Shown here: in pieces, positions 1 to 64,000 of the stretch | How positions within the stretch are numbered: position 1 is the stretch's first letter | Layout of the letters: the number at the start of each line of letters is the position of its first letter | IMG/VR virus record: IMGVR_UViG_3300045988_163663 | DNA length: 64,000 nucleotides | Source: a virus | Direction: 5' to 3' (one strand) | Notes under the pieces: generated by a model | The model's input: the letters and a program-made list of their open reading frames with translations, nothing else | Databases searched by the model: none | What the model was told of the DNA's origin: nothing | Translations under genes and position numbers: made by a program

Positions 1-27
1 AACAGAAGAACCGCACGCAAGGAAGCT

Positions 28-324
28 ATGATGAACACCATCTTTCACATCAACGATGCCATGAACAGGGTCAAATTCTCTGACCCTGATGGCGAAGCCA
101 CCTTTCACAAGCTGCTGGATCAGAAGGACTATATTGCACGGCAGATTGCTAAGGCAAACTACACTGAATCCTCGATGAAGAGCGACCATATGGAGCTGGA
201 ACGTATTTTCGCTGATATGGACGAATGCGGTTGTTCTAAATGGGTCAAGTGGGAAGTCGAACGGCTGGCAGCAAGTCGGCGTCGCTGGACTATTGCAACA
301 AGCAAGCAGATCTGGTTGAGCTAA
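28..324 (+). CDS. hypothetical protein
   Basis: ORF 98 aa, TAA stop, early GC-richer block. Confidence 0.45.
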   Translation: MMNTIFHINDAMNRVKFSDPDGEATFHKLLDQKDYIARQIAKANYTESSMKSDHMELERIFADMDECGCSKWVKWEVERLAASRRRWTIATSKQIWLS

Positions 325-359
325 TAGCTCAACCAGAATATCAGAAAGGGGATAACATT

Positions 360-548
360 ATGTACTCTATCTATAATCACACGACTGGCCAGTATGGCAC
401 AATCTACCGTAGCCTGACCGCAGCACGAGCCATGGCACATGCTTACAGTCTATGGGCACGGAACGACAGAGATGTCGTTGATATGCAGACTGGTGAAGTC
501 ATGAGCACATTCGAGAAAGGCAAAGAAACTTACAGAGCCAAGGGTTAA
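360..548 (+). CDS. hypothetical small protein
   Basis: ATG at 360 preceded by GAAAGGGGA; 62 aa; TAA stop. Confidence 0.4.
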   Translation: MYSIYNHTTGQYGTIYRSLTAARAMAHAYSLWARNDRDVVDMQTGEVMSTFEKGKETYRAKG

Positions 549-582
549 AACCCTTGGCTTCCAATAGAAAGGATGGTACACT

Positions 583-882
583 ATGGCAACTGCACGAAAT
601 CCCTATGCTGAGATCCGTTTTCTTGACAAGAACAATGTTCAAACTGATTATTGCAGATGGCAATTATCCACTACATTCAACTGCCCTTGGCAGCCTGCCT
701 TTTACCGCGAACTTGAAGAAAAGCTCTACATCATGCAGGAACTGGAAATCGTAGGGTTCGGCAATCGGTCTGCGGTATTTACTTCTGGTCTGCTGACTAC
801 CTACCATTTCACAAGTTATCAGATGGTGCAGTGCATTGAACATATGGCAGACCACCTGACGTTAGTGGTGAGGGACATTTAA
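583..882 (+). CDS. hypothetical protein
   Basis: ORF 99 aa after AGAAAGGATGG leader. Confidence 0.45.
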   Translation: MATARNPYAEIRFLDKNNVQTDYCRWQLSTTFNCPWQPAFYRELEEKLYIMQELEIVGFGNRSAVFTSGLLTTYHFTSYQMVQCIEHMADHLTLVVRDI

Positions 883-950
883 GTCCCTCTACCGCTTACC
901 AACCGCACAATCGAGCACATGAATTGAATTTTCGGAAAGGAATTTTTGAA

Positions 951-1104
951 ATGAAAAATCTCAAACTGGCGTTGACCCTATCCGGCATTATAATTTTCCT
1001 CTGGGTCAGCATTTCATTTTGCAATGTAGTGGCACATAACAATCCGGCGGAAGGGGCTTATGAATATCCCTCTTGGAACTTTTTTGCGATGATGGAGGAT
1101 TGAA
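951..1104 (+). CDS. small hydrophobic protein (MKN-start family)
   Basis: 50 aa ORF with TM-like segment; TGA overlaps next ATG (GGATTGAAATGA). Confidence 0.35.
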
Positions 1105-1299
1105 ATGAAAAATCAGCATAGCGAAGTCATTAAAATGTTCAATGACCATACTCAGGTAATTATAAAGGAGGCGTTCGACGACCCTATTGACGCCGACTAC
1201 TATGAATACCATTTAGATTTACTTGAGATCCACTACCAGAGATACAGCCGCGGCGAGCTACTGTACGAAGAAAATGCACCGGAGGAGCGTTTGAAATGA
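1105..1299 (+). CDS. hypothetical protein, MKNQH paralog 1
   Basis: Starts MKNQH; same GAAATGAAAAATCA context as 951 and 1296. Confidence 0.45.
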   Translation: MKNQHSEVIKMFNDHTQVIIKEAFDDPIDADYYEYHLDLLEIHYQRYSRGELLYEENAPEERLK

Positions 1300-1541
1300 A
1301 AAATCAACATAGATGGTCTGGTGAATGGACACAGGGGGGAGCCCTTGGAGCACATGACCTCTTTACTCTCAACGGGGAATGGGATGATATTCTCTATATC
1401 CCAGTTGGTGCAGAGGGCTGGGCGGATGGCTCTAATGCTTTCAACCTCTCAACCCAGGAGTTTGAAATCATTCCCCAGCATTGGGAAGTCTTTAAGGTAG
1501 ACCTTGATAGGTCTAGGGCAAATTGGAGTGAAGAGGGGTAA
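1296..1541 (+). CDS. hypothetical protein, MKNQH paralog 2
   Basis: Starts MKNQH; translationally coupled TGAAATGA. Confidence 0.45.
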   Translation: MKNQHRWSGEWTQGGALGAHDLFTLNGEWDDILYIPVGAEGWADGSNAFNLSTQEFEIIPQHWEVFKVDLDRSRANWSEEG

Positions 1542-1574
1542 GACCCTCTTCACCAACAGAAAGGAATTGATAAT

Positions 1575-1886
1575 ATGATTAACATCCGCACAATCAAGAA
1601 GCTGGCTGATGGCGATGGTCTGACCCTTAAGAATGGAAAAATCAAGAGGTACAAGAGTGGCTATCAGGTAGCCACTAATGGCGTCGAGGTCATAAGCCCT
1701 GAAATGGCAATACAGGCGGTTCGAGAGTTCAAAGGCACTTGCGGCGTTTGGGTTGAAAATGGCAGATATTACATTGACATTTCCAAACGAGTTTCCACAA
1801 AACGCGAGGCGGTTGAAATTGGCAAGAAATGTAATCAGCTTTCGATTTACAGATGGCGTGGCAATCCGGCTTACCTTTACATTTAA
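1575..1886 (+). CDS. hypothetical protein
   Basis: ORF 103 aa after AAAGGAATTGATAATATG leader. Confidence 0.45.
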   Translation: MINIRTIKKLADGDGLTLKNGKIKRYKSGYQVATNGVEVISPEMAIQAVREFKGTCGVWVENGRYYIDISKRVSTKREAVEIGKKCNQLSIYRWRGNPAYLYI

Positions 1887-1892
1887 TTCCAT

Positions 1893-1920
1893 ATGGGGCT
1901 GGAAATCAGCCCCATTTTTC
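1893..1920 (+). terminator. rho-independent terminator
   Basis: GGGGCTG-gaaat-CAGCCCC hairpin followed by TTTTT. Confidence 0.6.
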
Positions 1921-2212
1921 TATCTTTTGGAAATGAATATTTATACATTTCAAAATGAATATTCATTTTCTTTAATTCATCATCACTTTAATCAAATGAA
2001 GTTCCTCGCCGGGGCGTGGCGAAATTGCTATATCCACAGCAGGCTCGCCACGCCCCGCATTTTCCATTTAATACCAATTCCGAATATTTCCAGCCAAATT
2101 TTACCATATCTGACATTATGTTCCATTTCCCATATCCTACCAGCTTATGGTATATAATTCCATACCATTTATTTCCAAAATCTTTGTGCATATTGACGAA
2201 TAAAAAAATTTG

Positions 2213-2242
2213 ACTTTCCTATTGACATTTGCCATAGGGTGT
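2213..2242 (+). promoter_or_regulatory. sigma70-like promoter (TTGACA-18-TAATAT)
   Basis: Consensus -35 and -10 hexamers; GTTCCnnnGGAAC hairpin at transcript start. Confidence 0.45.
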
Positions 2243-2298
2243 GCTAATATATAATTGTTCCAAGGGAACAGATAAAAAATGAAATGGAGATACAAAAA

Positions 2299-2460
2299 AT
2301 GACTACTGAAAGAATCGCTGAACTGCTGAACGAATGGATTGATAATGACCATGATTTCAGTGCGGAATCCATCAATGACTTCTGCAACACATATGCCCGC
2401 AACTACGACGAGTATATGGGTCTGTGGTACACAGTCTGCGGTTGCATCGAGGAGGACTAA
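2299..2460 (+). CDS. hypothetical small protein
   Basis: 53 aa ORF (MTTERIAELL...), TAA stop. Confidence 0.35.
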   Translation: MTTERIAELLNEWIDNDHDFSAESINDFCNTYARNYDEYMGLWYTVCGCIEED

Positions 2461-2612
2461 CATCATGTTTGAATTTGAAATGTACAACGTCAACACGGGT
2501 GAAACGGAAACTGCATATGGCTACTCCCTAGCAGACGCTAGGGAGAGAAGCCCAAAGTATGAGAGCCGCGAATGGGTTTGTCTAATGTCTACTTATATTG
2601 ATTAAGGGGGAA

Positions 2613-2807
2613 ATGAAAATGAAAATGTCTGAATTTGCAAACAACATTCTTGATAAGAAAATGCTGATTGAACTTATTAAACACCTTCCTTCTTGTGAAG
2701 CCTGTCCTTTTCAGAAGGCTTGTGAGAAAGCGGTTATTGATAATCCGGATGAATCTTGCGAACAGTTCCTTAACCGTTGGATTGAAGATGATAGGAATGA
2801 GGGCTAA
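2613..2807 (+). CDS. small Cys-rich protein
   Basis: SCEACPF...C...C motif; similar small Cys protein at 6116. Confidence 0.4.
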   Translation: MKMKMSEFANNILDKKMLIELIKHLPSCEACPFQKACEKAVIDNPDESCEQFLNRWIEDDRNEG

Positions 2808-2837
2808 AAAGCCCTCTTCCAAAAGGAGGAAATTAAA

Positions 2838-3161
2838 ATGGATATTACAAAATTGCAAGTCAGTCAGCATATCAAGGAAGACCGGCTAGACAGATATGTT
2901 GAAATTCAAATGAATACCGGACTTGGCGAACCTGTTGCAAAATTCAAATATGAGGACAAATGGCAGATTATTACAAGCACAGGAGTGATTTTGATTACAG
3001 ATAGCCGGATGGAATTTCTAATCACATTATATTATGTCAACATGGACAAAGCAACTGCAATTTTCAGACGAAACGGGCAGATGAAAATGCCGAAAGTGGT
3101 ATATGAAGCAATTCAGAAGAACATGGCAAAAAAGCTAATTAAACATAGAAAGGAAAAATAA
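2838..3161 (+). CDS. hypothetical protein
   Basis: ORF 107 aa with AAGGAGGAAATTAAAATG RBS. Confidence 0.45.
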   Translation: MDITKLQVSQHIKEDRLDRYVEIQMNTGLGEPVAKFKYEDKWQIITSTGVILITDSRMEFLITLYYVNMDKATAIFRRNGQMKMPKVVYEAIQKNMAKKLIKHRKEK

Positions 3162-3163
3162 AA

Positions 3164-3394
3164 ATGAAAATCGAATTTGCACAGAAAAAAGAATTTAGAC
3201 ATTTCGCTTCCTTGGAAGTTGGAACTGTTTTCCGCGACCCAAGGACAGACACAATTCATATGAAAACAGAATGTATTGACAATGAGGGCGATGAAATTAA
3301 CGCAATTGATTTAGCTACCGGAGAATTTGACTGTTTCCCTGATGATGCAAAAGTCTACGCCGTAGAAGCTACACTGAATATTAAGGAGTGGTAA
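3164..3394 (+). CDS. hypothetical protein
   Basis: ORF 76 aa. Confidence 0.4.
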   Translation: MKIEFAQKKEFRHFASLEVGTVFRDPRTDTIHMKTECIDNEGDEINAIDLATGEFDCFPDDAKVYAVEATLNIKEW

Positions 3395-3396
3395 AA

Positions 3397-3606
3397 ATGG
3401 AAGGAGATAAGACGTGGAAATATCTGGTAATTAACTTCTTCCCCACAAAAGACTGGCCGCGTCTGTTTTTTGTAGATGCCTCGTGCCGTTCAGAAGCTGA
3501 ATCCCATATTCAGAAGCACTGTGGAAAAGACTATATGTTAGTCGAAAATGATGAACCTATCGCAAGAGTTCTTGACGCTTCCGAAATTCCGCATTATAAA
3601 TTCTAA
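3397..3606 (+). CDS. hypothetical protein
   Basis: ORF about 69 aa from ATGGAAGGAG. Confidence 0.4.
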   Translation: MEGDKTWKYLVINFFPTKDWPRLFFVDASCRSEAESHIQKHCGKDYMLVENDEPIARVLDASEIPHYKF

Positions 3607-3787
3607 AATCAATTTGAGTTTCCTCCCATATTTTGGGAGGAAATTCTTATTTGAAAATTATAGAAAAAAATAATATAATTTTTTATATAAAAAAAATAAT
3701 TTTTATTTCTGTTTCAATTCTATAATTTTCCAGTCGAAAAATCAAATGCGGAAAATTTTGGCAATCCCATAATTTGGGAATTCATTT

Positions 3788-3817
3788 GAGCCAGCCGCGA
3801 TCCAACGCCGCGGCTGG
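3788..3817 (+). repeat. GC-rich hairpin of early intergenic cassette (copy 1)
   Basis: GAGCCAGCCGCGatccaacgCCGCGGCTGG; same architecture at 5965, 7676, 9968, 11761. Confidence 0.6.
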
Positions 3818-3935
3818 AATTTCGCGAATTAAAGTGCTAACGTAAAAAAGTTTTCCAAATCCTTCCAGCCCAGCCCTTGGAAATTTTTCCCAAAATCTTT
3901 GTGTAATTTGACGAAAGTATTTTCCATTTTATGTC

Positions 3936-3964
3936 TTGACATTTGGCTTGCCCTGTGCTATACT
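3936..3964 (+). promoter_or_regulatory. sigma70-like promoter (TTGACA-17-TATACT)
   Basis: Consensus hexamers upstream of 3998 gene. Confidence 0.45.
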
Positions 3965-3997
3965 ATAAACAATCCAAGAGGAAAGGAACTGATTAAA

Positions 3998-4165
3998 ATG
4001 ACTGACCGCGAAGCCCTCGACCAAATTCTGGAACATCTGAATGGGAACTTGCAATCTATTGTTGCTGATGAATCAACATATGTCGAAATTGAGAACGCCT
4101 GTTTAGGCGAAGACATTATGTTTGAATTTGACAAAAATGGAAATATTTTGTCAATCGGTTCTTGA
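3998..4165 (+). CDS. hypothetical small protein
   Basis: 55 aa ORF MTDREALDQ... Confidence 0.4.
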   Translation: MTDREALDQILEHLNGNLQSIVADESTYVEIENACLGEDIMFEFDKNGNILSIGS

Positions 4166-4179
4166 AAGGAGAATCTGAT

Positions 4180-4563
4180 ATGAAAGTCTATATGGCTGGT
4201 GCGTTCTTCCGTCCTGAAACAAAATCAAGAATTGATTCATATGCGGCTGGTTTCCGGCGGCTTGGGTATGATGTATTTGTGCCACAAGAACATACAGTCC
4301 CGAACGCTTGGGAGATGTCGCAAGAGGATTGGGCAAGGGAAGTTTTCAAAATGGATATTGCCGCCATTCAAGAATGTGACATGGTGTTTGTTGTATATGA
4401 TGGTCTGTATTCTGATTCTGGAACAGCTTGGGAAATCGGATATGCTTATGCTCTTGGGAAAAATATCCAAATGAGTGTAAATAATGGTGTAAAAGATATG
4501 TCTATTATGCCATTTGCAAGTGCTTGGGCTATTGAAAACTATAAAAATATTAAATTAGTTTGA
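4180..4563 (+). CDS. nucleoside 2-deoxyribosyltransferase family protein
   Basis: YMAGAFF...DSGTAWEIGYAYALGK signature of the family. Confidence 0.7.
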   Translation: MKVYMAGAFFRPETKSRIDSYAAGFRRLGYDVFVPQEHTVPNAWEMSQEDWAREVFKMDIAAIQECDMVFVVYDGLYSDSGTAWEIGYAYALGKNIQMSVNNGVKDMSIMPFASAWAIENYKNIKLV

Positions 4564-4634
4564 AAAAAACACTTGACAAATTTGGTTGAACCTGTTATAA
4601 TAAAGATACTCCAAAAGAGAAAGGAAATGATAAA

Positions 4635-5108
4635 ATGATTAAGGAATTATGTTTCGATCTTGATGGAACTCTGGTTGACCTCTATGGTGTGGAAGATTGG
4701 CTTGATAAAATTCGAGCCTATGACCCTACACCCTATCAGACCGCCGAACCGCTGGTTGATATGGCAGAACTTGCTTGTCTGCTCCGTAGCTTGCAGAACT
4801 GCGGTATCAATGTCGCAGTTATCACTTGGCTGTCAAAAGAGCCGAACAAGCAGTATGATGATGAAGTCAGAAAAGCAAAACGAGCTTGGCTGAAAGAATA
4901 TGGTTTTCCATTTGACAGTCTGCGATGTGTAGCTTATGGAACGCCGAAGCATAAGGTTGAAGCCGCAAGACTTGCTGATGATGAAGAAGCCCTGATTTTT
5001 GATGATGATGCAAGAGTCCGCAGGGATTGGGACTTGGGCGGAGCAATCGACCCGACTAAGGTTGACATTCTGGAAGTATTGAAAGAAATTTTGAATGGGC
5101 TGGAATAA
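4635..5108 (+). CDS. HAD-superfamily phosphatase (5'(3')-nucleotidase-like)
   Basis: FDLDGTLVD HAD motif I; K and DD motifs downstream. Confidence 0.6.
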   Translation: MIKELCFDLDGTLVDLYGVEDWLDKIRAYDPTPYQTAEPLVDMAELACLLRSLQNCGINVAVITWLSKEPNKQYDDEVRKAKRAWLKEYGFPFDSLRCVAYGTPKHKVEAARLADDEEALIFDDDARVRRDWDLGGAIDPTKVDILEVLKEILNGLE

Positions 5109-5132
5109 TCCAGCCCATAAGGGGAAAATGAA

Positions 5133-5351
5133 ATGAATGATATTCTTAAAGAGCTTACAGACTTGGCAAACCAGATTGGAAAATTAGCTGGAAAAATTTA
5201 CTGTGAAAAAAAGAATATCTCAAATCCTTATGATTTTACAAACGCACAAGAATTAAGTGATAAACTGTTTGAAATTCATTCTGATTTACAAAATGACTGT
5301 TATACTTTGGCTGTTGCCATTTGGGGAGACGATGAAGATGATGATTCCTAA
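5133..5351 (+). CDS. hypothetical protein
   Basis: ORF 72 aa. Confidence 0.4.
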   Translation: MNDILKELTDLANQIGKLAGKIYCEKKNISNPYDFTNAQELSDKLFEIHSDLQNDCYTLAVAIWGDDEDDDS

Positions 5352-5604
5352 AAAAATTACTGTCAAATATTCAGGCTATGATGAAAAAAGAGTATATTAT
5401 AACAATGAATTAGATTTTCGCACAGAACGTGATGCCGATTCATTTATTTTAGACATGAAAAGACTTATGTTCGGAGTAAAGACCTACACAAAAATTATTA
5501 CTTGGGGAGAAGAATCAAATGAATGACGAACAGCTTGACATTTTGCTTGAAGAAGCAACGGACATTAAAATTTTAATTGCCTTGGGCTGAAAGGATGGAT
5601 AAAA

Positions 5605-5892
5605 ATGGAAACAAAATTTATTTGGGTAGTTCATTTTGAAGAAGCAGATTTCAACGACTTGGACTGTGCATTCGACAGTTTTGAAATGGCGAAAGAAGCA
5701 GTCCAGACAATTTTTGACAAAGTTTCCGCAGTAAATCCTGCTTGGCAGAATCTGATGCTGGATGATGAAGATATCGAAGATGAATGGGCTGTTTTCAGTT
5801 TTGATTATATCGGAGAAGATGCCAAATTCTTGCTGAAACCAAATGTTGGTATTACAGTTTTTCCTTGTCCTCTCAATTCACTTCCTATTTGA
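5605..5892 (+). CDS. hypothetical acidic protein
   Basis: ORF 95 aa. Confidence 0.4.
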   Translation: METKFIWVVHFEEADFNDLDCAFDSFEMAKEAVQTIFDKVSAVNPAWQNLMLDDEDIEDEWAVFSFDYIGEDAKFLLKPNVGITVFPCPLNSLPI

Positions 5893-5964
5893 AAAATTTG
5901 GGAATCCAGATTTTGGATTCCCATTTTCTTACTTGTCTATTGGAATTAAATGGAAATTCTATTT

Positions 5965-5996
5965 GAGCCTGCCGCGAACCAACGCCGCGGCAGGCA
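5965..5996 (+). repeat. GC-rich hairpin of early intergenic cassette (copy 2)
   Basis: GAGCCTGCCGCGaaccaacgCCGCGGCAGGC then ATTTTAGATTTT. Confidence 0.6.
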
Positions 5997-6115
5997 TTTT
6001 AGATTTTCAGCATTTTCACCAATTTTTTACCCCAAATTTTGTGCAAAATGACAGTTGACTTTTTTCCCGATACCTGCTATACTATTGGTACAAGGTTAAG
6101 GGAGGGAATACCTAA

Positions 6116-6289
6116 TGACTTCTGACGAAAAACTTAAATACTGCATTGAGCAATGGGTCGAAACATTTGATGATTGTGCTTGTTGTCCTCTGATGTTCAA
6201 ATGCCGAGATGATGAAGATATCCAAGGCATTGACTGCATTGAATGTGGTGAAAAAATTATTGATTGGTTAAAGGAGAATGAACTATGAA
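6116..6289 (+). CDS. small Cys-rich protein
   Basis: DDCACCPLMFKC...CIECG; 57 aa. Confidence 0.4.
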
Positions 6290-6698
6290 AAATCTGTATT
6301 GGAAACGTACTTACATGAAAATGAATGATGGTCAAGAGCCTATTCTGAACTGGGACCCGCAACTTGTTTATCGCCCCGAACCGCCTGAAAATGAAGTATT
6401 GACAATTAAAAACACAACAGACCTTGCAGTAGCTATTTGCAGTAACTATGTCAATGGTTCTATTAAGCGTGGGACTTTTGACAGAAGAATCAAAAAATTC
6501 CATATCGAGGATATGAGATACTGGAAAGGCGAAGAATACAAGCCCGAAAAAATCAGTTTCCCTGTTTCACGTGAAACAATTTATAAACCAATTGATTATG
6601 ACATGAGTTTCAAGAAGTTGTCGGGAGAATTGTCCGCAGAAGATTTTATCCGCTGGATGAAAGACAATGGAATGAACACTTGCCCGATGATTAAATAA
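6285..6698 (+). CDS. hypothetical protein
   Basis: ORF 137 aa. Confidence 0.45.
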   Translation: MKNLYWKRTYMKMNDGQEPILNWDPQLVYRPEPPENEVLTIKNTTDLAVAICSNYVNGSIKRGTFDRRIKKFHIEDMRYWKGEEYKPEKISFPVSRETIYKPIDYDMSFKKLSGELSAEDFIRWMKDNGMNTCPMIK

Positions 6699-6766
6699 AT
6701 TAGGGGTTGACAAACAACCCCTAATGTGATACAATAACTATACAAATTAAGAAAGGAATTGATACC

Positions 6767-7138
6767 ATGAATTATGGAATTTACTCTGTATTGAAAAAAC
6801 TCACCGAGGGTTCTGAATTATCAAGCTATGACAAGTACGTTCTTGAAAGAGCTTGTCAAAAGCATGAAGAAGAACTTGAACGTCGGCACGCTATTCAGGC
6901 AGAAAAAGCTGAAAAGATTAAGGGTCTAATCCTTTTGGTTTTGAATCATGCAGATAAAGCATTGACTCCGACAGATATGCAGTTTGATATTTACCGAGCA
7001 GTCAACGAAGAAATTCCTTGTCAGGCTATCGCATGGTATGCTATTCAGCTTGCCTATTTTGATAACAAACTTAACTGTACTCACAAAAGAAATAAAACTT
7101 ATTATACCATTAAGAAAGAGAATAAAGCCCTATTGTGA
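6767..7138 (+). CDS. hypothetical protein
   Basis: ORF 123 aa after AAGAAAGGAATTGATACCATG. Confidence 0.45.
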   Translation: MNYGIYSVLKKLTEGSELSSYDKYVLERACQKHEEELERRHAIQAEKAEKIKGLILLVLNHADKALTPTDMQFDIYRAVNEEIPCQAIAWYAIQLAYFDNKLNCTHKRNKTYYTIKKENKALL

Positions 7139-7174
7139 TACAATAGGGCTATCAAAAGAAAGGAATTGATAAAA

Positions 7175-7624
7175 ATGAAAGCAACTGGCATTATTCGCAG
7201 AATTGATGACCTTGGACGTGTTGTTATTCCGAAAGAAATTCGCCGTAGCTTAAAGATTCATGAGGGTGACCCACTTGAAATCTTTATTGAAAATAACGGC
7301 GTTTATTTTCAGAAGTATTCAACACTTGGTTCCCTTGCAGAAGAACCCTTACGAATTGCTATTAAAATGGCATCAAATTCCGGTTTGCGTCCTATTGCAA
7401 TTTATGACGCTGATACAAAATTGCGAGGTATGGAAAACTTTCCGTCCTATGTCTCAAAGACCTGGGAAGATGAAGACGAACCATTTGAATACAATGCCAC
7501 TTACGGCGTTTACCCGATTGACGCAGATGGTGACCGCGTGGGATATGTGGTTTGCGATTCACAAGACATGGGCTGTGAAGTGATGATGATTGCCCGCTAC
7601 CTTGGTACTGTAATTGAGGATTAA
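7175..7624 (+). CDS. AbrB/SpoVT-type DNA-binding protein
   Basis: N-terminal GIIRRIDDLGRVVIPKEIRR swapped-hairpin motif. Confidence 0.65.
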   Translation: MKATGIIRRIDDLGRVVIPKEIRRSLKIHEGDPLEIFIENNGVYFQKYSTLGSLAEEPLRIAIKMASNSGLRPIAIYDADTKLRGMENFPSYVSKTWEDEDEPFEYNATYGVYPIDADGDRVGYVVCDSQDMGCEVMMIARYLGTVIED

Positions 7625-7631
7625 AAAAAAA

Positions 7632-7675
7632 TAACACAAGGGGCTTGATAAAATAAGTCCCTTGTGTTATTTTTT
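7632..7675 (+). terminator. rho-independent terminator
   Basis: AACACAAGGGG...CCCTTGTGTT 10-bp stem followed by TTTTTT. Confidence 0.55.
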
Positions 7676-7706
7676 GAGCCTCGCGGCCACGGTCCAGCCG
7701 CGAGGA
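7676..7706 (+). repeat. GC-rich hairpin of early intergenic cassette (copy 3)
   Basis: GAGCCTCGCGGccacggtccaGCCGCGAGG. Confidence 0.55.
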
Positions 7707-7826
7707 TTTTTAGATTTTTGGCACATTGCACAATTTTTTACTCACAAATTTGGTTATTCTGCCAATAGACAAAAATCCTGAAACCGTGTATAATTAAGAT
7801 ACAAATTAAGAAAGGAATTGATAAAA

Positions 7827-8138
7827 ATGATTATGGACGCCGCTATTGTTAAAGCAATGAATTTGCAGGACTTGAACGACTACATAAATAACAGGAAGCC
7901 GGAAGAATTACAGACCCTAATTGCATTAGCCAAGGAAAGGATTAACCAATTAGACCAAGAGAAAGAAGCAAAGTACATGGCCGCAATCATCAAATCTGTT
8001 CAGGATTATCTGGATAATGTTGGAGATTTGACATTCCATGTTGAGTATGAAGACGAAGATGGCCAGGACGCGGCAACTGACATCACCGTAGACAATCTGA
8101 ATCCGCCTGCTGGTGGCAATGGAATCATTTATATTTAA
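7827..8138 (+). CDS. hypothetical protein
   Basis: ORF about 103 aa. Confidence 0.4.
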   Translation: MIMDAAIVKAMNLQDLNDYINNRKPEELQTLIALAKERINQLDQEKEAKYMAAIIKSVQDYLDNVGDLTFHVEYEDEDGQDAATDITVDNLNPPAGGNGIIYI

Positions 8139-8150
8139 GGAGTGATACAA

Positions 8151-8465
8151 ATGCTTACAAATCCGGGTTTTTATTTTGCTTGGTTAGTTTTAACCATTCT
8201 TCCTTTAATGATCGCCATTGTTGCTCCTGAAACTTGGCATGGTAGAGTTGTTGCTGTTCTGATTGCGATTGCTATTGGTTTTGGCGTTGCAACTCTATTG
8301 TACAAAGAACAAGAAAGCAATCATGACCGCTGGAATAATGGTTATTGTGAATGCGGCGGCGAGTATCAATTTTCAAGTGCTACAAATTGGCGTGGTTCAA
8401 AAAACTATTATTACACTTGTGATAAGTGCGGGCATACAGAAGAATTTTCTTCACTCATGAGATAA
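8151..8465 (+). CDS. membrane protein with C-terminal zinc-ribbon
   Basis: Two TM-like segments then CEC...CDKCGH. Confidence 0.4.
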   Translation: MLTNPGFYFAWLVLTILPLMIAIVAPETWHGRVVAVLIAIAIGFGVATLLYKEQESNHDRWNNGYCECGGEYQFSSATNWRGSKNYYYTCDKCGHTEEFSSLMR

Positions 8466-8748
8466 AAAACGCCGGTTGGGAAAAAAATTATAAAAAAAAA
8501 TTCCCAACCGGCTTGACAAATTAAAAAAAATTTGATATAATAATAGTACCAAAAGGAAAGGAATTGATACTATGATAGCATTGATGAAATACGAATGTGG
8601 ATTAAGATTCACAGGGCTTGTTTTTGAAGATGAAGAAACAGCGGAAAAATACATGAAAGAGCATTGGATAAATCCAAAAGAAGTAAAGTTAGTACCAGCA
8701 ACTGGATATTTCAAAAATGGTGAAATTAAGTGAAAGGAATTGATAATC

Positions 8749-9159
8749 ATGACTGAAATTACAACCTATGAGTGCGACTTCTGTGGGCAGGTGTTCGACG
8801 ATGAAGAAGAATGTATTCATCACGAATGGAAATGCAGATACGAAGATTTATGTAAATCTGAAAATTGCGAACCGCTGAAACTGTTCGACCTTGAAGGTAA
8901 GGAAATCAATGGTTTCGATTATCCTAAATGTGATGAAATTGGAGCGGTGGAAATTCATTCTTATGCCCAAGCACAATTCATCAATGATTATTTTGATGAA
9001 ATGGGCTATGAAGTTCCCATTAAAATTGTCATGGGACTGATTGACTACTATGGCTTGTGGTATTATGACCCTGAATACCACTATGGCGAGTGGCGGTCTT
9101 ATGAAGAAGTTCTTGAAGATATTCAGGAAATTGGCAAGAAATTTAATCAAGGGGCTTGA
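8749..9159 (+). CDS. zinc-ribbon containing protein
   Basis: CDFCGQ...CIHHEWKC motifs. Confidence 0.4.
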   Translation: MTEITTYECDFCGQVFDDEEECIHHEWKCRYEDLCKSENCEPLKLFDLEGKEINGFDYPKCDEIGAVEIHSYAQAQFINDYFDEMGYEVPIKIVMGLIDYYGLWYYDPEYHYGEWRSYEEVLEDIQEIGKKFNQGA

Positions 9160-9214
9160 CAAGCCCCTTGACCTGTGATATAATTGATTTATCAAAAGGA
9201 AAGGAAATGATACA

Positions 9215-9490
9215 ATGAATTATCAGGTTATTTTCATGGACAATGAAGGGACTGTTCAGACGGGTATCTGGAATCAGGACAGAGATGAAATTATCTGCGG
9301 CTGTTGTGGTGCAACAATCGAATCGGGCGATTTTGTCCTGCTTCACATCTATGATGAATGGTTGAACATCACCGATGAAATCTGCGGGGATGACGGAGAA
9401 ATTCTCAATGAGATTGAAGAAAAGGTCGATAGACTAACTACCTCTGAAATTGAAGCAATTCTTGATGGAAAGAAGGATTTCAACGAATGA
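9215..9490 (+). CDS. hypothetical protein
   Basis: ORF 91 aa with CGCCGA motif. Confidence 0.4.
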   Translation: MNYQVIFMDNEGTVQTGIWNQDRDEIICGCCGATIESGDFVLLHIYDEWLNITDEICGDDGEILNEIEEKVDRLTTSEIEAILDGKKDFNE

Positions 9491-9638
9491 AAGGAAAGAG
9501 ATTTAATAAGGGCGGTTATACCGCCCAAGTCATCCAGTGGGATGATACAGACGCCTTGTGGATTTGCCAATACTCTTGGGGCGAATATTTCTATGAAGAT
9601 GATGAATTTATCAGGGAAAATCTGGTGGAGGATTGAAA

Positions 9639-9959
9639 ATGGCTTTTTTTATTAAGGTTATTATGGCTTGGTTTAGAAGAAATGAAATGCCAGTTGTAAT
9701 TTATGGTGCAGATGGTCTTCCCGTTACAAGTTATAATACCACGGTAAAAGATTACTGGTTTCCAAAAAATTTAGGAGAAGCATCAAAAATTGAAAATGGC
9801 TGGTATTGTTATCCATTGAATGCCAATGGTGAATACTGTGGTTGTATTTGCTGGGAATGGTGGGAAGATGATGATGATTTTGAACAGCCAGACATTTATG
9901 ATGTTTTGAACATCTGTAATCTTCTGGAAATTGCTTGCGGTTTGGATGAAAATTCCTAA
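9639..9959 (+). CDS. hypothetical protein
   Basis: ORF about 106 aa. Confidence 0.4.
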   Translation: MAFFIKVIMAWFRRNEMPVVIYGADGLPVTSYNTTVKDYWFPKNLGEASKIENGWYCYPLNANGEYCGCICWEWWEDDDDFEQPDIYDVLNICNLLEIACGLDENS

Positions 9960-9967
9960 AAAAAAAT

Positions 9968-10012
9968 GGGCGGTTCGTTTGAGCCGCCCAATTACCAACG
10001 CAATTGGGCGGC
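9968..10012 (+). repeat. GC-rich hairpin of early intergenic cassette (copy 4)
   Basis: GAGCCGCCCAATTaccaacgcAATTGGGCGGC, then TTGCACAA...TTGTGCAA inverted repeat at 10028-10065. Confidence 0.55.
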
Positions 10013-10278
10013 ATTTTAATTTTTAAGCATTTTGCACAATTTTTTCATGCAAATTTTGTGCAATTTGCCAATAGACAAGAATCCTGAAACATGGTATAAT
10101 TCATAATGTCAAGAGGGAACAGCAACTAAAAGTGCTTGGCATCATTAGCCGGGCTACACAACTTCCGCGGTTCGTGTGTAAAAAAAATAAAATTCCCTCT
10201 TGACAATCCCCACCTGATGTGCTATAATTAAGTCAACAAGTGAAGGAAACACTTAAAAACCAGAAAGGAATTGATACC

Positions 10279-10665
10279 ATGGAAAAGATTAAAGCCCCCA
10301 CCCGCAAGGAAATGTTCACCCGCGTTTCTGATTTCCTCGCAGAACATGAAGCAGATACTGCCCTGATTGATTTTGTCAATCACCAGATTGAGCTTCTGGA
10401 CAGCAAGAAGGAAAACAAGAAGCAGGCCAAAGAGCAGGAAGAAAACGCCGCCTACTCTGATGCAATCTATGAGCAGATGGCATTCGAGCGTAAGTACAGC
10501 GTCGCAGAGCTGATGAAGGAGCTTCCGGCTGTCAGCGATTGGAACGCCAACCATGAAACCGAGCTGTCGGTTCAGAAGCTCGCAAGTCTGTTGAAGCCGC
10601 TTGTCGATGGTGGCAAGGTCATTAAGACCACGGAGAAGCGTCGCGTGTTCTACACCAAGGCGTGA
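10279..10665 (+). CDS. hypothetical protein, paralog family X copy 1
   Basis: C-terminus ...GKVIKTTEKRRVFYTKA shared with 13118 and 41435. Confidence 0.5.
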   Translation: MEKIKAPTRKEMFTRVSDFLAEHEADTALIDFVNHQIELLDSKKENKKQAKEQEENAAYSDAIYEQMAFERKYSVAELMKELPAVSDWNANHETELSVQKLASLLKPLVDGGKVIKTTEKRRVFYTKA

Positions 10666-10714
10666 TAAACCAAGGGGGGGCGGAGAAATCCGCCCCACTA
10701 ATTAAGGAGAGCCT

Positions 10715-11113
10715 ATGAGAGAATTGACTGAAAAGGAATGGGCAAAAGTCGATAATCTTGTTGACAAGCTGGAATGTTCGATTGATGAAGCAGTTGACAT
10801 TCTGGACGCCGACAAAGCTATTGACCGTAATCAAAAGGTTGATTTTGATTTAAGTCCAGAAGAACATAAGCAAGCAATGAAACTTGCTAATGTCAAAGAG
10901 CATACGGTCAAGAAAAGCAATGTGTACCGCCCGCGTAAGCCTAATGAAATTAAAGGTGCGATTATCGCCGGTTTGTCAAAATATTTGGCAGAAATGGCAG
11001 ATTTTGAAGTGTTGGATGAAGAAATCACCAACAAAGAGCGGACGATAATGTTTACAAGTGGCGGCGAACGGTTTGAATTGACCCTTATCCAGAAAAGAAA
11101 GCCGAAAAGTTAA
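10715..11113 (+). CDS. hypothetical protein, paralog family Y copy 1
   Basis: Follows family X gene as in second copy at 13588. Confidence 0.45.
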   Translation: MRELTEKEWAKVDNLVDKLECSIDEAVDILDADKAIDRNQKVDFDLSPEEHKQAMKLANVKEHTVKKSNVYRPRKPNEIKGAIIAGLSKYLAEMADFEVLDEEITNKERTIMFTSGGERFELTLIQKRKPKS

Positions 11114-11169
11114 AGAAAATGGGGATTTTTCCCCATTTTCTTCCAAAAAAATTGAAAAAGGTGATAAAA

Positions 11170-11736
11170 ATGGCAAAAAATCCCACGTATTCTGATTATG
11201 TTTCGTCCAACGATTTTGAGGGTGCAAAGGAAAGATTTGACAATGCAAACAAGCGTTGGAAGTCTCATTGGTTTGAAGCTTGCGAAGAAATCTTCAACGC
11301 TTGCAAGGATTGGGCAAAAAAGTATATTCTGGACAAGGTAAATCAAGCAATCCTTATCATTGGTGAGTTTGTTACCAAGAGACGGCCAAAAGAAGAAGGA
11401 ACAAGTAACACCTACCTAATCAAAATGTTTGATGAAGCAGGCAAATGGGTTTTTACAAAAATTGGTAAGGCTAATATAATTGTAAAGAGGATGCAAGGGC
11501 TTCTTAAACGTGAATACAAAAGAGGCGGCAGGGTAAAGATTTCTAACATTGAAATTGTAAAGTCTTACCAGTTGCCGAATGATGACCTTGCCCAAGTTCT
11601 GGAAAACCTAATGAGAGCCTATTTCAGAAAAACTCGGAAATTTATTCCAAACGATAGGTTCGAGGCGTTTGAACCGACTGCCGAAGATTTACAAGTTTTT
11701 GAAAATAATTACAATTTGGTAATGGCGAACGCATAG
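11170..11736 (+). CDS. hypothetical protein
   Basis: ORF about 188 aa from MAKNPTYSDY. Confidence 0.45.
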   Translation: MAKNPTYSDYVSSNDFEGAKERFDNANKRWKSHWFEACEEIFNACKDWAKKYILDKVNQAILIIGEFVTKRRPKEEGTSNTYLIKMFDEAGKWVFTKIGKANIIVKRMQGLLKREYKRGGRVKISNIEIVKSYQLPNDDLAQVLENLMRAYFRKTRKFIPNDRFEAFEPTAEDLQVFENNYNLVMANA

Positions 11737-11760
11737 GGGCAGAAATGCCCCTTTTTATTT

Positions 11761-11793
11761 TGAGCTGCCCGGCCACGACCTAGCCGGGCAGAA
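11761..11793 (+). repeat. GC-rich hairpin of early intergenic cassette (copy 5)
   Basis: GAGCTGCCCGGccacgacctaGCCGGGCAG. Confidence 0.55.
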
Positions 11794-12031
11794 TTTCCAA
11801 TATTTACCAGTTTTACCAATTTTTTTACCAAAACCCTGCTTCATTTGATTAAAGTATTAAATCCTTAAAGTGCCGCACTTTACCACATTAAAGTGTTAAA
11901 GCGTGCATAAATATTCATTGAAAATGAATAAATATTCTTCTTGACATTTTGGGCAAGGTGTGATAATATATAAGAGCAATGAGGGAGCGATGGCAAACCC
12001 TGATTGACATTATTAAAAGGATGGAAACCCT

Positions 12032-12889
12032 ATGACTAAACTTGATAAGCGTCGAAAGTATTACCTGATTCTGGATTGTGAGACGGCTACCTTGCCGTAT
12101 GCCGCAAAGTTTCCCGCAGATATGAAGAAGAATGTAGCAATCGCCAAGCCGCTGATTTATGATTTGGGATGGCAGATTGTGGATATTCGGGGCAAGGTCT
12201 ACAAGCGTGCGTCCTATCTCATTTCTGAGATTTTCAGTGTTCCCGCCGTTTTCAATACTGCATATTATGCAAGCAAGCGTCCGATTTATCTTGACCGTCT
12301 AAAAGCCGGAGAAATCAAGCTGACGGACTGGAATACGGCTGTCGCAGAACTGATTGAAGATTTGGACGCTGTTGTAGCTGTTGGAGCATATAACAGTATG
12401 TTCGACTTTAAGAAGGCTATTCCATTCACTGACCTGTATGTTTCCAAGCTGTACTCGCCTGATTTCTTTGAATGGGAATCTTATCAGAATGAACGATGTG
12501 AAGCAATCGCCCATGGAAGCAAGCCCCATTTGCAGAAAGAGTTTGAACCTGATATTTTCCGCTTCCATGGCAAGGCGTATCCGCTGTTTGACCTGTGGGG
12601 CTTGTCTTGTGAACATCTGTTGAATAATCCTGACTATAAGCAGATGTGCTATGATAATGAGTGGAGAACGGCAAGCGGCAAATATTATCCGACTAACGCG
12701 GAAAAGGCATTTGCCTATTGTTTCCAGCAGGAAGATTTTGAAGAAGCACATACTGCAATCGAGGACGCAATCATTGAATCCATGCTGTTTGCCCTCATTG
12801 GAGAAAAGACCAAGCACAAGTTTGAGATGGGTATTGAATATTTCCCCTACAAAAAGTTGGGAAGATTTGACAGTGATTGGGAGCTGTAA
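12032..12889 (+). CDS. DEDDh-type 3'-5' exonuclease (DnaQ-like)
   Basis: LILDCETAT (Exo I), YNSMFDF (Exo II), HTAIEDA (Exo III) motifs. Confidence 0.65.
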   Translation: MTKLDKRRKYYLILDCETATLPYAAKFPADMKKNVAIAKPLIYDLGWQIVDIRGKVYKRASYLISEIFSVPAVFNTAYYASKRPIYLDRLKAGEIKLTDWNTAVAELIEDLDAVVAVGAYNSMFDFKKAIPFTDLYVSKLYSPDFFEWESYQNERCEAIAHGSKPHLQKEFEPDIFRFHGKAYPLFDLWGLSCEHLLNNPDYKQMCYDNEWRTASGKYYPTNAEKAFAYCFQQEDFEEAHTAIEDAIIESMLFALIGEKTKHKFEMGIEYFPYKKLGRFDSDWEL

Positions 12890-13022
12890 AAGGCTCCCAT
12901 CCCTCCCAAAATTTTCATAGCTACGGTATTGAAATTGCCATTCTGACAAATACTTCCAGCGTTCTGCGATACTTCATTCAAGTCGAAAAAAAATCGTGGA
13001 AAATTCAAAATAAGGTATTGAC

Positions 13023-13051
13023 AAATCAATAGGTTTGTGATACAATATAAT
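13023..13051 (+). promoter_or_regulatory. sigma70-like promoter (TTGACA-17-TACAAT)
   Basis: Consensus hexamers; GTTCCaagagagGAAC hairpin at +1. Confidence 0.45.
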
Positions 13052-13117
13052 TGTTCCAAGAGAGGAACACAAAACAAATAAGGGTTGCGACCTACCGCTA
13101 GAAAGGAATTGATAATT

Positions 13118-13495
13118 ATGGAAAAGAAGATTACCTATGCTCAGGCTCTGAACACCGTTCTGAACAATGAGAACATCATCCTTGCATCTGATGTGCGGGA
13201 GAAGCTGGAAGCTCTGCTTGCTTCTGTCTCCAAGAAGTCCGGCGAGAGAAAGGAAACTGCACAGCAGGTGGAGAACGCCGAGATGGTGGAGCGGATTTAT
13301 CAGGAGATGGAAGCCAACCGCACCTACTCTATTGCCGAACTGATTAAGGAACTGCCGGTTGTGGCTGACTTCAATGCCAACCATGAGAATGATATGTCCA
13401 CGCAGAGAATGGCGAATCTGCTCAGAACCCTCGTGGAAGATGGCAAGGTTATCAAGACTACTGAAAAGCGGCGTGTCTATTACACCAAGGCATAA
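13118..13495 (+). CDS. hypothetical protein, paralog family X copy 2
   Basis: ...DGKVIKTTEKRRVYYTKA C-terminus. Confidence 0.5.
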   Translation: MEKKITYAQALNTVLNNENIILASDVREKLEALLASVSKKSGERKETAQQVENAEMVERIYQEMEANRTYSIAELIKELPVVADFNANHENDMSTQRMANLLRTLVEDGKVIKTTEKRRVYYTKA

Positions 13496-13587
13496 GTGAA
13501 AAAGAAGTAAGGGGAGTTTTCTCCCCTTACTTCTCCCAGCTAATTCCAGATAGTTCCCAGCAAAGAAAATTCTAATAGGACGGTAAA

Positions 13588-13950
13588 ATGTCAATGACCG
13601 CTGAAAAGTTGGCAAATTCGCTTAAAATTTCCATTGAAGAAGCTAACCAAGTTTTGGAAATGGATAAGCGAATTGATAGGGGCGAAAAGTTGTTTGAGTT
13701 GCCGCCGGAGTTTGAAGCAGGAGCGAAAAAGGCAAGACGTGCTGACCGGAAGAAAGTGGAAAATGTAAAACGGGAACGCAAACCTGATGAAGATAAAAGG
13801 GAGCTAATCCAGTATTTGGAAAGTTCCTTGGAAGATGCCTACCCTGATTTAGATTTGGGTAATATTACCATTACAAATCCAGAACGAGAAATGGAATTTA
13901 TTTACAATGGAATTAAATACCGGTTGACCCTGATGCGTCCAAGGAAATAA
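13588..13950 (+). CDS. hypothetical protein, paralog family Y copy 2
   Basis: Same gene order as 10715. Confidence 0.45.
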   Translation: MSMTAEKLANSLKISIEEANQVLEMDKRIDRGEKLFELPPEFEAGAKKARRADRKKVENVKRERKPDEDKRELIQYLESSLEDAYPDLDLGNITITNPEREMEFIYNGIKYRLTLMRPRK

Positions 13951-14248
13951 TTGGAATGGGATTTTCTCCCATTCCAATTTTTGGAATTATAATTGGAAAA
14001 TTTTTCCAAGGAAAATATTGGAACAGATGGTAATTTCAGCCGGTCGTCACTGGCAGTGATGACCGGAATTCTAGAAAAACTTACCATATGGCAATTTTTT
14101 GCTCAATCTAGCGGCCTCTCATATGCCGCATGTTTTTCCCGAAACTGGTTCGCTTCGCTCACTATATTTGCAATTTTTAAAAAAATATTTTATAATATAT
14201 ATACAGAATAAAGAGTTCTGAAAATCTTTATAAAGAGGTAATATACAT

Positions 14249-14644
14249 ATGTATGATTTTTATGATCGTCTGATGAAGGGTGAATCCGCAGAGGATATTG
14301 CCAAGAGCATCACTGATGAACTGAACAAGGCACAGGCCAAGAGAACAGAAGAGTTGAAGGCTCAGGCTGAAAAGTCCAAGAGAGATCAGACAATGGCCGC
14401 GGATGCAGAGGCTATCTGCACTGGCTTGGCGAAGTTTGCAAAGGATTACTATGGCTATGACATTGAGGTTAAGCCGGAAGACCTGATGAAGGTTTTTGAT
14501 ATGGCTGATAAGATTGGTCGTGCTATTGAAGACCTTGGTAAGACGGTTGAGAAGCCTGCTGAGAAAGTAAAGGCTAAGGTATACAAGGTCAATGGCTCTG
14601 CTGATGAAGTCATTGATAAGTTCCTTGATATGATGGGGTGGTGA
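14249..14644 (+). CDS. hypothetical coiled-coil protein
   Basis: ORF 131 aa, last gene of GC-richer block. Confidence 0.45.
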   Translation: MYDFYDRLMKGESAEDIAKSITDELNKAQAKRTEELKAQAEKSKRDQTMAADAEAICTGLAKFAKDYYGYDIEVKPEDLMKVFDMADKIGRAIEDLGKTVEKPAEKVKAKVYKVNGSADEVIDKFLDMMGW

Positions 14645-14712
14645 GGAAAAGGGCTTATGCCCTTTTCTTTTTAGCCTAAAATGGAAATTTTTGGAAAGTC
14701 AAATTTGACTTT

Positions 14713-14745
14713 TATAAAAAAATATGATATAATATTAAAAAAAGA
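14713..14745 (+). promoter_or_regulatory. AT-rich phage promoter-like motif (first copy of late family)
   Basis: TTTATAAAAAAATATGATATAATATTAAAAAAAG; family recurs over 20 times downstream. Confidence 0.45.
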
Positions 14746-15016
14746 TATAATTGCATTAGGGTAGTGATTATTTGTTGTCGGTCGATATAACAATAATAGG
14801 GGTGCCACTGGTGCAGTAGGGCCACCCTTTTCTCAATTTTTAGTAATTTGACACAATTTAGCTCAATTTTAATACAATTTTTAATGATTTTTTAATATAA
14901 TTATATAATTTTATATACATTTTATTAATGTTTGATTATAATATAATTTAATATACCTTATACTACTCTTATTTTATATTATAAGATAAGTAGACTAATT
15001 ATTATATTAGCCTACT

Positions 15017-15586
15017 TTATTTATATCTAAACGGCTACAATCTACCTGCTATATTTCCAATAGGCTAAGATAAGGTAATTAATGCAAATTCCATAGTCTT
15101 TAAATCAGTAGCCGTTAATGCTTTATCTGCCTTTAATTTACTACCATCAATTAATATTTTAAATTCTATATTATCCTCTGGTTTAATTAACTTATAAAAA
15201 TATAGCTTATAATCTTTATTTCTTATATGGCTTTTATGCTCATTCCATCTCTTATTAAAATCAGTAGTACTACCTATATAAATTAACTATCCATTTTTAT
15301 ATACACCATATACTCCACCATCTTTTATTCCTTTATCTTTCCTTATCTATCTCTATTCTTCTTTTTTAATTTTAGCTATCATAGCATCAAATTCTTTCTA
15401 TGTGCCAAACCATCTATAATAATTCTAATTATAAGTCCAATATGGTTTACTCAATTGTTTCTAATCTTCTAAACATATCTCTTTATAATTATTTGGTACT
15501 ATCATAGCTATACGAGGAATACCATATGCCTATTCTCTATACTCTACAAATTTAGATAATGGTTCAAGAGTTTTATATATATTCAT
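15017..15586 (-). CDS. GIY-YIG homing endonuclease (TAG-containing)
   Basis: Minus strand: GVYGVYKNG(Q=TAG)LIYIGSTTDFNKRWNEH; about 8 in-frame TAG and no TAA/TGA over 570 nt of AT-rich DNA. Confidence 0.55.
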
Positions 15587-15789
15587 TAAGTTCTAATAGT
15601 TCTTTATGTTCTTATGAAATCCATAATTTTTCAATTCATATTTTCCTTTCAATTTTTGATTTCGTTTTTCAATTCATTTCTTAAAATATTTCTTTACACC
15701 CATCAACCCTACACTACCACGGGGAAGACACCCGCCACAAAGGAAGTACCCTAAAGCTTGTATGCGAAGCATACAAACTTTTACAAACA

Positions 15790-16175
15790 ATACTTATTTA
15801 CATTTATATTCTTATTGTGCTTGTATCGCTTGTAAAAATCCATTTTCTTGTAAACATTTAAAATTGCTTGTAAAAATTGCTTGTAAAATAAATAAAAATG
15901 CTTGTAATACAAGGAGTAGATAAAAATGCTTGTAAAATTGCTTGTAAAAATCAAGTCTTTCATTTAAAATTTTACAAGCATTTTACAAGCAAAAATTTTT
16001 TACAAGCAAAATTGCTTGTAAAAATAGATTTTTACAAGAACTTTTACAAGCAAAAATTTCCTATCCTTGTAAAACAAGCTTAAAAATTAAAATCCGCCTT
16101 TTTACAAGCATTTTCGTCTTGTATACAAGATTTTTCATCTTGTAAAACCTTCGCTTTACTTGTATTTTTCTTATG
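15790..16175. repeat. iteron array GCTTGTAAAA / TTTTACAAGC (over 20 copies, both orientations)
   Basis: Direct reading of repeated 10-mer with 1-12 nt spacers; not CRISPR-like. Confidence 0.7.
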
Positions 16176-16601
16176 TTCTTCTTCATTTATCATTTCAGGA
16201 TACATTTCTTTAATCTTTTTTAAACGAGCACTTACTGTCTGTTGAGTAATAGCCCCATGTAATCTATCTGAAATCTATTTCTATGTCATACCCTAATTAT
16301 AATATTCAGCAATTTTATCTAATGATAATTCAGCTACTTGTTTAGCTTTGCCTTCTTCTTTCTTTTTCTTATAAGTCTAATCTGTCTTATTAGTCTATGT
16401 AATAAATGGATTTAATATAATTTTAAACATAGCATCATCACTACTATAATCACCAGTCATAGCTACTTCTAATATAGCCATAGCTAATTCTCCCCCTCTA
16501 ACAGGGTCTAATTCATATAGTTCTTTTGCTGATTTAAATGTATCTTCATAAATAATACCACTATTCTTTAAACAAGGAGTATCTTTAAATTCTTTTATCA
16601 T
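16080..16601 (-). CDS. HTH DNA-binding protein (TAG-containing)
   Basis: Minus strand: ...YYN(Q)GMT(Q)K(Q)ISDRLHGAITQQTVSARLKKIK with TAG at conserved Gln of HTH; 3' end overlaps the iterons. Confidence 0.5.
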
Positions 16602-16779
16602 TATTTTGTACCTCCTTGAAATACGTATCAAGAGCCTACATTAAATCAGGCGTTTCTTCATAAACCCAACAATTTAACCATTCATATTGAGGATTCTACA
16701 TTTCAATAATATATTTAAATCCTAACCCTTGAAGATAAATATGGACTTTTAGTGAATAAATAATCTTTGTATTTGGCAT
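16585..16779 (-). CDS. hypothetical small protein (TAG-containing)
   Basis: Minus strand: MPNTKIIYSLKV..., two in-frame TAG. Confidence 0.3.
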
Positions 16780-16788
16780 TTTGTTATA

Positions 16789-16941
16789 TTACTTCTCCTT
16801 ATCCATATATTCTTTAATGGCTTTTCTAATTAATTGCGAAACACTCATATCATTTTCTTTGCAGAATTCATCAATACGTGCCTTCTCTTCATCCTTAACA
16901 CGAGTTGCAATATTATGATAGCCTTCACGTTTACTTGGCAT
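16789..16941 (-). CDS. ribbon-helix-helix (CopG/Arc-like) protein
   Basis: Minus strand: MPSKREGYHNIATRVKDEEKARIDEFCKENDMSVSQLIRKAIKEYM; GGAGA RBS. Confidence 0.5.
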   Translation of the reverse strand: MPSKREGYHNIATRVKDEEKARIDEFCKENDMSVSQLIRKAIKEYMDKEK

Positions 16942-17156
16942 ATATATTCTCCTTTTCTTTTATTAATCTACTATATATAAAAATTAAATCAATATTCTTA
17001 ACCGCGGTGGCCCAAAAAATTTTAAGTAATTTATAACAAGTTTAATTGATATAAGTTGAAATAAAAATATACCTATTGGTTTTATAAATAGTGGAAAAAT
17101 ATAAAAAAATTTGATAAAATATATATAAGATAAAAGATAAGAAAGGAAAATCTTAA

Positions 17157-17624
17157 ATGCCAAATTATCGTGAACAGAATGGCGAAGTTGGTAGCTACAA
17201 CAACTTAAAAGTCTGGGTCCTTAATGGTAATGAGTTCCAAAAGAAGCTACTCACCAAGGGCGGACTTAATGCTACTACCATTTACTGCCTTAAAGAATAT
17301 GACCCCTATCACAAGCTACTGCCCGACTGCATGTACGCCTATATGATTAACCCTAATGACCGCGACAACCTCTACTGCCTTGGCACTATGGGCAATTATG
17401 GAAAAGTGAATTTCAAGAAAAATATCGCAGCGTGCGAAAAGTTCTCACTCGCCCCTAAGCCTGCTCCTAAAACCACATTTGAAGTAGATACTACTAACTA
17501 TGGCGACGCACCTACTCTTACAACCATTGACGCCATTCTTGCCGATATCCAGAAGTGGAATACAAAGATTGATTATGCCGACTATACTAAAACAGTAGAT
17601 AAATACTTGGAGGCCCTTGCATGA
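17157..17624 (+). CDS. hypothetical protein
   Basis: ORF 155 aa after AT-rich promoter motif at 17095. Confidence 0.45.
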   Translation: MPNYREQNGEVGSYNNLKVWVLNGNEFQKKLLTKGGLNATTIYCLKEYDPYHKLLPDCMYAYMINPNDRDNLYCLGTMGNYGKVNFKKNIAACEKFSLAPKPAPKTTFEVDTTNYGDAPTLTTIDAILADIQKWNTKIDYADYTKTVDKYLEALA

Positions 17625-17818
17625 AAAGATTTATAACATTTACAACAGATGACAATGATACATTTTTCTATGCTGTTAATGATGTTATGAGTGCAAAATT
17701 CCACTATGGTTCAGAACTCTCTATGGACCTTACAACTAAATCTCATGGCATTGAAACATTTGTTTTTGATAATCCAAAAGATTGGGAATATGCAGTTGAG
17801 GTATTTAATGACCTATGA
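17621..17818 (+). CDS. hypothetical protein
   Basis: Overlapping ATGA coupling. Confidence 0.4.
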   Translation: MKRFITFTTDDNDTFFYAVNDVMSAKFHYGSELSMDLTTKSHGIETFVFDNPKDWEYAVEVFNDL

Positions 17819-18108
17819 TTAATCCTTACTTCACATTTACAACAGATAATAAAAACCTCTGCTGCTATAAAACATCAAGTATCATCTACGTTAGTTTCTA
17901 TACTGACCCAAATGAAAAATATAAAATGCAAATCCAAGTCACAGGAGATACTGATGAAACTATAGCTGTTTATTCCTTCCAAGATAAAAAATATTGGGAT
18001 GTTGCCCAAGAAAAATGGATGGACCTTATGCGTGCGGCCCGTAATGAAGCAGCAAATAATACCAGTATGAGATATTATGGTAGTTATGGAGATGTTGACC
18101 CATGGTAA
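17815..18108 (+). CDS. hypothetical protein
   Basis: ORF 97 aa. Confidence 0.4.
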   Translation: MINPYFTFTTDNKNLCCYKTSSIIYVSFYTDPNEKYKMQIQVTGDTDETIAVYSFQDKKYWDVAQEKWMDLMRAARNEAANNTSMRYYGSYGDVDPW

Positions 18109-18362
18109 TTACTATCTATACAGGCCTTCAACGCAAACATCAGGTAAAAAATGACATTCGCTTCGTAAAAGGCAACAATACTACTAATACTATTTATGTT
18201 ACCTTTTGGAGCGGCAGAAAAGCTAAATACAAATGTGATGATAGAATCTATTATATTGCTGCATATGAGAGACTTCGCCGAAACATTCAATATCCGTTTT
18301 AATTGAAAAATAAATAAAAATATTATAAAATATATATATAAAGAATAGAGGAGAAATAAGAA

Positions 18363-18653
18363 ATGGATAAAACCTTATTCGCTAAGCTTACTACTCTTAC
18401 ATCAGAAGCAGAAGTCAATAAAGAGCGTCGGGCAACTGAAAAGGCAGAACAAATCATCGCAAATAATACCCCAGCCATGCTGCAAGCGGCAACAAATGGT
18501 GCTTATGCTTATACCATTGTCATTTCTCCCGATGATACTCCCTCGTCGAACAATTATACCGTTAAGAAACTTCAAGAAATTCTTAATTCTAATAACTTTA
18601 CAACTCAATATTTCCAAGATAATACAATGATTGTTAGGTGGCGTGACGCATGA
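18363..18653 (+). CDS. hypothetical protein
   Basis: ORF 96 aa with GGAGAAATAAGAAATG RBS. Confidence 0.45.
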   Translation: MDKTLFAKLTTLTSEAEVNKERRATEKAEQIIANNTPAMLQAATNGAYAYTIVISPDDTPSSNNYTVKKLQEILNSNNFTTQYFQDNTMIVRWRDA

Positions 18654-18925
18654 ACCTTGATGAATACCTTGATCGTGCAACTGAAATGCGAAACGAGATT
18701 GCCGCATATGATGAGAAGATAGTACGCCTTTTGGACGAAAGAGTTCAATTGGCAAAAAACTTGGTAGAACTTAAAAAAGAACATTCTCGTCCGGCATATA
18801 CACCAATAGTAGAAGAAAAGAAGATAGAATATTTAAGCACTCTAACTTCTTATCCAGATTTGATTAAGATGTTATGGCCTATGATTATGGGTTATAGCCG
18901 CATCCCCTATAACGAAAGGATTTAA
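18650..18925 (+). CDS. hypothetical protein
   Basis: ORF 91 aa. Confidence 0.4.
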   Translation: MNLDEYLDRATEMRNEIAAYDEKIVRLLDERVQLAKNLVELKKEHSRPAYTPIVEEKKIEYLSTLTSYPDLIKMLWPMIMGYSRIPYNERI

Positions 18926-19107
18926 TTATGAAAATGAAAAACAATGTCTCCGGTAAGACTTACACGATCGCACAAATCTTCCGAGACGATAGCGGATATT
19001 TCCGTGTCCTTTACTTTGATCCCGAAGCAAATAGATGGCTAACCGAAAGCCTCAACTTCTTTACTCCAGTAGAAAACTAACTAAAATTAAGAAAGGAATA
19101 GACGTAA

Positions 19108-20517
19108 ATGTATAATGTATATGTTTGTAAAGTAAAAAACATTAGACCTGCGGAGAATGCTAATCGTCTGAATGCCTGTGAAGTATTTGGTATTACTACC
19201 ATTGTTGATAAATCCGTGAATGAAAATGACCTCTACGTCTATTTCCCCACGGATGGTCAAATTAGTGAAGAGTTTGGTAAGGCAAATGACCTCTTCCGCC
19301 GCAAGGATGAGAATGGTAATCCGGCGGGCGGTTTCATTGACCCTGTGAAGCGTAATATTGGTGCAATTCGTCTTCGCGGTAATAAGTCCGAAGGTCTTAT
19401 CCTTCCACTTACTTGCCTTACACCTTTTGGTGACATCAGTAATCTGGCCGAAGGTGATATTGTATCTACCTTCAATGGTCATGTAATCGCCGAGAAGTAT
19501 GTGCCGATGCATAAGCCCAGAGTTTCAGAGTCTACTGCACGCGGCGAACACAACCATAAGTCTGCAAAGAAATGCCGCATTAAGTATCCATTCTTCGCAG
19601 AACATATTGATACTCCCCAGCTTCGTTTTAATATGGATATGTTTAAGCCGGGCGACATTATCTGCTTGACCGAGAAGGTCCATGGTACCAGTTCTCGAAA
19701 CGCATATCAGACTGCAATTGTTGGCGAAAACGGTTTCTTCCTTACCAAGCTTATTGCACATAGCAACTGGCTGCCGAAGAAGTGGCGTATGTCCGCACAG
19801 TCTCACCTTACCCCTAAAACTGAAATGCGTTATCTGATTGGTACTCGCCGCACTGTCCTTACTAACAATAGCACCGGCGGCTTTTATGACAATGATGACT
19901 TCCGTAAGGCTTGGGGCGAGCGTTTCAAGGGTAAGCTTCTGCCTAATGAGGAATGCTTCGGTGAAATTGCAGGCTTCTACAAAGATAATTATGGCGGTGC
20001 AGTTCCTATCATGTCTCGTGGAGATAATACTAAAACAAAAGATAAGCAATTTATTAAGCAGTATGGTAAGACTACCACTTTCTCTTATGGATGTACTGAA
20101 ACTGGTTATTACACTTATGGTGATGGTACTCATGAAGAAAGACCGCTTAACCGCTATTTTGTTTACCGTATGACTTATACTACTCCTGAAGGTGTAGTAA
20201 TTGAATATCCTTGGGACCTTGTTAAGCAGCGTGCAGAACAGATGGGTTTTGAAACTGTGCCTGAACTGGAACGTTTCATCTACACCACTGAAGAGGATTT
20301 CCTCGCACGGATTGCCAAGTATGAGGATATTCCTTCTACGATTGATTCTTCTCATGTAATTGAAGGTGTAGTTATTCGCAAGATGAATGGTACACGTTTC
20401 GACGTTGCAAAAGATAAATCTTATAATTTTAAGGTACTTGAGAATCTAATTAAGGTTGATGCCGAAGTGCCGGACATGGAAGAAATTGAAGAAGAAATGA
20501 CTCTGGAGGATAATTAA
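19108..20517 (+). CDS. RNA ligase (Rnl2-like nucleotidyltransferase)
   Basis: LTEKVHGTSSRN matches T4 Rnl2 motif I KIHGTN; EGVVIRK...KDK resembles motifs IV/V. Confidence 0.55.
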   Translation: MYNVYVCKVKNIRPAENANRLNACEVFGITTIVDKSVNENDLYVYFPTDGQISEEFGKANDLFRRKDENGNPAGGFIDPVKRNIGAIRLRGNKSEGLILPLTCLTPFGDISNLAEGDIVSTFNGHVIAEKYVPMHKPRVSESTARGEHNHKSAKKCRIKYPFFAEHIDTPQLRFNMDMFKPGDIICLTEKVHGTSSRNAYQTAIVGENGFFLTKLIAHSNWLPKKWRMSAQSHLTPKTEMRYLIGTRRTVLTNNSTGGFYDNDDFRKAWGERFKGKLLPNEECFGEIAGFYKDNYGGAVPIMSRGDNTKTKDKQFIKQYGKTTTFSYGCTETGYYTYGDGTHEERPLNRYFVYRMTYTTPEGVVIEYPWDLVKQRAEQMGFETVPELERFIYTTEEDFLARIAKYEDIPSTIDSSHVIEGVVIRKMNGTRFDVAKDKSYNFKVLENLIKVDAEVPDMEEIEEEMTLEDN

Positions 20518-20740
20518 TGATTATTGGAATGATTTGCGTCTTAATTGGTGCAATTGTAGGAATTGTATTAGCGAGGGCTACTGATTAATGGGACTATTTT
20601 TCTTAACCATTTTTATTTGTCTTATCTTTTATGCTCTTGGCAGTTTATATAATGATTAAAATACTTATTTTTGGTTTTATAATCATTGCATTCGTAATGT
20701 ATTTATTTTGTAAAACAAACGATTTATAAGGAGAATTAAT

Positions 20741-21043
20741 ATGAGAAGTAGAAGTGGTAGTGTCGCAGTAATTCTTGTTGTAATTATTCTTGTACTTGGC
20801 CTTTTGGTTCTTACTTTCAGTGGTGCGAATTTCCAACGTACCATCAAGAGTTGGAGAAGTAATTACACGGGCGGCCTTTATCGTATTGTGTCTGTCTATG
20901 ATTACAATGGTAATCTCTTGCGGGAATATGGTCCGGCAATGATTGACATTAGCGAGTCAGAAAATGAAACATTCTTTGATTATAATGGTAATCGTATTGT
21001 AATTCATAACGCTATTGTAATCGTTGAAGAAGTAAATAAATAA
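20741..21043 (+). CDS. membrane protein
   Basis: N-terminal TM helix. Confidence 0.4.
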   Translation: MRSRSGSVAVILVVIILVLGLLVLTFSGANFQRTIKSWRSNYTGGLYRIVSVYDYNGNLLREYGPAMIDISESENETFFDYNGNRIVIHNAIVIVEEVNK

Positions 21044-21047
21044 TCAA

Positions 21048-21108
21048 AGAGCCAGAGCAAATCTGGCTCTTTTATTTTTATAAAAAAATTTGTTAAAATA
21101 TATATATA
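21048..21108 (+). promoter_or_regulatory. terminator hairpin plus late promoter-like motif unit
   Basis: AGAGCCAGAgcaaaTCTGGCTCT + TTTT then TTTTTATAAAAAAATTTGTTAAAATATATATATA; same unit at 23440, 27935, 32525, 39635. Confidence 0.55.
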
Positions 21109-21130
21109 AAAATGAGGGAGAAAATAAATT

Positions 21131-21463
21131 ATGAAGTATGTTGCTTATGATTATTTTGATAATTTCTATCCTGGCATTCTTGGTATTTGCAATACCGAAG
21201 CTGATGTGCAGGAACTGATTCTTGCCGCCGCCGAAGAAGAAGCATATAGGGCATTCCTTGATGATTATTATTATGATGAAACTGGATTTACAGTAGAACC
21301 TGGTGAAAACCCTATGAAAGTTTATCTCAATGATAAAATTCTTGACTGGAAAGAGTATAATAAATTTAGATTTCCATTTGATGATAAAAATATTTCTTTC
21401 TATGGTTGGACTCTTCTTATGGCTAGTGAATATTATAACTATTCTATTGGAGAGGAGTATTAA
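21131..21463 (+). CDS. hypothetical protein, tandem paralog 1 of 4
   Basis: Shared C-N-T-x-AD-x-E-x-IL-x-AEEEA core with next three genes. Confidence 0.45.
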   Translation: MKYVAYDYFDNFYPGILGICNTEADVQELILAAAEEEAYRAFLDDYYYDETGFTVEPGENPMKVYLNDKILDWKEYNKFRFPFDDKNISFYGWTLLMASEYYNYSIGEEY

Positions 21464-21465
21464 AA

Positions 21466-21741
21466 ATGAAATATTTAATTTCTGAAATTGATGATGATGC
21501 TTGTTGTGAAATCCCTCGATATATTTGTAACACTCGAGCAGATGCTGAAGAAGCTATCCTTACATTAACTGAAGAAGATGTATATTATCAAGCAATGTAT
21601 GAAGGTGTAGATAACTTCTTCAATAACAGCTTTGAATTTAGAAAATCAAGACATCCAGAAATGAAATGCCAAACTCATTATGGCACAGCTCTTTGGTTTA
21701 TGAGTGGTCGATTTATTATTGAAGAATTAGGAGAATATTAA
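21466..21741 (+). CDS. hypothetical protein, tandem paralog 2 of 4
   Basis: CNTRADAEEAILTLTEED. Confidence 0.45.
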   Translation: MKYLISEIDDDACCEIPRYICNTRADAEEAILTLTEEDVYYQAMYEGVDNFFNNSFEFRKSRHPEMKCQTHYGTALWFMSGRFIIEELGEY

Positions 21742-21742
21742 T

Positions 21743-22030
21743 ATGAAAATTTATACTGTTATTGAAGCTGACTATGAAACTATCCTTAATGTTTACTCTT
21801 TTAAAACTCGTGGCGATGCAGAAGAATTTATTCTTTCAAGTGCCGAAGAATATGCTCTAAATCTATTTAATAGTGATATTGCATATGCTCCTGTTCCCAG
21901 TGGTGCTTATATTTTGTCTGATTGGAAAGATAGAGCTGCCACTCAACATAAGAGTCTCGAATGCTATGGTCTAAGTGAAGGTTCTATTCTATTCCTCCGT
22001 AAAATTTATGAAAGTGAAGTACCGGATTAA
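21743..22030 (+). CDS. hypothetical protein, tandem paralog 3 of 4
   Basis: KTRGDAEEFILSSAEE. Confidence 0.45.
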   Translation: MKIYTVIEADYETILNVYSFKTRGDAEEFILSSAEEYALNLFNSDIAYAPVPSGAYILSDWKDRAATQHKSLECYGLSEGSILFLRKIYESEVPD

Positions 22031-22305
22031 TGAAATACGTCGTTTGGAATAGTTGCAATGATGATTTAATTTGCTGTGATAACCGAGCTTCTGCCGAAGA
22101 ACTTGTTCTATCTATCGCCGAGGAAGAAGCATTTATCGAATATAATTATGGCATTAACAAACTTGATGATGCCGATACTCTTGAAGAATATACAGATACA
22201 TTACGTGATTGGTGGAAGAAATATCAATGTAGTAATGAATGCATTGCTCTTTTCTTTGGCGGAATTAATTACTACATTAGAGCTATTCCAAGTTTGGAGG
22301 ATTAA
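22030..22305 (+). CDS. hypothetical protein, tandem paralog 4 of 4
   Basis: DNRASAEELVLSIAEEEA. Confidence 0.45.
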   Translation: MKYVVWNSCNDDLICCDNRASAEELVLSIAEEEAFIEYNYGINKLDDADTLEEYTDTLRDWWKKYQCSNECIALFFGGINYYIRAIPSLED

Positions 22306-22307
22306 AT

Positions 22308-22538
22308 ATGTATTTTAGATATAAAGTAAACTGGAATTTTGATGACAAGTCAAAAGATGAGACAGGACTTGTGTATTCTGATAATGACGTTGATGAAGGA
22401 TATACTGATGCTATGGAAAAAATTTGTCAATATTTTGATAGCATCAATAAGGTAGAGCTTGAAGCATTCGCCCCTGATGATTGCCTTGAAGTAAGTGCCG
22501 AAGCACTTGATGCAATTCAGGAGAATGTGCTGTGGTAA
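22308..22538 (+). CDS. hypothetical acidic protein
   Basis: ORF 76 aa. Confidence 0.4.
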   Translation: MYFRYKVNWNFDDKSKDETGLVYSDNDVDEGYTDAMEKICQYFDSINKVELEAFAPDDCLEVSAEALDAIQENVLW

Positions 22539-22747
22539 ATTTGCGTCGATGCGGCAGATGCGGCTATCGTGTTCAAGGCCAATGCCGCATCGTCTCTGGC
22601 TTACGTGTCGATGATGAAGACCCAGGCTGCAAATTCTTCTGCTCTAACCCGCCGCATTGTACCAGGTGCGGCACTATCCTTCAAAATAATCAAGTCCTTA
22701 TTGTGGATGACAAAATCTATTGTAAAAATTGTGGGAGTAATATATGA
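22532..22747 (+). CDS. zinc-ribbon protein
   Basis: CGRCG...C, CTRCG, CKNCG. Confidence 0.45.
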   Translation: MVNLRRCGRCGYRVQGQCRIVSGLRVDDEDPGCKFFCSNPPHCTRCGTILQNNQVLIVDDKIYCKNCGSNI

Positions 22748-22946
22748 TTTATAAAATTAAAGCTGAAGGATATCCATATCCTATTCATGTTAATACTGCT
22801 GTTATTCCTATTATGTATATCATTAAAATTGAAAAAAATTTGTACGAATTAACAATGGTTGAATCTTTATCAAAAAGGTATAAACTTACTATTAATGCTC
22901 TCGAAAACCGCGATTTTATTGAATTTATGGGAGGAAAAGTAGAAAA

Positions 22947-23444
22947 ATGATTTTTTTCTTGATCGCCATAGCTATCACTATTGTTTATAGTATTCAGCAG
23001 TATATTAAATATTATAATTTTTCAAAAATTTGGAAGTGGTTTAAGTCCGAATTTCTATGGGCAGCCGTTTGTACTTGTATGGTCGCTATCGCTATCAGTG
23101 GACTATTAGCTGTTATTTATTGTGATAGTCCCAGTGGCAAAGAACATTCAGTAACTAAAATAGAAAATTATCATGAACTTAAGCCTATGTCAGAAGGTAC
23201 TTATATCCAATGGGGTAGCGACAATTCCGCAATTGTTCTTTTAGATAATGGTTATTATCAGACATATAAGCTTGATAATAGTTCAGTATTTATTAAGACC
23301 TGTGCCGATGGCGAAGTACCTAATGTAAAAACAATTAATTATACAAAATATAATGATTATCGTCAATGGCTCTGTCTCTGGAATGCCCTTAGTAATGAAA
23401 CATTTATTACACTTCCTCCTGGAGTTTATAAACCTATTACATAA
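22947..23444 (+). CDS. membrane protein
   Basis: Two TM-like segments. Confidence 0.4.
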   Translation: MIFFLIAIAITIVYSIQQYIKYYNFSKIWKWFKSEFLWAAVCTCMVAIAISGLLAVIYCDSPSGKEHSVTKIENYHELKPMSEGTYIQWGSDNSAIVLLDNGYYQTYKLDNSSVFIKTCADGEVPNVKTINYTKYNDYRQWLCLWNALSNETFITLPPGVYKPIT

Positions 23445-23549
23445 GCCGATTGGTTAACGCCATTCGGCTTCTTTTATTTTTATAAAAAAATATTGTAAAA
23501 TATATATAAAGAAATGAGAAATAAAAAAATTAACAAGGAGGCATATATC

Positions 23550-23903
23550 ATGAGTGTTGAATATGAAGCGTTTGTCGGTCGTGGTTTTATGTTTGGTGAA
23601 GACGGAACTCCTACTTTCAGAGAATATTGCGAACGAGTAAAGATTGACCCGAATGAAGCATTTGAAATTCTTCAAGAAGATGACCTTGTAATTTCTGATT
23701 GCTATGGCTATGATTGGCTGGATCATATCTTTTTTGGTTATCGTCTTTTTAGTATTGACCTTGATTCATCATTCAATTATAATCGTCTTAACCATTTTGA
23801 AATTGATGTAAATAAAGAACATGAAATGGAAAAAAAGTTTAATGAAGTATTTGGTGAATATCCGCCAATTTTTAGTAGCTATATTGTAGAGAGGGCATAT
23901 TAA
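23550..23903 (+). CDS. hypothetical protein
   Basis: ATG with AAGGAGG RBS. Confidence 0.45.
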   Translation: MSVEYEAFVGRGFMFGEDGTPTFREYCERVKIDPNEAFEILQEDDLVISDCYGYDWLDHIFFGYRLFSIDLDSSFNYNRLNHFEIDVNKEHEMEKKFNEVFGEYPPIFSSYIVERAY

Positions 23904-24235
23904 TGGATGGCTTAATTATTATTAATCATTTGCCGCTTGATGAAGGCAATTATGATTTTATGGATACATATAATTTTATTGCCTTAACGCCTCAGCTTAC
24001 TTGGCAAGAAACATTCCAAGAGATTGAAGAAGTGCGGCGGACGGTTGTGGAGGATGTAGCAGATGACCTTATCTATTATATCCAGAAGCAAATCTATGAA
24101 ACAAGTCTTGAAGCGGCAGAACAGTGGTTCCTATACGAAACGTCTTGCCTGCTTGGGCAAGGTAAATTGGCATTTATGTCTTATGTAGACAAATTTATTG
24201 AATTTATTTATGTGGAGGGTGTGAAACAATGGTAA
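23903..24235 (+). CDS. hypothetical protein
   Basis: ORF 110 aa. Confidence 0.4.
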   Translation: MDGLIIINHLPLDEGNYDFMDTYNFIALTPQLTWQETFQEIEEVRRTVVEDVADDLIYYIQKQIYETSLEAAEQWFLYETSCLLGQGKLAFMSYVDKFIEFIYVEGVKQW

Positions 24236-24564
24236 TAACTGACGAGGATAAATTGATTATTGAAGGGGTAATTGGTCCCAAAGATAGTGCGAGTAGAGTT
24301 ATTTATAAGGCATTGAAATCTATTCCTGATAGTGCTATGATGGTACAGGCAAATCTGACTAATACTCATAGTATTTGGATTGTACGTGAAGGTATGGTAC
24401 AAACAATTAAAATTGCACTTGATAGATGCAGCTGTCATAAGGATATTGATTATACTGTTATTGATAATCCGCCTTATTACGATGCAATTTTTGTTGTAAT
24501 TAAAGACCCAGTAGATTATTCTAAGGGTATGTATCAGTATAGAATTAAGGAGTGGAAAAAGTAA
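24229..24564 (+). CDS. hypothetical protein
   Basis: ORF 111 aa. Confidence 0.4.
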   Translation: MVITDEDKLIIEGVIGPKDSASRVIYKALKSIPDSAMMVQANLTNTHSIWIVREGMVQTIKIALDRCSCHKDIDYTVIDNPPYYDAIFVVIKDPVDYSKGMYQYRIKEWKK

Positions 24565-24905
24565 TGGATAAGAATTGTAAATATTGGAATAGTTCTCATA
24601 GCTCCAACAGTAAGAACAATCTGAAACGTAAGATTATTCATCGTATCAAGAAGATGAATAAGAATTTGCACGATGATCCTCTGTGGCAGGGCAGATTTGA
24701 AATCCGTTGTGACGATATTTTTCATGCAACTTATGAAGATGGCAGCGGCAATTATGCCATTGTATATCTAACTATTTGGGATAAAGAAAAGAAACTACTT
24801 GGCAGTAAAAGATTTGATGACCTTGATTTTACTATGTTCAATGGGTATCATTTCTGGGAATGGGTAAATCAATTCGTTTGTGATTGCAATATGGAGGATA
24901 AATAA
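24552..24905 (+). CDS. hypothetical protein
   Basis: ORF 117 aa. Confidence 0.4.
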   Translation: MEKVMDKNCKYWNSSHSSNSKNNLKRKIIHRIKKMNKNLHDDPLWQGRFEIRCDDIFHATYEDGSGNYAIVYLTIWDKEKKLLGSKRFDDLDFTMFNGYHFWEWVNQFVCDCNMEDK

Positions 24906-25367
24906 ATGACTATTGTGGCTTTTGTTATTGGCATTATTCTTATTATTGTTGGTGTCATGCTTAATTTAAGATATGGCTCTTATGAAGAAAAAGGCGTAGG
25001 CTGGGTAGTAGTTGGCGGCATCCTTGCATTTTTTGCAGCTGTTGGCATTATCGTTTGTGCTCTATCAATTAGTAAAGTGCCTGAATACAATAAGAAAATT
25101 GAAGTATATGAAACTGAAATGCAAACCATCCAAGTGACAATTAATGATGTAGTCGCTAATTATCTTGACCACGAAAAAGATACATATGCTGCATTGACTC
25201 CTGAAAATGCTATTATCTTCGCATCTATTTATCCTGAATTGTCCAGTAGTGAATTAGTTAAACGGCAGTTGGAAATTTACAATAATTATCTAGTGAGCAT
25301 TAAGAATTGTAAACTTGCCCTTGCAGAAGTATCTACGGCAAAGTGGTGGTTGTATTTTGGTCATTAA
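24906..25367 (+). CDS. membrane protein
   Basis: Two TM helices at N-terminus. Confidence 0.4.
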   Translation: MTIVAFVIGIILIIVGVMLNLRYGSYEEKGVGWVVVGGILAFFAAVGIIVCALSISKVPEYNKKIEVYETEMQTIQVTINDVVANYLDHEKDTYAALTPENAIIFASIYPELSSSELVKRQLEIYNNYLVSIKNCKLALAEVSTAKWWLYFGH

Positions 25368-25558
25368 ATTAATGTTGGCAATTATCCATTCTACAATAGA
25401 CCCGCTATGGTTTCTCATTCCGGGTCTAATTCTATTAGGAGTAGCTATTTATTTACGTTTACATTTAGAAGATTAAATTTTATATAGAACTATTTTCTAA
25501 ATATATTATACAAAAAAATTTTAATTATGTCAAACCATTTTGGGCAAAGGAGGACAAT

Positions 25559-25999
25559 ATGTCATAGGACTATTTATATGAATTTTGGTCGCCAGAAGGC
25601 GATTATAAGAAAGTGTGTGCAACACCTGCCGAAGCACGAAGATATGATATCACTGGCAGCATGTTAATGGATGTAGCTTGTGATTGCTATGAGAAACATT
25701 CAGATAAGTATCGCGATGTAGCTGATGTATTGAGTCAGTGTTATTATACTAAAACTTTAATTACAGATGAAGCTTGTTATAAAAAGGATAAAGATTGTTT
25801 TAGACTTACAGGTTATACTCCTTATGGAGAATATAGCACTTGGCTTATTGCTAATGGTTCTAATAGTGTAGAGCAATTTGAGCATTGGATGAAAGAAGAA
25901 CTAACAGCTGATTGGTGGCCGGAGCATCGTGATGAATACGATGATAAGGAAGATTTCTATAACGCTTGTTATTGTGTAATAGAAAAAATTGAAAAATAA
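25559..25999 (+). CDS. hypothetical Cys-containing protein (TAG at codon 3)
   Basis: ATG at 25559 with AAGGAGG RBS; in-frame TAG then same frame as listed ORF 25613. Confidence 0.45.
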
Positions 26000-26045
26000 A
26001 AAATAATATTATATAATATTTATATAATAAAGGAGGAAATATTAT

Positions 26046-27203
26046 ATGAGTTATTTATTTACCAGTGAAAGCGTTTTTGCCGGTCATCCTGATAAGGTTT
26101 GTGATTAGGTAAGTGATGCTATTCTGGATTATGTCCTCCAGCTTGATCCTGATGCACGAGTAGCTTGTGAATGTACTATTAGCCCAGGCATCTTCCATAT
26201 TATGGGAGAGATCACAGCTAAAACAGAACAATCTATTCCTTATCAGGAAATTGCAAGAGAGACTTTAAGATTTATTGGTTATGACAATGATGAAGCAGGA
26301 TTTAACTGCGACACTTGTTCATATATTATTAATGTAGTAAATCAATCCCCTGACATCGCTGCGGGTGTTGATAGGGATGGTGCTGGCGACCAAGGCATGA
26401 TGTTTGGTTATGCAACCAATGAAACAGAAAATTATATGCCTATCGCTCAGCAACTTGCTAACAATATCTCGGTCATTATGTTTAGTAAGTATAAAAATGA
26501 TTTGCTACCTTGGGCATTACCTGACGGCAAATGCCAGATAACTGTCCAATACGATGATGATGGCAACTTTGAAGGGGTAGATACAATTGTCGTATCGGCC
26601 CAACACAAAGACAAGTATAGTATTAAGGAAATAACGCCCGATATTACGAACATTTGTAATATTGCCCTTCAAGGTTATGCCATTAAAAAAGATTGTAAAT
26701 TTTATATTAACCCAACAGGTAAGTTTGTGAAGGGCGGTCCCCAGGCTGATACTGGATTAACAGGACGTAAAATCGTTGTAGATACATATGGTGGCTACGC
26801 TCCGCATGGTGGTGGAGCATTCAGTGGCAAAGACCCCAGTAAGGTAGACCGTAGTGGTGCATATATGGCACGTTATGTAGCTAAAAATCTTGTAGCTTCT
26901 GGCGTTTGCGATAAGTGCATGATTCAAGTTGCTTATATCATTGGGCAGACAGAACCTGCATCTATTGATATTAATTGTTTTGGCACAGAGAAGAAACCTA
27001 TTGCTGAAATTCTTGATGCAGTTAATCAGACATTTGATTTTGCACCACGCAGTATTATTCATAAATTTGATTTAAAGCATACTCGTTATCTGCCCTATGC
27101 TTGCTTCGGTCATTTTGGTCGCATTGAATGCAATAGCCCTTGGGAACAGCTCGATAAAGTAGAAGAATTAAAAACAATTTTTGATTTTAAAAAGGAGAAC
27201 TAA
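26046..27203 (+). CDS. metK: S-adenosylmethionine synthetase
   Basis: FTSESV..GHPDKVCD(TAG)VSDAILD aligns to MetK HPDKIADQISDAVLD; GDQGMMFGYATNET and GGGAFSGKDPSKVDRS motifs. Confidence 0.8.
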
Positions 27204-27292
27204 TATGGACCCCGTAATTATTCTGGTTATTGCTATTGTTGTCATTGGCGGATTGTATTTTTATAACTATAAGAAAGGAACCAAGTATTAAT

Positions 27293-27526
27293 ATGATTTA
27301 TTGCCTCGTTCCAAAAGATGAACTAAAAGATTTGCTCTATGATAGTTTGCGGCTTCAGGCGTTAGACTGTGGCGGCGTTGACAATTGGGATTGGTACGGT
27401 GCATCTATTAGAGATTTTATTGATGCGGCCAAAGCAGATTATAATGTTCCAGAAGATGATGATGATTTCGACATTAGCGATATGGCTGATGTAGATGTTG
27501 AAGGTTATAGAACAGTGGAGGAATAA
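27293..27526 (+). CDS. hypothetical acidic protein
   Basis: ORF 77 aa. Confidence 0.4.
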   Translation: MIYCLVPKDELKDLLYDSLRLQALDCGGVDNWDWYGASIRDFIDAAKADYNVPEDDDDFDISDMADVDVEGYRTVEE

Positions 27527-27528
27527 TT

Positions 27529-27939
27529 ATGTTATTGTATCTTCTTGCTATTGTTATTTGCGTAGTTTGTTTTATCATTGGAAAAATTTTAAGTGATAAT
27601 TTTAGTGATTGGAGTGTTCTTCCATTCACCGTAGGTTTTATGACGGCTCTTGTGGTATTTATTAGTACCATTGTTTTCATTAGTCAGGGAGTCAGAGAAC
27701 CTATTGAGCACGCAAATATTGAAGCCGAACGTGATGTTATTGTTTATCAGGTAGAGCATCATGATAGTTTTCTTGAAACTTCAAGAGTCGGCGTGAATGA
27801 ATTGTATTATACTCAAGTAAAAGAGTTCAATGAAAAAGTGCGTATTCATCAGTTTTATAGGAGTAATCCTTGGACAAGCTGGTATGAGCAGCCATTTTGG
27901 TCAGAAATTGAATTGATTGATTATACAGAGGAGTCTTGA
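27529..27939 (+). CDS. membrane protein
   Basis: Two TM segments. Confidence 0.4.
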   Translation: MLLYLLAIVICVVCFIIGKILSDNFSDWSVLPFTVGFMTALVVFISTIVFISQGVREPIEHANIEAERDVIVYQVEHHDSFLETSRVGVNELYYTQVKEFNEKVRIHQFYRSNPWTSWYEQPFWSEIELIDYTEES

Positions 27940-28032
27940 TAAGAGACTCCTCTTTTATTTTTATAAAAAAATATTATAAAATATATATATAAAGAAATGA
28001 GAGATATAAAGAATTTTAAAGGAGACGATACT

Positions 28033-28191
28033 ATGGACAAGATTAGAAATGAAGAAGTTGTCAATGCTTATAATAAGGTCGTTGATCTCTGTGTAAGTAA
28101 TTATGAGTATATTGACAATGATGAAGCAGAAGAAATTGACATGGCTCTTGATATTCTTTATAAGCAGCTTTTTGAGGAGGGTGACAGATAA
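28033..28191 (+). CDS. hypothetical small protein
   Basis: ATG after AAAGGAGACGATACT. Confidence 0.4.
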   Translation: MDKIRNEEVVNAYNKVVDLCVSNYEYIDNDEAEEIDMALDILYKQLFEEGDR

Positions 28192-28901
28192 TGGCTCTTG
28201 TTGCTAAATCTTATCAGGATTTGGAAATTGTCCGTGATACTTATATTGAAAATGGTAAACGTTATTGTGATGTGCGGACCAAGGATGGCAAGGTCAAGCG
28301 TGTTAAATCGTATACCACAGCAGAGTATGACCGCTATTATCCTCCTGTGAAAGTTATTAAACCTGGCAATCGTAAGCATATTCTTGGTTTTGATAATGGC
28401 TATATTACTCTATTTAAGGGTAATACCTATGAGAATCTTGAATGGTTTGAACGCTCTAATGCTCGTTTCCACACTATGTTTAAGTGGTATGTTGTTTCTA
28501 CAGAAGAAGTTCCTGCCGATGTACCTGACGGCATTACGCCAGTGCAGCTGCCTTGGGAGCTTGTAGGTAATGACGACGGCACTCTGAAAGATACAGTAGT
28601 TATTAATAAGGTAGTTGAAAACCTTATTTATGATGAAGGCAATAGCCGCTATCAGGGTGAAGTTGGGGACAAGATTGAGCGTGATGTAAAAGTAATTAAA
28701 AACATTGAAGCAGAAAATTATTATGGTGTTAACCATATTATGACATTCATTGATGCCAATGAGAATCTGTACTGTTGGAGTACAGCAGCCAAGAATTGGG
28801 AAATTGGTAAAGAACTTACCATTAAGGGAACTATTAAGTCTCTTGGAACTTACCAGAAGCAGAAAATTACTTATTTGACGAGGTGTAGTGAAGTTGGATA
28901 A
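28191..28901 (+). CDS. hypothetical protein
   Basis: ORF 236 aa. Confidence 0.45.
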   Translation: MALVAKSYQDLEIVRDTYIENGKRYCDVRTKDGKVKRVKSYTTAEYDRYYPPVKVIKPGNRKHILGFDNGYITLFKGNTYENLEWFERSNARFHTMFKWYVVSTEEVPADVPDGITPVQLPWELVGNDDGTLKDTVVINKVVENLIYDEGNSRYQGEVGDKIERDVKVIKNIEAENYYGVNHIMTFIDANENLYCWSTAAKNWEIGKELTIKGTIKSLGTYQKQKITYLTRCSEVG

Positions 28902-29169
28902 TTGGATGGACGTATTTGATGCATATGCTGAAGAAGTTTATCAGCATATGATTGTTGAAAAGCATTCTAATGCTCTTAAATATGGTAAGATTGCTATTGA
29001 TTTACAGAGTGAAGAGAATGGAAACTATTATCGTTTGCGTATAATCCTTTGGGATGATATAGTTTATGCAGATTGGATGCGTAATGGAATAGTTATTTTT
29101 TGTGAGCCGATTTCTGACAAGAAAAGTTATAATGAAAGGATTGAAATGAGTAATTGGAATTTGACATGA
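28888..29169 (+). CDS. hypothetical protein
   Basis: ORF 93 aa. Confidence 0.4.
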   Translation: MKLDNWMDVFDAYAEEVYQHMIVEKHSNALKYGKIAIDLQSEENGNYYRLRIILWDDIVYADWMRNGIVIFCEPISDKKSYNERIEMSNWNLT

Positions 29170-29582
29170 GCAAGGTAATGTCTGGTCCAGGCAATCCTTT
29201 TGTATTTAATCAGATGGATTTTTTAATGGGTCGTATTAAGAAAGAAGACACATTAAATAAATACCATATGCTTCTTAAATCAGGCAGAGTTATTCTTGAA
29301 GACTATTGGTGTTGGCATGGTCATGAATGGTATAAAGCATTAGTTAAATGTCTTAATGATTTTTATATTGTAATTATATCAGAAATAGATGTAATTAGTA
29401 TAGAAAGAATAGAAAATCCAACAGTAGATTCTATCTATATGGAATATATATTGGCAAGCAGAATGAGAGGAGATGAAGTTGATGGCGACTCTATATATGA
29501 TGTGCGGCTTGAGTGCAAATGGAAAGACTACATTCGCGAAATCCTTCGCAAAGATGAATCACATCCGGTATGTAAACCCTGA
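29154..29582 (+). CDS. hypothetical protein
   Basis: ORF 142 aa; 3' end overlaps kinase gene by about 110 nt in another frame. Confidence 0.35.
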   Translation: MEFDMSKVMSGPGNPFVFNQMDFLMGRIKKEDTLNKYHMLLKSGRVILEDYWCWHGHEWYKALVKCLNDFYIVIISEIDVISIERIENPTVDSIYMEYILASRMRGDEVDGDSIYDVRLECKWKDYIREILRKDESHPVCKP

Positions 29583-30018
29583 TGAATTGTATGCTGTCTT
29601 TAATGGTGATGAATGCAACCGTAGTCATAAGTTCGAAGTTTGGCAGACATTGTATCAGATTGTACATTGTGCAGAACTGGACAATGCAGATATTATCATT
29701 GATACTAACTGTTTGACTCTTGGACAGAGAGAAGAAATCAGAAGCCGTTTCCCCCATTTCGATAACTATCAGCTTATGGTTATTATTGCTAGCGTAGAAA
29801 ATTCAAAGGAATGGAACTCCCAGAGACATAGAGTAGTGCCGCAGCAGGAGCTTGAACGGCAGGCACGTATTGTAGACTGGCCTAATTTGACTGACCATTA
29901 TAATGGTTGGAATAATATTAGATATTATTATAATGATGGCTCTCTGTTTACTAAATATCGTGAAATTTATGATGGTGAAGACCATGACTTGCGGCAGGAG
30001 AAGGAGGATAATAAGTAA
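29473..30018 (+). CDS. P-loop polynucleotide kinase-like protein
   Basis: GLSANGKTTFAK Walker A and IIDTNCLTLGQRE resembling T4 Pnk ISDTNLNPERR. Confidence 0.55.
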   Translation: MKLMATLYMMCGLSANGKTTFAKSFAKMNHIRYVNPDELYAVFNGDECNRSHKFEVWQTLYQIVHCAELDNADIIIDTNCLTLGQREEIRSRFPHFDNYQLMVIIASVENSKEWNSQRHRVVPQQELERQARIVDWPNLTDHYNGWNNIRYYYNDGSLFTKYREIYDGEDHDLRQEKEDNK

Positions 30019-30617
30019 TGTTTTTAATTGTTTTAGGTATTTTTATTGTATTTGCTATTATCTGTTTTACAGTATTTAGTTATTTCAAAGACTGGGAAAA
30101 TTATAAGGGTTTTAAAGAAGGAGCTATTAAATGGCATGAAAAAACTGTTGAGCTTACCTTCGATGAAGTAATGAAATACTCTGCTATTAAACCTGATAAA
30201 TGGTGTGTTACTGGTAATAGCATTTCTTATAAGACTGGTAAGCGTACTCGTAATGGTGGCGAAAATAATTTTTATGTGTATTTTAGTTCTTATAAGGAAT
30301 ATCGTAAATTTATCCAATGGTGGGAAAATAAAAAGATTAAAGCAAAACAAGAAGACGAATTGCTTAAAGGTCTTGAATTCTGCGATCTTATGAAAAAAGA
30401 TTGTCAAGCCCTTAAAGAAGAAAGCCAAGAGGCAATTCGTAAGGCGGCGATTAATAGTGCCAAGCTTATTAAGCAAACGGTTGAAAATGATGCTGAACTT
30501 AAACATATTTATAAGTGTGTAGTTAATGAAGATGGCACTGTTGAACTTGTTAAATATGATTATACTGCAACTGCACAATTGAGTAAACAGCCGGAAGGTT
30601 CTATTACTTGTTCATAA
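30018..30617 (+). CDS. membrane-anchored hypothetical protein
   Basis: N-terminal TM helix; ORF 199 aa. Confidence 0.4.
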   Translation: MFLIVLGIFIVFAIICFTVFSYFKDWENYKGFKEGAIKWHEKTVELTFDEVMKYSAIKPDKWCVTGNSISYKTGKRTRNGGENNFYVYFSSYKEYRKFIQWWENKKIKAKQEDELLKGLEFCDLMKKDCQALKEESQEAIRKAAINSAKLIKQTVENDAELKHIYKCVVNEDGTVELVKYDYTATAQLSKQPEGSITCS

Positions 30618-30677
30618 ATTTGAAAAAAATAAAAAAATATTATATAATATTTATATAAAAGATAAGGAGTAATTAAT

Positions 30678-30902
30678 ATGTTTGGTTTTGATGATAGCTA
30701 TTTTTTGTTCATGAATGAAGCAGAGGGTACTGGAATGGTAAACACTCGTACTGGATGTATTAATACTCTGGTACGTAAGATGCAAGAAAGTCCTCGATGG
30801 TATGTTGAGGAAAATTTTAATATTATGTGTGAAGAGTGCGGGATTGAGGATATTACACCTGCCGAAGAAGATATGGTATGGGAGATGTATAGCCGAGGAT
30901 GA
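30678..30902 (+). CDS. hypothetical protein
   Basis: ORF 74 aa. Confidence 0.4.
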   Translation: MFGFDDSYFLFMNEAEGTGMVNTRTGCINTLVRKMQESPRWYVEENFNIMCEECGIEDITPAEEDMVWEMYSRG

Positions 30903-32479
30903 AAGTTTATTTAAAAGACATATGGCCGATGGACAAGAAAAGAACTTATAGTCCAGTTTATGATGCTAAGGTTTATGATAAAGAAGCTTGGGAAAAACTA
31001 TTAGAAGATTTTAACGAGAATGTTAAAGTAGGAACTTATAGCAAATTACCTTATGCTGATTGGAGAGTTCTTCATCTGATGGATGGAGATTACAAGGTAG
31101 TCTGGTTTGAAATTGATAATGTATATCTGGCTCCTACGGTAGCTCATATTCAGGAATTTAAATATTTAAAAGATTCAGATAATTTTAGAATGGTAGGTAC
31201 TGATAAGAAGTATGATACTTCTGAGGCTTATTCATTTGGTGCATATTTGGCTGATATGCTATTCTATGATTATTTTGATTGTATGGAAACTACTGGAAAG
31301 ACAGATGATTATAGATTATTTGGCTTGAATAATTTAGGAGCATATGGTTCAGAGGATAGTATCGGTTGGCGTGCTATTAATTGGGCACTTAATCCCGCGG
31401 TGGAGGGTACAACTGGTCAAGTGATTTTTAGTGATGTAAAAAAAGATATAAAGAAACTCAATTGCGAGTTTAATAAAACTACTGAAATTATTAATAATTG
31501 TTATAATAAAATTAACGAAAATACTGAATGGCTTAATAAAGTATATGAAGATGTAGATAGAGTAAAAAATACCGCATTTTCTGATACGGCAACTATTAAT
31601 GTTAGCCCTATTGATCCAGCTAAACTGGATACTAAAGATGCAACAGCTTCTACTGCTTCTGTTAGTATAGATTGGGGATATCGTCCAACCGCTTCTACAG
31701 CTAGTTCTATTATTGGTGGAGGCGTTGCGGAAAATACTATTAAAATTGGCAATGATGGTTCATATGCAACAACTATTTCAATTGATAGTGGTTTAACTAG
31801 CCGTCTTGATACAATGGAAGAAAGAATTAATAAACTTGAAACAAACAATGATGATGTGAAAGGTAAAGGAAATAATATGAAGATGTTTAATTTTGATTTT
31901 GGTCCGATTAAGGATAATGATGCTGTCCGTATGTCGCCGTATGGTCTGGCTGTTAAGAATGTTAATGGCACTTATCAGGCATATGATAAGAAGAACGGCG
32001 AAATTATGGATGTTGATATTTTCAACTTTAAAGCTGATAATATGTTCTTCAAGATGCCTGTTGGTATTGACGCTATTGAAGCTGGCGATGTAATTATTTT
32101 CAACAGACGTCCGTGCTTTGTCTTTGGTTTCTCTGAGCAGGGTGATGTAATTGCAATTGATATTGCAATGGGTGAGAAGAAGACTATTATGCCGACACGT
32201 AGTCCTTTCGGTTTTAATTTCATTACGAAGGTTGTGTCTCTGGCTGATGGCATGCTTGGCGGTACTCCTTCTGCTGAAAATCCCTTCGGTAATATGTGGA
32301 TGTTTGCAATGATGGATGATAAGTCCTCTATGAAAGATATGCTGCCGATGATGATGCTGATGAATGGCAATGCCGGCGGCACAATGGACCCGATGATGCT
32401 GTACTTCATGATGAAGGACGGCAAGGGTGATGATGAAAGTATGCTTCCTCTTCTTCTTATGATGAATATGAAGAAGTAA
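30899..32479 (+). CDS. hypothetical protein with Met-rich C-terminal tail
   Basis: 526 aa; last ~70 aa MLPMMMLMNGNAGGTMDPMMLYFMMKDGKGDDESMLPLLLMMNMKK. Confidence 0.5.
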   Translation: MKVYLKDIWPMDKKRTYSPVYDAKVYDKEAWEKLLEDFNENVKVGTYSKLPYADWRVLHLMDGDYKVVWFEIDNVYLAPTVAHIQEFKYLKDSDNFRMVGTDKKYDTSEAYSFGAYLADMLFYDYFDCMETTGKTDDYRLFGLNNLGAYGSEDSIGWRAINWALNPAVEGTTGQVIFSDVKKDIKKLNCEFNKTTEIINNCYNKINENTEWLNKVYEDVDRVKNTAFSDTATINVSPIDPAKLDTKDATASTASVSIDWGYRPTASTASSIIGGGVAENTIKIGNDGSYATTISIDSGLTSRLDTMEERINKLETNNDDVKGKGNNMKMFNFDFGPIKDNDAVRMSPYGLAVKNVNGTYQAYDKKNGEIMDVDIFNFKADNMFFKMPVGIDAIEAGDVIIFNRRPCFVFGFSEQGDVIAIDIAMGEKKTIMPTRSPFGFNFITKVVSLADGMLGGTPSAENPFGNMWMFAMMDDKSSMKDMLPMMMLMNGNAGGTMDPMMLYFMMKDGKGDDESMLPLLLMMNMKK

Positions 32480-32625
32480 GGTTAGTATAGATATTTCTAA
32501 ATATTTGCCAGTTTAGAAAATCACTTCCTTTACGAAATAGACCTCGGTTATCCGGGGTCTATTTTATTTTTATAAAAAAATATAATAAAATATATATATA
32601 AATTAAAAGGAAAAGGTGAATTAAA

Positions 32626-34290
32626 ATGACAGATTTGAGGACTCTTATTCCAGAAGAAGAAAAGAACCTGCTGCACGATTATATTAAAGAGTACCTTCAT
32701 TCTGATAATTACTGTACAGTAGATGAAATTAATCATCTTCTGCGGTTTTGGGCTGTCGAAAAGCCCGACCTGTATAAGCTGTTGGGCAACAACCTGATGG
32801 TTAAAGACCATATTGCTTATCAGGCATCTGAAGAGGATTTGATGGATAAGTTCAGTGAAATGTATGAAGAAATTTATAATAATCCTGAATTAGCAAACGT
32901 TAAAAAATTCATTGACTCTTACGAGCAGATTACTAATATTTATTATTCTTGGATGGATGCCACTCTTGATAAGGATGAACGTGTTAATTGTTGTAGCATG
33001 ATTGAGCATTGCCTTGATAGTGAATCTCTCGTAGCCAATAAAAATGTGTATATGTTTGATTGGGGTCGCAAATCTGTTACTATTCGCCGTGGTCCGCATG
33101 CAGATACTTCAAAGCCGCTTGAACTGAAGAGTGATATGAAGTTGATGCGAATGATGGCTAAAATTGTCGATTGGTTTGAGCTGGACAAAGAAGCATTTGA
33201 ACAGTTCCGTATTCTTCATTCGCGTGTTTTGAATGATCGTATGATTAATGCTAATATTACATTGTCTATTCATCCGCTTGACTATCTTACTATGAGTGAC
33301 AATGCTTGTGATTGGGAGAGCTGTATGAACTGGTATCAGGGTGGCGATTATCGTCTTGGTACTGTTGAAATGATGAACTCCCCTGTTATCCTTGAAGCAT
33401 ATGTTGAGTCTGAGCATCCTTATTGTCCTATTGATCGTGATAATAGAACTTGGAGCAATAAGCGTTGGCGGTGTCTTTATATTGTTAATAAGGATATTAT
33501 CACTGAAATCAAACAGTATCCTTATAATAACATTTATCTGCGTGACTATGTGCTGAATAAGATTAAGCAGTTGGCTGAACAGAATATGGGCTGGCATTAT
33601 GATGATAAAATGTATGAGGTTTGGCAGAACCAGAATAATGATACTGATTTTGGTCAGGTTTATATCCGCATGAGGACCGGAGCTATGTATAATGATTATT
33701 ATGATAATCATTATGCTTATATCAATCCAGAAGTCAAAGAAGTAGAAGTTTGTTATTCTGGTGTAGCTGAATGTATGTGTTGCGGCAAAGGCTACGAAGC
33801 TGACCCGAGTGGAAATGTAGATGCATTTGTAGAATGTGATAAAGTCGTATGTGCAACCTGCGAAGGCAAAGTCCAGTGCGATGATTGCGGTGCTTGGATT
33901 GATAGTGAAGATGCTTGGTTTTGTAGTGAAGATGGTGCAACTTATTGTAGTTGGTGTGCAGAGGGCCGCACCCAGGTTTGTAGCTGCTGCGGAGAAACTA
34001 AATGGCTTGATTATGATTTCAAGAAGCAGGCTCTTCCATATATGTTTGAAGTAAAAACTCCTAATGGTAAGCATCGTCGAGATATTGGAAATCCGATTGA
34101 TGTCTGTGATGATTGCTATGAAGATTATTGTTTCGATGATGTACCAAAGGAACCAGACTTGTGGGGAGATTTTCAATATATTGATGTTGACAAGGTAGAT
34201 AAGAAGGTATGGGAGCCATTTCTGTCCCTTGAAAGAATTGCTGATGCCAAGGTGCGGCTAAAGGCAACTTACCCTGATGATTATGTTTAG
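32626..34290 (+). CDS. large HPLDY/SCMNW-family protein with C-terminal zinc-ribbons (paralog A)
   Basis: LSIHPLDYLTMSDNACDWESCMNWYQGGDYRLGTVEMMNSP core shared with 39720 and 43959; CMCCG..C..C repeats. Confidence 0.55.
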   Translation: MTDLRTLIPEEEKNLLHDYIKEYLHSDNYCTVDEINHLLRFWAVEKPDLYKLLGNNLMVKDHIAYQASEEDLMDKFSEMYEEIYNNPELANVKKFIDSYEQITNIYYSWMDATLDKDERVNCCSMIEHCLDSESLVANKNVYMFDWGRKSVTIRRGPHADTSKPLELKSDMKLMRMMAKIVDWFELDKEAFEQFRILHSRVLNDRMINANITLSIHPLDYLTMSDNACDWESCMNWYQGGDYRLGTVEMMNSPVILEAYVESEHPYCPIDRDNRTWSNKRWRCLYIVNKDIITEIKQYPYNNIYLRDYVLNKIKQLAEQNMGWHYDDKMYEVWQNQNNDTDFGQVYIRMRTGAMYNDYYDNHYAYINPEVKEVEVCYSGVAECMCCGKGYEADPSGNVDAFVECDKVVCATCEGKVQCDDCGAWIDSEDAWFCSEDGATYCSWCAEGRTQVCSCCGETKWLDYDFKKQALPYMFEVKTPNGKHRRDIGNPIDVCDDCYEDYCFDDVPKEPDLWGDFQYIDVDKVDKKVWEPFLSLERIADAKVRLKATYPDDYV

Positions 34291-34369
34291 TTTAAATTCT
34301 TGCCAAAATTGAATACTCGAAAATTTATAAAAAATTTGATATAATATATATAGAAAGGATGGGAGAGAT

Positions 34370-34813
34370 ATGGAACGCATTTATAAATTGACTTATGGTT
34401 CTGACTATGAAGAACAGAAACTTGGTTATCTTACAGAAGATAAGCTGAATGATTATCTTGAAGAGTTGTTTCATTCAACTCTGATGAAAGATAGTATTCA
34501 TAGTCATTTTGAAACTCTCCGAGCAGAAAAGATTAGATATGCAACCAAGCGTTATAATGCTATTCAGGATATGAATAAATATCTTCCCATCCTTCAGGAA
34601 GGCAAAGCAAGTCCTGAATATAGGAATGCCAAGAAAGAATATAAGAAATATGAACGCATTATCATTGATTGTAAATGGCAAATGAAGAAAGCGGATATGC
34701 TGCTTGAGGAATGCAAGAAATGGACGGCAGTTGATTGGCTTCATTGGGCTGATTATAATTGGGAGCCGATTGAACTTAATGTAATCAGACAAGTTAATGA
34801 GGAGGATTGCTAA
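34370..34813 (+). CDS. hypothetical protein, tandem paralog 1
   Basis: DWLHWADYNWEPI shared with next gene. Confidence 0.45.
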   Translation: MERIYKLTYGSDYEEQKLGYLTEDKLNDYLEELFHSTLMKDSIHSHFETLRAEKIRYATKRYNAIQDMNKYLPILQEGKASPEYRNAKKEYKKYERIIIDCKWQMKKADMLLEECKKWTAVDWLHWADYNWEPIELNVIRQVNEEDC

Positions 34814-35271
34814 TGACAATTTATAAGGTAAGCCGCGGCAATGCTTGGGATGAATATGACATTGCTTATCTTACAGAAGATAAGTTGGAAGAATATCTCA
34901 ATGCTGTTTACAATAGCTCTTGGATGGAACAGCATAAGCATAATCATCTTGATGGTATCAATGAGACAGAGAAAGATTACAAAGAAAGTTTTGATAGATA
35001 TATTCAAAGCTGTAATTTCTATCTTCATGCTCCAAAACATGGACAGTTAAGTAAAGAAGCTTCTAAAAATAATTTCAATCAGTGTGAACGAAAAATTATA
35101 GAAACACGCAATAGACTTCAGCAAATCCAAGAGATTAAAGAAGAAGTAGTCAATTGGAGCAAGGAAGATTGGCTGCATCACGCACATTATAATTGGGAAC
35201 CTATCCGAATTAATGATATGGAAAATCTTGAAAGACCTGATGATGACAGAACAAGTGAGGATTGGATGTAA
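34807..35271 (+). CDS. hypothetical protein, tandem paralog 2
   Basis: DWLHHAHYNWEPI. Confidence 0.45.
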   Translation: MLMTIYKVSRGNAWDEYDIAYLTEDKLEEYLNAVYNSSWMEQHKHNHLDGINETEKDYKESFDRYIQSCNFYLHAPKHGQLSKEASKNNFNQCERKIIETRNRLQQIQEIKEEVVNWSKEDWLHHAHYNWEPIRINDMENLERPDDDRTSEDWM

Positions 35272-35504
35272 TGGAAAAGAAAAAGATTGTAATTAAAGTT
35301 TTGAGTGAGTGCGGTACTCTGACCGCAAAACAGATTTCTGCATTTGCTAAACGTAAGTATGATTTTGACATTACACCACAGGGTGCCTCGGGTGTAATGC
35401 GTGGTCTCATTGGTCAAGGCTTGGCTGGTAGTTCTAAGGATGAAAATAACCATACAAGATATTGGCTTAATACTTGCTCTTGGAAGGATATGTCAGATGT
35501 TTAA
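35262..35504 (+). CDS. small putative DNA-binding protein
   Basis: ORF 80 aa. Confidence 0.35.
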   Translation: MDVMEKKKIVIKVLSECGTLTAKQISAFAKRKYDFDITPQGASGVMRGLIGQGLAGSSKDENNHTRYWLNTCSWKDMSDV

Positions 35505-35727
35505 AAAATGTATTGTAACTATTCTATTAGTTGTAACTGTTGGATTACTTCTTATTTCGTCTTGGAAATATACTTCTAATAAAATTCGTATTTTTCCTAA
35601 TACCTTTGGTTCTCAGGGTGTTGAAATTCAGAAACGTGATGGTTATAAAATTAATACAATGCATCCTTATGAAATGATTGAAACAGAAGATGGATATGAT
35701 TTAATTATTCATTTTATTAAGGAGTAA
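35497..35727 (+). CDS. small membrane protein
   Basis: MFKKCIVTILLVVTVGLLLIS TM helix. Confidence 0.4.
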   Translation: MFKKCIVTILLVVTVGLLLISSWKYTSNKIRIFPNTFGSQGVEIQKRDGYKINTMHPYEMIETEDGYDLIIHFIKE

Positions 35728-35728
35728 T

Positions 35729-35899
35729 ATGGCTGAATGTAAATATTTTAGTTATGAAGATACGACTCCTTGGCACGGTGATGTGTTTGATCATCCTGAT
35801 TATAAGTATTATTGTTTAAAGAATGAAAAGAAAAAAGAAATTTTTTCTTGGACTTGTTCAAAATGCCCTTATTATAAGGAGAAGAAAAATGATTCATAA
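35729..35899 (+). CDS. small zinc-ribbon protein
   Basis: MAECKY...CLKN...CSKCPYY. Confidence 0.35.
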   Translation: MAECKYFSYEDTTPWHGDVFDHPDYKYYCLKNEKKKEIFSWTCSKCPYYKEKKNDS

Positions 35900-36161
35900 A
35901 ATGATTGCATGCTCAGAAGAATGTCTCCGCTTGGCCTGTTGTAATGTTTGTAAATATGTTATTCTAGATTATTTTTTTGAGAAAGATAAAGATGGAAATA
36001 TGCAGATTGTAAATGGTGGACCATATGGTTGTTCTCTCCATAAAGATAGTGACCATCAAATGATTGCTGAAAGTTATGGCTATTGTCCAGATTTCCATTG
36101 CAGAAATGCTACTGAGGAAAATGAATACAAATGGGTTGTAAAGGAGACTATTGATGACTGA
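35889..36161 (+). CDS. Cys-rich hypothetical protein
   Basis: CSEECLRLACCNVC... Confidence 0.4.
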   Translation: MIHKMIACSEECLRLACCNVCKYVILDYFFEKDKDGNMQIVNGGPYGCSLHKDSDHQMIAESYGYCPDFHCRNATEENEYKWVVKETIDD

Positions 36162-36402
36162 ATATAAATGTAAAGTATATCTGGTTCCGCCGCAGATAGG
36201 TTGGCATGGATTTAGTCTAGTTGCTGCCCTTGATGCTGAATATGCTAATCAAATTATTCGGAAAGCCGCTGGAGAGAGTAGATATTATTGGGGCTATTCA
36301 CACGTGCGAGAGTATGATGCTATTGATAATGTTTATTCTGATACTATTGGATTTGTATATGAAGGGATTTTTGAAGACGATGAATATAGCAGAATTGATT
36401 AA
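36151..36402 (+). CDS. hypothetical protein
   Basis: ORF 83 aa. Confidence 0.4.
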   Translation: MMTEYKCKVYLVPPQIGWHGFSLVAALDAEYANQIIRKAAGESRYYWGYSHVREYDAIDNVYSDTIGFVYEGIFEDDEYSRID

Positions 36403-36619
36403 ACTGGTTGAAAAAACTGATTGGAATAAATATCAGAAAGAAGATATTCTTGATTCGGTTAAAGAGCATCCTGAACTTCTGGATATGACACCTGTTCAGC
36501 TTCGTACCAGAGCCAGAGATTTGGATTGGGATGCTGATGGATATATGAATAAGGTTAATAGCCTTGAAAATGAAGCGGCTTTGACCAGAGATTTAATTGA
36601 AATTATGTATGGAGAGTGA
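36380..36619 (+). CDS. hypothetical protein
   Basis: MNIAELIKLVEK...; internal start of longer listed ORF. Confidence 0.35.
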   Translation: MNIAELIKLVEKTDWNKYQKEDILDSVKEHPELLDMTPVQLRTRARDLDWDADGYMNKVNSLENEAALTRDLIEIMYGE

Positions 36620-37431
36620 TAATTATGAATTACCATTCAGATAAATGGGTTATGGATAAGGTAGAAACTCATTTAGAAGCAGCTAATATTAGAAGCGAAA
36701 ATTGGGTTAGTTTAATGGCTTATGGTAGCCAGAATTATGGTCTTGATACTCAAAATTCTGATGTAGATACCCGCCTTATTGTTCTTCCTTCATTTGAAGA
36801 TATTGTATTGAATAAGAAGCCGGTATCTTATACCAAGATTCTTTCTAATGATGAACACATTGATTTTAAAGATATTCGTTTGTTCATTGATTGTTTGAAG
36901 AAACAGAATATGGCTTATCTTGAATGTATCTTCACGCCTTATAAAATGGCATCAAGTACGTATTGGAATGAGTGGCAGGCACTGCTTAATGAGCGTGAAG
37001 CTATTGCACGCTATAATCCTTACAAGGCAGTTAAGACAATGAAGGGTATTGCTATGGAAAAATACCATGCAATGGAACATAGATATCCTACTAAGGCCCA
37101 TCTGATTGATACATATGGTTATGATAGCAAGCAGCTTATGCATCTGCTTCGTATTGAAAGATACCTTGGACGTTATATTGATGGTGTTAAATATGCAGAT
37201 TGTCTTCAAGCCCCAATGGGTGATTATCTTCTTGATGTAAAAAATTATCATTATAATCTTGAAACTGCACGAATTGTAGCCAATACTGCTATTAGTAATA
37301 TTACAAGAGTAGCTGATGATTATTGTTCTAAGACCAAGGATGAAGGTAATGAAGAGCTTGAAGATTTTATGAATAAGATTGTTTATCTTATTATGAAAAA
37401 AAGAATTGTAAAGGAAATGTTAAATGTCTGA
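36616..37431 (+). CDS. Pol-beta superfamily nucleotidyltransferase
   Basis: YGSQNYGLDTQNSDVDTRLIV = GS-x9-D-x-D NTase signature. Confidence 0.5.
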   Translation: MIIMNYHSDKWVMDKVETHLEAANIRSENWVSLMAYGSQNYGLDTQNSDVDTRLIVLPSFEDIVLNKKPVSYTKILSNDEHIDFKDIRLFIDCLKKQNMAYLECIFTPYKMASSTYWNEWQALLNEREAIARYNPYKAVKTMKGIAMEKYHAMEHRYPTKAHLIDTYGYDSKQLMHLLRIERYLGRYIDGVKYADCLQAPMGDYLLDVKNYHYNLETARIVANTAISNITRVADDYCSKTKDEGNEELEDFMNKIVYLIMKKRIVKEMLNV

Positions 37432-37615
37432 AGATAATATGACTATTGAAATTGATAGTCGAGATATTGAAGAAATTGAAAATAATTTTGATGATCTTGG
37501 TAAATGGCTGACTGAACATTTTACCAGATTTGGTGCTCAAGCTGTTGTGCTTAGTGCAGTTATAGAAAAAGTAGAAGAATTAAAGGAAGAGTTGGCTAAA
37601 GAAGAAAATACGTAA
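37424..37615 (+). CDS. hypothetical acidic protein
   Basis: ORF 63 aa. Confidence 0.35.
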   Translation: MSEDNMTIEIDSRDIEEIENNFDDLGKWLTEHFTRFGAQAVVLSAVIEKVEELKEELAKEENT

Positions 37616-37628
37616 GGAGGGAACTTCA

Positions 37629-38408
37629 ATGTTCAAGGACTGGGTTGTCCGAGGCGATTGTCATGGCGATTTCACATGGCTTAACGCAAGAATGTTTAGA
37701 ATTTTAAATCCAAAAGACTACGCAATTATTATCCTTGGTGACGTAGGTTTCAATAGTGGCAATACATTCCGGGATGATATGAAGAAAAAGTATGCAAGCC
37801 AGTTTGGATATTCTATCTATTGCGTGCGTGGTAACCATGAGGTACGTCCTGAGAATGTTGAAGGTATGGAACGCATTTGGGATAGTAATGTCCAAGCTAA
37901 CGTATGGTATGAGCCGGCCTACCCTTTGATTAAATATTTTGATAATTATGGGGTTTATTATCTTAAAACAGAAGATAGAGAATATCGCACGTTGGTCATC
38001 TGCGGGGCTTACTCTGTTGATAAATATTACCGTCTTAAAAATAATCTGCTCTGGTGGGAAGATGAGCAGTTGACTGATGCAGAGAAGTCAGAAGTAGAGA
38101 GACTTATTCGGCAGACTAACAAGCATTTTGACCTTGTGCTCTCGCACACTTGCCCTTATTCTCTTAGGCCAGTTGATAAATTTCTTTCAGTAGTAGACCA
38201 ATCTACTGTAGATACATCTATGGAAGAGTGGCTTGAAACTATTAAGAATATGATTACATATGATGTATGGCTTAGTGGGCATTATCATGTTGACCGATTT
38301 ATCAATAAGCATAATATTCTCTATTTTAATTGCATTGACTCATTAGAGGATATTTTTCTCTGGCATGATAAAATGGATGATACTGTAAATAACATTGACC
38401 GCATCTAA
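37629..38408 (+). CDS. calcineurin-like metallophosphoesterase
   Basis: GDCHGD, ILGDVGFN, VRGNHE motifs. Confidence 0.65.
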   Translation: MFKDWVVRGDCHGDFTWLNARMFRILNPKDYAIIILGDVGFNSGNTFRDDMKKKYASQFGYSIYCVRGNHEVRPENVEGMERIWDSNVQANVWYEPAYPLIKYFDNYGVYYLKTEDREYRTLVICGAYSVDKYYRLKNNLLWWEDEQLTDAEKSEVERLIRQTNKHFDLVLSHTCPYSLRPVDKFLSVVDQSTVDTSMEEWLETIKNMITYDVWLSGHYHVDRFINKHNILYFNCIDSLEDIFLWHDKMDDTVNNIDRI

Positions 38409-38501
38409 ACGGTCAATTCTTTTTAGCTATTAAATTTGACTTTTCATATAAAATATAGTATTATTTACTAGCTATTTATTTTATATTAAAGGAGAATTAA
38501 T

Positions 38502-39089
38502 ATGCGAAAATTCTTAAATGTCATTCTTGTAATCGCTATGGTTGCTTTAATGATGATGCCAGTAAATGCTTTTAACGTAATAAGTTATAGTGTTGATGGC
38601 GGAAGCAGGTCAGAAATCGAATACGGTCCTACAGAATATTGTAATTGCGGAATCGACCATACTAATAAACCCTTTGAATGGTGGACTGATATTACATCTA
38701 CTGATAGCCCTCAATGGGATTTAATTCATAATTATTTAACTGTTTAGGAAAACGGCACATTAGCTACTGATGATGGCTATACTGCTTGTGCTCTTGGAAG
38801 GTATTTCGGTAAGATTGGTTCAAAATGGATTTTTATTTGTGAAGATGGTTCAGAAATTAAGGTAGTTAAAGCTGATGAAAAGCAAGACCGCCATACAAAA
38901 AACTGGGATTTAATTCACGGTATTATTTGTGATGAATTAATTGAGCTTGTTGTAGATAGTAAGATTAGTCAAACTTGCCCAACTGGCAATTTCAAAGACC
39001 TTGAAGGCTTTGAAGGTAACATAATTGGGTGGAAAGAAGTCCTTAATAATGAATTACCCGATTTGTTAAAAGGAATAATTTATAAATAA
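38502..39089 (+). CDS. secreted hypothetical protein (TAG-containing)
   Basis: Signal peptide MRKFLNVILVIAMVALMMMPVNA; in-frame TAG at 38745 joins two ORF segments. Confidence 0.45.
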
Positions 39090-39115
39090 AATAATATTAA
39101 ATGAGGTAATATAAA

Positions 39116-39616
39116 ATGAGCGTAGTTGCCGCGAAGGTATATGATAATAATATTCAAATGTCTGCAGATAGTATTTTAACTAATGGATGGGAAAAAGACC
39201 CCAATACTAACTTTACTAAAATTATTTCTTTAAATGATATGATTGTTGGTAGTGTTGGTAATGCAGATGAATGTAGCCTTATGTGGCTATATATGGAAAA
39301 TCATCAGCCGCTTAATGCTACAGAGAGAGAAATTCTTAATTATTTTGCTGAATTTGGTAAATGGAAAGGCGATATTGCTAATACTCGTGATATTAAGAAT
39401 AGTTATTTAATGGCTTTTGAAGGTCATCTTTTCCAGATTTGTGGATATTTGGTTAGAGAAATTAAAGATTATTATGCCATCGGTGCTGGTGCTCCTTATG
39501 CTTTGACAGCACTTCATCTTGGACATGATTCAGAAGAAGCTGTTAAAGTTTCTTGTGCTATGTGTTGCTTCGTTTGTGAACCTATTGTGACATATAATCA
39601 GAAAAAAGATAATTAA
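39116..39616 (+). CDS. HslV/proteasome-like Ntn peptidase
   Basis: AIGAGAPYALTALHLG aligns with HslV AIGSGGPYAQAAARAL. Confidence 0.5.
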   Translation: MSVVAAKVYDNNIQMSADSILTNGWEKDPNTNFTKIISLNDMIVGSVGNADECSLMWLYMENHQPLNATEREILNYFAEFGKWKGDIANTRDIKNSYLMAFEGHLFQICGYLVREIKDYYAIGAGAPYALTALHLGHDSEEAVKVSCAMCCFVCEPIVTYNQKKDN

Positions 39617-39719
39617 ACATAGATAAAAAGGGATAAAGATTTGATTCTTTATCCCTTTTTTATTTTTATAAAAAAATATTATAAAATATTTATAGAAAAA
39701 ATAAAGGGAGTAAATAATC

Positions 39720-41363
39720 ATGACACCTTATGAAGCATTGACTGCACAAGATAAGGAATATATTACTGAATATATTGAAACATGGGGTGGCGTTAATTCC
39801 CCAATTAAACTCAAAGCATCTCTTGATTATATCCTTCGAGAATGGAATAAGAGTAAACAAACTCTATTTAATATTTTTGGCGAAAAGTTAATGTTGGAGA
39901 AGGAAATCCAGGTTGAAGATGGAGATAACAAAAAAGTAAGAGAAGTTAATGAGTATCTTTATAGCACTAATCCTGGTATCAATTTTATTACAAATCTTCG
40001 TAGATTATTTGAATCTGATACTACTTATTTTGAAAATACTTATGCAACAAGGCATGCAATATATAATTTAATTCAAGCTTATCAACTTTTTACTAATAGA
40101 GTTGTTAAAGGATTTACTTATCACAATAAAGATGGTAAAATAGTTAAAGTTCCAGAAGGAGCTAAGGTAATGAAAGTTCTTCAGAAAATGGCTAAAGAAT
40201 TTGATTTACCTGATTTTGAAATTTTTCGCAATCATATTTCACGTATTACTGAAGTACGTAAATCTAAAATTAAATTTACTTTGTCTATTCATCCCTTGGA
40301 TTATATGACTATGAGCGATAATGCAAATTGTTGGGAAAGTTGCATGAACTGGACTCAAGGACCGGGAAGTTATCGTGCTGGTACTATTGAAATGATGAAT
40401 AGTCCATTAGTTGTTGTAGCATATATTACTACTAAACCTTATTATCCAGCAAATACTTCTATTGAATGGACTTCCAAAAGTTGGAGAGAATTGATTATTG
40501 TTCATCCAAAAGCTATTTGTTCTGTAAAATCTTATCCTTATTACAATATTGCATTTGATAAAGCTCTTGTAAATTGGCTTGCTAATTTGGTTGAAGAAAA
40601 AACCGAATAGCGTTATAATAGAAAAAAGCCACAAGAAAGTTTAGATAGCTGTTCTTATATCGAAGCTTGGCAAGATAAAGAAGATAAGGATAATCGTTTC
40701 CTGTTGGATTTTGAAACAAATGAAATGTATAATGATTTTGGTAATACAGAAAATTATGGAATTTTTTCAATTAATCCACCAGACAATAAATATCGTACAT
40801 TCGCAATTAATTATTCTGGTTTAATGACTTGTATGTGTTGCGGCGAAAATGGTTATTGGTCTGATGACACTGAAATGGTAGTTTGTGAAGACTGTGATCC
40901 ACCTACTTATTGTTATTGTTGTGGCGAACGAGTTAATACAAATGATGCAATTGAAGTAGATGGTGAATGGGTTTGCGAAGATTGTTATAATGATTTACAT
41001 AGATGTTTATGCTGTGAGGATGCTCATTTTGATGAAGATTTCACTACTGTATTTGTTGGACATATTGACAATCAAACTATTAATATTGATTATGATGAGC
41101 ATTATATTTGTAATGAATGTCTTGCCAATAAAGAATATTTAAAGTATCTAGGAGATACTGATATTAGAGCTGAAACAATTCGATTGGATGGCGGTCCTTA
41201 TTATGGTAGGGTGGCTCTCTTAATTGAAGAAGATGATTTAAATGTAGAGGCTAAAAAGATAATTTCTAATGATCCTTATTCTACTATAATTACTGATTAT
41301 ACTTATGCTATTCGTCGTTATCCTGAGCGTTTTTATAGTTACAATAAGTCAATTGCGATTTAA
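39720..41363 (+). CDS. large HPLDY/SCMNW-family protein with zinc-ribbons (paralog B, TAG-containing)
   Basis: FTLSIHPLDYMTMSDNANCWESCMNWTQG; TAG at 40608 is in frame with downstream ORF 40704. Confidence 0.55.
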
Positions 41364-41434
41364 TTGAAATTTTTAAAATAAAATAATATAATATATACAT
41401 AAAATAAAGGAAAAATAAAAGGAGTTATTAAATT

Positions 41435-41830
41435 ATGGAAAAGAAGTTTACAAAGCGTGAGCTGTATGATGCTCTGATTGGCAAGCTGTGTGGTGAAGAG
41501 GTCGAAGTTGATGCACAGACTCTGGTTGATTTCTGTCAGACAGAGATTGATCGTATTGATCAGCGTAATGCCAAGGACCGTGAGAAGCGTGAAGCTAAGA
41601 AGGCTGAGCCTGATGTTGCACGTGAGAAGGTATTTGCCGCAGTTGATGAGCAGTTCCGCACTGCTGATGTAATTCACGATACCATTGATGATGAAGAGAT
41701 TACCCTTGGTAAGGTTCGTCATCGTCTGGCCGGTCTTGTCCGCGATGGTCTGGTGAAGAAGCAGGAGATGAAGGTCCCCGGTGGCGAGGGTGAAAAGACG
41801 CGGCACGCCATGTGCTACGCAAAGGCTTAA
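41435..41830 (+). CDS. hypothetical protein, paralog family X copy 3
   Basis: GC-richer island; architecture similar to 10279 and 13118. Confidence 0.45.
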   Translation: MEKKFTKRELYDALIGKLCGEEVEVDAQTLVDFCQTEIDRIDQRNAKDREKREAKKAEPDVAREKVFAAVDEQFRTADVIHDTIDDEEITLGKVRHRLAGLVRDGLVKKQEMKVPGGEGEKTRHAMCYAKA

Positions 41831-41997
41831 TAAATGAAGGGTCGGGAAACCGGCCTTTTTGTTTTGCCCTTTTAGGGTGCTGCTCCGGCCAAGGTCAAGC
41901 GTCTATACCGAACATCCAAATTGAAAAGCGTTTTAAGAATTTTTTTGACTAAATGCTAATAATATGGTAAAATAATATAAAAAAGGAGTAGATAAAA

Positions 41998-42825
41998 ATG
42001 AAAGTTTGTTTAAGACATAATCAAGAAGAACAATATCTCCAAAAGGCAGATTAGGTTGAGGTTAAATGGGCATATATTGACCAACTTCTTGATTTAGTAG
42101 AAAAATATCCTGATAAAGATTTTGTCATAGATGCTCCAAAAGGCAAACCAATGGATTGGAAAAGTATAGCCACTTGTAAGGCCGGCCTACATTAGGGTCA
42201 TACCTTTTATATCCGGCTACATGATTTAAATCCATTGCTTACATTACGCTGGATGGAGAAATACGATTTTAAATTTTTTTATAGTGAACCAGCAAAAACA
42301 TATTATGAGCTGTATAATCTAAAAAAATTAGGTGTATCATATGCTTATATTGATGCTCCTATTTTCTTTGATTTAAATGAAGTAAAAAAAATAGATATTC
42401 CATTAAGACTTGTGCCAAATCGGGCATATATTCAAGGGCATATTCCACAAATGAGTGGGTTACATGGCACTTGGGTTCGTCCGGAAAAACTTGATATTTA
42501 TGAACCATATTTTGATGTTTGTGAATTTGAAAATGATGGACCTACGCAAGAAAGAGCCTTCTACCGCATTTATTTTGAAGATAAGTCTTGGCCAAATGAC
42601 ATGAATTCATTAATTTTTGGACTTAATACTAATATTGATGATAGATTGGTGTATGAAGGTCTTGATGAAATGCGTCTTAATTGTAAACAAGTATGTGAAA
42701 CACCTAAGCCCTATTGTCAAATGTGTGATAAAGTATTATATTTTGAACGGGCCGGACGTCAATGGGCCAAGGAGTATATTGTCGAGCATGAGGGAGAAGA
42801 CCAGGAACGGATAAGCCCTAATTGA
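41998..42825 (+). CDS. hypothetical protein (TAG-containing)
   Basis: ATG 41998 with GGAG RBS; two in-frame TAG then in frame with listed ORF 42235. Confidence 0.4.
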
Positions 42826-42879
42826 TTATTTAATAAAATTATTATATAATATTTATATAATAATAGAAGGGAATAAGAA

Positions 42880-43878
42880 ATGGGTAAAAAAGTTTTAGTT
42901 CCTGATTTTACTGAAAATTGTAGAGGGCTTTTGGAAGGGCTATTTAAGATTAGTGAAGTAGGTCTTTTGAAAGCTCTTGGTGATTTTGTATCTAATAAAT
43001 ATTCTAATGTAGAAATTACAGAAGATTATGTATATGCTGAAGGTAATATTCCTGTTATGCTTATTGCACATGTAGATACTGTATTTAGACAGCCAATTCG
43101 TCAATTTACTTATAATGAGAAAAGAGCAGTTTATAAAGGCAAGGAAGGTCTTGGAGCAGACGATAGAGCAGGTGTTTTTGCGATTATTCAGATTTTACGC
43201 AAAAAGTATAGACCTTATGTTCTTTTTACAACAGATGAAGAAATGGGCGGCTATGGGGCACATGTATTTGTTGAAGCACATCCAGTAGCTCCAAATATTA
43301 AGTACATGATTGAGCTTGATAGAGCTGGTGAAAGAGATTGTGTCTTTTACGAGTGTGAAAATTTTACATTTGTAGATTATGTTGAAAGTTTTGGTTTTAG
43401 GCAAGCATTAGGCTCATTCACAGATATTAGTATTATTATGCCTGAATGGGAAATTGCCGGAGTAAATTTATCAGTTGGCTATCATCATGAACATACTCAA
43501 AATGAAGATTTACATATTAGAACATTGTATAATACAATTAATAAAGTATGTAAAATGCTCGATGATATTGAAAATGCAGATAAATATAAGTTTATTCCCA
43601 GTAAAGAATACCTTCAGTGGATTACATTAACTAATAAATATCATATGCCTTATGATTTTGATGATGATAAACTTCTTAATTGTAGTTTTTGTAATCAGTT
43701 GTATTATGAGTGGGAAGATTTCCCTCTTGATATTGATGGAGTAAAGGTTCATGTATGTCCTGAATGCTTGGCTCTTGACCCTAATATTCATCAATGTGAA
43801 AAATGTTATAATTTATTTTATTCAAATAATATGAAAGAAAGAGTATGTAATAAATGTCGAGTCCCTGTTGTAATTTAA
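42880..43878 (+). CDS. M42/M28-like metallopeptidase with C-terminal zinc-ribbons
   Basis: IAHVDTVF, GADDRAGV, TTDEEMGG metal-binding motifs; C-terminal CSFCN...CPEC...CEKC...CNKC. Confidence 0.5.
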   Translation: MGKKVLVPDFTENCRGLLEGLFKISEVGLLKALGDFVSNKYSNVEITEDYVYAEGNIPVMLIAHVDTVFRQPIRQFTYNEKRAVYKGKEGLGADDRAGVFAIIQILRKKYRPYVLFTTDEEMGGYGAHVFVEAHPVAPNIKYMIELDRAGERDCVFYECENFTFVDYVESFGFRQALGSFTDISIIMPEWEIAGVNLSVGYHHEHTQNEDLHIRTLYNTINKVCKMLDDIENADKYKFIPSKEYLQWITLTNKYHMPYDFDDDKLLNCSFCNQLYYEWEDFPLDIDGVKVHVCPECLALDPNIHQCEKCYNLFYSNNMKERVCNKCRVPVVI

Positions 43879-43958
43879 ATGAAATTAAAGAACAAGTAAA
43901 GAAGGTTATTGCCTATTCATAGGGGCTGGATATTAACCTTTTAAATATTGATAAATTA

Positions 43959-45280
43959 ATGAGCGATTGGGAAGAAAATAAATGTAAATTTTATAGTAGA
44001 CTTCCCGGCAATAAATTAATTTATCAAAGTCATACGCCTATTACAATGTCTATTTCAGAAGATGATAAAAAGGCTGAATTAGATTGTTTTATTGATAATA
44101 TTCGTTGGCGTTATAACTTATTTGAGTTAAAAAATTTTGTTGAAAATAATAGAGAAAATTTTTATAATAATATTTTAAGCGAAGATTATCCAATGGATAA
44201 TGGAACTATTATTCCAAAAGGAATGAAAATAATTAAAGCATTTAAATATTTTGTAGAAGATAAAGAAACTCTTACTGAAATACAAGATAAGGCAAGTATG
44301 CTTATTCAAAATACAAAAATTAATGGATATTTTTGTATGTCAGTTCATCCATTGGATTATCTTAGCCTAAGTGAAAACACACATAATTGGCGGTCATGCC
44401 ATGCACTTGATGGAGAATATCGTGCTGGTAATTTATCTTATATGACTGATAATTGTACAATTATATGTTATATTAAGAGCGAACATGACGCAGTTCTGCC
44501 CAGATTTCCAGATGATGTGCCGTGGGCAGATAAGAAGTGGCGTATGCTTCTTCATGTATCTAATGATGATACTATGATTATTTCAGGTCGTCACTATCCT
44601 TATGAAAGTAAAGGCTTACAAGATTTTGCACTTGAATTGTATGAAACATTTTTTGGGCAAGGATATAGTTTTACTGATTGGTGTCATGAAAAATATAATA
44701 CATTTACAGTAAATGATAAGATTATTTCTAATGATTGTCGTTTATTGCCTACTGGATATATTATGGCCCCAGATATTAAGATTATTATTGATCCAAAAAA
44801 TCCTTTACATTATAATGATCCTCTTCATTCTACTGTATATGATTATTGGTTTAGTATTGCTTATAGTGAACCTTATTGGCATGAAGAAGGCATTCCGCAA
44901 GATAAATTAATTCTTCCAAGAACTCGTACTACTACTAAAGTTAATATAGGACATGATGTAAAATGTTGTATTTGTGGTAAAAATGATTGTGTTTTAACAG
45001 ATACAATGCTTTGTATTGATTGCGAACTTAAATATGGTACAGAAGAAACAGAAGATTTTACTTTCTGTAGAGAATGTGGTAGACGTATCTATATTCCTGA
45101 AGCAATATCATTAGATGATGATGATGGTTATGTATGTCGCAATTGCGGAGACAATTATTAGATATGTGATAATTGTAATATGTATTATGATAAAAAAGAT
45201 TTAATTTATGATGAAGAAAACAATGCTTACTATTGTGAAGCTTGTTATGATGAAATTTTATTTGATAGGGAGAATGAATA
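43959..45280 (+). CDS. HPLDY-family protein with zinc-ribbons (paralog C)
   Basis: FCMSVHPLDYLSLSENTHNWRSCHALDGEYRAGNL; TAG at 45159 read through to TAA 45278. Confidence 0.5.
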
Positions 45281-45589
45281 ATGGCAAAAGGTAGTATTGC
45301 TAAAGATGCTGTTGTAGAAAAAATTGCAGAAGCATTTGGTGAAGATTTCCTTGGATCTTATGATAAAAAGTATTATGTGCGAGCTAAAGAAAATGGACAA
45401 TATATTCAGATTGCAATTAGTCTAACTTGTCCAAAAACGCCTGTTGAATCTTTTGGTTCTATGGATTTTGGTAATAATGAACTTAATTTTGAAGATGGAG
45501 CAACAATTCAGCCTGCGAAAAAGGCTACAGAAATTAGTCCAGAAGAAGAAGAAAATTTAAAAGCTTTAATTGAAAAGCTTGGTTTGTAA
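45281..45589 (+). CDS. hypothetical protein
   Basis: ORF 102 aa followed by hairpin terminator AGAGAAAGTCAAattGACTTTCTCT. Confidence 0.45.
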   Translation: MAKGSIAKDAVVEKIAEAFGEDFLGSYDKKYYVRAKENGQYIQIAISLTCPKTPVESFGSMDFGNNELNFEDGATIQPAKKATEISPEEEENLKALIEKLGL

Positions 45590-45696
45590 GAGAAAGTCAA
45601 ATTGACTTTCTCTTATTTTTATGTTATAATTATTTATATAGGGCATATTATATTAATTAAATAATTAAATTTCTTATATAAGAAAGGAATAAAAAT

Positions 45697-45978
45697 ATGA
45701 AGAAGATTATAATTCCTCAAGAAGAAGTAAATTATCTTTAGAAATTAAATTATGAAATTGAAGCTAGAAAAAATTTATGTCAATTTTTAATTAGACAAAA
45801 TATTAGAAATAAAGCTTTTGATGATTATCATAATGAGTATATAGAATTATTTGCTGAATATGAATTAGCTAAATTAGAATTAGAAAATAATTATATTAAA
45901 CCAGTAATTGGAAATCAAACTTGTAATTGGAATTTAGATTTTTAGACAAACGAGGTAAATATTGATGTTATTTCCTAA
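45697..45978 (+). CDS. small protein upstream of radical SAM gene (TAG-containing)
   Basis: 93 codons with 2 in-frame TAG; overlaps rSAM start by 14 nt. Confidence 0.4.
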
Positions 45979-47305
45979 GATAGTTAATATTCCTGAAGAA
46001 TTTTCTGATTTTATAAGTCGTTTATATTCTAATGATTGCTTAAATTCTTAGGCTGTATTTACATTAACTTTTTAGGTTACAGATGATTGTTGTCTAAATT
46101 GTGTTTATTGTTATCAAGGACATAAAGGAAAACATAAATTATCCTTTAATACAGCTAAATAGATGATTGATTAGATACTAACAAGAGACAGTAAAGTTAT
46201 TAATTATATTGACTCTTATAAAATACCAGGAGTAGTAATAGAATTTATAGGTGGAGAGCCATTTTTAGAAATTGAATTAATTGATTAGATTACTGATTAT
46301 TTTATTAATAAAATGATTGAATTGCGGCATCCTTGGGCCACTAAATATAAAATTTCAATTAGTTCTAATGGTATTTTATATTTTGAACCAAAAGTACAAG
46401 AGTATATTAAAAAAAATAATGAAAATTTAAGTTTATCAATTTCTATTGATGGAAATAAAAAATTACATGATGCTTGTAGAGTTTTCCCTGATGGTAGTGG
46501 TAGTTATGATAAAGCATTGTCCGCCGCATTACATTATAGCCATAATTATAACAAATGGATCGGGAGTAAAATGACTATCTCTCCATTTAATATAGATTAT
46601 TTATATGACGCTGTTTTAGAAATGATAAACAATGGTTATAGTCAAATCAATCTAAATTGTGTGTATGAAAAAGGTTGGGAACTTAACCATGCCACTACAT
46701 TATATTATTAGTTAAAAAAAATTGCTGATTATTTATTAAATAATGATTTGTGGGATAAAGTTTATTTATCTATTTTTTATATTAATGATGGAAGTAAAAA
46801 TTTATCTAATGATAATTGGTGCGGCGGGAATGGTCGTATGTTAGCCTTAAATTGGAAAGGTAAATATTATCCCTGTTTACGTTATATGGAAGATAGCATA
46901 AGTAATCAGCCAGAATATTATATTGGAGATATTTATTAGGGAATAGGCCAAGATAATTTAACCATCAATAGATTAAAAGATTTATCTGAAATAACAGTTA
47001 TTAGTCAATCTCCTCAAAAATGTTTAGATTGTGAAATTTCTGGAGGATGCTCTTGGTGTACAGCTTATAATTATCAAGAAACAGGTAATGTTAATAAAAG
47101 AGTTACTTATATTTGTGATATGCATTATGCTACAGTTCTAGCTTCTTTATATTATTTAAATTCTATTTTAAAAAAAATAAACTCGAATAAACGATTTAAA
47201 TTTAATGGAGATATGGAAAAAGCATTAAAAATTATCTCTTAGGATGAATATAATATAATAAAGGAGGCAATGACAAATGAAAATAGGCACGACAATAACT
47301 TCTGA
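45965..47305 (+). CDS. radical SAM / SPASM-domain peptide maturase (TAG-containing)
   Basis: DDCCLNCVYCYQ (CxxxCxxC), GGEPFLE, C-terminal CGGNG...C...CLDCEISGGCSWC SPASM-type Cys; 6 in-frame TAG; TGA at 47303. Confidence 0.65.
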
Positions 47306-47927
47306 TAGATTCAATGAATTAAAGAAAAAAATAAAGGCTGAATGTTTACGTCGTAAATATATAGGTAGTGTAAGTTCATATGGAGGGACTTCTTATGATT
47401 ATACTACTTAGCCTAATAATGGAAAAGTTATTTCAAAAGAACATATAACAAAACTGGTAGAACCTATGGCGGCAATAAATATTGAAAATCAGAATGAAAA
47501 TATAAATGTTATTAAAGATGATGATTTAAGTACATTAGAGGCAAAAATTACAGCTTATCAAGCTATGGGATTAACTGATTCGAATACTGGATGTTCAGCT
47601 TATTGCACTGGATTATGTTCTACTAGTTGTAGTGAAAGTTGTGGAGTACAATGTCAGGGAACTTGTTTAGGCAGTTGTAAGAATACTTGCCAAGGAGGCT
47701 GCCAAAACACTTGCAGAGGCGGATGTCGAAGCAGTTGTAGTGGCAGTTGTGATGGATGCAGTGGTTCTTGCTCAGGTGGATGCCAGACTGGGTGTAGCGG
47801 ATGCAGCGGTAGCTGTACAAGACATTGTGCTAACGATTGTACTGGATTGTGTGGAGGAAGTTGTTCTGGATTATGCACAAGTTGTACTGGCACATGTAGT
47901 GGAACTGGTAGGAATGAACCATTATAA
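47277..47927 (+). CDS. Cys-rich C-x3-C repeat protein (SCIFF/ranthipeptide-like)
   Basis: AAGGAGG RBS 8 nt upstream; about 30 Cys in CSAYCTGLCSTSCSESCGVQCQGTCLGSC... repeats; one in-frame TAG at 47409; alternative start 47466. Confidence 0.6.
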
Positions 47928-47973
47928 TTTAAAAACATTTATTGAAAATATATATAATTGTAAAATATATTAT

Positions 47974-48615
47974 ATGTATCTTATACAAAATAATATTTTA
48001 TTTTGTATAAGTGATTATAAAAATATAAACTTTCAAAAATATGATATGGATATTTAGATTTTATCTATTTATGAATATTTATTTCAAAAGTATATTTTAC
48101 ATAAAGATATATTAAAACAATATAAAGGTATAGAATTATATAAAATTATGGAAATTCAAGATAAAATTTTTATTAATAGATATAAATTATTATTGTAGAT
48201 TATTAATAATAATTATAATTTTGATAATTAGTTAATATACACTGATTTTAATAATTTTAATTTTGAACAAAATATTAGTTATATAAATTATTGTTTAAAA
48301 TTACTATTTAATAATTTTAAAAAAATAGATAAACAATTTTGGAAAATTTTAGATTAGATTTATTTTTTAATTAATGGTAAAACTAATTTATTTTTATTGT
48401 TGGGAAATTTTTATTTGAATAAAAGTAATTTATAGCAATTTACTGAAGAAATAAAAAAAATTCCTGGAATTAAAGAATAGCTCTCTTTTAGTTATACAGC
48501 TTTAAATTTAGCTATTGAAATTGATAAAGTTGCAGAAAATAAAAATTATCTTAATGAATTAATTGAAATTATTGATAATCATTCACAAGAAAAAATTTAT
48601 AAATTTGATATTTAA
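47974..48615 (+). CDS. AT-rich hypothetical protein (8 in-frame TAG)
   Basis: No TAA/TGA for 213 codons in roughly 20 percent GC sequence; only TAG interrupts. Confidence 0.45.
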
Positions 48616-48689
48616 TAAAAATTAATATATAATATATATACAAAATAAAGAAAATAAAGACTTTAACAGCAAAGAAATGGACAGTAAAT

Positions 48690-48733
48690 CCGTCGCGAAT
48701 GCTACGCAGGTTCGAATCCTGCCCTCCCCACCA
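48690..48733 (+). ncRNA. tRNA 3'-half-like element (T-arm, acceptor 3' strand, CCA) without upstream 5' half
   Basis: GCAGG-TTCGAAT-CCTGC CCTCCCC A CCA; GGCGGAGG 6 nt downstream; own upstream promoter motif. Confidence 0.35.
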
Positions 48734-48884
48734 CTATATGGCGGAGGTAGGGAAGCGGTTAAACCCAGCGGAACCAAACCAAATAAGTCTTGTTTGAATA
48801 AAATAATTATTTGATTTTTAATAAAAAATATTATATAATATTTATATGAAAAGAGAAAGGCTTTTACAGCAACTTAAACTTTTT

Positions 48885-48959
48885 TCCGTGGTCGAATAAC
48901 TGGATAATTCATCAGAGTTAATTCTGAAAATAAGGATTCAAATTCCTTCCTTGGAGCCA
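48885..48959 (+). tRNA. noncanonical tRNA (6-nt anticodon loop GTTAAT)
   Basis: Acceptor TCCGTGG/CCTTGGA (1 mismatch), D arm GAAT..ATTC, anticodon stem TCAGA/TCTGA, T arm AAGGA-TTCAAAT-TCCTT, GCCA end. Confidence 0.4.
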
Positions 48960-49050
48960 AGTATAAAAAGTCTTGGGTAAATTTCTTAATTTGAAAAAAT
49001 TAAAAAAATATAATATAATATATAAGTAATCAATAAGAAATTAAATAAAT

Positions 49051-49199
49051 GCTCTCGTAGCTCAATTGGTCAGAGCCGGCGACTTATCCAAAATTAGTTT
49101 AAATGGTAAAATAGTTTATGCGCAAGAAAGATGTAAGTTCAAATCTAACATTTTGGGCCAAATCGCCAGATGTGGGTTCAAATCCCGACGGGAGCACCA
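49051..49199 (+). tRNA. tRNA with about 80-nt insertion in anticodon loop
   Basis: GCTCTCG-TA-GCTCaattggtcaGAGC, anticodon stem GGCGA(49078)...TCGCC(49163), T arm and acceptor CGGGAGC-A-CCA. Confidence 0.5.
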
Positions 49200-49225
49200 T
49201 ATTCCAATAGAAAGGAATTAAAATA

Positions 49226-49465
49226 ATGAAGTTGACAAATATTAAGCAGGTTGAAGATTTTATTTCAGCAGTTAATCGTGCTCATAGTAATGTATGGCTG
49301 GTTAGTCCGCAGGGCGATAGATACAATATGAAATCTGCACTTTCACAGTATATTGCACTTGGTGCATTACTTGGTCAGCATGGCGATGAACTGGAACTTT
49401 TTTGTGATAGTAAGCAAGATGAAGGTTTATTTATTGAATTTTTTGTTCGTCATTCTGAAGTTTAA
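49226..49465 (+). CDS. hypothetical protein
   Basis: ORF 79 aa with GAAAGGAATTAAAATAATG leader. Confidence 0.45.
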   Translation: MKLTNIKQVEDFISAVNRAHSNVWLVSPQGDRYNMKSALSQYIALGALLGQHGDELELFCDSKQDEGLFIEFFVRHSEV

Positions 49466-49520
49466 TAAATTTGATTTTTAATAAAAATATTATTATATTA
49501 TATAGAGAGTGAGGGAAAGA

Positions 49521-50480
49521 ATGACTATTATTGAATTATTTGCGGGAATTGGGACATAGATTTCAGCTTTGGTTAAAATTGATCCAAATATTAGATCAAT
49601 AGGTATTAGCGAAATTGATGAACGACCATTGAAAGCATATAAAGTTTTGAATGGTGAATATAATAATTTTGGTGATATCACAAAAATTGATATTTTACCC
49701 TATGCAGATATTTGGACTTATTCTTTCCCTTGTACTGATTTATCTATTGCAGGGAAGCAAGAAGGTTTTCAAGGAAAAAATTCTTCATTAATTTATGAGG
49801 TATATCGTCTCTTGCTTTCTTCTCCAAAGCCAAAAATTCTTTTAATGGAAAATGTGGCCAATATTTGTAATAATACTTTTATGCCAAAATTTCAAGAGTG
49901 GATTAATAGTTTAGCTGAATTAGGTTATGTATCTAGCTGGAAGAAAATAAAAGCTTATGAATATGGCGGAGCAACTATTAGAGATCGTGTATTCATGGTT
50001 TCAGTAATTTCTCCTTTAAAAAAGTTTATTTTCCCTTTAGCTGAAAATGTTAAAACTACTTTAAAAGATTTTTTAGAGCCAATTAACGAAGAATATTTCA
50101 TTGATAGTTATGATGGCCCAAGTGATATTACTACACCATATTATAATGGAGCTAAAAAACTCTGTGATTATAAAAATGGTGGTCAAGGAAATCGAATTTA
50201 TTCTATATTTGGGCAAGGAGTTACATTAACTGCTTCTGGTGGAGGAAAAGCCGGATCAAGCGGTGGTTTGTATCTTCGTAATAATAGTATTTATAAACTT
50301 ACTCCAATTGAGATTTGTAAAATAATGGGTTGGACTAAAGCAGAAGCAGAAAAGATTTGTTCTGTTTTAACCCCTAGAGAAGTGGGTTTTTGCTTGGGCA
50401 ATGCCATTGATAGAAATGTGTTAATTCATATTTTTAAAGGGATAAAGGAACAATATTATGATGAATTGGGAGAAAAGTGA
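49521..50480 (+). CDS. DNA (cytosine-5)-methyltransferase (TAG-containing)
   Basis: ELFAGIGT(Q) motif I, FPCTDLS motif IV, ENV motif VI, RDRVF motif VIII, GNAI motif X; TAG at 49557. Confidence 0.7.
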
Positions 50481-51084
50481 AAAGAAAGCATTTGAATGGT
50501 TTAAAAATAACTATGATAATGATGCGATTTATCAAGGACGTAATGATTCTACTATTTCAGATATTTATTCTCCTTTATATAATTGCTATATTGAAGTAAA
50601 AGATATTACTAATGGTGCTCGATGCGGGCAATTTACTAAAAGTACCATCAGTAATAACCCATATGCTGAAGCTATTTATTTGGGTAAAAATGATGAAGAA
50701 ACTTGTATAAATTTTGTAAAAGAGCATTATAGAGCTAAACGAGTAGGAGCTTTTATCATTATTAATAATAATAATATTTCTCTTGTGGCTTTTGATGATT
50801 TTTTTAATAATTATACTTTTGAAATTCAAAAACCTTATTGCAAAAGAAGCGGTACTTCATCGGCTCCAATTAAAGATAAAGAAACTCTTTTAAAATTTAA
50901 TACAGCATTTTATCAAGAAAATAATAAAGTTTTTTGTTTTGATCAAAATTTATTTGGTACTTATTGTTCAGTATTTAATCCTTTTGATTATTTTATCAGT
51001 AAAACAACTGGTGAATTAAGAAAAAGAAGTAATACTAATAATATGACTTGGCATATTGTAATTAAAGAAAAATTGAAAAATTAA
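50458..51084 (+). CDS. hypothetical protein, possible PD-(D/E)xK nuclease partner of the methyltransferase
   Basis: ATGATG overlaps MTase stop; SDIYSPLYNCYIEVKD resembles D...(E)xK. Confidence 0.35.
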   Translation: MMNWEKSEKKAFEWFKNNYDNDAIYQGRNDSTISDIYSPLYNCYIEVKDITNGARCGQFTKSTISNNPYAEAIYLGKNDEETCINFVKEHYRAKRVGAFIIINNNNISLVAFDDFFNNYTFEIQKPYCKRSGTSSAPIKDKETLLKFNTAFYQENNKVFCFDQNLFGTYCSVFNPFDYFISKTTGELRKRSNTNNMTWHIVIKEKLKN

Positions 51085-51141
51085 AAAAAATATTATAAAA
51101 TATATATACAAAATAAATGAGAAATAAATTCTCATTTGTAT

Positions 51142-51218
51142 GGGACAGTAGCTTACGAGGTCGGAGCATTGGTCTGAAAAACCAAAGGATGGAGGCTCGA
51201 TACCTCCCTGTCCCACCA
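51142..51218 (+). tRNA. tRNA-Phe (GAA)
   Basis: GGGACAG/CTGTCCC acceptor, anticodon loop CTGAAAA, CCA encoded. Confidence 0.65.
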
Positions 51219-51500
51219 ATTGGTCTTACACATGGGGTTTCCGATTTGAACTAGGCAGATTAGTCACCTGCCGTTGGCAATAGACCAATTAAAAATAAAC
51301 TGAGGCAAAGGGAAATCGGGTAGTTATGATGAACTTCATAATGAAATCCTCTTGTAATCAAGCTAATTGGGAGAGAGGTAGCACGGGAACGGGGAGAAGC
51401 GTGCTATAAAAGGTGAAATACTTCTTTCCACCATAAGCCGGTGTAGCCGAATGGCATAGGCGAATGGAATTGAACTGAAAATTTTTTGGTTCAATTCCAT
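51219..51500 (+). ncRNA. structured RNA candidate
   Basis: TTGGTCT...AGACCAA, GGCAG-9-CTGCC, TAGCACG-14-CGTGCTA, GGAATTGAAC-13-GTTCAATTCC; no ORF. Confidence 0.3.
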
Positions 51501-51548
51501 TAATGAATAATTTTTAATTTCTAATATATTATGAAAGGAGAGATTGTT

Positions 51549-52016
51549 ATGGCTCGTTCAGATATTTTAGAAAAAGAAAAAGAAATTCGTTAGTGGATAA
51601 ACGAAGAAAAATCTAAACGTTATATATGTGAATAGTTGCATTGTAAACCTGAAACTTTAAATTCTTATTTGGAGAAAATGAATATTGAATATAAGGGATA
51701 GCCTTATAAAAAAGGATAGAATAAAAATCCTCGATGTTATAAGCCAGCTATTTATTATATTGATAATCATAAGTATATTAGCTCTTCTGTTTTAAGACAA
51801 AAATTAGTAAAAGATGGATTGAAAAAAGACAAATGTGAAATTTGTGGTATTTCTATGTGGCAAGGAATTAAATTACCTTTAGAATTACATCATAAAAATG
51901 GAAACCATTTTGATAATGATTTAAATAATCTACAAATTTTATGTCCTAATTGTCATTCAATTCAAAATGGAAATAGTGGAGCAAATATCGGTAAATACGC
52001 GGGATTGCTGGAATAG
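51549..52016 (+). CDS. HNH homing endonuclease (TAG-containing)
   Basis: CEICG...HHKNGNHFDNDLNNLQILCPNCH; 5 in-frame TAG upstream. Confidence 0.55.
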
Positions 52017-52083
52017 GTAGACAACTCATCTTTAGACGGTGAGGCCGACAGGTGTGAGGGTCCGAGTCCCTCATCCCGCACCA
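51999..52083 (+). tRNA. tRNA-Leu (TAG anticodon), type II
   Basis: GCGGGAT/ATCCCGC, anticodon loop TTTAGAC, long variable arm, CCA. Confidence 0.6.
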
Positions 52084-52373
52084 ATCATATTCAAAAGAAA
52101 AATTATTGTTGTGATTGTGGAAAAGAGATATGTTTAAAAGCTATTAGATGTAAATCTTGTGCATCTAAATTTAGACAAAATTCTAAATCTCCAGATAGAG
52201 AAATTTTAAAAGAATTAATTAGAACTACACCATTTGTAACTATAGGGAAAATGTATGAAGTTTCTGATAATGCTGTCAGAAAATGGTGTAAAAATTATGA
52301 TTTACCTTATTAGTCATTAAAAATTAAAAAAATTTCTGATGAAGATTGGAAAAATATTTAATATATAAGGTGT

Positions 52374-52401
52374 GAAGGTTCGAATCCTTTCACCGGTACC
52401 A
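52374..52401 (+). ncRNA. tRNA 3'-half-like element
   Basis: GAAGG-TTCGAAT-CCTTT CACCGGT A CCA; no 5' half found. Confidence 0.3.
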
Positions 52402-52469
52402 ACAGTGAAGTAGTAGCTATACTCATTATAATCAAGGCTCGGTGGTTGGTGGCTCCATCGTTATGTAAA

Positions 52470-52546
52470 TAAGCCATATGTATATTACTTCTTGGTGTAA
52501 TGGAAGCATACTGCCTGAAAGAGGCGGAGGTATTGGTTCGATCCCG
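52470..52546 (+). tRNA. tRNA-like gene, unresolved
   Basis: T arm ATTGG-TTCGATC-CCGAT at 52522; anticodon-like CTGCC-TGAAAGA-GGCGG; acceptor pairing imperfect. Confidence 0.3.
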
Positions 52547-52894
52547 ATAGAAGGAGTAATTAAAGCTAGGAAATGATAATCGCCTAAATAAATAAAGGAT
52601 TATTATTAAAGATTATTTAGATTAAGGAAGCGGTTAAAGTTATTACTTACTTGATTATAAAATAACATGACCGCAAGACGAGTGTTTGAAGCTTGTCTAT
52701 AAACAAATTCTTCATATGTTGTCTTTTATACTTACTCTTTGGCTGTTTCTTGACATATAAGTAAAAGCGGAAAGGGAGTTAAAGGTTCAGCTAAAAAACC
52801 GGTTTGTTTTTTGATAAGATTTTAAAAATTAGGTGGCAAAATCTTATTTGAGTGACGCTGCTCAAGAGGGTCCGGAACCTCTAAAATGCGATAT

Positions 52895-53027
52895 GCGCCA
52901 GTGGCCAAGTGGTATGGCACCTGCCTTTGTGGAATTGATGTAAGTAGCATTTTAATGTATTGGTTCAAATCCAATATTCCGCACCATAAGCAGGGCAACG
53001 CGGGTTCGATCCCCGCCTGGCGCACCA
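52895..53027 (+). tRNA. tRNA-Gln-like (UUG) with about 58-nt insertion in anticodon loop
   Basis: GCGCCAG...CTGGCGC-A-CCA; D arm GCCAAGTGGTATGGC as in tRNA-Gln; CCTGC(52920)+CTTTG ... AA+GCAGG(52990) gives loop CTTTGAA after removing insert. Confidence 0.5.
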
Positions 53028-53233
53028 TTTGAGTTAAAAAGTATAAATCTTATAAACTCCCTGTAAAATCAGGCGGACAGATGGACCGATAGTACCATTA
53101 TTGTGGAAGTCAGGCAGGTCCATTTTACTGGGCTTACTGTAAAAGCCAGTTTAATACACCCTCCATACCCAATGAGGAATTTTTATAAAGGTCTATTTAA
53201 TTTTTCTTGGTAGTTTAGTTAAATAGACTGTAT

Positions 53234-53310
53234 GCGGGATTAGCTCAGTTGGTTAGAGCGTTTGGTTTACACCCAAGAGGTCATTGGTTCGAATCCAATA
53301 TCCTGCACCA
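53234..53310 (+). tRNA. tRNA-Val (TAC)
   Basis: Canonical cloverleaf, loop TTTACAC, G3:U70, CCA. Confidence 0.65.
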
Positions 53311-53376
53311 ATAAATTTGAAAATTTAAAAAAAATATTATATAATATATATATAATAATAAAGGAGATATTTGAAA

Positions 53377-53543
53377 TGGCAACTACTAAGAAACCTGCAA
53401 TTAAAATGGACAGCACAGAGTTGAACGAGTATCTTCTGTTCCGCCGTCGTAGATCAATTGTGCCTGCCAAGAAAGGTAAGGGCATGGAATATGATAGAGC
53501 GAAGGAAAAAGAAAAATCTGAAAAAATGATTTCTGATGAATAA
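53377..53543 (+). CDS. small basic protein
   Basis: AAAGGAGAT RBS; MATTKKPAIK... Confidence 0.4.
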
Positions 53544-53547
53544 ATAT

Positions 53548-53620
53548 GCTCCCATCGACAAGTGGTCTAAGTCACCAGCCTTTCACGCTGGAGTCGCCGG
53601 TTCAAATCCGGCTGGGAGTA
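53548..53620 (+). tRNA. tRNA-Glu (TTC)
   Basis: GCTCCCA/TGGGAGT, loop CTTTCAC, T arm GCCGG-TTCAAAT-CCGGC; no CCA. Confidence 0.55.
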
Positions 53621-53704
53621 GAGATACAAATTCTACAACCTTCACGCGGTGTATCTTGTTTTAACTAATGTAGAATAAAGTAAATAAAAAGGAGCTGTTT
53701 AATT

Positions 53705-54328
53705 ATGGCATACATTTATTAGATTATTAATGATATAAATTAGAAAATTTATGTTGGTAAAACTGAATTTTCTATTGAAAAACGTTTTAAAGAACATTGT
53801 AAAGATGCTTTTAGAGAGCGCAATGAAAAACGTCCATTATATTCAGCAATGCGAAAATATGGAGTAGAACATTTTCATATTGAACTAATTGAAGAAACTG
53901 ATGATGCTAATAATCGAGAAACTTATTGGATTGAAAAATTAGGTTCTTTTAAATGGGGATATAATGCTACAATAGGCGGAGATGGTAAAAAGTATCTTGA
54001 TTATGATTTAATTATTGCTTCTTATCAAGAAATTAAAAATATTGAAGAAACTGCTCGTAAATTAGGAATTTCTTCTGATAGTGTAGAAAGAATTCTTAAA
54101 GAAAAAAAAGAAAAAATTTATTCTCAACAAGAAGTTAATTTAGTTAAATCAGGTAAAAAAGTTGCTCAATGTGATAAAAAAACTGGAAAAATTTTAAATA
54201 TATTTCCATCTATTGGAAGTGCAGGTAGAGCTATTAATAAACCTGATATTACTCATATAAGCGCTGTATGTTTAGGTAAAAGACAAAGTGCTTATGGTTA
54301 TAAATGGAAATTTATTGAAAATAATTAA
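53705..54328 (+). CDS. GIY-YIG homing endonuclease (TAG-containing)
   Basis: MAYIY(TAG)IINDIN(TAG)KIYVGKT aligns with I-TevI GIYQIKN...KVYVGS, putting TAG at Gln. Confidence 0.6.
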
Positions 54329-54342
54329 AATTATTCTTATAT

Positions 54343-54419
54343 GGTGCTATAGTTCAGTTGGCTAGAATGTCGGACTGTCTCTCCGAAGGTCAGGGGTTCG
54401 AGTCCCCTTAGCATCGCCA
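54343..54419 (+). tRNA. tRNA-Asp (GTC)
   Basis: Loop CTGTCTC, T arm AGGGG-TTCGAGT-CCCCT, GCCA end. Confidence 0.65.
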
Positions 54420-54511
54420 TTCGTTTTCTCGATATAAGCGATTTTGTTACATAGAACTTGATAGAGCGTTCTATTAATCTGGTTAGATTAAGTTTTATAA
54501 CTATCATATTT

Positions 54512-54587
54512 GGGGCACGGGACTGCATGGAGTGGTCGTCTCCCTTGCAAGGAGAAAAGCAGATGAGTTCGATTCTCATGTGTTCCA
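54512..54587 (+). tRNA. tRNA-Ala (TGC)
   Basis: G3:U70, loop CTTGCAA, T arm ATGAG-TTCGATT-CTCAT; no CCA. Confidence 0.55.
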
Positions 54588-54726
54588 GTCATCTAAGATC
54601 CACAACCGCCACGAGGTAGATGATGGGTAATGCTAATAGTGGACAAAAATAAAAATCGGGCAAAGTTAATTAAACTCCTCAAAAATTTTGCTAAATATAA
54701 TAGAAGGAAAAAAGGAGTTGAATTAA

Positions 54727-55359
54727 ATGCCTAGAAAATTAACTCAAGAAGAATTTGAACAAAGAGTTTATAAATGTGTAGGGGATAAATATTTTGTTAT
54801 AAGTGAATATAAAGGAAAATCTAAACCAATAGATTTAAAATGCAATATTCATGATATTGTTTTTCAAGCATCCGCAGAATGTTTTATGCGAGGTCCAAAA
54901 GAAGTAAGATGCTCTTGCCCTAAATGTTCAGAAGAAAAGAAAAATGAAAAATTTTCTGCAAATAGAACTGAATTAGAATGTGCTTATTGTGGAAAGAAAT
55001 TTATTCGTCCAAATTCTAAATTGAATAATTCAAAAAGTGGAATATATTTTTGCTGTAGAGAACATAAAGATTTAGCTCAACGGATAGAGTTTGGTTTGAA
55101 AGAAATTCAACCAAATCATTATGGAAATAATATTGAAAGTATATATACTTATCGTAAAAATGCTTTTAAATATTATCCTCATAAATGTGCTATCTGTGGT
55201 TGGGATGAAGATAAAGATATTTTAGAAGTTCATCATATTAATGAAAATAGAGAACACAATGAATTAGAGAATTTAATCATATTATGTCCTATTTGTCATA
55301 AAAAATTAACTTCTCATAAATATAAATTAATTAATAGGGAAAAAATTATTTCTTATTAA
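54727..55359 (+). CDS. HNH homing endonuclease
   Basis: CAICGWDEDKDILEVHHINENREHNELENLIILCPICH. Confidence 0.6.
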   Translation: MPRKLTQEEFEQRVYKCVGDKYFVISEYKGKSKPIDLKCNIHDIVFQASAECFMRGPKEVRCSCPKCSEEKKNEKFSANRTELECAYCGKKFIRPNSKLNNSKSGIYFCCREHKDLAQRIEFGLKEIQPNHYGNNIESIYTYRKNAFKYYPHKCAICGWDEDKDILEVHHINENREHNELENLIILCPICHKKLTSHKYKLINREKIISY

Positions 55360-55382
55360 TTTATGAAAAATTTATAATATTT

Positions 55383-55425
55383 GGAGCTTGAGGCAAAGCG
55401 AGTTCGACTCTCGCAAGTTCCACCA
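55383..55425 (+). ncRNA. 43-nt tRNA-like minihelix (acceptor stem + T arm only)
   Basis: GGAGCTT-gaggcaaa-GCGAG-TTCGACT-CTCGC-AAGTTCC-A-CCA. Confidence 0.3.
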
Positions 55426-55477
55426 TTAAGTGTGATATATTCCAAACACGTAGGGTGGTAAGCACACGGGTTTTCTA

Positions 55478-55553
55478 GAAGCCTTCCCTATGAATATGGA
55501 TGCATAGCTCAGTTGGTAGAGCAATTGACTGTTAATCAATGGGTCGGAGGATC
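55478..55553 (+). tRNA. tRNA-Asn (GTT)
   Basis: GGATGCA-TA-GCTCAGTTGGTAGAGC, loop CTGTTAA, GCCA end; unusual T loop ATCATAC. Confidence 0.6.
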
Positions 55554-55677
55554 ATACCCTTCTGCATCCGCCACCGCACTCGCGGAAAACATACAACTCA
55601 ACTGGTGCATAGAACTTGATGGAGCGTTCTATTAGTCTGATGCCTGCATTAGATTAAGTTTTATAACCATCATATTT

Positions 55678-55751
55678 GGGGACATAGTTTATGGTAGGAA
55701 AACGTTGAATTTAATTCAAAGTCGAGGGTGCGATTCCCTCTGGCTCCACCA
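55678..55751 (+). tRNA. tRNA with anticodon loop ATTTAAT (UUA), shortened 15-nt anticodon arm
   Basis: GGGGACA-TA-GTTT..AAAC, TTGA-ATTTAAT-TCAA, T arm GAGGG-TGCGATT-CCCTC, TGGCTCC-A-CCA; one acceptor mismatch. Confidence 0.35.
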
Positions 55752-55885
55752 TTTATGAAAGACAATACAGCAATTATAAATTTGCTTTGGGAGCCGTGTG
55801 TTGTAGGTTCGAGTCCTACTGTCTGGTTGAAGATCGGATATAGCGTAATTGGTAGCGCAACGTATAAAAATTGTCTTGTTAATAT

Positions 55886-55961
55886 TGCGGGATCGTCAAG
55901 TGGTTAAGACACCAGCCTCATAAACTGGTTATCGTGGGTTCGAATCCCACTCCCGCAACCA
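55886..55961 (+). tRNA. tRNA-Met (CAT)
   Basis: TGCGGGA/TCCCGCA, loop CTCATAA, T arm GTGGG-TTCGAAT-CCCAC, CCA. Confidence 0.55.
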
Positions 55962-56085
55962 TATGAAAAGCCCACACAGCAATTTTTAATAAGGTTAAAT
56001 AAGAAATTCTGCAAAAATTTTTTAGAGTTGGTTCAAATCCAGCAAATGATTTTAGGGCTTTGTTAAAATTGTTAAGGAGAAAATA

Positions 56086-56271
56086 ATGAAGTTCAATCCA
56101 GGAGATAAGGTCTGGTGTAAGAAGTATGGCAAGGGTAAGTGCCGCAAGACTGATGATAAGGACAATTTCATGACTTATCTTTTCAGATTTTATGATGGTA
56201 CTCTGATTTGGATGCCAAAACGTCAGGCTGAACATTTTGTAAGAGTTCGTTCCACCGAGGCCACGGTGTGA
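56086..56271 (+). CDS. small basic protein
   Basis: ORF 61 aa, AAGGAGAAAATAATG RBS, TGA stop. Confidence 0.4.
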   Translation: MKFNPGDKVWCKKYGKGKCRKTDDKDNFMTYLFRFYDGTLIWMPKRQAEHFVRVRSTEATV

Positions 56272-56430
56272 ATATAAAGTCCGGTTATAGGAAATCCTGT
56301 CATTAGGCGGCAGGCTACCGGTAATCCTTTCTTATATATTTAAATATGTAAGGAACAAAAACTATACAATAGATAGAGTTTTTACGCCTTGGCGCAATGC
56401 TTGTTTTTTACTATCTATTTTTTTATATTC

Positions 56431-56517
56431 GGAGTCGTGGGATAATGGTATTCCAATGGATTGCTAATCCATCCTACCTCTTGGGTAGTCCGCGTTCGAG
56501 TCGCGGCGATTCCGCCA
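56431..56517 (+). tRNA. tRNA-Ser (GCT), type II
   Basis: GGAGTCG/CGATTCC, loop TTGCTAA, 17-nt variable arm, GCCA. Confidence 0.6.
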
Positions 56518-56523
56518 TTATAT

Positions 56524-56611
56524 GTAGGAGTGCCAGAGTGGTCGATTGGGTTAGTCTCCAAAACTAATTGTAGCTGCACATCCAGGGTTCGAATCCCTTG
56601 CTCCTATGCCA
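56524..56611 (+). tRNA. type II tRNA with apparent CCA anticodon (Trp-reading?)
   Basis: GTAGGAG/CTCCTAT-G-CCA; anticodon stem TTAGT/ACTAA, loop CTCCAAA; 14-nt variable arm. Confidence 0.4.
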
Positions 56612-57014
56612 TACGTATTAAGACTCATTTTCAGCAAACTTTTGCCTGTAAAGGCTCTACAATACTTATTTATTACTAATAGATGAAAAAGTATAATAAA
56701 GAAAATAAAGTATATTTTGAAAAGTTTTTTCTTTTTAGCTAGTTTAGTAAACTAAATTTCGCATTTTTTCTTCTGGCTTTTCAATGAGTCTTGTTTATTA
56801 AAATAATTGGTATCGCTAAGCTTTATGGTAATTGTGGTGTATTTAAATCATAGATAGTTAAGGGTCTATAGCCAATTATGGTATGCGGAATTAACTTGCC
56901 CGGCGGTAAGCCTTGTCTTGAAAACAAGTGGTCCTGTGACAGGGATGGGGATCGACACCTCAGTTCCGCGCCACTCGTTTCAAATTCGTTCATTGCATTT
57001 CATCCTTTCTATAA

Positions 57015-57053
57015 AGATGGACTGATTAGATTAATCAGTCCATCTTTTTTTTT
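57015..57053 (+). terminator. rho-independent terminator
   Basis: AGATGGACTGATTagaTTAATCAGTCCATCT + T9. Confidence 0.6.
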
Positions 57054-57336
57054 ATATATTTTAAAGACAGTAGGTTATAAGTTGCTCTGGCCGGCTTGGA
57101 CCATTAAAACCAAATGCTTAAATTAAAATTCCATTTAAGAAATTTTCGGTCCAACAGGTATAGAGCAATATAAAATAATTTTAAATATGAAAGGAGAAGG
57201 ACAATATGAAAATGTTTATTCTTTCATATAAGGGCGGCAAAGATGGCGGCGATATTGACAAAGAAGATACTTCCAAGTCAACAGGCGGCTGGGATGGCGG
57301 CTCTATAGATGATGATTAAAGAAAGGAGAACACAAG

Positions 57337-58410
57337 ATGGCTGAAATTATTAAGTTAAGACGCGGTAAATCAACCAGTTGGTCTAAAAAGAATATAATTC
57401 TTGCAGCTGGTGAAATCGGCGTAGAGCTTGATACACATTAGATTAAAGTCGGCGATGGTTCAACCCCTTGGAATGAACTATCTTATGTAGGCGGAACTAA
57501 AGTTGTTAATGTTCAAGAATACACTGACAATCCAGCAGTTGTAGATGGCGTGCCTTATCAATCTATTGATGTAGCATTTATGAAGGCTCCAGCTGGAAGT
57601 ACAATTCGTCTTAATGCTAACTTTGATAACAGTGTTTCTATTGATAAAGAATTAACTATTGAATTAAATGGTAATGATATTATCAATAATGAAAAAACTC
57701 CAATAGATATCAAAGTAGGCGGCGATTTAACTATCAAGGGCCAAGGCACTATTGAATGCAATAAAAATAATAATGCCGCAGTTTTTAATAATGGTAATAT
57801 TACTATTAATAATGGTAAATTACAACGTACTACTGACGTATCAGGTAATGGCTATTATACTGCCGTTAATCATGGCACTATGATAATCAATGGCGGCATG
57901 TTTATGAGCGGCGGTGAATTTTCCAGTATGATTGAAAATGGATACTGGGATTATAATGCCGGTAATACTACAAACGGCTATGTTCAAGGTCAAAATGCTG
58001 AAATGCCTACATTAACTATTAATGATGGTACATTCGCTGGCGGCTTATATGCTATAAAAAATGATGATAATGCTGTTTTAAATATTAATGGCGGCACATT
58101 CTATAATACTATTCTTGCTAATGGTAAGTCATTGACTATCACTGATGGATATTTTGAAAATAGTAAACCAAGTCAAGGTGAATATAATTTATATCTTCGT
58201 AAATTAAGTGAAGATATAAATCCTCAAAATACATATATCAGTGGCGGCACATTTATTACTGCACAAGATAGCAATTTCAAAGTTGAAGGCGAACCGCATA
58301 TTGAAATTAGCGGTGGCCGTTTTAATAGAGAATTAGATCCTTCTTATCTAGCTCCTGGCTATAGACAAGTACTTGTCAATGGCTTCTATACTGTCTAGAA
58401 GGAGGAATAA
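57337..58410 (+). CDS. tail-fibre-like protein with shared N-terminal module (TAG-containing)
   Basis: MAEIIKLRRGKSTSW...GEIGVELDTH(TAG)IKVGDGSTPW; beta-helix-like GG repeats; TAG at 57439 and 58396. Confidence 0.5.
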
Positions 58411-58413
58411 TCT

Positions 58414-58929
58414 ATGGCTGATATCATCAAGTTCAAAAGAGGTCGATCAACTACATGGCGCGAAAAGAACTTATTACTTAAGGATGGCGAGCCTGGATTT
58501 GAATTAGATACTCATAAACTGAAAATTGGTGATGGTAAAACCTTATGGAATGATTTACCATATATCGGTGGCGAAAGTGGTACAATTGATCTTCCTGATA
58601 ATGTAATGGAATTTTTAGGCACAGTTGATACACTTCCAGCTACTGCTGAAGATGGAGAAATGTGTATTTATGATGGCAAATTATATATTTATGATGGTAA
58701 ATGGACAACTACAGAAACTTCTTCTTCAGCACAAAATTCTTTCAATTCTTTAGTAGATGCAATTAACTATATTACTTAGCATAATTGTGTTGGTCAAATT
58801 GTATCTATCTTTTAGAATAATAAATGGTTGCCTTATATTGTAGATGTAAATAATAATCTTGTACCTATTCAATATGGAGAAGATCATTATGATATTCTTA
58901 ATGGCGGCAACGCAAATACTCTTAATTAA
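58414..58929 (+). CDS. tail-fibre-module protein (TAG-containing)
   Basis: MADIIKFKRGRSTTW...ELDTHKLKIGDGKTLW; two in-frame TAG near 3' end. Confidence 0.45.
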
Positions 58930-58951
58930 TTTTATAGGAGGAAAATAATTT

Positions 58952-60169
58952 ATGGCTGAAAATATTCTTAATACTCGCATTCAAGTATTAAATGACACGG
59001 CTGAAGCTCTTAAAGCAAAAGGTAGTGCAGTCCCAAAAGCTGGTGAAATTGTTTACGAGAACGATACTCGTAAAATGAAAATCGGTGATGGTACTACTAC
59101 TCTTGAAAACTTAAAATATTTTGGTGGCGAAGCCGCTCAAAATTTTGAAGCTACTCCAAAAGGTGAGGAAACTGATGTTCAGGCTATTACTCGTGTTGTA
59201 GCTTCTGCAGAACTTCATAATGGCGATACTGCTATTGTAAAGCGTGTTATTACTGGCGATAAGACTTCTTATACTGCTTACGTATATGACGGTGAATGGA
59301 AAGCTATGGATGGCAATTATCGTGCTGATAATGTTTATTTTGATGATGACATTACCTATACTGTTGCTATTGGCACTTTAGCTGAGCCATCTGGTTCTGC
59401 TAAATTTGCAGCTAAAGGTAAGAGCGTTGAACAGGTCCTTTCTACCTTAATGGCCAAGGAAGCTAATCCTTCTAAGTCTGATCCTGCTGTTAGTTTCAGC
59501 TCTACTAGCGGACTTGGTACATTTGAAATTGGCACGAAGAAGAATTTAACATATACAGCAGCTCTATCTGCTGGTAGCTATACTTATGGTCCAGCTACTG
59601 GTATTACGGCTCAGAGTTGGAGTGTAAAATGCACTGGTGTTGAAGATGTCCTTGATACTGCTACTGGTTCTTTCGATAATGTTGTTGCTGAAGCAACAGC
59701 TAAAAAAATTACTGCAACCGCAACTTATGGCGACGGCACTATTCCTAAGACCAATCTAGGTAATTCTTATCCTGCTAGCCAGATTAAGGCAGGCTCAGCA
59801 TCTAAAGATAGCAATGTCCTTTAGGGTGTCCGTCATATGTTCTATGGTCCTATGACTACTGATGCAGCTCTTGATAGTACTACTATTCGTGGATTAAAAC
59901 ATGAAGCTGCTAGTAAAAAGCCTATTACTACATTTGGTGCAGGTGCTGGAGCAAAGAAAGTTGTTATTGCTTGTCCTGCTGGATATAATGTAACTAAGGT
60001 TCTTATGCCTAGTGCTATGAATGCTGATGCTACTGCTAACTTTGTAAAGCAAGCTGGTACTGTTAATGTTGAGGGTGCTGAAGGATATACTGCAGTTCCT
60101 TATACTGTTTGGGTATATTAGCCCGCCTCAATTGATAGTACTGAAACTTATGCTGTTACAATTGGTTAA
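58952..60169 (+). CDS. tail-fibre-module protein (TAG-containing)
   Basis: MAENILNTRIQVLND...KMKIGDGTTTLENLKYFGG; TAG at 59822 in frame with ORF 59837; ends TAA 60167. Confidence 0.5.
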
Positions 60170-60193
60170 TTTATAAAGGAGGAATAATATAAT

Positions 60194-62884
60194 ATGGCTA
60201 CTATTTTAAAAGATGCTGCCTATATGGCTCTTCCTATGAATATCAAGCGTGGTAATCCTATCCCTCTTGATACTACTGCTGTATGGTACGATAAAACTGA
60301 ACTAAATAAGTATGCAGCTTCTGGTGCTACTGCATATGTTGGTCAGATTCTAACATTATGCGCCGATAATAAGTGCGAAGCTTATATGATTTCTAATGAA
60401 GCTGGTACATTAATTAAACTAGCTTCTACAACCGCTTCTGGTGACCTTGCTGGCGATGTTGCTACTCTACAAGGTCAAGTTACAAATCTTATTTCTAAGG
60501 TTGGTAAAGCAGCTGATGGTGAAGTAGCAGCTACTGGTCTATATAAAGAAATTGCTGATGTTCTAGCTATTGCTAATGGCAAGGTTACTTCTGTTAAGGC
60601 AGCTGATAAGTCCATTATGGTTGGTGGCAATGCTACTGAGCCTACTGTTAAGGTAGCTATTGCATCTGGTGAGGATAATGCTCTTTCACTTGCAGCTGAT
60701 GGTCTGAAGGTTGTTATTCCTGAAGTGACCGTGCCTGAATATAGCATGAAGAAGCTGGATGTCGCTACTGAGGGCATGTCCGCATCTTATCAGCTAACTA
60801 AGGATGGCACAGCTATTGGTGCAGTTATCGACATTCCAAAAGACATGGTTGTTAAGTCTGGTTCTGTTCAGACATTTGCAGCTGGTGAAGTACCCGCTGG
60901 TGTTACTGAGGCTGGTACATATATTGTATTAGTTCTAGCTAATACTACTAATGATAAATTATATATTAGAGTCAATGATTTAATTGAATATGTCACCTCT
61001 GGCTCTGCTGCAGATGATATGGTATTCATCAATATTGATCCTAAGACTCATAAGGTAACAGCAAAAATTACTGACGGTAGCATCACTGAAGCTAAACTAG
61101 CAAAAGCTGTTACTGATAAGCTCGCTTTAGCTTCTTCTGCTATTCAGAAGGTCGAATCTGGTACTGCTAATGGCACTATTGCCGTTGATGGTACTGATAT
61201 TGCTGTCACTGGACTAAGGAGTGCTGCATATACCGATTCCACTGCTTATGATACTGCTGGTACTGCTGCTGGTATAAAGACAGCTCTTGAAGGTGCTGAT
61301 GCTGATAAGGCTGATGCTCTTACCATTAAGGGTGCTAAGAAATATGCTGAGGAAAAAGCAACTGCAGCTCAGAGTGCTGCTGAAACAACTGCAAAGGGCT
61401 ATGTTGATGGCCTAAATCTTGCTGATAAAGCTGTTACCAAACAGCTCGTTTCTGCCGTTACGCAGACTAATGGTCAAATTGCAGTTATTCGCCGTGAACT
61501 AGTTGCTGATGATATTCCCACTCTTGGTATTTCTAAAATTGATGGTCTTCAGGGTGCTCTTGGCGCTAAGTAGGATACCGTCGTATTTGATGGTGAATAT
61601 TCAGCAAGTAATAAAGCTGCTACAGTAAGCACTGTTAATACTGCTGTTGATAATTTACGTCATACTGTTGATGGTAAAGGTAAAGATATTGATACCCAAG
61701 ATAGTCAAACTATCCATGGTGCAAAAATTTATGCTGATGAAGTCAGTAAGGCTACTCTTGGTTAGGCTAAAACTTATGCTGATAGCTTAGTCGGTGATAG
61801 TTCTGCTATTGCTGGTCGTGTAACTACTCTTGAAGGCAAAGTTGATGTAGCAAAGGTTAGTACTGCTATCTCTACTGCTAAGAATGAGGCTATTGAGGCC
61901 GCAGCAACAGATGCCGCATCTAAAGATACTGCTTTAAAGACTGAGATCCTTGGGGACGGATATACTGGTACTGTAAAGGAAGCTTATGACCTTGCTAATA
62001 AGAAAACTACTATGACTGAGGTTGAAGCTAAGGGCTATGCTGTTAAGACTGAAGTTGATGCAGCTGTTGCTGATGCAAAACAAGCTGGTACTGATGCTCA
62101 GACTTCTGTTGATACATTAAGCGGTAAAGTTGGTACTATTCCAGTAGGTGCTAAAGCTACTACTGTTATTGGTTATGTAGATGAAAAAATTGCGGCTATT
62201 CCTTCACAGGTTAATTATACCGTTACTGCTGATGTTAGTAGTCCTACTGGCATTGCTAAGCGTTATGTTCTTAACCAGAATGGCAGTGAGATTGTAACTA
62301 TTGATATTCCTAAAGATATGGTAGTTAGCTCTGGTACTGTTGAGACTAAGGCTGATGCTGGTGTATGGGGTGTTGCAGGTACTTATCTAGTCCTCACTCT
62401 AGCTAATGCAACCTCTGATAAGGTATACATTAATGTTGGCGACCTTATTGAATATGTAACTAGCGGCTCTTAGGCTGGTGATATGGTTGAAATCAAGATT
62501 GATGCCGACCATAAGGTCACTGCCGTTATCAATGATGGTACGATTACAAAGGCAAAGCTAGCTTAGGCTGTACAAGATAGCCTAGATAAAGCTGATACAG
62601 CACTATAGGCTGCCGATCTTGCACCGTATGCAAAGACTGCTGATATTAAAGCTGGCTATGTTGCAAAAGAAGAGGGCAAACAGCTAATGACCGCTGCTGA
62701 AAGCACTAAATTGGCCGGTATTGCTGCTAATGCACAGGTCAACGTGATTGAAGTCGTTAAGGTTGGCGGCACTGCTCTTGAAATTGCTGATAAAGCTGTT
62801 AATATTGAAGCAATCAGTACTGATCTATTAACTCAAGGTGCTAAAACTCTTATTCTCAATGGTGGCACCGCTGCTTCTCTTTGA
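60194..62884 (+). CDS. large structural/tail fibre protein with internal about 100-aa repeat (5 in-frame TAG)
   Basis: 2691 nt = 897 codons in one frame; repeat IDIPKDMVV.SG.V...GTY.VL.LAN.T.DK.YI.V.DLIEYVTSGS at about 60830 and 62290. Confidence 0.55.
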
Positions 62885-62949
62885 TATATATATACTAGGG
62901 AGAGAGAAATCTCTCCCTTCCAATAGTAAAAGAGAAAGGGGAATAAAGA

Positions 62950-63291
62950 ATGGCTCAAAAAGAATTTAATACACGAATTAAATTAAAGTATGATACTTTA
63001 GATAAATGGTTAAAGAATACATCAGTTGTACTGCTTAAAGGCGAAATTGGCTTATGCTATGTGCCAGCGATTACATCTGGTACAACGACCACAGCTCCTA
63101 CTGTATTATTTAAAGTTGGTGATGGTACAACCACATGGGAAAAACTACCTTGGGGTGCAGGGCTTGGAGCAGATGTCCCGGCATGGGCTAAGGCACCTGC
63201 AAAGCCATTTTATACCCTTGATGAAATAGGTGCTAATCCTGATACCAACTATGTAATTTTCGATTGCGGTTCTTCAACTGTAAATATATAA
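62950..63291 (+). CDS. tail-fibre-module protein
   Basis: MAQKEFNTRIKLKYDTLDKW...GEIGLCYVP...FKVGDGTTTWEKLPW. Confidence 0.45.
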   Translation: MAQKEFNTRIKLKYDTLDKWLKNTSVVLLKGEIGLCYVPAITSGTTTTAPTVLFKVGDGTTTWEKLPWGAGLGADVPAWAKAPAKPFYTLDEIGANPDTNYVIFDCGSSTVNI

Positions 63292-63296
63292 TAATA

Positions 63297-63328
63297 AAGA
63301 CTCCAAAATGGAGTCTTTATTTTTTTTA
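63297..63328 (+). terminator. rho-independent terminator
   Basis: AAAGACTCCAaaaTGGAGTCTTT + T8. Confidence 0.6.
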
Positions 63329-63408
63329 TCTGGACTAATTTAAATAATTTAATATTTTTATTTTTTATATAATTTTAGAATAAGAAACATTGAAAGGAGG
63401 AACTTTCA

Positions 63409-64000
63409 TTGGCAGATAAACAATTAAAATCTTTGAAAATGCCAGGCTTAGAAGATCGATACCTTGTTAAACTAACTGTTAATGAATTATAGGATTTATT
63501 AACTCATATAGAATTCAATGGTGGGATAGCTTATCAAAATGATTTATTTAGTGGCAATTATAAAGATTTAAATAACGCTCCAAAGACTGAAGAAATTGTA
63601 TTTAGAAATGAATTAAAAAGTGAACTAGCTAAATTAGAATATGTAACATTAGATGATTTAAAAAATCATACTAAAATGTTAGAAGCAAAATTTAATGGTA
63701 ATGAAGAAAATGATTTAAGTGAAACCTGGATTATTCATAAAGCCCCATCTTTCTATTTTAAAAGTAATATTGAATTTGTTTCTAATGGAATAACTTATTC
63801 TTCTATAGAATATAAAAAAAATACTTAGCCCAAGAAAGATGGTATTATTCTTGAAGATATGTTATATTATGATACCACTTGTGTTGGTCATAATCCTCAA
63901 GATAATTCTACTATTAATTACAAAGAAATATCTTGGGAAAATTAGGCTTATAATACAATTACATTTACCAAAGAAAAGCCAACAGGTGATTTATTAAGAT
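63409..64000 (+). CDS. hypothetical structural protein, partial, TAG-containing
   Basis: GAAAGGAGG RBS then TTG start (MADKQLKSLK...); at least 4 in-frame TAG; runs off window. Confidence 0.35.

Follow-up and report, generated by a model that had tools for sequence, protein, structure and literature searches.

A three-gene CXXX-repeat radical SAM cassette in a TAG-recoded phage and the phage protein that it may cross-link

We analyzed a stretch of 64,000 nucleotides of viral DNA (IMG/VR record IMGVR_UViG_3300045988_163663; hereafter, the window), in which three overlapping genes lie at positions 45697-47927. When TAG is read as glutamine, these genes encode proteins of 93, 446, and 216 amino acids. 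The first gene overlaps the second by 14 nt, and the third gene (47277-47927) starts before the second gene ends at 47305. The three genes are translationally coupled; their stop and start codons overlap, and ribosome-binding sites are present. The features of the locus are listed in Table 1.

Table 1. Features of the cassette and its flanks in the window.
Feature	Position	Strand	Remarks
102-aa protein, upstream of the cassette	45281..45589	+	No family match
Terminator-like hairpin	45586-45616	+	Stem of 14 bp, then a T run; closes the upstream gene
Promoter-like site	45602-45630	+	TTGACT-17-TATAAT with upstream TG, 11/12; best in the region; overlaps the hairpin
Putative small helper protein, 93 aa	45697..45978	+	TAG at codons 15 and 83
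Radical SAM/SPASM maturase, 446 aa	45965..47305	+	TIGR04115, CXXX-repeat target family
CxxxCxxC motif, radical SAM [4Fe-4S] cluster	46088..46111	+	Codons 42-49
SPASM-type auxiliary-cluster region	46820..47116	+	Cys 286, 304, 353, 356, 362, 365, 384
N-terminal helical domain of the Cys-repeat protein, residues 1-105	47277..47591	+	Conserved motif; AlphaFold2 helices
Cys-repeat region	47592..47897	+	C-x3 or C-x2 units, 26 in all; Gly/Ser/Thr/Gln background
AT-rich ORF, ~189 aa	48043..48615	+	In-frame TAG; no Pfam or PHROG match

With TAG taken as a sense codon, we could confirm the coordinates given for these genes by the original prediction, which was made from the sequence before this analysis. 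Eight in-frame TAG codons are found in the enzyme gene and one in the Cys-repeat gene. We aligned eight enzyme sequences, namely the window enzyme and seven relatives with 47-51% identity to it. TAG codon 37 corresponded to a Gln that is invariant in all seven relatives, and codons 108 and 249 were aligned with Gln in five and six of the seven, respectively. This alignment supports the reading of TAG as Gln (code 15) in this phage. None of the 12 tRNAs in the window, which covers roughly one third of the ~190-kb genome, has a CUA anticodon; one tRNA (49051-49196) is interrupted by an intron and has an ambiguous anticodon. The original prediction had noted the TAG sense codons. They are present in these genes, but the cassettes of most relatives have no in-frame TAG. 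That is, judging from the relatives, the recoding is a trait of this phage and not of the cassette system. As this case shows, standard gene callers overlook genes of this kind in TAG-recoded phages.

A six-frame scan of the 64 kb gave one Cys run and one radical SAM gene in total, and the pairing of the two is therefore not due to chance. When the Cys-rich gene was compared with that of a 95%-identical relative (L001), we counted 21 codon changes that were synonymous and 5 that were non-synonymous, and the two genes differed by no indel, a pattern that points to purifying selection. The hairpin and the promoter-like site in front of the cassette are likely to mark the start of its own transcription unit; both calls are consensus matches, and promoter-like sites in the region were not above shuffled expectation. 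Synteny between the cassette and the gene of the 102-aa protein is limited to the TAG-recoded relatives (L001, L003, and L072), and the membership of this gene in the cassette is doubtful. The AT-rich ORF contains six TAG codons when counted from 47752, and its probable start is 48043. Its homologues were found in L001 and L003 only, and the substitutions relative to L001 were too few for a coding test; this ORF is probably not part of the cassette. Thus, of the flanking ORFs that had been drawn into the system, the upstream 93-aa ORF is conserved with the cassette, whereas the AT-rich downstream ORF lies outside it. The MetK gene reported to start at 26046 is present (26046-27203); the suggestion that it supplies the SAM is speculative.

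Against the NCBIfam model TIGR04115, "radical SAM peptide maturase, CXXX-repeat target family", the enzyme scored 427.5 bits (E = 5e-128; curated cut-off, 350 bits), and residues 33-397 were aligned with positions 3-359 of the 359 positions of the model. By this score it is a full member of the family. Three relatives (L041, L005, and L086) scored 463-521 bits, and close relatives in Clostridia genomes and IMG/VR phages also passed this test. The enzyme matched phrog_1802 with 214.5 bits, and Pfam Radical_SAM and Fer4_12 with 29.2 and 23.1 bits. The score against Pfam SPASM alone was 13.5, under the threshold of 21.5, but TIGR04115 spans the SPASM region from end to end. In the eight-sequence alignment, the Cys residues of the motif C42-x3-C46-x2-C49 (DDCCLNCVYCY) were invariant, as were FIGGEP (residues 94-99) of the SAM-binding motif FIGGEPFLE (residues 94-102) and all seven Cys of the SPASM pattern C-x17-C ... 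C-x2-C-x5-C-x2-C ... C. The enzyme thus has all residues of a radical SAM site and, in addition, a SPASM domain with seven Cys. The enzyme of L074 has an intein inside the radical SAM motif, and matching alignment gaps are seen in L071 and L077-80; as a rule, inteins are maintained in genes whose function cannot be lost. Taken together, the profile matches agree with the proposal that the enzyme is a peptide- or protein-modifying radical SAM/SPASM maturase. A QueE-type or ribonucleotide-reductase-activase identity had been named as an outcome that would refute the original prediction. A QueE-type identity is rejected, as the E value was 8e-4 in contrast to 5e-128 for TIGR04115, and NrdG was not listed among the profile matches of the enzyme.

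The original prediction had called the locus SCIFF/ranthipeptide-like. As in SCIFF systems (CteB/Tte1186), the maturase in the window combines a radical SAM core with a SPASM domain for two auxiliary clusters, and the gene next door encodes a Cys-rich substrate. However, the enzyme scored only 106.5 bits against the SCIFF maturase model TIGR03974, the cut-off of which is 425, and we rejected this identity. By alignment, the enzyme lacks the N-terminal recognition domain of SCIFF maturases such as CteB: it is matched from position 92 of TIGR03974 and from residue 90 of CteB (5WGG), the closest solved structure (E = 3e-20), and only ~30 residues precede its radical SAM core. The SCIFF peptide has ~45 residues with six Cys, whereas the substrate in the window is about fivefold longer (216 residues with 28 Cys) and has another motif; the SCIFF peptide model was absent from the NCBIfam scan results. 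The SCIFF-like idea was right in kind, that is, in pairing a maturase with a Cys-repeat target, but this pairing had already been curated as TIGR04115/TIGR04114.

The second-best family match of the enzyme was PapB, the freyrasin maturase (NF047865, 159.9 bits over nearly the whole model; cut-off, 340). The freyrasin substrate and the repeat in the window both have a period of four, which in freyrasin runs from Cys to the acceptor residue. The acceptor motif Cys-x3-Asp/Glu is absent here, where Cys occupies position +4; across 180 family proteins, Asp and Glu made up 8% and 2% of the x3 positions, and position +4 was the next Cys. In addition, freyrasin has six rings in a short peptide, whereas the window substrate has 26 repeat units in 216 residues. 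We therefore rejected a PapB-type system on the basis of both the score and the missing motif. Against the QhpD model TIGR03906 the enzyme scored 80.9 bits, far under the cut-off of 453. QhpD is a radical SAM/SPASM enzyme that forms several Cys-to-carbon cross-links in QhpC, the small subunit of quinohemoprotein amine dehydrogenase. Unlike the window cassette, this pair has a periplasmic enzyme context and no repeat architecture. QhpC stays in a larger assembly, and among the known systems QhpD/QhpC offers the best precedent for a protein substrate in place of a free peptide.

The Cys-repeat protein contains 28 Cys, close to the "about 30" estimated earlier, and 27 of them fall within the last 111 residues (106-216), spaced by x3 23 times and by x2 three times. 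It scored 21 bits against the target model TIGR04114 (cut-off, 20) and matched phrog_6085 at E = 2e-7. That is, the enzyme and its neighbour both reach the cut-offs of a curated enzyme-target pair, as expected from the substrate role that had been proposed for the neighbour, and no feature excludes membership. The Cys-repeat region is presumed to be the substrate region of the maturase. The two families were reportedly defined in silico by Haft and Basu in the Journal of Bacteriology in 2011. The register of the Cys residues was kept in 387 homologues. The AlphaFold2 pLDDT of the repeat region was below 50, and therefore no fold is predicted for the unmodified chain.

In contrast to the repeat, residues 1-105 appear to form a domain: pLDDT was 84-95 over most of residues 11-100, and four helices were modeled. 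This N-domain carries the conserved motif RFxxLKxxVKAECLRRxYxGSVxxYGGxxYDYT...EHYxKxxxPLNAIN. It matched 234 clusters among 1.84 billion representatives; in almost all cases the match was N-terminal and the protein 150-300 residues long. PF27846.1 is carried by many homologues of the Cys-repeat protein. The N-domain gave no fold match in the PDB, and its matches in BFVD were uncharacterised viral homologues only. We consider it a candidate docking (leader-like) or anchoring domain. Across the related loci, the Cys-repeat substrates range from 141 to 826 residues with up to 145 Cys, and the repeat regions from 100 to more than 500 residues, with lengths that vary between close relatives. In L041-69 and L074-80, the repeat forms the N-terminus of a protein of 813-826 residues with two ALK/LTK-type glycine-rich domains (PF12810, E = 2e-100), the gene of which comes after that of a 91-aa protein with tail-fibre-type repeats. 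These fused substrates lack the N-domain, and docking through it therefore cannot be universal.

Of 19 representative viral loci, 17 encode a homologue of the 93-aa protein directly before the enzyme gene, and 39 of 48 close bacterial loci contain a homologue; by this distribution its gene is a conserved third component of the cassette. The protein had no Pfam or NCBIfam match and no convincing PHROG match. Its AlphaFold2 model (pLDDT 94.8) consists of one strand, a long alpha-hairpin (residues 8-33 and 39-71), and a beta-hairpin, and showed no PDB fold match at E < 0.5. An alpha-hairpin with a small sheet is not the fold of a PqqD-like recognition element (RRE), and we rejected this identity; a helper role of the protein is therefore a guess.

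We compared 128 close loci, 80 viral and 48 bacterial. A Cys-repeat ORF was present in 123 of them. As had been suggested, we looked for the gene pair in related phages: 75 of the 80 viral loci have a Cys-repeat ORF no more than 6 kb from the enzyme gene and on its strand, and the five exceptions were short or truncated contigs or contigs reaching only ~1-2 kb upstream of the enzyme gene. All 48 bacterial loci, in which the enzyme identity is at least 38%, carry the Cys-repeat ORF, the small gene, or both. More distant radical SAM loci (n = 32) had neither gene, except for one 79-aa Cys run on the opposite strand. By these counts, the three genes travel together in phages and prophages.

This co-occurrence bears on the possibility that the Cys-repeat protein mainly binds metal thiolates or Fe-S clusters and serves the enzyme as a cluster, sulfur, or electron partner, or that the enzyme acts elsewhere, for example on a tail fibre. 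The repeat tail is 24% Cys with regular CxxxC/CxxC spacing in a Gly/Ser background, a composition that resembles metal-binding proteins, and the lack of a predicted fold for the apo chain and the frequent tail-fibre neighbours are consistent with this possibility. However, the co-occurrence is strict and specific to the enzyme clade, and the curators defined the two families as enzyme and target. All characterised relatives that we know of act on an adjacent Cys-containing peptide or protein. Furthermore, a sulfur or electron donor needs neither 100-500 repeat residues nor a length that varies between close relatives. We therefore regard this possibility as quite improbable.

As for the gene context, a tail or baseplate gene lay within 6 kb in 89 of the 128 loci. 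The bacterial copies were found in prophage tail, tail-fibre, and lysis modules. In one gene order, a baseplate wedge (phrog_6), a tail protein (phrog_48), and a tail fibre or virion protein (phrog_2163) precede the cassette; in others, the cassette follows a tail fibre or is followed by an endolysin. The neighbours in the remaining bacterial loci were mostly tail, baseplate, tail-fibre, and endolysin PHROGs, and isolate genomes showed the order tail-collar fibre, cassette, amidase. Cultured Anaerobacterium chartisolvens DSM 27016, Desnuesiella massiliensis, Neglectibacter timonensis, Vallitalea maricola, and Eubacterium pyruvativorans probably carry such prophages. Since the family sits mostly in phage tail-gene regions, the enzyme probably serves to cross-link a phage protein and not to produce a secreted antibiotic. 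The interval between tail-fibre and lysis genes is also the classic site for accessory ("moron") genes, and position alone therefore does not prove a structural role.

This last point applies to a RiPP-like product of the phage or prophage, in which the N-domain would be the leader and the stapled repeat the core, released at lysis or by host machinery to act as a toxin, bacteriocin, or signal. The cassette often occupies this accessory site. The enzyme family sits among RiPP maturases (PapB, SCIFF, CcpM, and others matched the enzyme at E from 1e-47 down to ~1e-8), and the conserved N-terminal region has the size of the leaders of NHLP/Nif11 type, which are long. On the other hand, an ABC-exporter signature (Walker A plus LSGGQ) was found neither in the window nor in any of the 128 close loci, in contrast to 6 of the 32 distant radical SAM loci; this motif scan would include exporters fused to a C39 peptidase but can miss atypical ones. 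No dedicated leader peptidase was recognised among the conserved neighbours, and an M28-like peptidase (42880-43878) is syntenic in the closest relatives only. The repeat regions, some fused to 600-aa glycine-rich domains, are far beyond known RiPP cores in length, and the cassette also occurs in large (~190 kb), TAG-recoded phages that look lytic. We therefore consider a RiPP-like product unlikely. The missing exporter signature, the location in tail modules, and the substrates of up to 826 residues make the gene context a better fit for a cross-linked phage protein than for an exported RiPP.

The window itself gives a reason to consider an intracellular role of the modified protein during infection in place of a role in the tail. 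It could, for example, take part in host takeover or anti-defence, serve as a scaffold, or be injected as an effector. Here the cassette has non-structural neighbours (a peptidase, Zn-ribbon paralogues, a C5 DNA methyltransferase, and tRNAs) and its own terminator- and promoter-like boundary, and the N-domain has no known fold. No tail gene was found within 6 kb of the enzyme gene in the window and its closest relatives (L001-3), and L072-73 had no match to the tail reference set. However, most other lineages embed the cassette in tail or baseplate modules. Glycine-rich domains of the ALK/LTK type, to which the repeat is fused in some loci, resemble phage adhesins. The cassette also lies in the TAG-containing part of the genome along with tail-fibre genes, which in the window begin ~10 kb downstream. 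An intracellular role is thus, in our judgment, improbable.

From these results, we give a probability of about 0.5 to the following reading: the three genes form a CXXX-repeat cassette, the enzyme of which cross-links a protein used by the phage, most likely associated with the tail or tail fibres, and not an exported RiPP. The enzyme lacks the N-terminal recognition domain of CteB, and we therefore propose that the helper, the 105-residue N-domain of the substrate, or both would bring the Cys-repeat tail to the enzyme. With 5'-deoxyadenosyl radicals derived from SAM, the enzyme would then tie the C-x3-C repeat together by many intramolecular cross-links, most likely sulfur-to-carbon thioethers such as those made by its relatives PapB, CteB, and QhpD. 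A literature search gave no biochemical report on any TIGR04115 member, we know of none that has been characterised biochemically, and the window enzyme scores below the family cut-offs of those relatives; the thioether chemistry is therefore an extrapolation. By the cross-linking, the chain, for which no fold is predicted, would become a rigid, redox-independent, and protease-resistant segment. The product would be used by the phage itself, most likely at the tail or tail fibres, and would be neither cleaved nor exported as a diffusible RiPP.

We further speculate, and only tentatively, that radical SAM enzymes staple long Cys repeats into thioether rods or meshes of tails and tail fibres, and that this is widespread in phages of gut Clostridia. 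If so, such enzyme-installed, redox-independent reinforcement would be a new class of post-translational modification of virions, and TIGR04115 enzymes would serve the structural maturation of phages, not RiPP synthesis. The chainmail of the HK97 capsid, a covalent post-translational reinforcement of a virion protein, would be an analogy only. The HK97 cross-links are autocatalytic Lys-Asn isopeptide bonds of the capsid, whereas the present cassette has a distinct radical SAM enzyme for its Cys repeat.

The CXXX-repeat radical SAM family has so far been known from sequence only, and the tail-module setting and the third gene give it a biological context. These two features, the N-domain, and the fusion to glycine-rich domains are additions to the family, and we found no description of any of them in the literature that could be searched. 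The substrates of up to 826 residues and the phage tail setting provide TIGR04115 with a concrete hypothesis. Should the cross-links prove real and the product be a virion component, viruses of anaerobes would have a new way to harden extracellular proteins in a setting where disulfides are not available, and the family would offer new enzymes for stapling very long repeats.

The original prediction had regarded such a system as undescribed in phages. Both proteins, however, belong to PHROG families (phrog_1802 and phrog_6085), and cultured SPN3US-like jumbo phages have a distant analogue. In SPN3US, the "radical SAM superfamily proteins 1/2" (SPN3US_0163/0164) occur with gp166 and an unannotated ORF, and in the Erwinia jumbo phage EarlPhillipIV, gp157/158 occur with gp162. 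In these phages, the hosts of which are Enterobacteria, two tandem Cys-repeat proteins of ~130 residues each are encoded 1.2-1.3 kb upstream of the radical SAM gene pair. The second member of the pair is SPASM-type, and the other member is shorter and has no counterpart in the window. The SPASM enzyme had its best NCBIfam match with TIGR04115 (125.6 bits, below 350) and shared 25-26% identity with the window enzyme. In SPN3US, the one such locus tested, there was no homologue of the helper or of the N-domain. These loci adjoin annotated virion structural genes and a tail assembly chaperone. We found no virion proteomics covering a Cys-repeat protein in the literature, and the main text of the SPN3US virion paper does not mention gp163-167. 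In GenBank records of phages, Cys-repeat ORFs are overlooked or annotated on the wrong strand. SPN3US has an amber-mutant genetic system.

Translation of the window with the standard bacterial code gave only fragments in the region of the cassette. When the region was translated straight through, three long reading frames appeared, and TAG was their sole interruption. Open reading frames (ORFs) were therefore called in the window with only TAA and TGA taken as stops. These values are listed in the Table, together with the positions of the other features described here. The counts of in-frame TAG in the three genes bear out the original prediction that the cassette uses TAG as a sense codon. 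In the alignment with seven relatives of standard code, codon 37 of the enzyme lies within the invariant motif TFQVT, in which all seven possess Gln, and codons 108 and 249 are opposite Gln in five and six of the seven, respectively. Judging from these aligned positions, glutamine is the best reading of TAG in the window. The small protein gene overlaps the enzyme gene by 14 nt, and the enzyme gene overlaps the Cys-repeat gene by 29 nt. A Shine-Dalgarno-like sequence precedes each gene. Just upstream of the cassette are a strong hairpin of terminator type and the site that, in this region, most resembles a promoter.

Table. Positions of the cassette genes and of other features in the window and in related loci (L numbers)
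Feature	Sequence	Position	Strand	Remarks
Small protein gene	window	45697-45978	+	93 aa; 2 TAG
Radical SAM/SPASM enzyme gene	window	45965-47305	+	446 aa; 8 TAG
Cys-repeat protein gene	window	47277-47927	+	216 aa; 1 TAG
AT-rich fourth ORF	window	end at 48615	+	called with TAA/TGA stops only
M28/M20-like metallopeptidase	window	42880-43878	+	C-terminal cluster of CxxC Zn-ribbon motifs
Zn-ribbon paralogues	window	32626-34344, 39720-41363, 43854-45281	+	470-570 aa
tRNA-like halves	window	~48675-48790	+	
tRNA gene with insertion	window	49051-49196	+	Rfam RF00005, 42.7 bits
tRNA array	window	51100-56650	+	12 tRNA genes
HNH endonucleases in array	window	51531-52361, 54727-55359	+	
GIY-YIG homing endonuclease in array	window	53705-54328	+	
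Tandem Cys-repeat ORFs	SPN3US (L161)	1094-1486, 1497-1901		
Tandem Cys-repeat ORFs	EarlPhillipIV (L163)	2167-2553, 2565-2963		
Tandem Cys-repeat ORFs	pEa_SNUABM_29 (L164)	2100-2492, 2502-2903		
Enzyme gene with intein	L074	4912-7284		
Extra protein, Clostridia prophages	L086	5096-5650		
Extra protein, Clostridia prophages	L110	5098-5652		
Extra protein, Clostridia prophages	L108	5181-5678		

The enzyme is the only radical SAM protein in the six-frame translation of the window. The radical SAM and SPASM motifs named in the original prediction are present: the enzyme has DDCCLNCVYCY with C42, C46 and C49, it also has FIGGEPFLE, and its seven C-terminal Cys residues are invariant in the alignment with relatives at 47-51% identity. 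Among the NCBIfam models, the best match by far was TIGR04115, "radical SAM peptide maturase, CXXX-repeat target family" (427.5 bits, cut-off 350; E = 5e-128), of which the model was covered end to end. The values for PapB (NF047865; 159.9 bits, cut-off 340), SCIFF (TIGR03974; 106.5 bits, cut-off 425) and QhpD (TIGR03906; 80.9 bits, cut-off 453) were all smaller. Membership of SCIFF or of PapB was rejected on the score, which was under the curated cut-off in each case, and on the mismatch of the substrate motif. Thus the proposal of a SCIFF/ranthipeptide-like system was right as to the kind of system but not as to the family. A QueE or NrdG-activase identity, instead of a SPASM maturase, was also rejected, the only such match being a weak QueE-like one in PHROGs (E = 8e-4); in the same collection the enzyme belongs to the phage family phrog_1802 (214.5 bits). 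From these family matches, the system of the window is assigned to the CXXX-repeat systems, which are siblings of SCIFF and PapB and were delimited by curators solely through genomic context. The family was reportedly introduced by Haft and Basu in 2011. Our literature search found no biochemical study of a CXXX-repeat system, and no report of a CXXX-repeat/TIGR04115 system in phages.

The nearest solved structure to the enzyme was that of the SCIFF maturase CteB (5WGG, E = 3e-20). The alignment starts at residue 90 of CteB, which indicates that the phage enzyme is without the N-terminal recognition domain of CteB. In one related locus (L074), an intein with a LAGLIDADG homing endonuclease (PF14890, PF14528) interrupts the CxxxCxxC motif of the enzyme gene, and alignment gaps suggest the same intein in L071 and L077-80.

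A scan of IMG/VR gave 80 viral loci with enzymes of 45-95% identity. The pairing with a Cys-repeat gene, for which the original prediction had proposed a search of related phage genomes, was found in 75 of the 80 as a same-strand Cys-repeat ORF within 6 kb of the enzyme gene; the remaining five are on contigs that are short, truncated, or extend no more than ~1-2 kb 5' of the enzyme gene. The scan of bacterial genomes, in which each bacterial and archaeal species was represented by one genome, gave two groups of loci. The first consists of 48 loci at 38-57% enzyme identity, each with at least one of the two other genes, namely a Cys-repeat ORF or the small gene. Clostridia account for nearly the whole group, with Oscillospiraceae, Lachnospiraceae, Blautia, Eubacterium, Christensenella, Desnuesiella, Neglectibacter and Vallitalea among them. 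The second group, 32 loci with more distant radical SAM enzymes, served as a built-in negative control. Neither the small gene nor the N-domain (residues 1-105 of the Cys-repeat protein) was found in any of the 32, and the sole Cys run among them was a 79-aa ORF on the opposite strand.

The Cys-repeat protein possesses 28 Cys residues, 27 of them in the last 111 residues, with a spacing of three residues 23 times and of two residues 3 times. The C-x3-C repeat of the original prediction is therefore real, the count being 28 rather than about 30 Cys. No other Cys run of such kind occurs in the six-frame translation of the window. The protein scored 21 bits against TIGR04114, the NCBIfam model of the paired target (cut-off 20), and it belongs to the phage family phrog_6085 (E = 2e-7); PF27846 is assigned to many of its homologues. 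Compared with the close relative L001, of which the enzyme is 95% identical, the gene shows 21 synonymous and 5 non-synonymous codon differences and no indel, which indicates purifying selection on the Cys-repeat frame. In 180 family proteins, the second residue between Cys residues is Gly in 42%, the first and third are mainly Ser, Thr or Gly, and Asp and Glu are minor. Lys and Arg are nearly absent from the repeat. AlphaFold2 gave a confident four-helix model of the N-domain. A structure search with this model found no fold match in the PDB, and its matches in BFVD were uncharacterised viral proteins only. By exhaustive search the N-domain was found in 234 clusters, in nearly every case as the N-terminus of a protein of 150-300 aa. 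For the repeat, the pLDDT was below 50, too low for any reading of its fold.

The substrate takes several forms among the related loci. In the common form, which is that of the window, a conserved N-domain of ~105 residues (RFxxLKxxVKAECLRRxYxGSV...) is followed by 100-320 residues of repeat. A second form, at 35 loci (L041-69, L074-80), is a protein of 813-826 aa that begins with the repeat and otherwise consists of two ALK/LTK-type glycine-rich domains (PF12810, E = 2e-100); its gene is preceded by one that encodes a small protein of 91 aa with repeats of the tail-fibre type. Up to six consecutive Cys-repeat ORFs, or single proteins with 86-145 Cys, were seen at other loci. In ten bacterial prophage loci (L087-L092, L096, L100, L101, L105), the substrate appears to be divided between two ORFs, one for the N-domain with a short repeat (11-18 Cys) and, adjoining or overlapping it on the downstream side, one of repeat alone (41-96 Cys). 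A programmed frameshift, errors in the assembly of the repeat, or two real proteins could account for this arrangement.

The small protein gene is directly 5' of the enzyme gene, and ORF clustering showed that it is kept in 17 of 19 representative viral loci. The cassette thus consists of three genes. The small protein and seven diverse homologues had no match in Pfam, NCBIfam or PHROGs, and a profile search found 85 relatives. Its AlphaFold2 model (pLDDT 94.8) consists of a short strand, a long antiparallel alpha-hairpin and a beta-hairpin, and had no significant match in the PDB. A PqqD-like recognition element was rejected on this confident model, which has no winged-helix fold. Because its gene is strictly linked to that of the enzyme and translationally coupled with it, we propose that the small protein may act as a helper or adaptor. 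Two neighbours in the window were rejected as parts of the cassette: the AT-rich fourth ORF, because its homologues are confined to the two closest relatives, and the M28-like peptidase, considered as a leader peptidase, because its synteny with the cassette is limited to the TAG-recoded clade (L001, L003 and L072). In several Clostridia prophages, an extra protein of 166-185 aa without Pfam match is encoded between the Cys-repeat gene and the small protein gene, and is a possible fourth component, specific to these lineages.

In related phages the cassette is located in the tail region. The gene orders were baseplate wedge (phrog_6), tail protein (phrog_48), tail fibre/virion protein (phrog_2163) and cassette; tail fibre and cassette; or cassette and endolysin. 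In isolate genomes, the order was tail-collar fibre (PF12571), Cys-repeat protein, small protein, enzyme and amidase. When eight reference proteins were used in tblastn, a tail or baseplate gene was found within 6 kb in 89 of the 128 close loci (80 viral and 48 bacterial). For 22 bacterial loci missed by this crude test, a PHROG scan of 127 neighbouring ORFs showed that baseplate, tail, tail-fibre and endolysin families dominate. Accessory genes, too, are known to settle in the interval between tail-fibre and lysis genes. An ABC-exporter signature was found at none of the 128 loci, nor in the window, as compared to 6 of the 32 control loci. This absence of export genes, the size of the substrate, the domain fusions and the gene context make it unlikely that the product is RiPP-like and released from the cell, and the same four points speak against a metal or Fe-S binding protein, the least likely reading. 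The clade of the window is an exception to the tail-module pattern. Its cassette neighbours are the M28-like peptidase, Zn-ribbon paralogues, a C5 DNA methyltransferase and a tRNA array, and tail-fibre-like genes start ~10 kb downstream, at 57337. An effector inside the cell or an injected one, about as unlikely overall as a released product, is hard to dismiss for the phage of the window in particular.

A complete radical SAM/SPASM enzyme, the Cys-repeat protein and the small protein are co-inherited and translationally coupled in phages. We suppose that the enzyme, having no fused recognition domain, probably meets its substrate through the small protein, the N-domain of the substrate, or both. 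The enzyme would then install many intramolecular cross-links along the Cys repeat, most likely thioethers by analogy with PapB, CteB and QhpD. The product would remain with the phage, and the tail or tail fibres are its probable site. The cross-link chemistry, drawn from analogy, is the weakest step: the acceptor pattern of PapB is absent and no member of the family is known to have been characterised.

A 12-kb megablast against GenBank phages found no near-identical cultured phage. By tblastn, the best phage protein matches to the enzyme in GenBank were from unannotated faecal contigs (35-36% identity), and at 25-26% identity there were Campylobacter phages and "radical SAM superfamily protein 1" of SPN3US-like Salmonella, Escherichia and Erwinia jumbo phages. 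SPN3US, EarlPhillipIV and pEa_SNUABM_29 have two tandem Cys-repeat ORFs of ~130 aa each, 1.2-1.3 kb upstream of two radical SAM genes. The best family match of the SPN3US enzyme was TIGR04115, at only 125.6 bits, and we therefore regard it as an analogue and not a member. The tandem ORFs directly follow an annotated virion structural protein in SPN3US and EarlPhillipIV, and in the latter a tail assembly chaperone lies downstream as well. In GenBank, one of the SPN3US ORFs, located between gp167 and gp166, has no annotation, only a shortened version is given for the second ORF of SPN3US and of EarlPhillipIV, and opposite-strand genes are called over those of pEa_SNUABM_29. The main text of the SPN3US virion proteome paper makes no mention of gp163-167. 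The window locus is a further member of an already curated family, and the presence of the system in phages was already implicit in PHROGs and in the GenBank jumbo-phage genomes. What appears not to have been described is the organisation in three genes, the diversity of the substrate architectures, and the location of the family as a whole in tail modules. Though the finding is of no categorically new kind, an orphan enzyme family gains by it a testable biological role, which would be remarkable if confirmed.

The three Zn-ribbon paralogues of the window have several C-terminal CxxC pairs and share the motif (S/M)(I/V)HPLDY(L/M)(T/S)(M/L)S(D/E)N...W.SC; there was no Pfam match, and the one paralogue scanned matched phrog_18912, a family without functional annotation. 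The 12 tRNAs of the array, none of which has a CUA anticodon, are interspersed with two HNH endonucleases and a GIY-YIG homing endonuclease, assigned from sequence motifs read by eye. Another tRNA gene has an insertion of 73-76 nt in the anticodon loop. ARAGORN made no call by default and, with introns allowed, called tRNA-Trp(CCA) with an intron at 34/35, of which the splice point and anticodon are ambiguous. This gene overlaps the spurious 5' part of an 'ORF' at 49103-49465, the true start of which is probably 49226. Nearby, a tRNA-like 3' half (T-arm GCAGGTTCGAATCCTGC, then CTCCCCACCA) is directly followed by a sequence like a tRNA 5' half (GGCGGAGGTAGGGAAGCGGTTAAACCC). It scored 12-15 bits against the tmRNA and permuted tmRNA models, below the gathering score of 47. 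The two halves may represent a permuted gene of tRNA-like or tmRNA-like type, or else what is left of an attachment site.

The carrier of the cassette is a TAG-recoded phage of about 190 kb. Most of the relatives in the set of 80 viral loci are without in-frame TAG, and the recoding therefore characterises this phage rather than the system. In the first 25,000 nt of the window, in-frame TAG is missing from essentially all plus-strand ORFs. From ~25.4 kb (25400-64000), TAG occurs in many plus-strand ORFs, including those of MetK, the peptidase, the cassette, the methyltransferase, the homing endonucleases and the tail-fibre genes. This distribution is consistent with an unrecoded, perhaps early, block and a recoded, perhaps late, block.

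What the first reader, a model, noticed from the sequence alone, without database searches (positions are those of the whole stretch)
48690..48790. Several orphan tRNA 3'-half-like elements, one possibly permuted
At 48706-48733 there is a perfect T arm, acceptor 3' strand and CCA (GCAGG-TTCGAAT-CCTGC-CCTCCCC-A-CCA) with no matching GGGGAGG within 200 nt upstream. Six nt downstream lies GGCGGAGGTAGGGAAGCGG, which looks like a 5' acceptor/D-region (one mismatch). That order, 3' half then 5' half, is seen in circularly permuted tRNA genes and two-piece tmRNA. Similar 3'-only elements occur at 52374-52401 and 55803-55826. A 43-nt acceptor+T-arm minihelix is at 55383-55425.
Basis: seen in the sequence. 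Interest (0 to 1): 0.7.

Follow-up and report, generated by a model that had tools for sequence, protein, structure and literature searches.

The report
Phage Y RNA mimicking tRNA-Tyr
The "back-to-front tRNA" at 48.7 kb is a small phage non-coding RNA of the Y RNA (YrlA) type, a tRNA mimic that partners with a Ro60-like protein; it is neither a permuted tRNA gene nor a tmRNA, and two of the other "orphan halves" are debris of tRNA genes cut by homing-endonuclease cassettes.

Summary
48706-48733 is a T arm, a 3' acceptor strand and ACCA. No GGGGAGG occurs on the + strand anywhere in the window. The matching 5' acceptor strand and D arm follow 7 nt downstream.

The whole unit (48655-48793) is conserved in more than 20 phage contigs, and compensatory changes support every helix that varies. 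Its ends pair into a stem that carries a conserved ACAGCAA motif. The interior is a circularly permuted tRNA-Tyr-like cloverleaf.

This is the architecture of YrlA-type Y RNAs. The only GenBank phage match lies about 90 nt upstream of a TROVE (Ro60) gene. In nine related contigs the element lies under 100 nt upstream of a DUF2828/DUF7788 gene, whose AlphaFold model matches only Ro60 structures. A mycobacteriophage "Ro-like" gene is followed by RNAs with the same stem and ACAGCAA motif.

The window holds two more such RNAs (48855-48976 and 55757-55879). 52374-52401 and 55383-55425 are remnants of tRNA genes disrupted by HNH cassettes.

No Ro-like gene lies in the window. In the two closest contigs it sits about 40 kb downstream.

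The kind is known. The variant features are an encoded ACCA and a tRNA-Tyr anticodon loop.

The parts
48605..48633 (+). Sigma-70-like promoter of Y1 (TTGATA, 17 nt spacer, TATAAT). The predicted start is about 48640.
   Evidence: Consensus scan, 11 of 12 matches. The same promoter-like block precedes Y2, the next tRNA and several ORFs. Function is inferred.
48655..48793 (+). Y1, the whole YrlA-type Y RNA with a tRNA-Tyr-like permuted domain.
   Evidence: Covariance model R1 scores 159.5 bits, E 1.9e-39. Conserved in loci L003-L020 and L069-L071.
48657..48663 (+). 5' strand of the terminal (Y) stem, AAGACTT. It pairs with 48785-48791.
   Evidence: Compensatory change T-A to C-G in 8 of 18 sequences. 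L005 and L001 have different but still paired sequences.
48666..48672 (+). Conserved ACAGCAA motif on the 5' strand side of the Y stem. Putative contact site for the Ro-like protein.
   Evidence: Kept in all the gut-phage relatives, including the divergent L005, but not in the Rhizobium phage, which has UGCGAAUG at that place. Kept in distant DUF2828 loci L052, L054 and L041; L055 has UUCAGCAA. Kept in three RNAs next to the Ro-like gene of mycobacteriophage MiniLon. Binding is not tested.
48677..48693 (+). ATGGA-CAGTAAA-TCCGT, a tRNA-Tyr anticodon stem-loop look-alike (anticodon GTA). TCCGT is also the 3' strand of the long-range 'anticodon stem'.
   Evidence: GTAAA is invariant in the clade. 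Positions 32-33 read CT in 13 copies, CA in 8 and TT in 1. The bona fide phage tRNA-Tyr in L020 and L016 has the arm GCGGA-CTGTAAA-TCCGT; Y1 matches both stem strands and the loop of most relatives, while the window itself has A33.
48694..48705 (+). Variable-region mimic, CGCGAATGCTAC (class II length).
   Evidence: ARAGORN drawing of the rejoined sequence. The short GC...GC stem is weakly supported (L005 has GCC/GGC).
48706..48722 (+). T arm, GCAGG-TTCGAAT-CCTGC.
   Evidence: 100% paired in 18 sequences, with 3 pairs showing double changes.
48723..48733 (+). 3' strand of the acceptor-stem mimic (CCTCCCC), then discriminator A and CCA.
   Evidence: Read from the sequence. ACCA is kept in 17 of 18 aligned sequences, and the Rhizobium phage has CCCA.
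48734..48740 (+). 7-nt loop (CTATATG) that closes the acceptor-stem mimic. The predicted RNase P site lies between 48740 and 48741.
   Evidence: Read from the sequence. Cleavage is inferred from M. smegmatis YrlA, which has a 7-bp acceptor stem and is cut by RNase P (PMC4201824).
48741..48747 (+). 5' strand of the acceptor-stem mimic, GCGGAGG.
   Evidence: Six of seven pairs are kept. The C.C mismatch at 2:71 is conserved in 15 of 18 sequences and is C.U in one more. It is a true pair in L005 and L001.
48750..48766 (+). D arm, GGG-AAGCGGTTAAA-CCC. It has the GG needed for the T-loop contact.
   Evidence: Invariant except for one loop base (C or T) across all 18 sequences, including Rhizobium phage Y65.
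48768..48772 (+). GCGGA, the 5' strand of the long-range 'anticodon stem'. It pairs with 48689-48693.
   Evidence: 100% paired, with 3 of 5 pairs showing double changes (L018, L005, L001). The rival local hairpin has no compensatory change.
48785..48791 (+). 3' strand of the terminal (Y) stem, AAGTCTT.
   Evidence: See 48657-48663.
48811..48839 (+). Sigma-70-like promoter of Y2.
   Evidence: 10 of 12 matches.
48855..48976 (+). Y2, a second Y-like RNA. It has the same kind of terminal stem (48857-48864 with 48967-48974) and ACAGCAA (48866-48872). It encloses a tRNA-like cloverleaf in normal order with a 6-nt 'anticodon' loop (48912-48927) and GCCA (48956-48959).
   Evidence: Weak R1 hit of 14 bits. 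The L070 variant keeps all helices: all five T-stem pairs and the D stem are exchanged, and one anticodon-stem pair is C-G to T-A. The topology matches the description of D. radiodurans Yrn1 (PMC4201824).
55757..55879 (+). Y3, a third Y-like RNA of the YrlA topology. Parts are the stem 55760-55766 with 55870-55876, ACAGCAA 55767-55773, the T arm 55803-55819, a closed acceptor stem-loop 55820-55840 without CCA, and the D arm 55843-55858.
Evidence: R1 scores 32.3 bits, E 2e-6. Coordinates.
52374..52401 (+). 3' remnant (T arm, acceptor 3' strand, ACCA) of a class I tRNA(UAG). Its 5' remnant is 51437-51466.
   Evidence: The tRNA is intact in the close relative L003 (3346-3271, minus strand). In the window 51467-52373 replaces its anticodon loop, 3' anticodon strand and variable region.
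55383..55425 (+). The 'minihelix'. 55398-55425 is the 3' end of a tRNA-Ala(UGC). 55383-55397 is foreign DNA from an HNH cassette, and its GGAGCTT happens to pair with AAGTTCC.
   Evidence: The intact tRNA-Ala with an identical 3' part and downstream flank is in L085, the closest contig. No other copy of the minihelix exists in IMG/VR.

Best explanation
48655-48793 encodes a roughly 140-nt phage non-coding RNA of the Y RNA class, YrlA topology.

Anatomy:
- It is probably transcribed from its own sigma-70-like promoter (inferred).
- Its 5' and 3' ends pair into a 7-bp stem. This is shown by covariation.
- The motif ACAGCAA follows the stem on the 5' strand. It is the likely docking site for the phage's Ro60-like ring protein of the DUF2828/DUF7788 type. 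That protein is encoded next to the RNA in related phages and about 40 kb downstream in the two closest relatives. Docking is inferred from linkage and conservation.
- The interior folds as a tRNA whose acceptor stem is closed by a loop and whose anticodon stem opens into the Y stem. This is shown by covariation.

What is unusual is that the mimic is specifically tRNA-Tyr-like. It has a class II variable region, A73, an encoded CCA after a 7-bp acceptor stem, and the anticodon-loop sequence C(U/A)GUAAA.

Inferred mode of action:
- By analogy with M. smegmatis YrlA, RNase P should cut 5' of G48741 and 3' trimming should expose ACCA. The result would be a two-piece RNA held together by three helices.
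- The RNP would then use the tRNA-like module to recruit tRNA-binding or RNA-decay enzymes, such as PNPase in known Ro/Y RNA machines, during infection.
For: 1. Structure. There are 27 pairs in 5 helices. 93.6% of cells are paired. Twelve pairs show changes on both sides, and 0 of 500 shuffles reach this. Slid controls give 36-56% paired. The long-range stem TCCGT/RCGGA is 100% paired with 3 compensatory pairs. The local hairpin alternative has none.

2. Homology to a Y RNA locus. The only phage GenBank match (77% over T arm, acceptor stem-loop and D arm) is unannotated DNA about 90 nt upstream of the TROVE gene of Rhizobium phage Y65.

3. Linkage.
- In nine IMG/VR contigs the element ends under 100 nt upstream of a DUF2828+DUF7788 ORF on the same strand.
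- In five others the ORF lies 1.5-6 kb downstream on the same strand, and in L005 about 0.8 kb upstream.
- In the two contigs with near-identical elements the gene is 40-44 kb downstream on the same strand.

4. The DUF2828 protein is Ro60-like. The AF2 model has pLDDT 69.7. The ten best Foldseek PDB hits are all Ro60/TROVE over the full length, with E 2.5e-7 to 9e-4. GenBank homologues at 36% identity are annotated 'Ro-like RNA binding protein'.

5. The same module occurs elsewhere. Mycobacteriophage MiniLon has three tandem stem+ACAGCAA RNAs directly after its Ro-like gene, one with the T, acceptor stem-loop, D order (42 bits, E 3e-9). Distant DUF2828 loci have them upstream. There are 63 further model hits in 82 loci.

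6. The definition of YrlA and the RNase P/CCA precedent come from PMC4201824.
Against: - No Ro60-like gene (TROVE or DUF2828) is present in the 64-kb window (tblastn; Pfam on nine large ORFs). The partner in this phage is therefore inferred from relatives.
- The canonical YrlA motif GNCGAAN0-1G is not matched. ACAGCAA stands in its place.
- Single-sequence folding prefers another structure (-39.3 kcal/mol, against -25.2 for the tRNA-like fold; z = -2.6).
- The acceptor mimic carries a conserved C.C mismatch.
- There is no expression, binding or cleavage data.
- In L002 the 5' part of the element is replaced by a normal tRNA-Leu while the DUF2828 gene remains. The RNA is therefore dispensable in at least one genome.
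Confidence: 0.77

Rival explanations
1. It is a genuine circularly permuted tRNA-Tyr gene. The transcript would be joined at 48772/48682, by circularisation or trans-ligation using the phage RNA ligase, and then opened at the acceptor end. The product would be a decoding tRNA-Tyr.
For: - Rejoining the halves gives an ARAGORN tRNA-Tyr(GTA) with all standard tertiary-contact bases.
- The anticodon arm matches that of the bona fide phage tRNA-Tyr in L020 and L016.
- No other tRNA-Tyr is found in the window's array.
- CCA is encoded.
- An ATP-dependent RNA ligase ORF lies at 19108-20517.
Against: - The window lineage has A33 instead of the near-universal U33, in 8 of 22 copies.
- The C2.C71 mismatch is conserved.
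- There is no bulge-helix-bulge motif or other known splice signal at 31/32.
- Phages with a normal tRNA-Tyr keep the element as well (L016, L020).
- Family members with the same stem and ACAGCAA (Y3, MiniLon, L052-L055) have no anticodon loop and often no CCA.
- 'Type B' permutations of the family give no sensible anticodons.
Confidence: 0.07
2. It is a free-standing tRNA-Tyr decoy or sponge that works without any Ro-like protein. It would, for example, soak up a host anticodon nuclease, TyrRS or a modification enzyme. The stem and ACAGCAA would serve only stability or processing.
For: - In the window lineage the element is unlinked from the Ro-like gene, which lies about 40 kb away in relatives.
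- The Tyr-specific features are conserved.
- Phage tRNAs are known to counter tRNA-targeting defences (general knowledge).
Against: - ACAGCAA and the stem recur precisely in RNAs that flank Ro-like genes in unrelated phages.
- There is tight adjacency in nine contigs.
- Most family members are not Tyr-like.
Confidence: 0.1
3. It is debris. The 3' end of one decayed tRNA gene abuts the 5' end of the next (a 'dimeric tRNA' artefact), and it has no function of its own.
For: - The array does contain real tRNA remnants (52374-52401 and 55398-55425).
- Chen et al. warn that tandem tRNAs can mimic YrlA.
- L002 shows exactly such a junction.
Against: - There is a dedicated promoter-like site.
- Leader and trailer are conserved and co-vary.
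- The two 'halves' are complementary in both the acceptor and the anticodon stems.
- The unit is conserved across phage clades whose flanks differ.
Confidence: 0.03
4. It is a two-piece (permuted) tmRNA.
For: The gene order, with acceptor 3' strand and CCA upstream of the acceptor 5' strand, is that of permuted ssrA. There is a faint Rfam match to tmRNA_permuted of 15.3 bits.
Against: - The score is far below the cut-off of 47.
- ARAGORN finds no tmRNA.
- Only about 50 nt follow the 5' strand, with no resume codon, tag ORF or pseudoknots.
- A complete D arm and variable arm are present, which tmRNA lacks.
Confidence: 0.01

Closest known systems
YrlA-type bacterial and phage Y RNAs (Chen et al. 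2014, RNA 20:1715, PMC4201824), including those of mycobacteriophages
   Same: - A terminal 5'/3' stem with a conserved 5'-strand motif.
- Interior order V, T arm, acceptor stem-loop, D arm.
- Conserved tRNA tertiary-contact bases.
- Encoded on the same strand near a Ro60-like gene in relatives.
- A 7-bp acceptor mimic, as in M. smegmatis YrlA, which is cut by RNase P and ends in CCA.
   Different: - The motif is ACAGCAA, not GNCGAAN0-1G.
- ACCA is fully encoded.
- A tRNA-Tyr anticodon-loop sequence and a class II variable region are present, whereas YrlA is described as mimicking only the D arm, T arm and acceptor stem.
- The partner protein is of the DUF2828/DUF7788 type.
- In this lineage the RNA sits in a tRNA array about 40 kb from the protein gene.
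The unannotated element upstream of the TROVE gene of Rhizobium phage RHph_Y65 (MN988525, 139405-139488)
   Same: 77% identical over the T arm, acceptor stem-loop and D arm. The D arm is identical except for one loop base. CCA follows the acceptor mimic. There are long-range 'anticodon' and terminal stems.
   Different: It carries UGCGAAUG (the canonical CGAA type) instead of ACAGCAA. It sits next to a canonical TROVE protein. It has no Tyr anticodon loop. The Ro-binding module appears to have been exchanged together with the protein type.
D. radiodurans Yrn1 (a Y RNA with the tRNA-like part in normal order)
   Same: The window's Y2 (48855-48976) has the Y stem attached at the acceptor position, D and T arms in tRNA order, and a 5-bp 'anticodon' stem with a 6-nt loop. 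This is as described for Yrn1.
   Different: There is no sequence similarity. Y2 has the ACAGCAA motif and a complete D arm.
Circularly permuted tRNA genes (Cyanidioschyzon merolae, Thermofilum) and split tRNAs (Nanoarchaeum)
   Same: The gene order is 3' part, then CCA, a short linker, then 5' part. Leader and trailer pair with each other.
   Different: Those are matured by the BHB splicing endonuclease and a ligase into decoding tRNAs. Here there is no BHB, the setting is a bacteriophage, position 33 is degenerate, and the element belongs to a family of non-decoding mimics.
Two-piece tmRNA (alpha-proteobacteria, cyanobacteria)
   Same: Permuted acceptor and T-arm order. Probable RNase P cleavage into two base-paired pieces.
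   Different: No mRNA-like domain or pseudoknots. It has a D arm and a variable arm. It fails the tmRNA models.
Free-standing homing endonucleases in phage tRNA clusters (for example T4 SegB)
   Same: This explains the remnants at 52374-52401 and 55398-55425. HNH ORFs are inserted into tRNA genes of the array, and flanking sequence is replaced.
   Different: Each cassette here brings a substitute tRNA with the same anticodon (Leu-UAG, Ala-UGC). One HNH ORF reads in frame through its tRNA.

Membership tests
YrlA-type Y RNA | The 5' and 3' ends pair into a stem (the Ro-binding module). | tested here: met
   48657-48663 pairs with 48785-48791. 89.5% of cells are paired, and 3 of 7 pairs show double changes.
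YrlA-type Y RNA | Conserved GNCGAAN0-1G motif near the 5' end (PMC4201824). | tested here: inconclusive
   The literal consensus is not matched (AGCAAAG has 2 of 6 specified positions wrong). A different invariant motif, ACAGCAA, occupies the same place. It is shared with RNAs flanking the Ro-like gene of mycobacteriophage MiniLon and other DUF2828 loci. The Rhizobium phage homologue next to a canonical TROVE gene has UGCGAAUG.
YrlA-type Y RNA | tRNA-like domain in the order (V), T arm, acceptor stem-loop, D arm, with conserved T-loop and D-loop bases. | tested here: met
   T arm 48706-48722, acceptor stem-loop 48723-48747, D arm 48750-48766. Covariation. U8, A14, G15/C48, G18G19, T54-Psi55-C56 and A58 equivalents are read from the sequence.
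YrlA-type Y RNA | Encoded near a Ro60 orthologue on the same strand (within about 4 kb). | tested here: inconclusive
   Not met in the window itself, which has no TROVE or DUF2828 gene. Met in nine related contigs (under 100 nt), in L005, and in five more at 1.5-6 kb. The distance is 40-44 kb in the two closest contigs.
YrlA-type Y RNA | Bound by the Ro60 protein. Carries tRNA modifications (Psi55, D). | not testable with these tools
   Needs RIP or EMSA and modification mapping.
Ro60/TROVE protein family (the partner, DUF2828/DUF7788) | HEAT-repeat ring plus a C-terminal vWA domain. | tested here: met
   The AF2 model of P0002 has an all-helical N-terminal part and an alpha/beta C-terminal part. 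The top 10 Foldseek PDB hits are all Ro60/TROVE (9kop, 9l5y, 2nvo, 1yvr, 1yvp, 2i91, 9nen), with probability 1.0. Model confidence is moderate (pLDDT 69.7, TM 0.34-0.52). The Pfam TROVE model itself does not hit.
Circularly permuted tRNA gene | The rejoined halves form a canonical tRNA. | tested here: met
   ARAGORN calls tRNA-Tyr(GTA), 84 nt, with the junction at 31/32.
Circularly permuted tRNA gene | Bulge-helix-bulge (or other known splice) motif at the junction, and a host with the splicing endonuclease. | tested here: not met
   Leader and trailer form a plain 7-bp stem 12-25 nt away from the junction. No BHB can be drawn. The context is a bacteriophage with sigma-70-like promoters.
Circularly permuted tRNA gene | Decoding-competent anticodon loop (U33, purine 37) under selection. 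| tested here: not met
   Position 33 is A in the window and in 8 of 22 copies. Positions 34-38 are conserved.
Two-piece tmRNA | Match to tmRNA models, a tag reading frame and pseudoknots. | tested here: not met
   ARAGORN finds none. Rfam tmRNA_permuted scores 15.3 bits against a cut-off of 47, and beta_tmRNA 12 against 84.

The most novel reading that the evidence does not exclude
Y1 is not just a generic tRNA-shaped handle. It is a deliberately tRNA-Tyr-specific, RNase P-processed two-piece mimic. Its free ACCA end and exposed GUA 'anticodon' would let it be recognised, and perhaps charged, by TyrRS. Alternatively it could be recognised by queuosine or anticodon-targeting enzymes, including host tRNA-Tyr-cleaving defence nucleases. 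It would deliver those enzymes to, or hide them behind, the phage Ro60-like ring. Y RNAs of phages would then be programmable, tRNA-identity-specific adaptors. The three topologies seen here would be variations on that theme: ends at the Y stem, ends at the acceptor stem, and Y stem on the acceptor.
Probability: 0.12. Interest if true: 0.8.

Novelty: new variant of a known kind. Interest (0 to 1): 0.45.

Why it matters
What the tRNA-like domain of bacterial Y RNAs is for is still unknown. Three things here bear on that question.

- This is a version that copies one particular tRNA. It has the Tyr anticodon loop, a class II variable arm, A73 and an encoded CCA. That gives a concrete handle, because one can ask whether TyrRS, Tgt, RNase P or a tRNA-Tyr-directed nuclease binds it.
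- The widespread phage DUF2828/DUF7788 proteins (694 GenBank phage records) are Ro60-like. They come with RNAs carrying their own signature, a stem followed by ACAGCAA, which differs from the CGAA motif of canonical TROVE partners. This makes such RNAs easy to annotate. Gene finders currently miss them or miscall them as intron-containing tRNAs.
- For annotation of phage tRNA arrays in general, 'orphan halves' can be either Y RNAs or scars of homing-endonuclease cassettes.

Tried and rejected
- Rfam at gathering and at E<=10 gave nothing relevant at the locus. Rfam also gives nothing for the Rhizobium phage element, so it has no YrlA model.
- tmRNA was rejected.
- I looked for a Ro partner in the window. 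tblastn with the Y65 TROVE protein and with two DUF2828 proteins found nothing. Pfam on nine large ORFs found none, and found an RNA ligase, SAM synthetase, a radical-SAM enzyme and Mtd_N tail-fibre proteins instead.
- phmmer of a DUF2828 protein against PDB sequences gave no hit. Structure comparison was needed.
- A literature search for DUF2828 found nothing functional. The supplements of Chen et al. are not held.
- Single-sequence MFE folding does not recover the cloverleaf.
- A pattern search for the 55383-55425 minihelix in IMG/VR gave 0 hits. Comparison with L085 then showed it to be a truncated tRNA-Ala.
- My first idea was that 51437-51466 and 52374-52401 were exons around a clean intron. 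This was rejected because the anticodon loop and the 3' stem strand are missing and are replaced by the cassette.
- I considered that the stem+ACAGCAA inserts in 'type B' RNAs are true tRNA introns. This was rejected because removing them leaves no consistent anticodon loops.
- One Pfam call failed because of in-frame TAG codons.
Full report
**Context.** The window is AT-rich phage DNA. Almost all genes from 20 kb onward are on the + strand. TAG is used as an in-frame sense codon from about 25 kb onward. A dense tRNA array lies at 48.6-57 kb. ARAGORN finds 12 tRNAs there and Rfam finds 12, and the two sets overlap only in part.

**The observation.**
- 48706-48733 reads GCAGG-TTCGAAT-CCTGC-CCTCCCC-A-CCA.
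- After CTATAT comes GGCGGAGGTAGGGAAGCGG.
- GGGGAGG does not occur on the + strand anywhere in the window.
- GCGGAGG (48741-48747) pairs with CCTCCCC, with one C.C mismatch.
- After a complete D arm (48750-48766), GCGGA (48768-48772) pairs with TCCGT (48689-48693) upstream of the variable region.
- Joining the downstream part to the upstream part gives an ARAGORN tRNA-Tyr(GTA) of class II.

The '3' half then 5' half' order is real.

**Relatives.**
- blastn against 50,697 phage records gave one locus. It is unannotated DNA about 90 nt upstream of the TROVE (Ro60) gene of Rhizobium phage RHph_Y65. It has the same order: T arm, 3' acceptor strand, CCA, loop, 5' acceptor strand, D arm.
- A pattern taken from the two sequences found 19 IMG/VR loci in contigs of 44-201 kb.
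- The same pattern found three MAG contigs binned as Clostridium or Eubacteriales. This is a weak host hint.

**Conservation and structure.** The whole unit is conserved, not only the tRNA-like core. In order, it consists of:
- the leader AAGACYTT followed by ACAGCAA;
- ATGGA-CWGTAAA-TCCGT;
- the variable region and the T arm;
- CCTCCCC-ACCA;
- a 6-7-nt loop;
- GCGGAGG and the D arm;
- RCGGA;
- the trailer AAG(T/G)TCT.

On an 18-sequence alignment the five-helix model has 93.6% of cells paired. Twelve pairs show changes on both sides. None of 500 shuffles reaches this, and slid controls fall to 36-56%.

The long-range 'anticodon stem' is 100% paired, with three compensatory pairs. The competing local hairpin ATGGA/TCCGT has none, and it breaks in L018, L005 and L001.

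Single-sequence folding does not find the cloverleaf. The MFE is -39.3 kcal/mol, against -25.2 for the tRNA-like fold. This is a caveat, although tRNA-like folds depend on tertiary contacts.

**Identification.** The architecture is a terminal stem with a 5'-strand motif, then V, T, an acceptor stem closed by a loop, then D. That is how Chen et al. 2014 define YrlA, the tRNA-mimicking Y RNA bound by bacterial Ro60 (PMC4201824). They report YrlA-like RNAs in 254 bacteria and 22 phages. They also report that M. smegmatis YrlA, which has a 7-bp acceptor mimic, is cut by RNase P and ends in CCA. Rfam has no model for this family. The Rhizobium phage locus gives nothing either.

**The protein partner.**
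- In nine of the IMG/VR contigs the element ends less than 100 nt upstream of a 467-511-aa ORF on the same strand. In five others the ORF lies 1.5-6 kb downstream, and in L005 about 0.8 kb upstream.
- Pfam calls the ORF DUF2828 + DUF7788.
- An AlphaFold2 model of a family member (pLDDT 69.7) has a helical-repeat N-terminal part and an alpha/beta C-terminal part. Its ten best Foldseek matches in the PDB are all Ro60/TROVE proteins over the full length. They include Thermus phage phiLo Ro60, D. radiodurans Rsr, and Xenopus and human Ro60, with E from 2.5e-7 to 9e-4. Isolated vWA domains follow only after these.
- The family occurs in 694 GenBank phage records. Mycobacteriophage members at 36% identity are annotated 'Ro-like RNA binding protein'. 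Canonical TROVE occurs in 87 records.
- Two papers had already noted Ro60-like proteins of this kind next to suspected Y RNAs. One concerns Bas63 gp130, which counters the Ppl defence (PMC11482910). The other concerns Listeria phage CKA15 (PMC12282133).

**The ACAGCAA signature.** A covariance model (R1) built from 15 units found the following.
- In mycobacteriophage MiniLon, three tandem RNAs lie directly after the Ro-like gene. Each has a GGAC.../...GUCC stem followed by ACAGCAA. The middle one has the T, acceptor stem-loop, D order (42 bits, E 3e-9).
- Comparable RNAs lie upstream of DUF2828 genes in distant contigs L052, L054, L041 and L055.
- There are 63 further hits in 82 loci.
- About 11 of 47 distinct hits have N-CCA after the acceptor mimic.

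The Rhizobium phage element sits next to a canonical TROVE gene and has UGCGAAUG (the CGAA type) at the corresponding place. The motif therefore appears to track the protein type. This is inference.

**What the window itself contains.**
- No TROVE or DUF2828 gene is present.
- In the two contigs whose element is nearly identical (3300029858_000001 and 3300045988_164919), the DUF2828 gene lies 44 and 40 kb downstream on the same strand. In the window that would be beyond base 64000.
- R1 finds a second YrlA-type RNA at 55757-55879 (32 bits, E 2e-6). It has the stem AGACAAT/ATTGTCT, ACAGCAA, a T arm, a closed acceptor stem-loop without CCA, and a D arm.
- 48855-48976 has its own promoter-like site, a related stem and ACAGCAA. 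It encloses a tRNA-like cloverleaf in normal order with a 6-nt 'anticodon' loop, which is the topology described for D. radiodurans Yrn1. The L070 variant keeps every helix through compensatory changes.

**The other two elements.**
- 52374-52401 is the 3' end of a class I tRNA(UAG) that is intact in the close relative L003. In the window, 51467-52373 replaces its anticodon loop, its 3' anticodon strand and its variable region. That segment is a cassette with an HNH ORF and a class II tRNA-Leu(UAG).
- 55398-55425 is the 3' end of a tRNA-Ala(UGC) that is intact in L085. The apparent 5' strand GGAGCTT belongs to an inserted cassette (another tRNA-Ala(UGC) plus an HNH ORF) and pairs by accident or by convergence.

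**What is unusual about Y1.**
- It copies tRNA-Tyr specifically. It has a class II variable region, A73, G1-C72, an encoded CCA after a 7-bp stem, and C(U/A)GUAAA.
- The stem strands GCGGA and TCCGT, and the CTGTAAA loop of most relatives, are those of the genuine phage tRNA-Tyr in L020 and L016.
- Position 33 is A in the window lineage, in 8 of 22 copies. A C.C mismatch at 2:71 is conserved. Phages with a normal tRNA-Tyr keep the element. These points argue against a decoding role.
- RNAs in other contigs have the circularly permuted form of the same design. Their ends are at the acceptor stem, and a hairpin plus ACAGCAA replaces the anticodon loop. ARAGORN miscalls them as intron-containing tRNAs with implausible anticodons. 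This again points to mimicry, not translation.

**Mechanism.**
- Shown: the fold, the family and the linkage.
- Inferred: transcription from the promoter at 48605-48633; docking of the Ro-like ring on the stem and ACAGCAA; RNase P cleavage 5' of G48741 and trimming to ACCA, giving a two-piece RNA; recruitment of tRNA-binding or RNA-decay enzymes, as in the Ro-Y RNA-PNPase machines of Deinococcus, Salmonella and phage phiLo (PMC4201824, PMC12135203).

**Verdict.** This is a YrlA-type phage Y RNA, which is a known kind. It is a new variant in that it is a tRNA-Tyr-specific mimic with an encoded CCA, it pairs with a DUF2828-type Ro protein through an ACAGCAA module, and in this lineage it is embedded in the tRNA array far from the protein gene.

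Noticed in passing
window 49051-49199 (insert 49085-49157) and 52895-53027 (insert 52927-52984): tRNA-Trp(CCA) and tRNA-Met(CAT) each carry a short insert (73 and 58 nt) directly after U33. Both inserts fold as tRNA-like minihelices, with a 7-bp stem and a T-arm-like hairpin with a TTCAAAT loop. A discriminator follows, and a CCA that runs into exon 2. The closing helix co-varies across relatives: CCAAAAT/ATTTTGG in the window, G.U in L003, and CCAAGAT/ATCTTGG in L070 and L085. The inserts are too small for group I introns. A possible route is excision by RNase P and a 3' tRNA-processing nuclease, then sealing by the phage RNA ligase. This is untested, and I found nothing like it in the literature search.
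   Followed up: partly
window 51467-52373: An HNH homing-endonuclease cassette is inserted into a tRNA(UAG) gene. The 270-codon ORF (51549-52361, six in-frame TAG) reads in frame straight through an 85-nt class II tRNA-Leu(UAG) gene (51999-52083, codons 151-179). That tRNA sits between the HNH domain and a zinc-ribbon/HTH tail. The cassette thus brings a substitute tRNA with the same anticodon as the gene it destroys.
   Followed up: partly
window 54511-55607: This is a second cassette absent from L003. It holds an odd tRNA-Ala(UGC) (54511-54588), an HNH ORF (54727-55359), the truncated resident tRNA-Ala (55398-55425) and tRNA-Asn. It is flanked by a direct repeat of about 70 nt (54446-54513 and 55607-55677).
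   Followed up: partly
window about 25000-64000; tRNA at 55678-55751: TAG is used as a sense codon in many late-region ORFs. Reading TAG as sense lengthens ORFs, for example 8 in-frame TAGs in 45965-47305. Rfam scores 55678-55748 as a tRNA (48.5 bits). It has the anticodon loop ATTTAAT (anticodon UUA), so it is a candidate stop-codon suppressor. No tRNA with a CUA anticodon was seen in the window.
   Followed up: no
window 19108-20517: An ORF with an RNA ligase domain (PF09414, E 3.8e-7) and a PHA02142 OB-fold domain. It is an ATP-dependent RNA ligase, which fits an RNA-repair or tRNA-processing theme alongside the Y RNAs.
   Followed up: no
window 45965-47305 and 47277-47927: A radical-SAM / 4Fe-4S enzyme ORF (PF04055, PF13353) is followed by an ORF whose C-terminal 110 residues or so are an extremely Cys-rich repeat (…CSTSCSESCGVQCQGTCLGSCKNTCQGGCQNTC…). 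This looks like a maturase plus precursor-peptide pair in a phage.
   Followed up: no
window 32626-34344, 39720-41363, 43854-45281: Three large paralogous ORFs (475-572 aa) share motifs such as SIHPLDY(L/M)(T/S)(M/L)S(D/E)N…W(E/R)SC and C-terminal CxxC clusters. None has a Pfam match.
   Followed up: no
loci L086, L108, L148, L152, L155, L164 and others (for example L108 9442-9565): These are tRNA-shaped RNAs whose anticodon loop is replaced by a hairpin followed by ACAGCAA. They are the exact circular permutation of the YrlA-type design, with ends at the acceptor stem and often with CCA. Several occur per locus. ARAGORN miscalls them as intron-containing tRNAs with odd anticodons.
   Followed up: partly
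L005 3600-3860 and 7994-9034: Two adjacent tRNAs share an insert in the anticodon region (a 48-nt intron in ARAGORN's one call) with the common core ACGCAAACTGAYAAGTTTGTATTCAGCA. They lie just upstream of the divergent Y RNA. The same locus encodes a CCA-adding-enzyme-like protein (PF01743).
   Followed up: no
L002 4285-4441: The 5' two-thirds of the Y RNA are replaced by a normal tRNA-Leu(CAA). Only the 5' acceptor strand, D arm and trailer remain in front of the DUF2828 gene. This is a natural recombinant or pseudogene of the element.
   Followed up: no
window 49505-51070: A C5 DNA-methyltransferase-like ORF (49521-50480) and a second ORF (50458-51084) lie between the tRNA-Trp and tRNA-Phe genes. 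Both are absent from the otherwise collinear relative L003.
   Followed up: no

Follow-up and report, generated by a model that had tools for sequence, protein, structure and literature searches.

Overall, we believe that positions 49521-51084 of the window, by which we mean the whole 64,000-nucleotide stretch of viral DNA analysed here (IMG/VR record IMGVR_UViG_3300045988_163663), quite probably encode a functional Type IIP restriction-modification (R-M) pair of the HhaI type, carried by a gut phage of ~190 kb that reads TAG as glutamine and equipped with a mechanism for self-protection and offensive use. The host of this phage is probably a member of the Clostridia. The argument rests on the relationship of both gene products to the HhaI enzymes, on the recoding of a stop codon in one of the two genes, and on the GCGC content of related phages that carry both genes, one of them or neither.

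A methyltransferase and a nuclease of the HhaI family

The features of the gene pair are as follows.
49471..49499, + strand: promoter-like TTGATT-17-TATATT upstream of the methyltransferase (consensus scan 9/12; weak)
49510..49516, + strand: Shine-Dalgarno-like TGAGGGA, 5-11 nt 5' of the methyltransferase ATG, a candidate picked from the sequence only
49521..50480, + strand: gene for an M.HhaI-like C5-cytosine DNA methyltransferase, predicted target GCGC; ATG at 49521, TGA at 50478-50480, 319 codons with TAG read as Gln
50458..50480, + strand: the last 23 nt of the methyltransferase gene overlap the start of the endonuclease gene, as the sequence itself shows
50458..51084, + strand: restriction endonuclease gene, 208 aa, short-form R.HhaI homologue of PD-(D/E)xK type; +1 frame, no TAG codon

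The upstream gene encodes an M.HhaI-like C5-cytosine methyltransferase. A sequence-only reading of this DNA had credited it with all key motifs of the class, and the translation bears this out: F7-A-G-I-G11, P70-C71, E110-N-V112, R154-D-R156 and G293-N294 follow one another as motifs I (FxGxG), IV (PC, with the catalytic Cys), VI (ENV), VIII (RxR) and X (GN). Pfam PF00145 matches over profile positions 1-323 of 324 (E 1.7e-40; 139.8 bits, cut-off 22), and TIGR00675 matches with 122.9 bits where 100.65 would suffice. The closest solved relative is M.HhaI (E 4e-31), in an alignment that spans the target-recognition domain, where the phage strings GGQGNRIYS and TLTASGGG face GGQGERIYS and TLSAYGGG. 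M.HhaI Q237 and R240, which have roles in target recognition (PMC7026639), have their equivalents in Q222 and R225, and the 250-257 loop has its equivalent in T235LTASGGG242. These matches suggest that the phage enzyme, too, is specific for GCGC. The 79-aa ORF that lies upstream (49226-49465) was considered as a controller protein and set aside, having no Pfam match; a promoter and terminator scan of the region barely exceeded shuffled expectation, and an operon structure is not established by it.

The downstream gene, earlier put forward as a candidate PD-(D/E)xK restriction nuclease, is a homologue of R.HhaI, and the candidacy is upheld by sequence, PADLOC and fold matches together with invariant residues. 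Among solved structures R.HhaI is its sole significant match by sequence (phmmer E 8.9e-6; family profile E 1.2e-11), and a Foldseek search of the PDB with the AlphaFold2 model (pLDDT 90.4) likewise returns 6UKE_X as sole significant match (E 4.7e-13, probability 1.00, TM 0.69). The PADLOC Type II REase model matches at E 4.6e-6, and Pfam and NCBIfam return nothing. PHROGs gave no more than a weak match to a Holliday-junction resolvase; it took sequence comparison with the PDB, PADLOC and a search by fold to identify the protein.

The HhaI system of Haemophilus haemolyticus (R.HhaI, PDB 6UKE-6UKI; M.HhaI, PDB 1MHT and others) thus supplies the nearest solved relatives of both phage proteins. 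The roles of the HhaI catalytic and recognition residues have been defined structurally (PMC7026639), and R.HhaI is known to cut GCG^C. Shared with it, besides the predicted GCGC target, the methyltransferase Gln/Arg pair and the TL.A.GGG loop, is the catalytic E/D/E/K set, HhaI E7, D34, E46 and K48 corresponding to phage E8, D35, E46 and K48, which are invariant or nearly so both in a set of 37 family members and in the family at large. The spacing had been given as D-x11-E-V-K; it is in fact S34-D35-x10-E46-V47-K48, the x11 belonging to R.HhaI itself (SD-x11-EAK). Also shared is the recognition string K-(K/R)-S-G-(S/T), phage K129-R130-S131-G132-T133 falling on HhaI K157-K158-S159-G160-S161 in the profile alignment, with K, S and G invariant or nearly so across the family. 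The R155/Q53 pair with which HhaI reads the outer G:C, by contrast, is not kept, and this counts against the assignment: C128 takes the place of R155 in the phage nuclease and R55 that of Q53, which would put the arginine for the outer pair at 55 instead of 155. Long forms of the family carry Q and R at the Q53/R155 positions and the phage clade R and a non-Arg residue, a change that resembles a correlated swap and may leave the function equivalent. GCGC specificity is likewise predicted for the nuclease.

Size is a further point against the assignment: at 208 aa, the phage enzyme is 50 aa shorter than the three-domain, 258-aa R.HhaI, to which it is 23% identical. It lacks a stretch of ~32 aa in domain 2 and the C-terminal helix, and keeps the region aligned to the third domain; 227 cluster representatives include short members of ~205 aa as well as long ones of ~260 aa. 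Carriage by a phage and the recoded TAG in the methyltransferase gene are further features that set the pair apart from its HhaI counterpart.

Methyltransferase and nuclease appear to be cognate, in line with the Type II R-M pair proposed before, in that the best solved relative of the methyltransferase is the partner of R.HhaI. The methyltransferase stop had been said to overlap the nuclease ATG; the ATG in fact sits 20 nt upstream of the stop. Among the related loci, which we designate by L numbers, L001 and L003 have a spacer of 15-18 nt and no overlap, and in L012 and L025 the nuclease gene comes first and overlaps the methylase gene by 4 nt. The genes are nevertheless adjacent in 14 of the 14 loci that have both, in both orders and across divergent relatives, and the methylase is dispensable in five lineages. 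Purifying selection acts on both, with dN/dS of 0.06-0.11 against close relatives and 0.04-0.19 overall for the methyltransferase, and of 0.14-0.30 for the nuclease, rising to 0.51 for the most divergent pair (window and L003).

Such a system is a rarity in phages, as had been supposed: a survey counted nine R-M systems in 831 phage genomes (PMC4176335). GenBank phage records contain no relative of the nuclease and none of window positions 30000-46000; IMG/VR contributed one distant nuclease homologue and a JGI metagenome scan six loci.

GCGC content of the window

GCGC is the most depleted of all 136 strand-merged tetranucleotides in the window, with 11 occurrences against 87 expected, and these are unevenly distributed.
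1..49119, no strand: GCGC-free tract, 0 sites against ~68 expected
49120..61566, no strand: the window's only 11 GCGC sites, presumed methylation targets; ~19 expected in 49120-64000

The sites are at 49120, 52895, 53020, 53818, 54261, 55855, 56392, 56968, 58458, 60360 and 61563. The tRNA-like genes and homing-endonuclease ORFs take in five of them, tail-fibre-like ORFs another three, and the last three fall in intergenic stretches of the tRNA island.

Recoding of TAG in the methyltransferase gene

49557..49559, + strand: in-frame TAG, methyltransferase codon 13, read as Gln; directly 3' of FAGIGT (translation FAGIGT*ISAL)

Under the standard code this TAG breaks the methyltransferase frame, and the ORF begins only at TTG 49569, without motif I; with TAG read as Gln the frame is uninterrupted. 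Neither this stop codon nor the depletion of GCGC had been noticed in the sequence-only reading. The glutamine reading of codon 13 is supported by its orthologues and by the tRNA genes of relatives. Codon 13 is CAG or CAA, hence Gln, in L001, L008, L012, L019, L022, L023 and L025, and TAG in L003-L007, L015-L018, L021 and L027, while tRNA(CUA) genes were found in L001, L003, L009 (two copies), L010 and L027. No suppressor tRNA(CUA) was found within the 64-kb window; an odd tRNA-like gene at 55678-55748 could have a UUA anticodon if its loop had 7 nt, whereas the Rfam alignment gives a loop of 5 nt. Read as sense, TAG raises the summed length of the window ORFs from 20658 to 27768 aa and joins many of them. 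Read-through is required in 23 of the 49 ORFs, among them that for the SAM synthetase MetK, whose codon 21 is TAG at the conserved Gln of DQVSD. On this computational evidence, TAG is decoded as Gln in this phage. Phages with this code (genetic code 15) are already known, and what they have in common with the present one, as far as excerpts of PMC10879173 and PMC11210395 describe them, is an in-frame TAG at conserved Gln positions; the tRNA(CUA) genes here come from relatives. In the literature searched, no R-M system is described from a stop-codon-recoded phage, nor one with a recoded codon in one of its partners.

One might instead regard the methyltransferase as a pseudogene with a nonsense mutation at codon 13, leaving the nuclease solitary in this phage. 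The in-frame TAG itself would fit, as would the near-total lack of GCGC over 49 kb, which is what methylase-less relatives show. We nevertheless consider this explanation extremely improbable, the least probable of those discussed here. Three clades have the same TAG in methyltransferases that share 74-98% identity with that of the window and evolve at dN/dS 0.06-0.19, almost half of the window ORFs need the same read-through, MetK included, and eleven GCGC sites persist beside the gene.

GCGC content across genotypes

Four genotypes within one phage group differ in GCGC content in the manner expected of an active nuclease. Loci with the nuclease and no methylase (L009, L010, L028, L029 and L030) contain 0 GCGC against 96.5 expected, over the 11-20 kb read per contig. 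The last three were examined after the pattern had appeared in L009 and L010 and so served as a test of the prediction, which held in each of them. Where both genes are intact, the median ratio of observed to expected GCGC (O/E) is 0.42. Where the nuclease is frameshifted and the methylase present, by an identical lesion in two samples (L023 and L024), O/E is 1.07 (L023). Related phages that lack both genes, represented by 70 distinct loci, have a median of 0.80 and a range of 0.25-1.33, and zero is never reached. Genotype is thus associated with GCGC content: total absence is found in 5 of 5 nuclease-only loci and 0 of 76 others (Fisher p = 4e-8), and GCGC is scarcer where both genes are present than where neither is (Mann-Whitney p = 7e-5 by locus, 0.005 by lineage).

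No methyltransferase remnant was detected in the 11-20 kb read per nuclease-only contig, even at E 10. L009 is syntenic with what precedes the methyltransferase in L003, which indicates that the gene is cleanly absent there. The nucleases of L009 and L010, at dS 1.3, have a dN/dS of 0.21. Because the stretches read from nuclease-only contigs are free of GCGC, neither-gene loci never reach zero and the frameshifted relative stands at 1.07, the nuclease is most likely active on GCGC in vivo.

A different source of avoidance has to be weighed, namely restriction of GCGC by the host, with the nuclease inactive or serving another role (homing-type or DNA-processing) and the methyltransferase acting alone as an anti-restriction device. 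GATC, GGCC and CTAG are likewise depleted in 1-49119, some neither-gene relatives descend to O/E 0.25, and GCGC is tolerated by phages with an intact methyltransferase. The moderate depletion of those neither-gene relatives indeed implies that host restriction pressure contributes to the avoidance. As a full account, however, we regard host pressure as very unlikely: total absence is confined to the nuclease-only loci, GCGC is the only site eliminated in them, and two-gene loci, despite having the methylase, show stronger depletion than neither-gene relatives. The nuclease, moreover, keeps its catalytic residues invariant, with a dN/dS mostly of about 0.2-0.3.

Probable use of the pair

The general course of an infection can be sketched on the reading we prefer, a working R-M pair turned outwards. 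The methyltransferase, whose synthesis depends on the decoding of TAG as Gln, would place 5-methylcytosine on phage GCGC, and the 208-aa nuclease, presumably a monomeric PD-(D/E)xK enzyme, would cleave GCGC that is unmethylated. The phage would then be protected twice over, by methylation and by the removal of nearly all of its own sites; in the related nuclease-only phages, complete site avoidance would have taken the place of a lost methyltransferase. The host chromosome, co-infecting phages and plasmids would remain cleavable, and for this reason the nuclease is most likely an offensive weapon, serving host shut-off, nucleotide salvage or the exclusion of competitors.

A more conventional use would be that of a defensive or addictive cassette of a temperate phage, as in P1 and prophage-borne systems, conferring lysogen protection or prophage stability with no lytic role. 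Prophages in fact carry R-M systems at ~8-fold the density of sequenced phage genomes (PMC4176335). We think this use unlikely all the same, since five lineages keep the nuclease alone, under the purifying selection measured between L009 and L010, and a toxin without its antidote makes no addiction module. In addition, nothing integrase-like appeared among 17 window ORFs scanned against Pfam, and the surroundings, in a ~190-kb phage, consist of tRNA genes, homing endonucleases and tail fibres.

Use of the nuclease against host or competitor DNA is probable, and it has precedents in chloroviruses and marseilleviruses. The chloroviruses, for example PBCV-1 with CviAI and CviAII, also encode adjacent methylases and nucleases with 4-bp targets, the nucleases attacking host DNA while viral DNA is methylated, according to an excerpt of PMC7019647. 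These viruses have eukaryotic hosts and package the nucleases in the virion; the same excerpt notes neither a purge of sites nor methylase-less derivatives, both of which are seen in the phage group. The Marseilleviridae offer a second viral pair, the GATC system of melbournevirus. Transcription of its nuclease precedes that of the methylase by about 15 min, and the proposal is that the system as a whole is a weapon directed at co-infecting viruses (PMC7253447).

The order of synthesis is set there by transcription, whereas in the phage a delay would be translational, through TAG, and is hypothetical. We put forward only tentatively, as a conjecture somewhat unlikely to hold, that stop-codon recoding acts as a translational timer within the R-M system, with the nuclease early and the methyltransferase and MetK late. 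The TAG-free nuclease gene would be translatable once transcribed, and its product would attack the DNA of the host or of competitors; the methyltransferase and the SAM synthetase, with TAG at codons 13 and 21 respectively, would await the suppressor tRNA, arriving in time to mark progeny DNA. In the unprotected interval, replicated phage DNA would be exposed while unmethylated. If so, the interval would account for GCGC depletion even in phages with both genes, and for lineages that completed the purge, dropped the methylase and kept a solitary 4-bp cutter with site avoidance. At its five Gln codons the nuclease in the window never uses TAG, against a local TAG share of ~29% (P about 0.18, not significant), and family-wide there are at least three separate TAG positions in the methyltransferase against none in the nuclease, also not significant. 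Since neither result is significant, the timer stays a hypothesis. GCGC O/E by lineage is 0.33, 0.58 and 0.30 for TAG13 methyltransferases and 0.79, 0.35 and 0.69 for Gln13, too few lineages to conclude from.

For the solitary nucleases, a precedent is PacI of Pseudomonas alcaligenes, a restriction enzyme without a methylase, which its carrier tolerates by having no recognition sites in its genome (PMC3488263). The nuclease-only phages likewise combine a methylase-less enzyme with a carrier that is free of the site in the DNA read. The PacI site, however, is 8 bp long and AT-only and is rare by composition in its GC-rich carrier genome, whereas the phage group has removed a 4-bp site expected every ~0.7-1.6 kb.

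Implications

Annotation under the standard code shortens the start of the methyltransferase and so conceals the R-M system. The compact 208-aa enzyme is open to direct assay, and that it has Arg55 rather than Arg155 is relevant to the reading of the outer base pair by such monomeric enzymes. The timer, if true, would be a concrete case of recoding that orders the synthesis of two antagonistic enzymes. Regardless of the timer, four genotypes within one phage group predict GCGC content, which amounts to evidence of activity obtained without experiment, and they point to a viral form of self/non-self discrimination in which a 4-bp site is removed completely instead of being methylated.

Results

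A HhaI-type restriction-modification pair

Two overlapping genes on the forward strand, read from the sequence, make up the system:

49521-50480, +: C5-methyltransferase ORF, from ATG 49521 to TGA 50478-50480
49557-49559, +: in-frame TAG at methyltransferase codon 13, directly after FAGIGT
50458-51084, +: nuclease ORF of 208 codons in the +1 frame, from ATG 50458 to TAA 51082-51084

The sequence-only reading, largely correct, had proposed a C5-methyltransferase overlapped by a possible nuclease, and all of the methyltransferase motifs that it listed are found in 49521-50480; it overlooked the TAG at codon 13. Under the standard code the ORF could start only at TTG 49569, with loss of SAM-binding motif I. 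When TAG is translated as Gln, the product gives a full-length match to Pfam PF00145 (E 1.7e-40) and scores above the TIGR00675 cut-off. Among orthologues on related metagenomic phage contigs, codon 13 is CAG or CAA (Gln) at loci L001, L008, L012, L019, L022, L023 and L025, and TAG at L003-L007, L015-L018, L021 and L027. The dN/dS of 0.04-0.19 indicates strong purifying selection, and the gene is therefore not a pseudogene.

The downstream 208-aa ORF matches nothing in Pfam or NCBIfam; nonetheless, its earlier reading as a restriction nuclease is borne out by PADLOC (Type II REase model, E 4.6e-6), by sequence and profile matches to R.HhaI, and by fold. R.HhaI (PDB 6UKE) is the sole match among solved structures, with E 8.9e-6 for the single sequence and 1.2e-11 for a profile of 37 homologues. 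Foldseek with the AlphaFold2 model (pLDDT 90.4) returns R.HhaI as the only significant neighbour (E 4.7e-13, TM 0.69, 23% identity), the remaining PD-(D/E)xK nucleases ranking far below. In R.HhaI the catalytic residues are E7, D34, E46 and K48, and recognition involves Q53, Q56, R155 and K157-K158-S159-G160-S161 (PMC7026639). At the aligned positions the window protein has E8, D35, E46, K48, Q58 and K129-R130-S131-G132-T133, all invariant or nearly so across the family; its D-to-E spacing is x10, the x11 first assigned to it being HhaI's own. Compared with R.HhaI, it has no C-terminal helix, its domain 2 is shorter by about 32 residues, and the outer-base-pair residues Q53/R155 are replaced by R55/C128. 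These two positions are Q and R in the long (~260 aa) family members, and R and non-Arg in the phage clade, a pattern that may reflect a correlated exchange in which the arginine contacting guanine moved from one position to the other. An exhaustive profile search yielded 227 cluster representatives of the family, in short and long forms. Nuclease dN/dS is mostly 0.14-0.30, reaching 0.51 in the most divergent pair (the window and L003).

The two ORFs do overlap, by 23 nt rather than to the extent first described. The closest solved relative of the methyltransferase is M.HhaI (E 4e-31), and the similarity spans the target-recognition domain (GGQGNRIYS...TLTASGGG in the window, GGQGERIYS...TLSAYGGG in M.HhaI), including equivalents of Q237 and R240; this domain is normally hypervariable among methyltransferases. 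The two families adjoin in 14 of the 14 loci having both, in three arrangements: methylase-nuclease overlapping, methylase-nuclease with a 15-18 nt spacer, and nuclease-methylase with a 4-nt overlap. The two enzymes appear to form a cognate pair, and the protein identities and linkage support the proposal of a complete Type II system in a phage. In the window, a phage carries a short-form HhaI-type nuclease together with a methyltransferase that is recoded.

TAG as a sense codon

TAG is read as glutamine in this phage. Reading it as sense merges many forward-strand ORFs (for example 39714-41363, 45959-47305 with 8 TAGs, and 60188-62884 with 5), and raises the summed ORF length from 20,658 to 27,768 aa. 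The SAM synthetase (MetK) gene at 26046-27203 (+), whose product carries all three MetK Pfam domains, has a TAG at 26106 (codon 21), the Gln position of a DQVSD motif, and like the methyltransferase loses its N-terminus under the standard code; this Gln is conserved among MetK sequences. Genes for tRNA(CUA) are encoded by the relatives L001, L003, L009, L010 and L027, and none lies within the 64-kb window. By per-ORF counts, TAG supplies 16% of Gln codons in window ORFs and about 29% in 46-64 kb. Within methyltransferase genes TAG stands at codon 13, and in some loci additionally at 125 or 133; the nuclease has none in any of about 17 loci examined. The asymmetry invites the idea of a translational timer, for which statistics so far give no support.

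GCGC content follows genotype

GCGC, the predicted target of both enzymes, is the most depleted tetranucleotide in the window (11 found, 87 expected): positions 1-49119 hold 0 against 68 expected, and 49120-64000 hold 11 against 19. We compared loci on related phage contigs by genotype, defining nuclease-only loci by a nuclease with no methylase within ±10 kb. L028-L030 were retrieved later, to test the pattern from the earlier nuclease-only loci, and L027 alongside them. Control loci were reached through a conserved DUF2828 neighbour gene and belong to related 130-200 kb phages; a whole-collection pattern scan of IMG/VR found one occurrence of the nuclease.

Table. GCGC sites by genotype
Nuclease only, L009 and L010/L011: 0 found; 26.7, 30.6 and 16.9 expected
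Nuclease only, L028, L029 and L030: 0 found; 14.6, 17.4 and 7.2 expected
Methylase and nuclease, L027: 9 found; 30 expected
Both genes intact, 11 loci: median observed/expected 0.42
Nuclease frameshifted, methylase intact, L023: 47 found; 43.7 expected; observed/expected 1.07
Neither gene, 70 distinct IMG/VR loci (L031-L110): median observed/expected 0.80, range 0.25-1.33, at least 4 sites each

Zero GCGC is confined to the nuclease-only class (5/5 contigs against 0/76; Fisher p = 4e-8), in every locus of which GCGC ranks first in depletion among 136 tetranucleotides. Depletion is also stronger with both genes than with neither (Mann-Whitney p = 7e-5 by locus, 0.005 by lineage). The frameshift, after codon ~151, is the same lesion in two independent samples (L023 10001-10622, L024 2042-2663), and the methyltransferase gene beside it is intact. 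Genome composition makes it likely that the nuclease acts on GCGC.

Methyltransferase remnants were not detectable in L009-L011, and L009 is syntenic with the stretch upstream of the L003 methyltransferase. In a neighbour-joining nuclease tree, methylase-less and methylase-bearing lineages interleave (sister pairs L003/L009 and L027/L030), while L009 and L010 have diverged to dS 1.3 with the nuclease retained in both (dN/dS 0.21). Together, the interleaving and this divergence suggest that the methylase was repeatedly lost or gained over a long time.

Other motifs are depleted in 1-49119 without being eliminated (GATC 32 against 129 expected, CTAG 20 against 69, GGCC 42 against 95), a sign that host restriction pressure probably acts too. 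Their depletion is far weaker past 49120, which suggests that the tRNA and tail-fibre region has had a separate history; the residual GCGC sites cluster there, among tRNA, homing-endonuclease and tail-fibre genes. The near absence of GCGC from a window with an intact methyltransferase, and the clustering of the leftover sites, may stem from protection that is incomplete or late, from a methylase newly acquired by an already purged genome, or from imported DNA.

Neighbouring genes and host

The flanking region contains the following:

49051-49199, +: tRNA-like gene immediately preceding the methyltransferase gene
51142-56611, +: at least 13 tRNA genes interleaved with homing-endonuclease-like ORFs
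51531-52361 and 54727-55359, +: HNH ORFs
52895-53027, +: second tRNA-like gene with an insertion
53705-54328, +: NUMOD1-domain ORF, GIY-YIG-like by N-terminal sequence
57337-58410, 58952-60169 and 60194-62884, +: tail-fibre-like proteins, two of the three with Mtd_N (major tropism determinant N-terminal), all three genes with in-frame TAGs

The first tRNA-like gene has a 73-nt anticodon-loop insertion that is itself tRNA-like and contains GCGC at 49120; relatives have at this position tRNA-like genes with 6-nt anticodon loops (L017 8461-8532, L018 8341-8411, L021 2214-2285). A tRNA at 55678-55748 (+; Rfam 48.5 bits, missed by ARAGORN) has the anticodon arm UUGAA-UUUAA-UUCAA, which forms a loop of 5 nt, or of 7 nt with the anticodon UUA. 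This tRNA has a G3:U70 pair and A73, recurs in L016 and L006, and may be a suppressor tRNA of an unusual type. In most relatives the gene immediately downstream of the nuclease encodes a conserved DUF2828/DUF7788 protein of ~500 aa and is the marker of a large set of phage contigs of 130-200 kb (570 matching stretches in IMG/VR); the window clade differs in having tRNA genes there.

Upstream, a radical-SAM enzyme gene with 8 in-frame TAG codons (45965-47305, +; its Pfam matches, to Radical_SAM and Fer4_12, are weak) precedes a 153-aa ORF at 47466-47927 (+), without a Pfam match, whose C-terminal ~110 residues form a dense Cys-x3-Cys repeat; they could be a RiPP-like maturase and peptide precursor. 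Three paralogues of 475-572 aa (32626-34344, 39720-41363 and 43854-45281, +) share the core SIHPLDY[LM][TS][ML]S[DE]N...W.SC and Cys-rich, zinc-finger-like C-termini; the two scanned, the first and second, have no Pfam match, and the second requires read-through of TAG at 40608.

The phage probably infects Clostridia, a tentative placement based on two short contigs binned in Clostridium MAGs and on Shine-Dalgarno-like sequences preceding start codons.

Discussion

Our computational analysis establishes what the two proteins are, that TAG is decoded as Gln, that purifying selection acts on both genes, and that GCGC content is tied to genotype. The nuclease is most likely active in infected cells, with enough strength that an unprotected site would be lethal to the phage; the phage would protect itself by methylation together with site avoidance, and the benefit would lie in attacking whatever other DNA the infected cell contains. 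Several precedents bear on this last point. Chloroviruses have nucleases that break down the DNA of the host within minutes after infection (PMC7019647), and in melbournevirus the nuclease, proposed to act against co-infecting viruses, is transcribed ~15 min ahead of the methylase (PMC7253447). PacI is a solitary restriction enzyme in a bacterium, its carrier protected by absent sites (PMC3488263). The PacI site, however, is 8 bp and AT-only, whereas the predicted phage target is the 4-bp GCGC. In the GC-rich carrier of PacI, that site is rare by composition. The motif lost from pandoraviruses is reportedly AGCT, for a cause that the study concerned is said not to have identified. That study describes one tetranucleotide as totally lost from the viral genome (bioRxiv 10.1101/712018).

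For the phages considered here, the comparative evidence indicates that the nuclease moulds the composition of the genome that carries it, up to total purging of its sites in relatives lacking the methylase.
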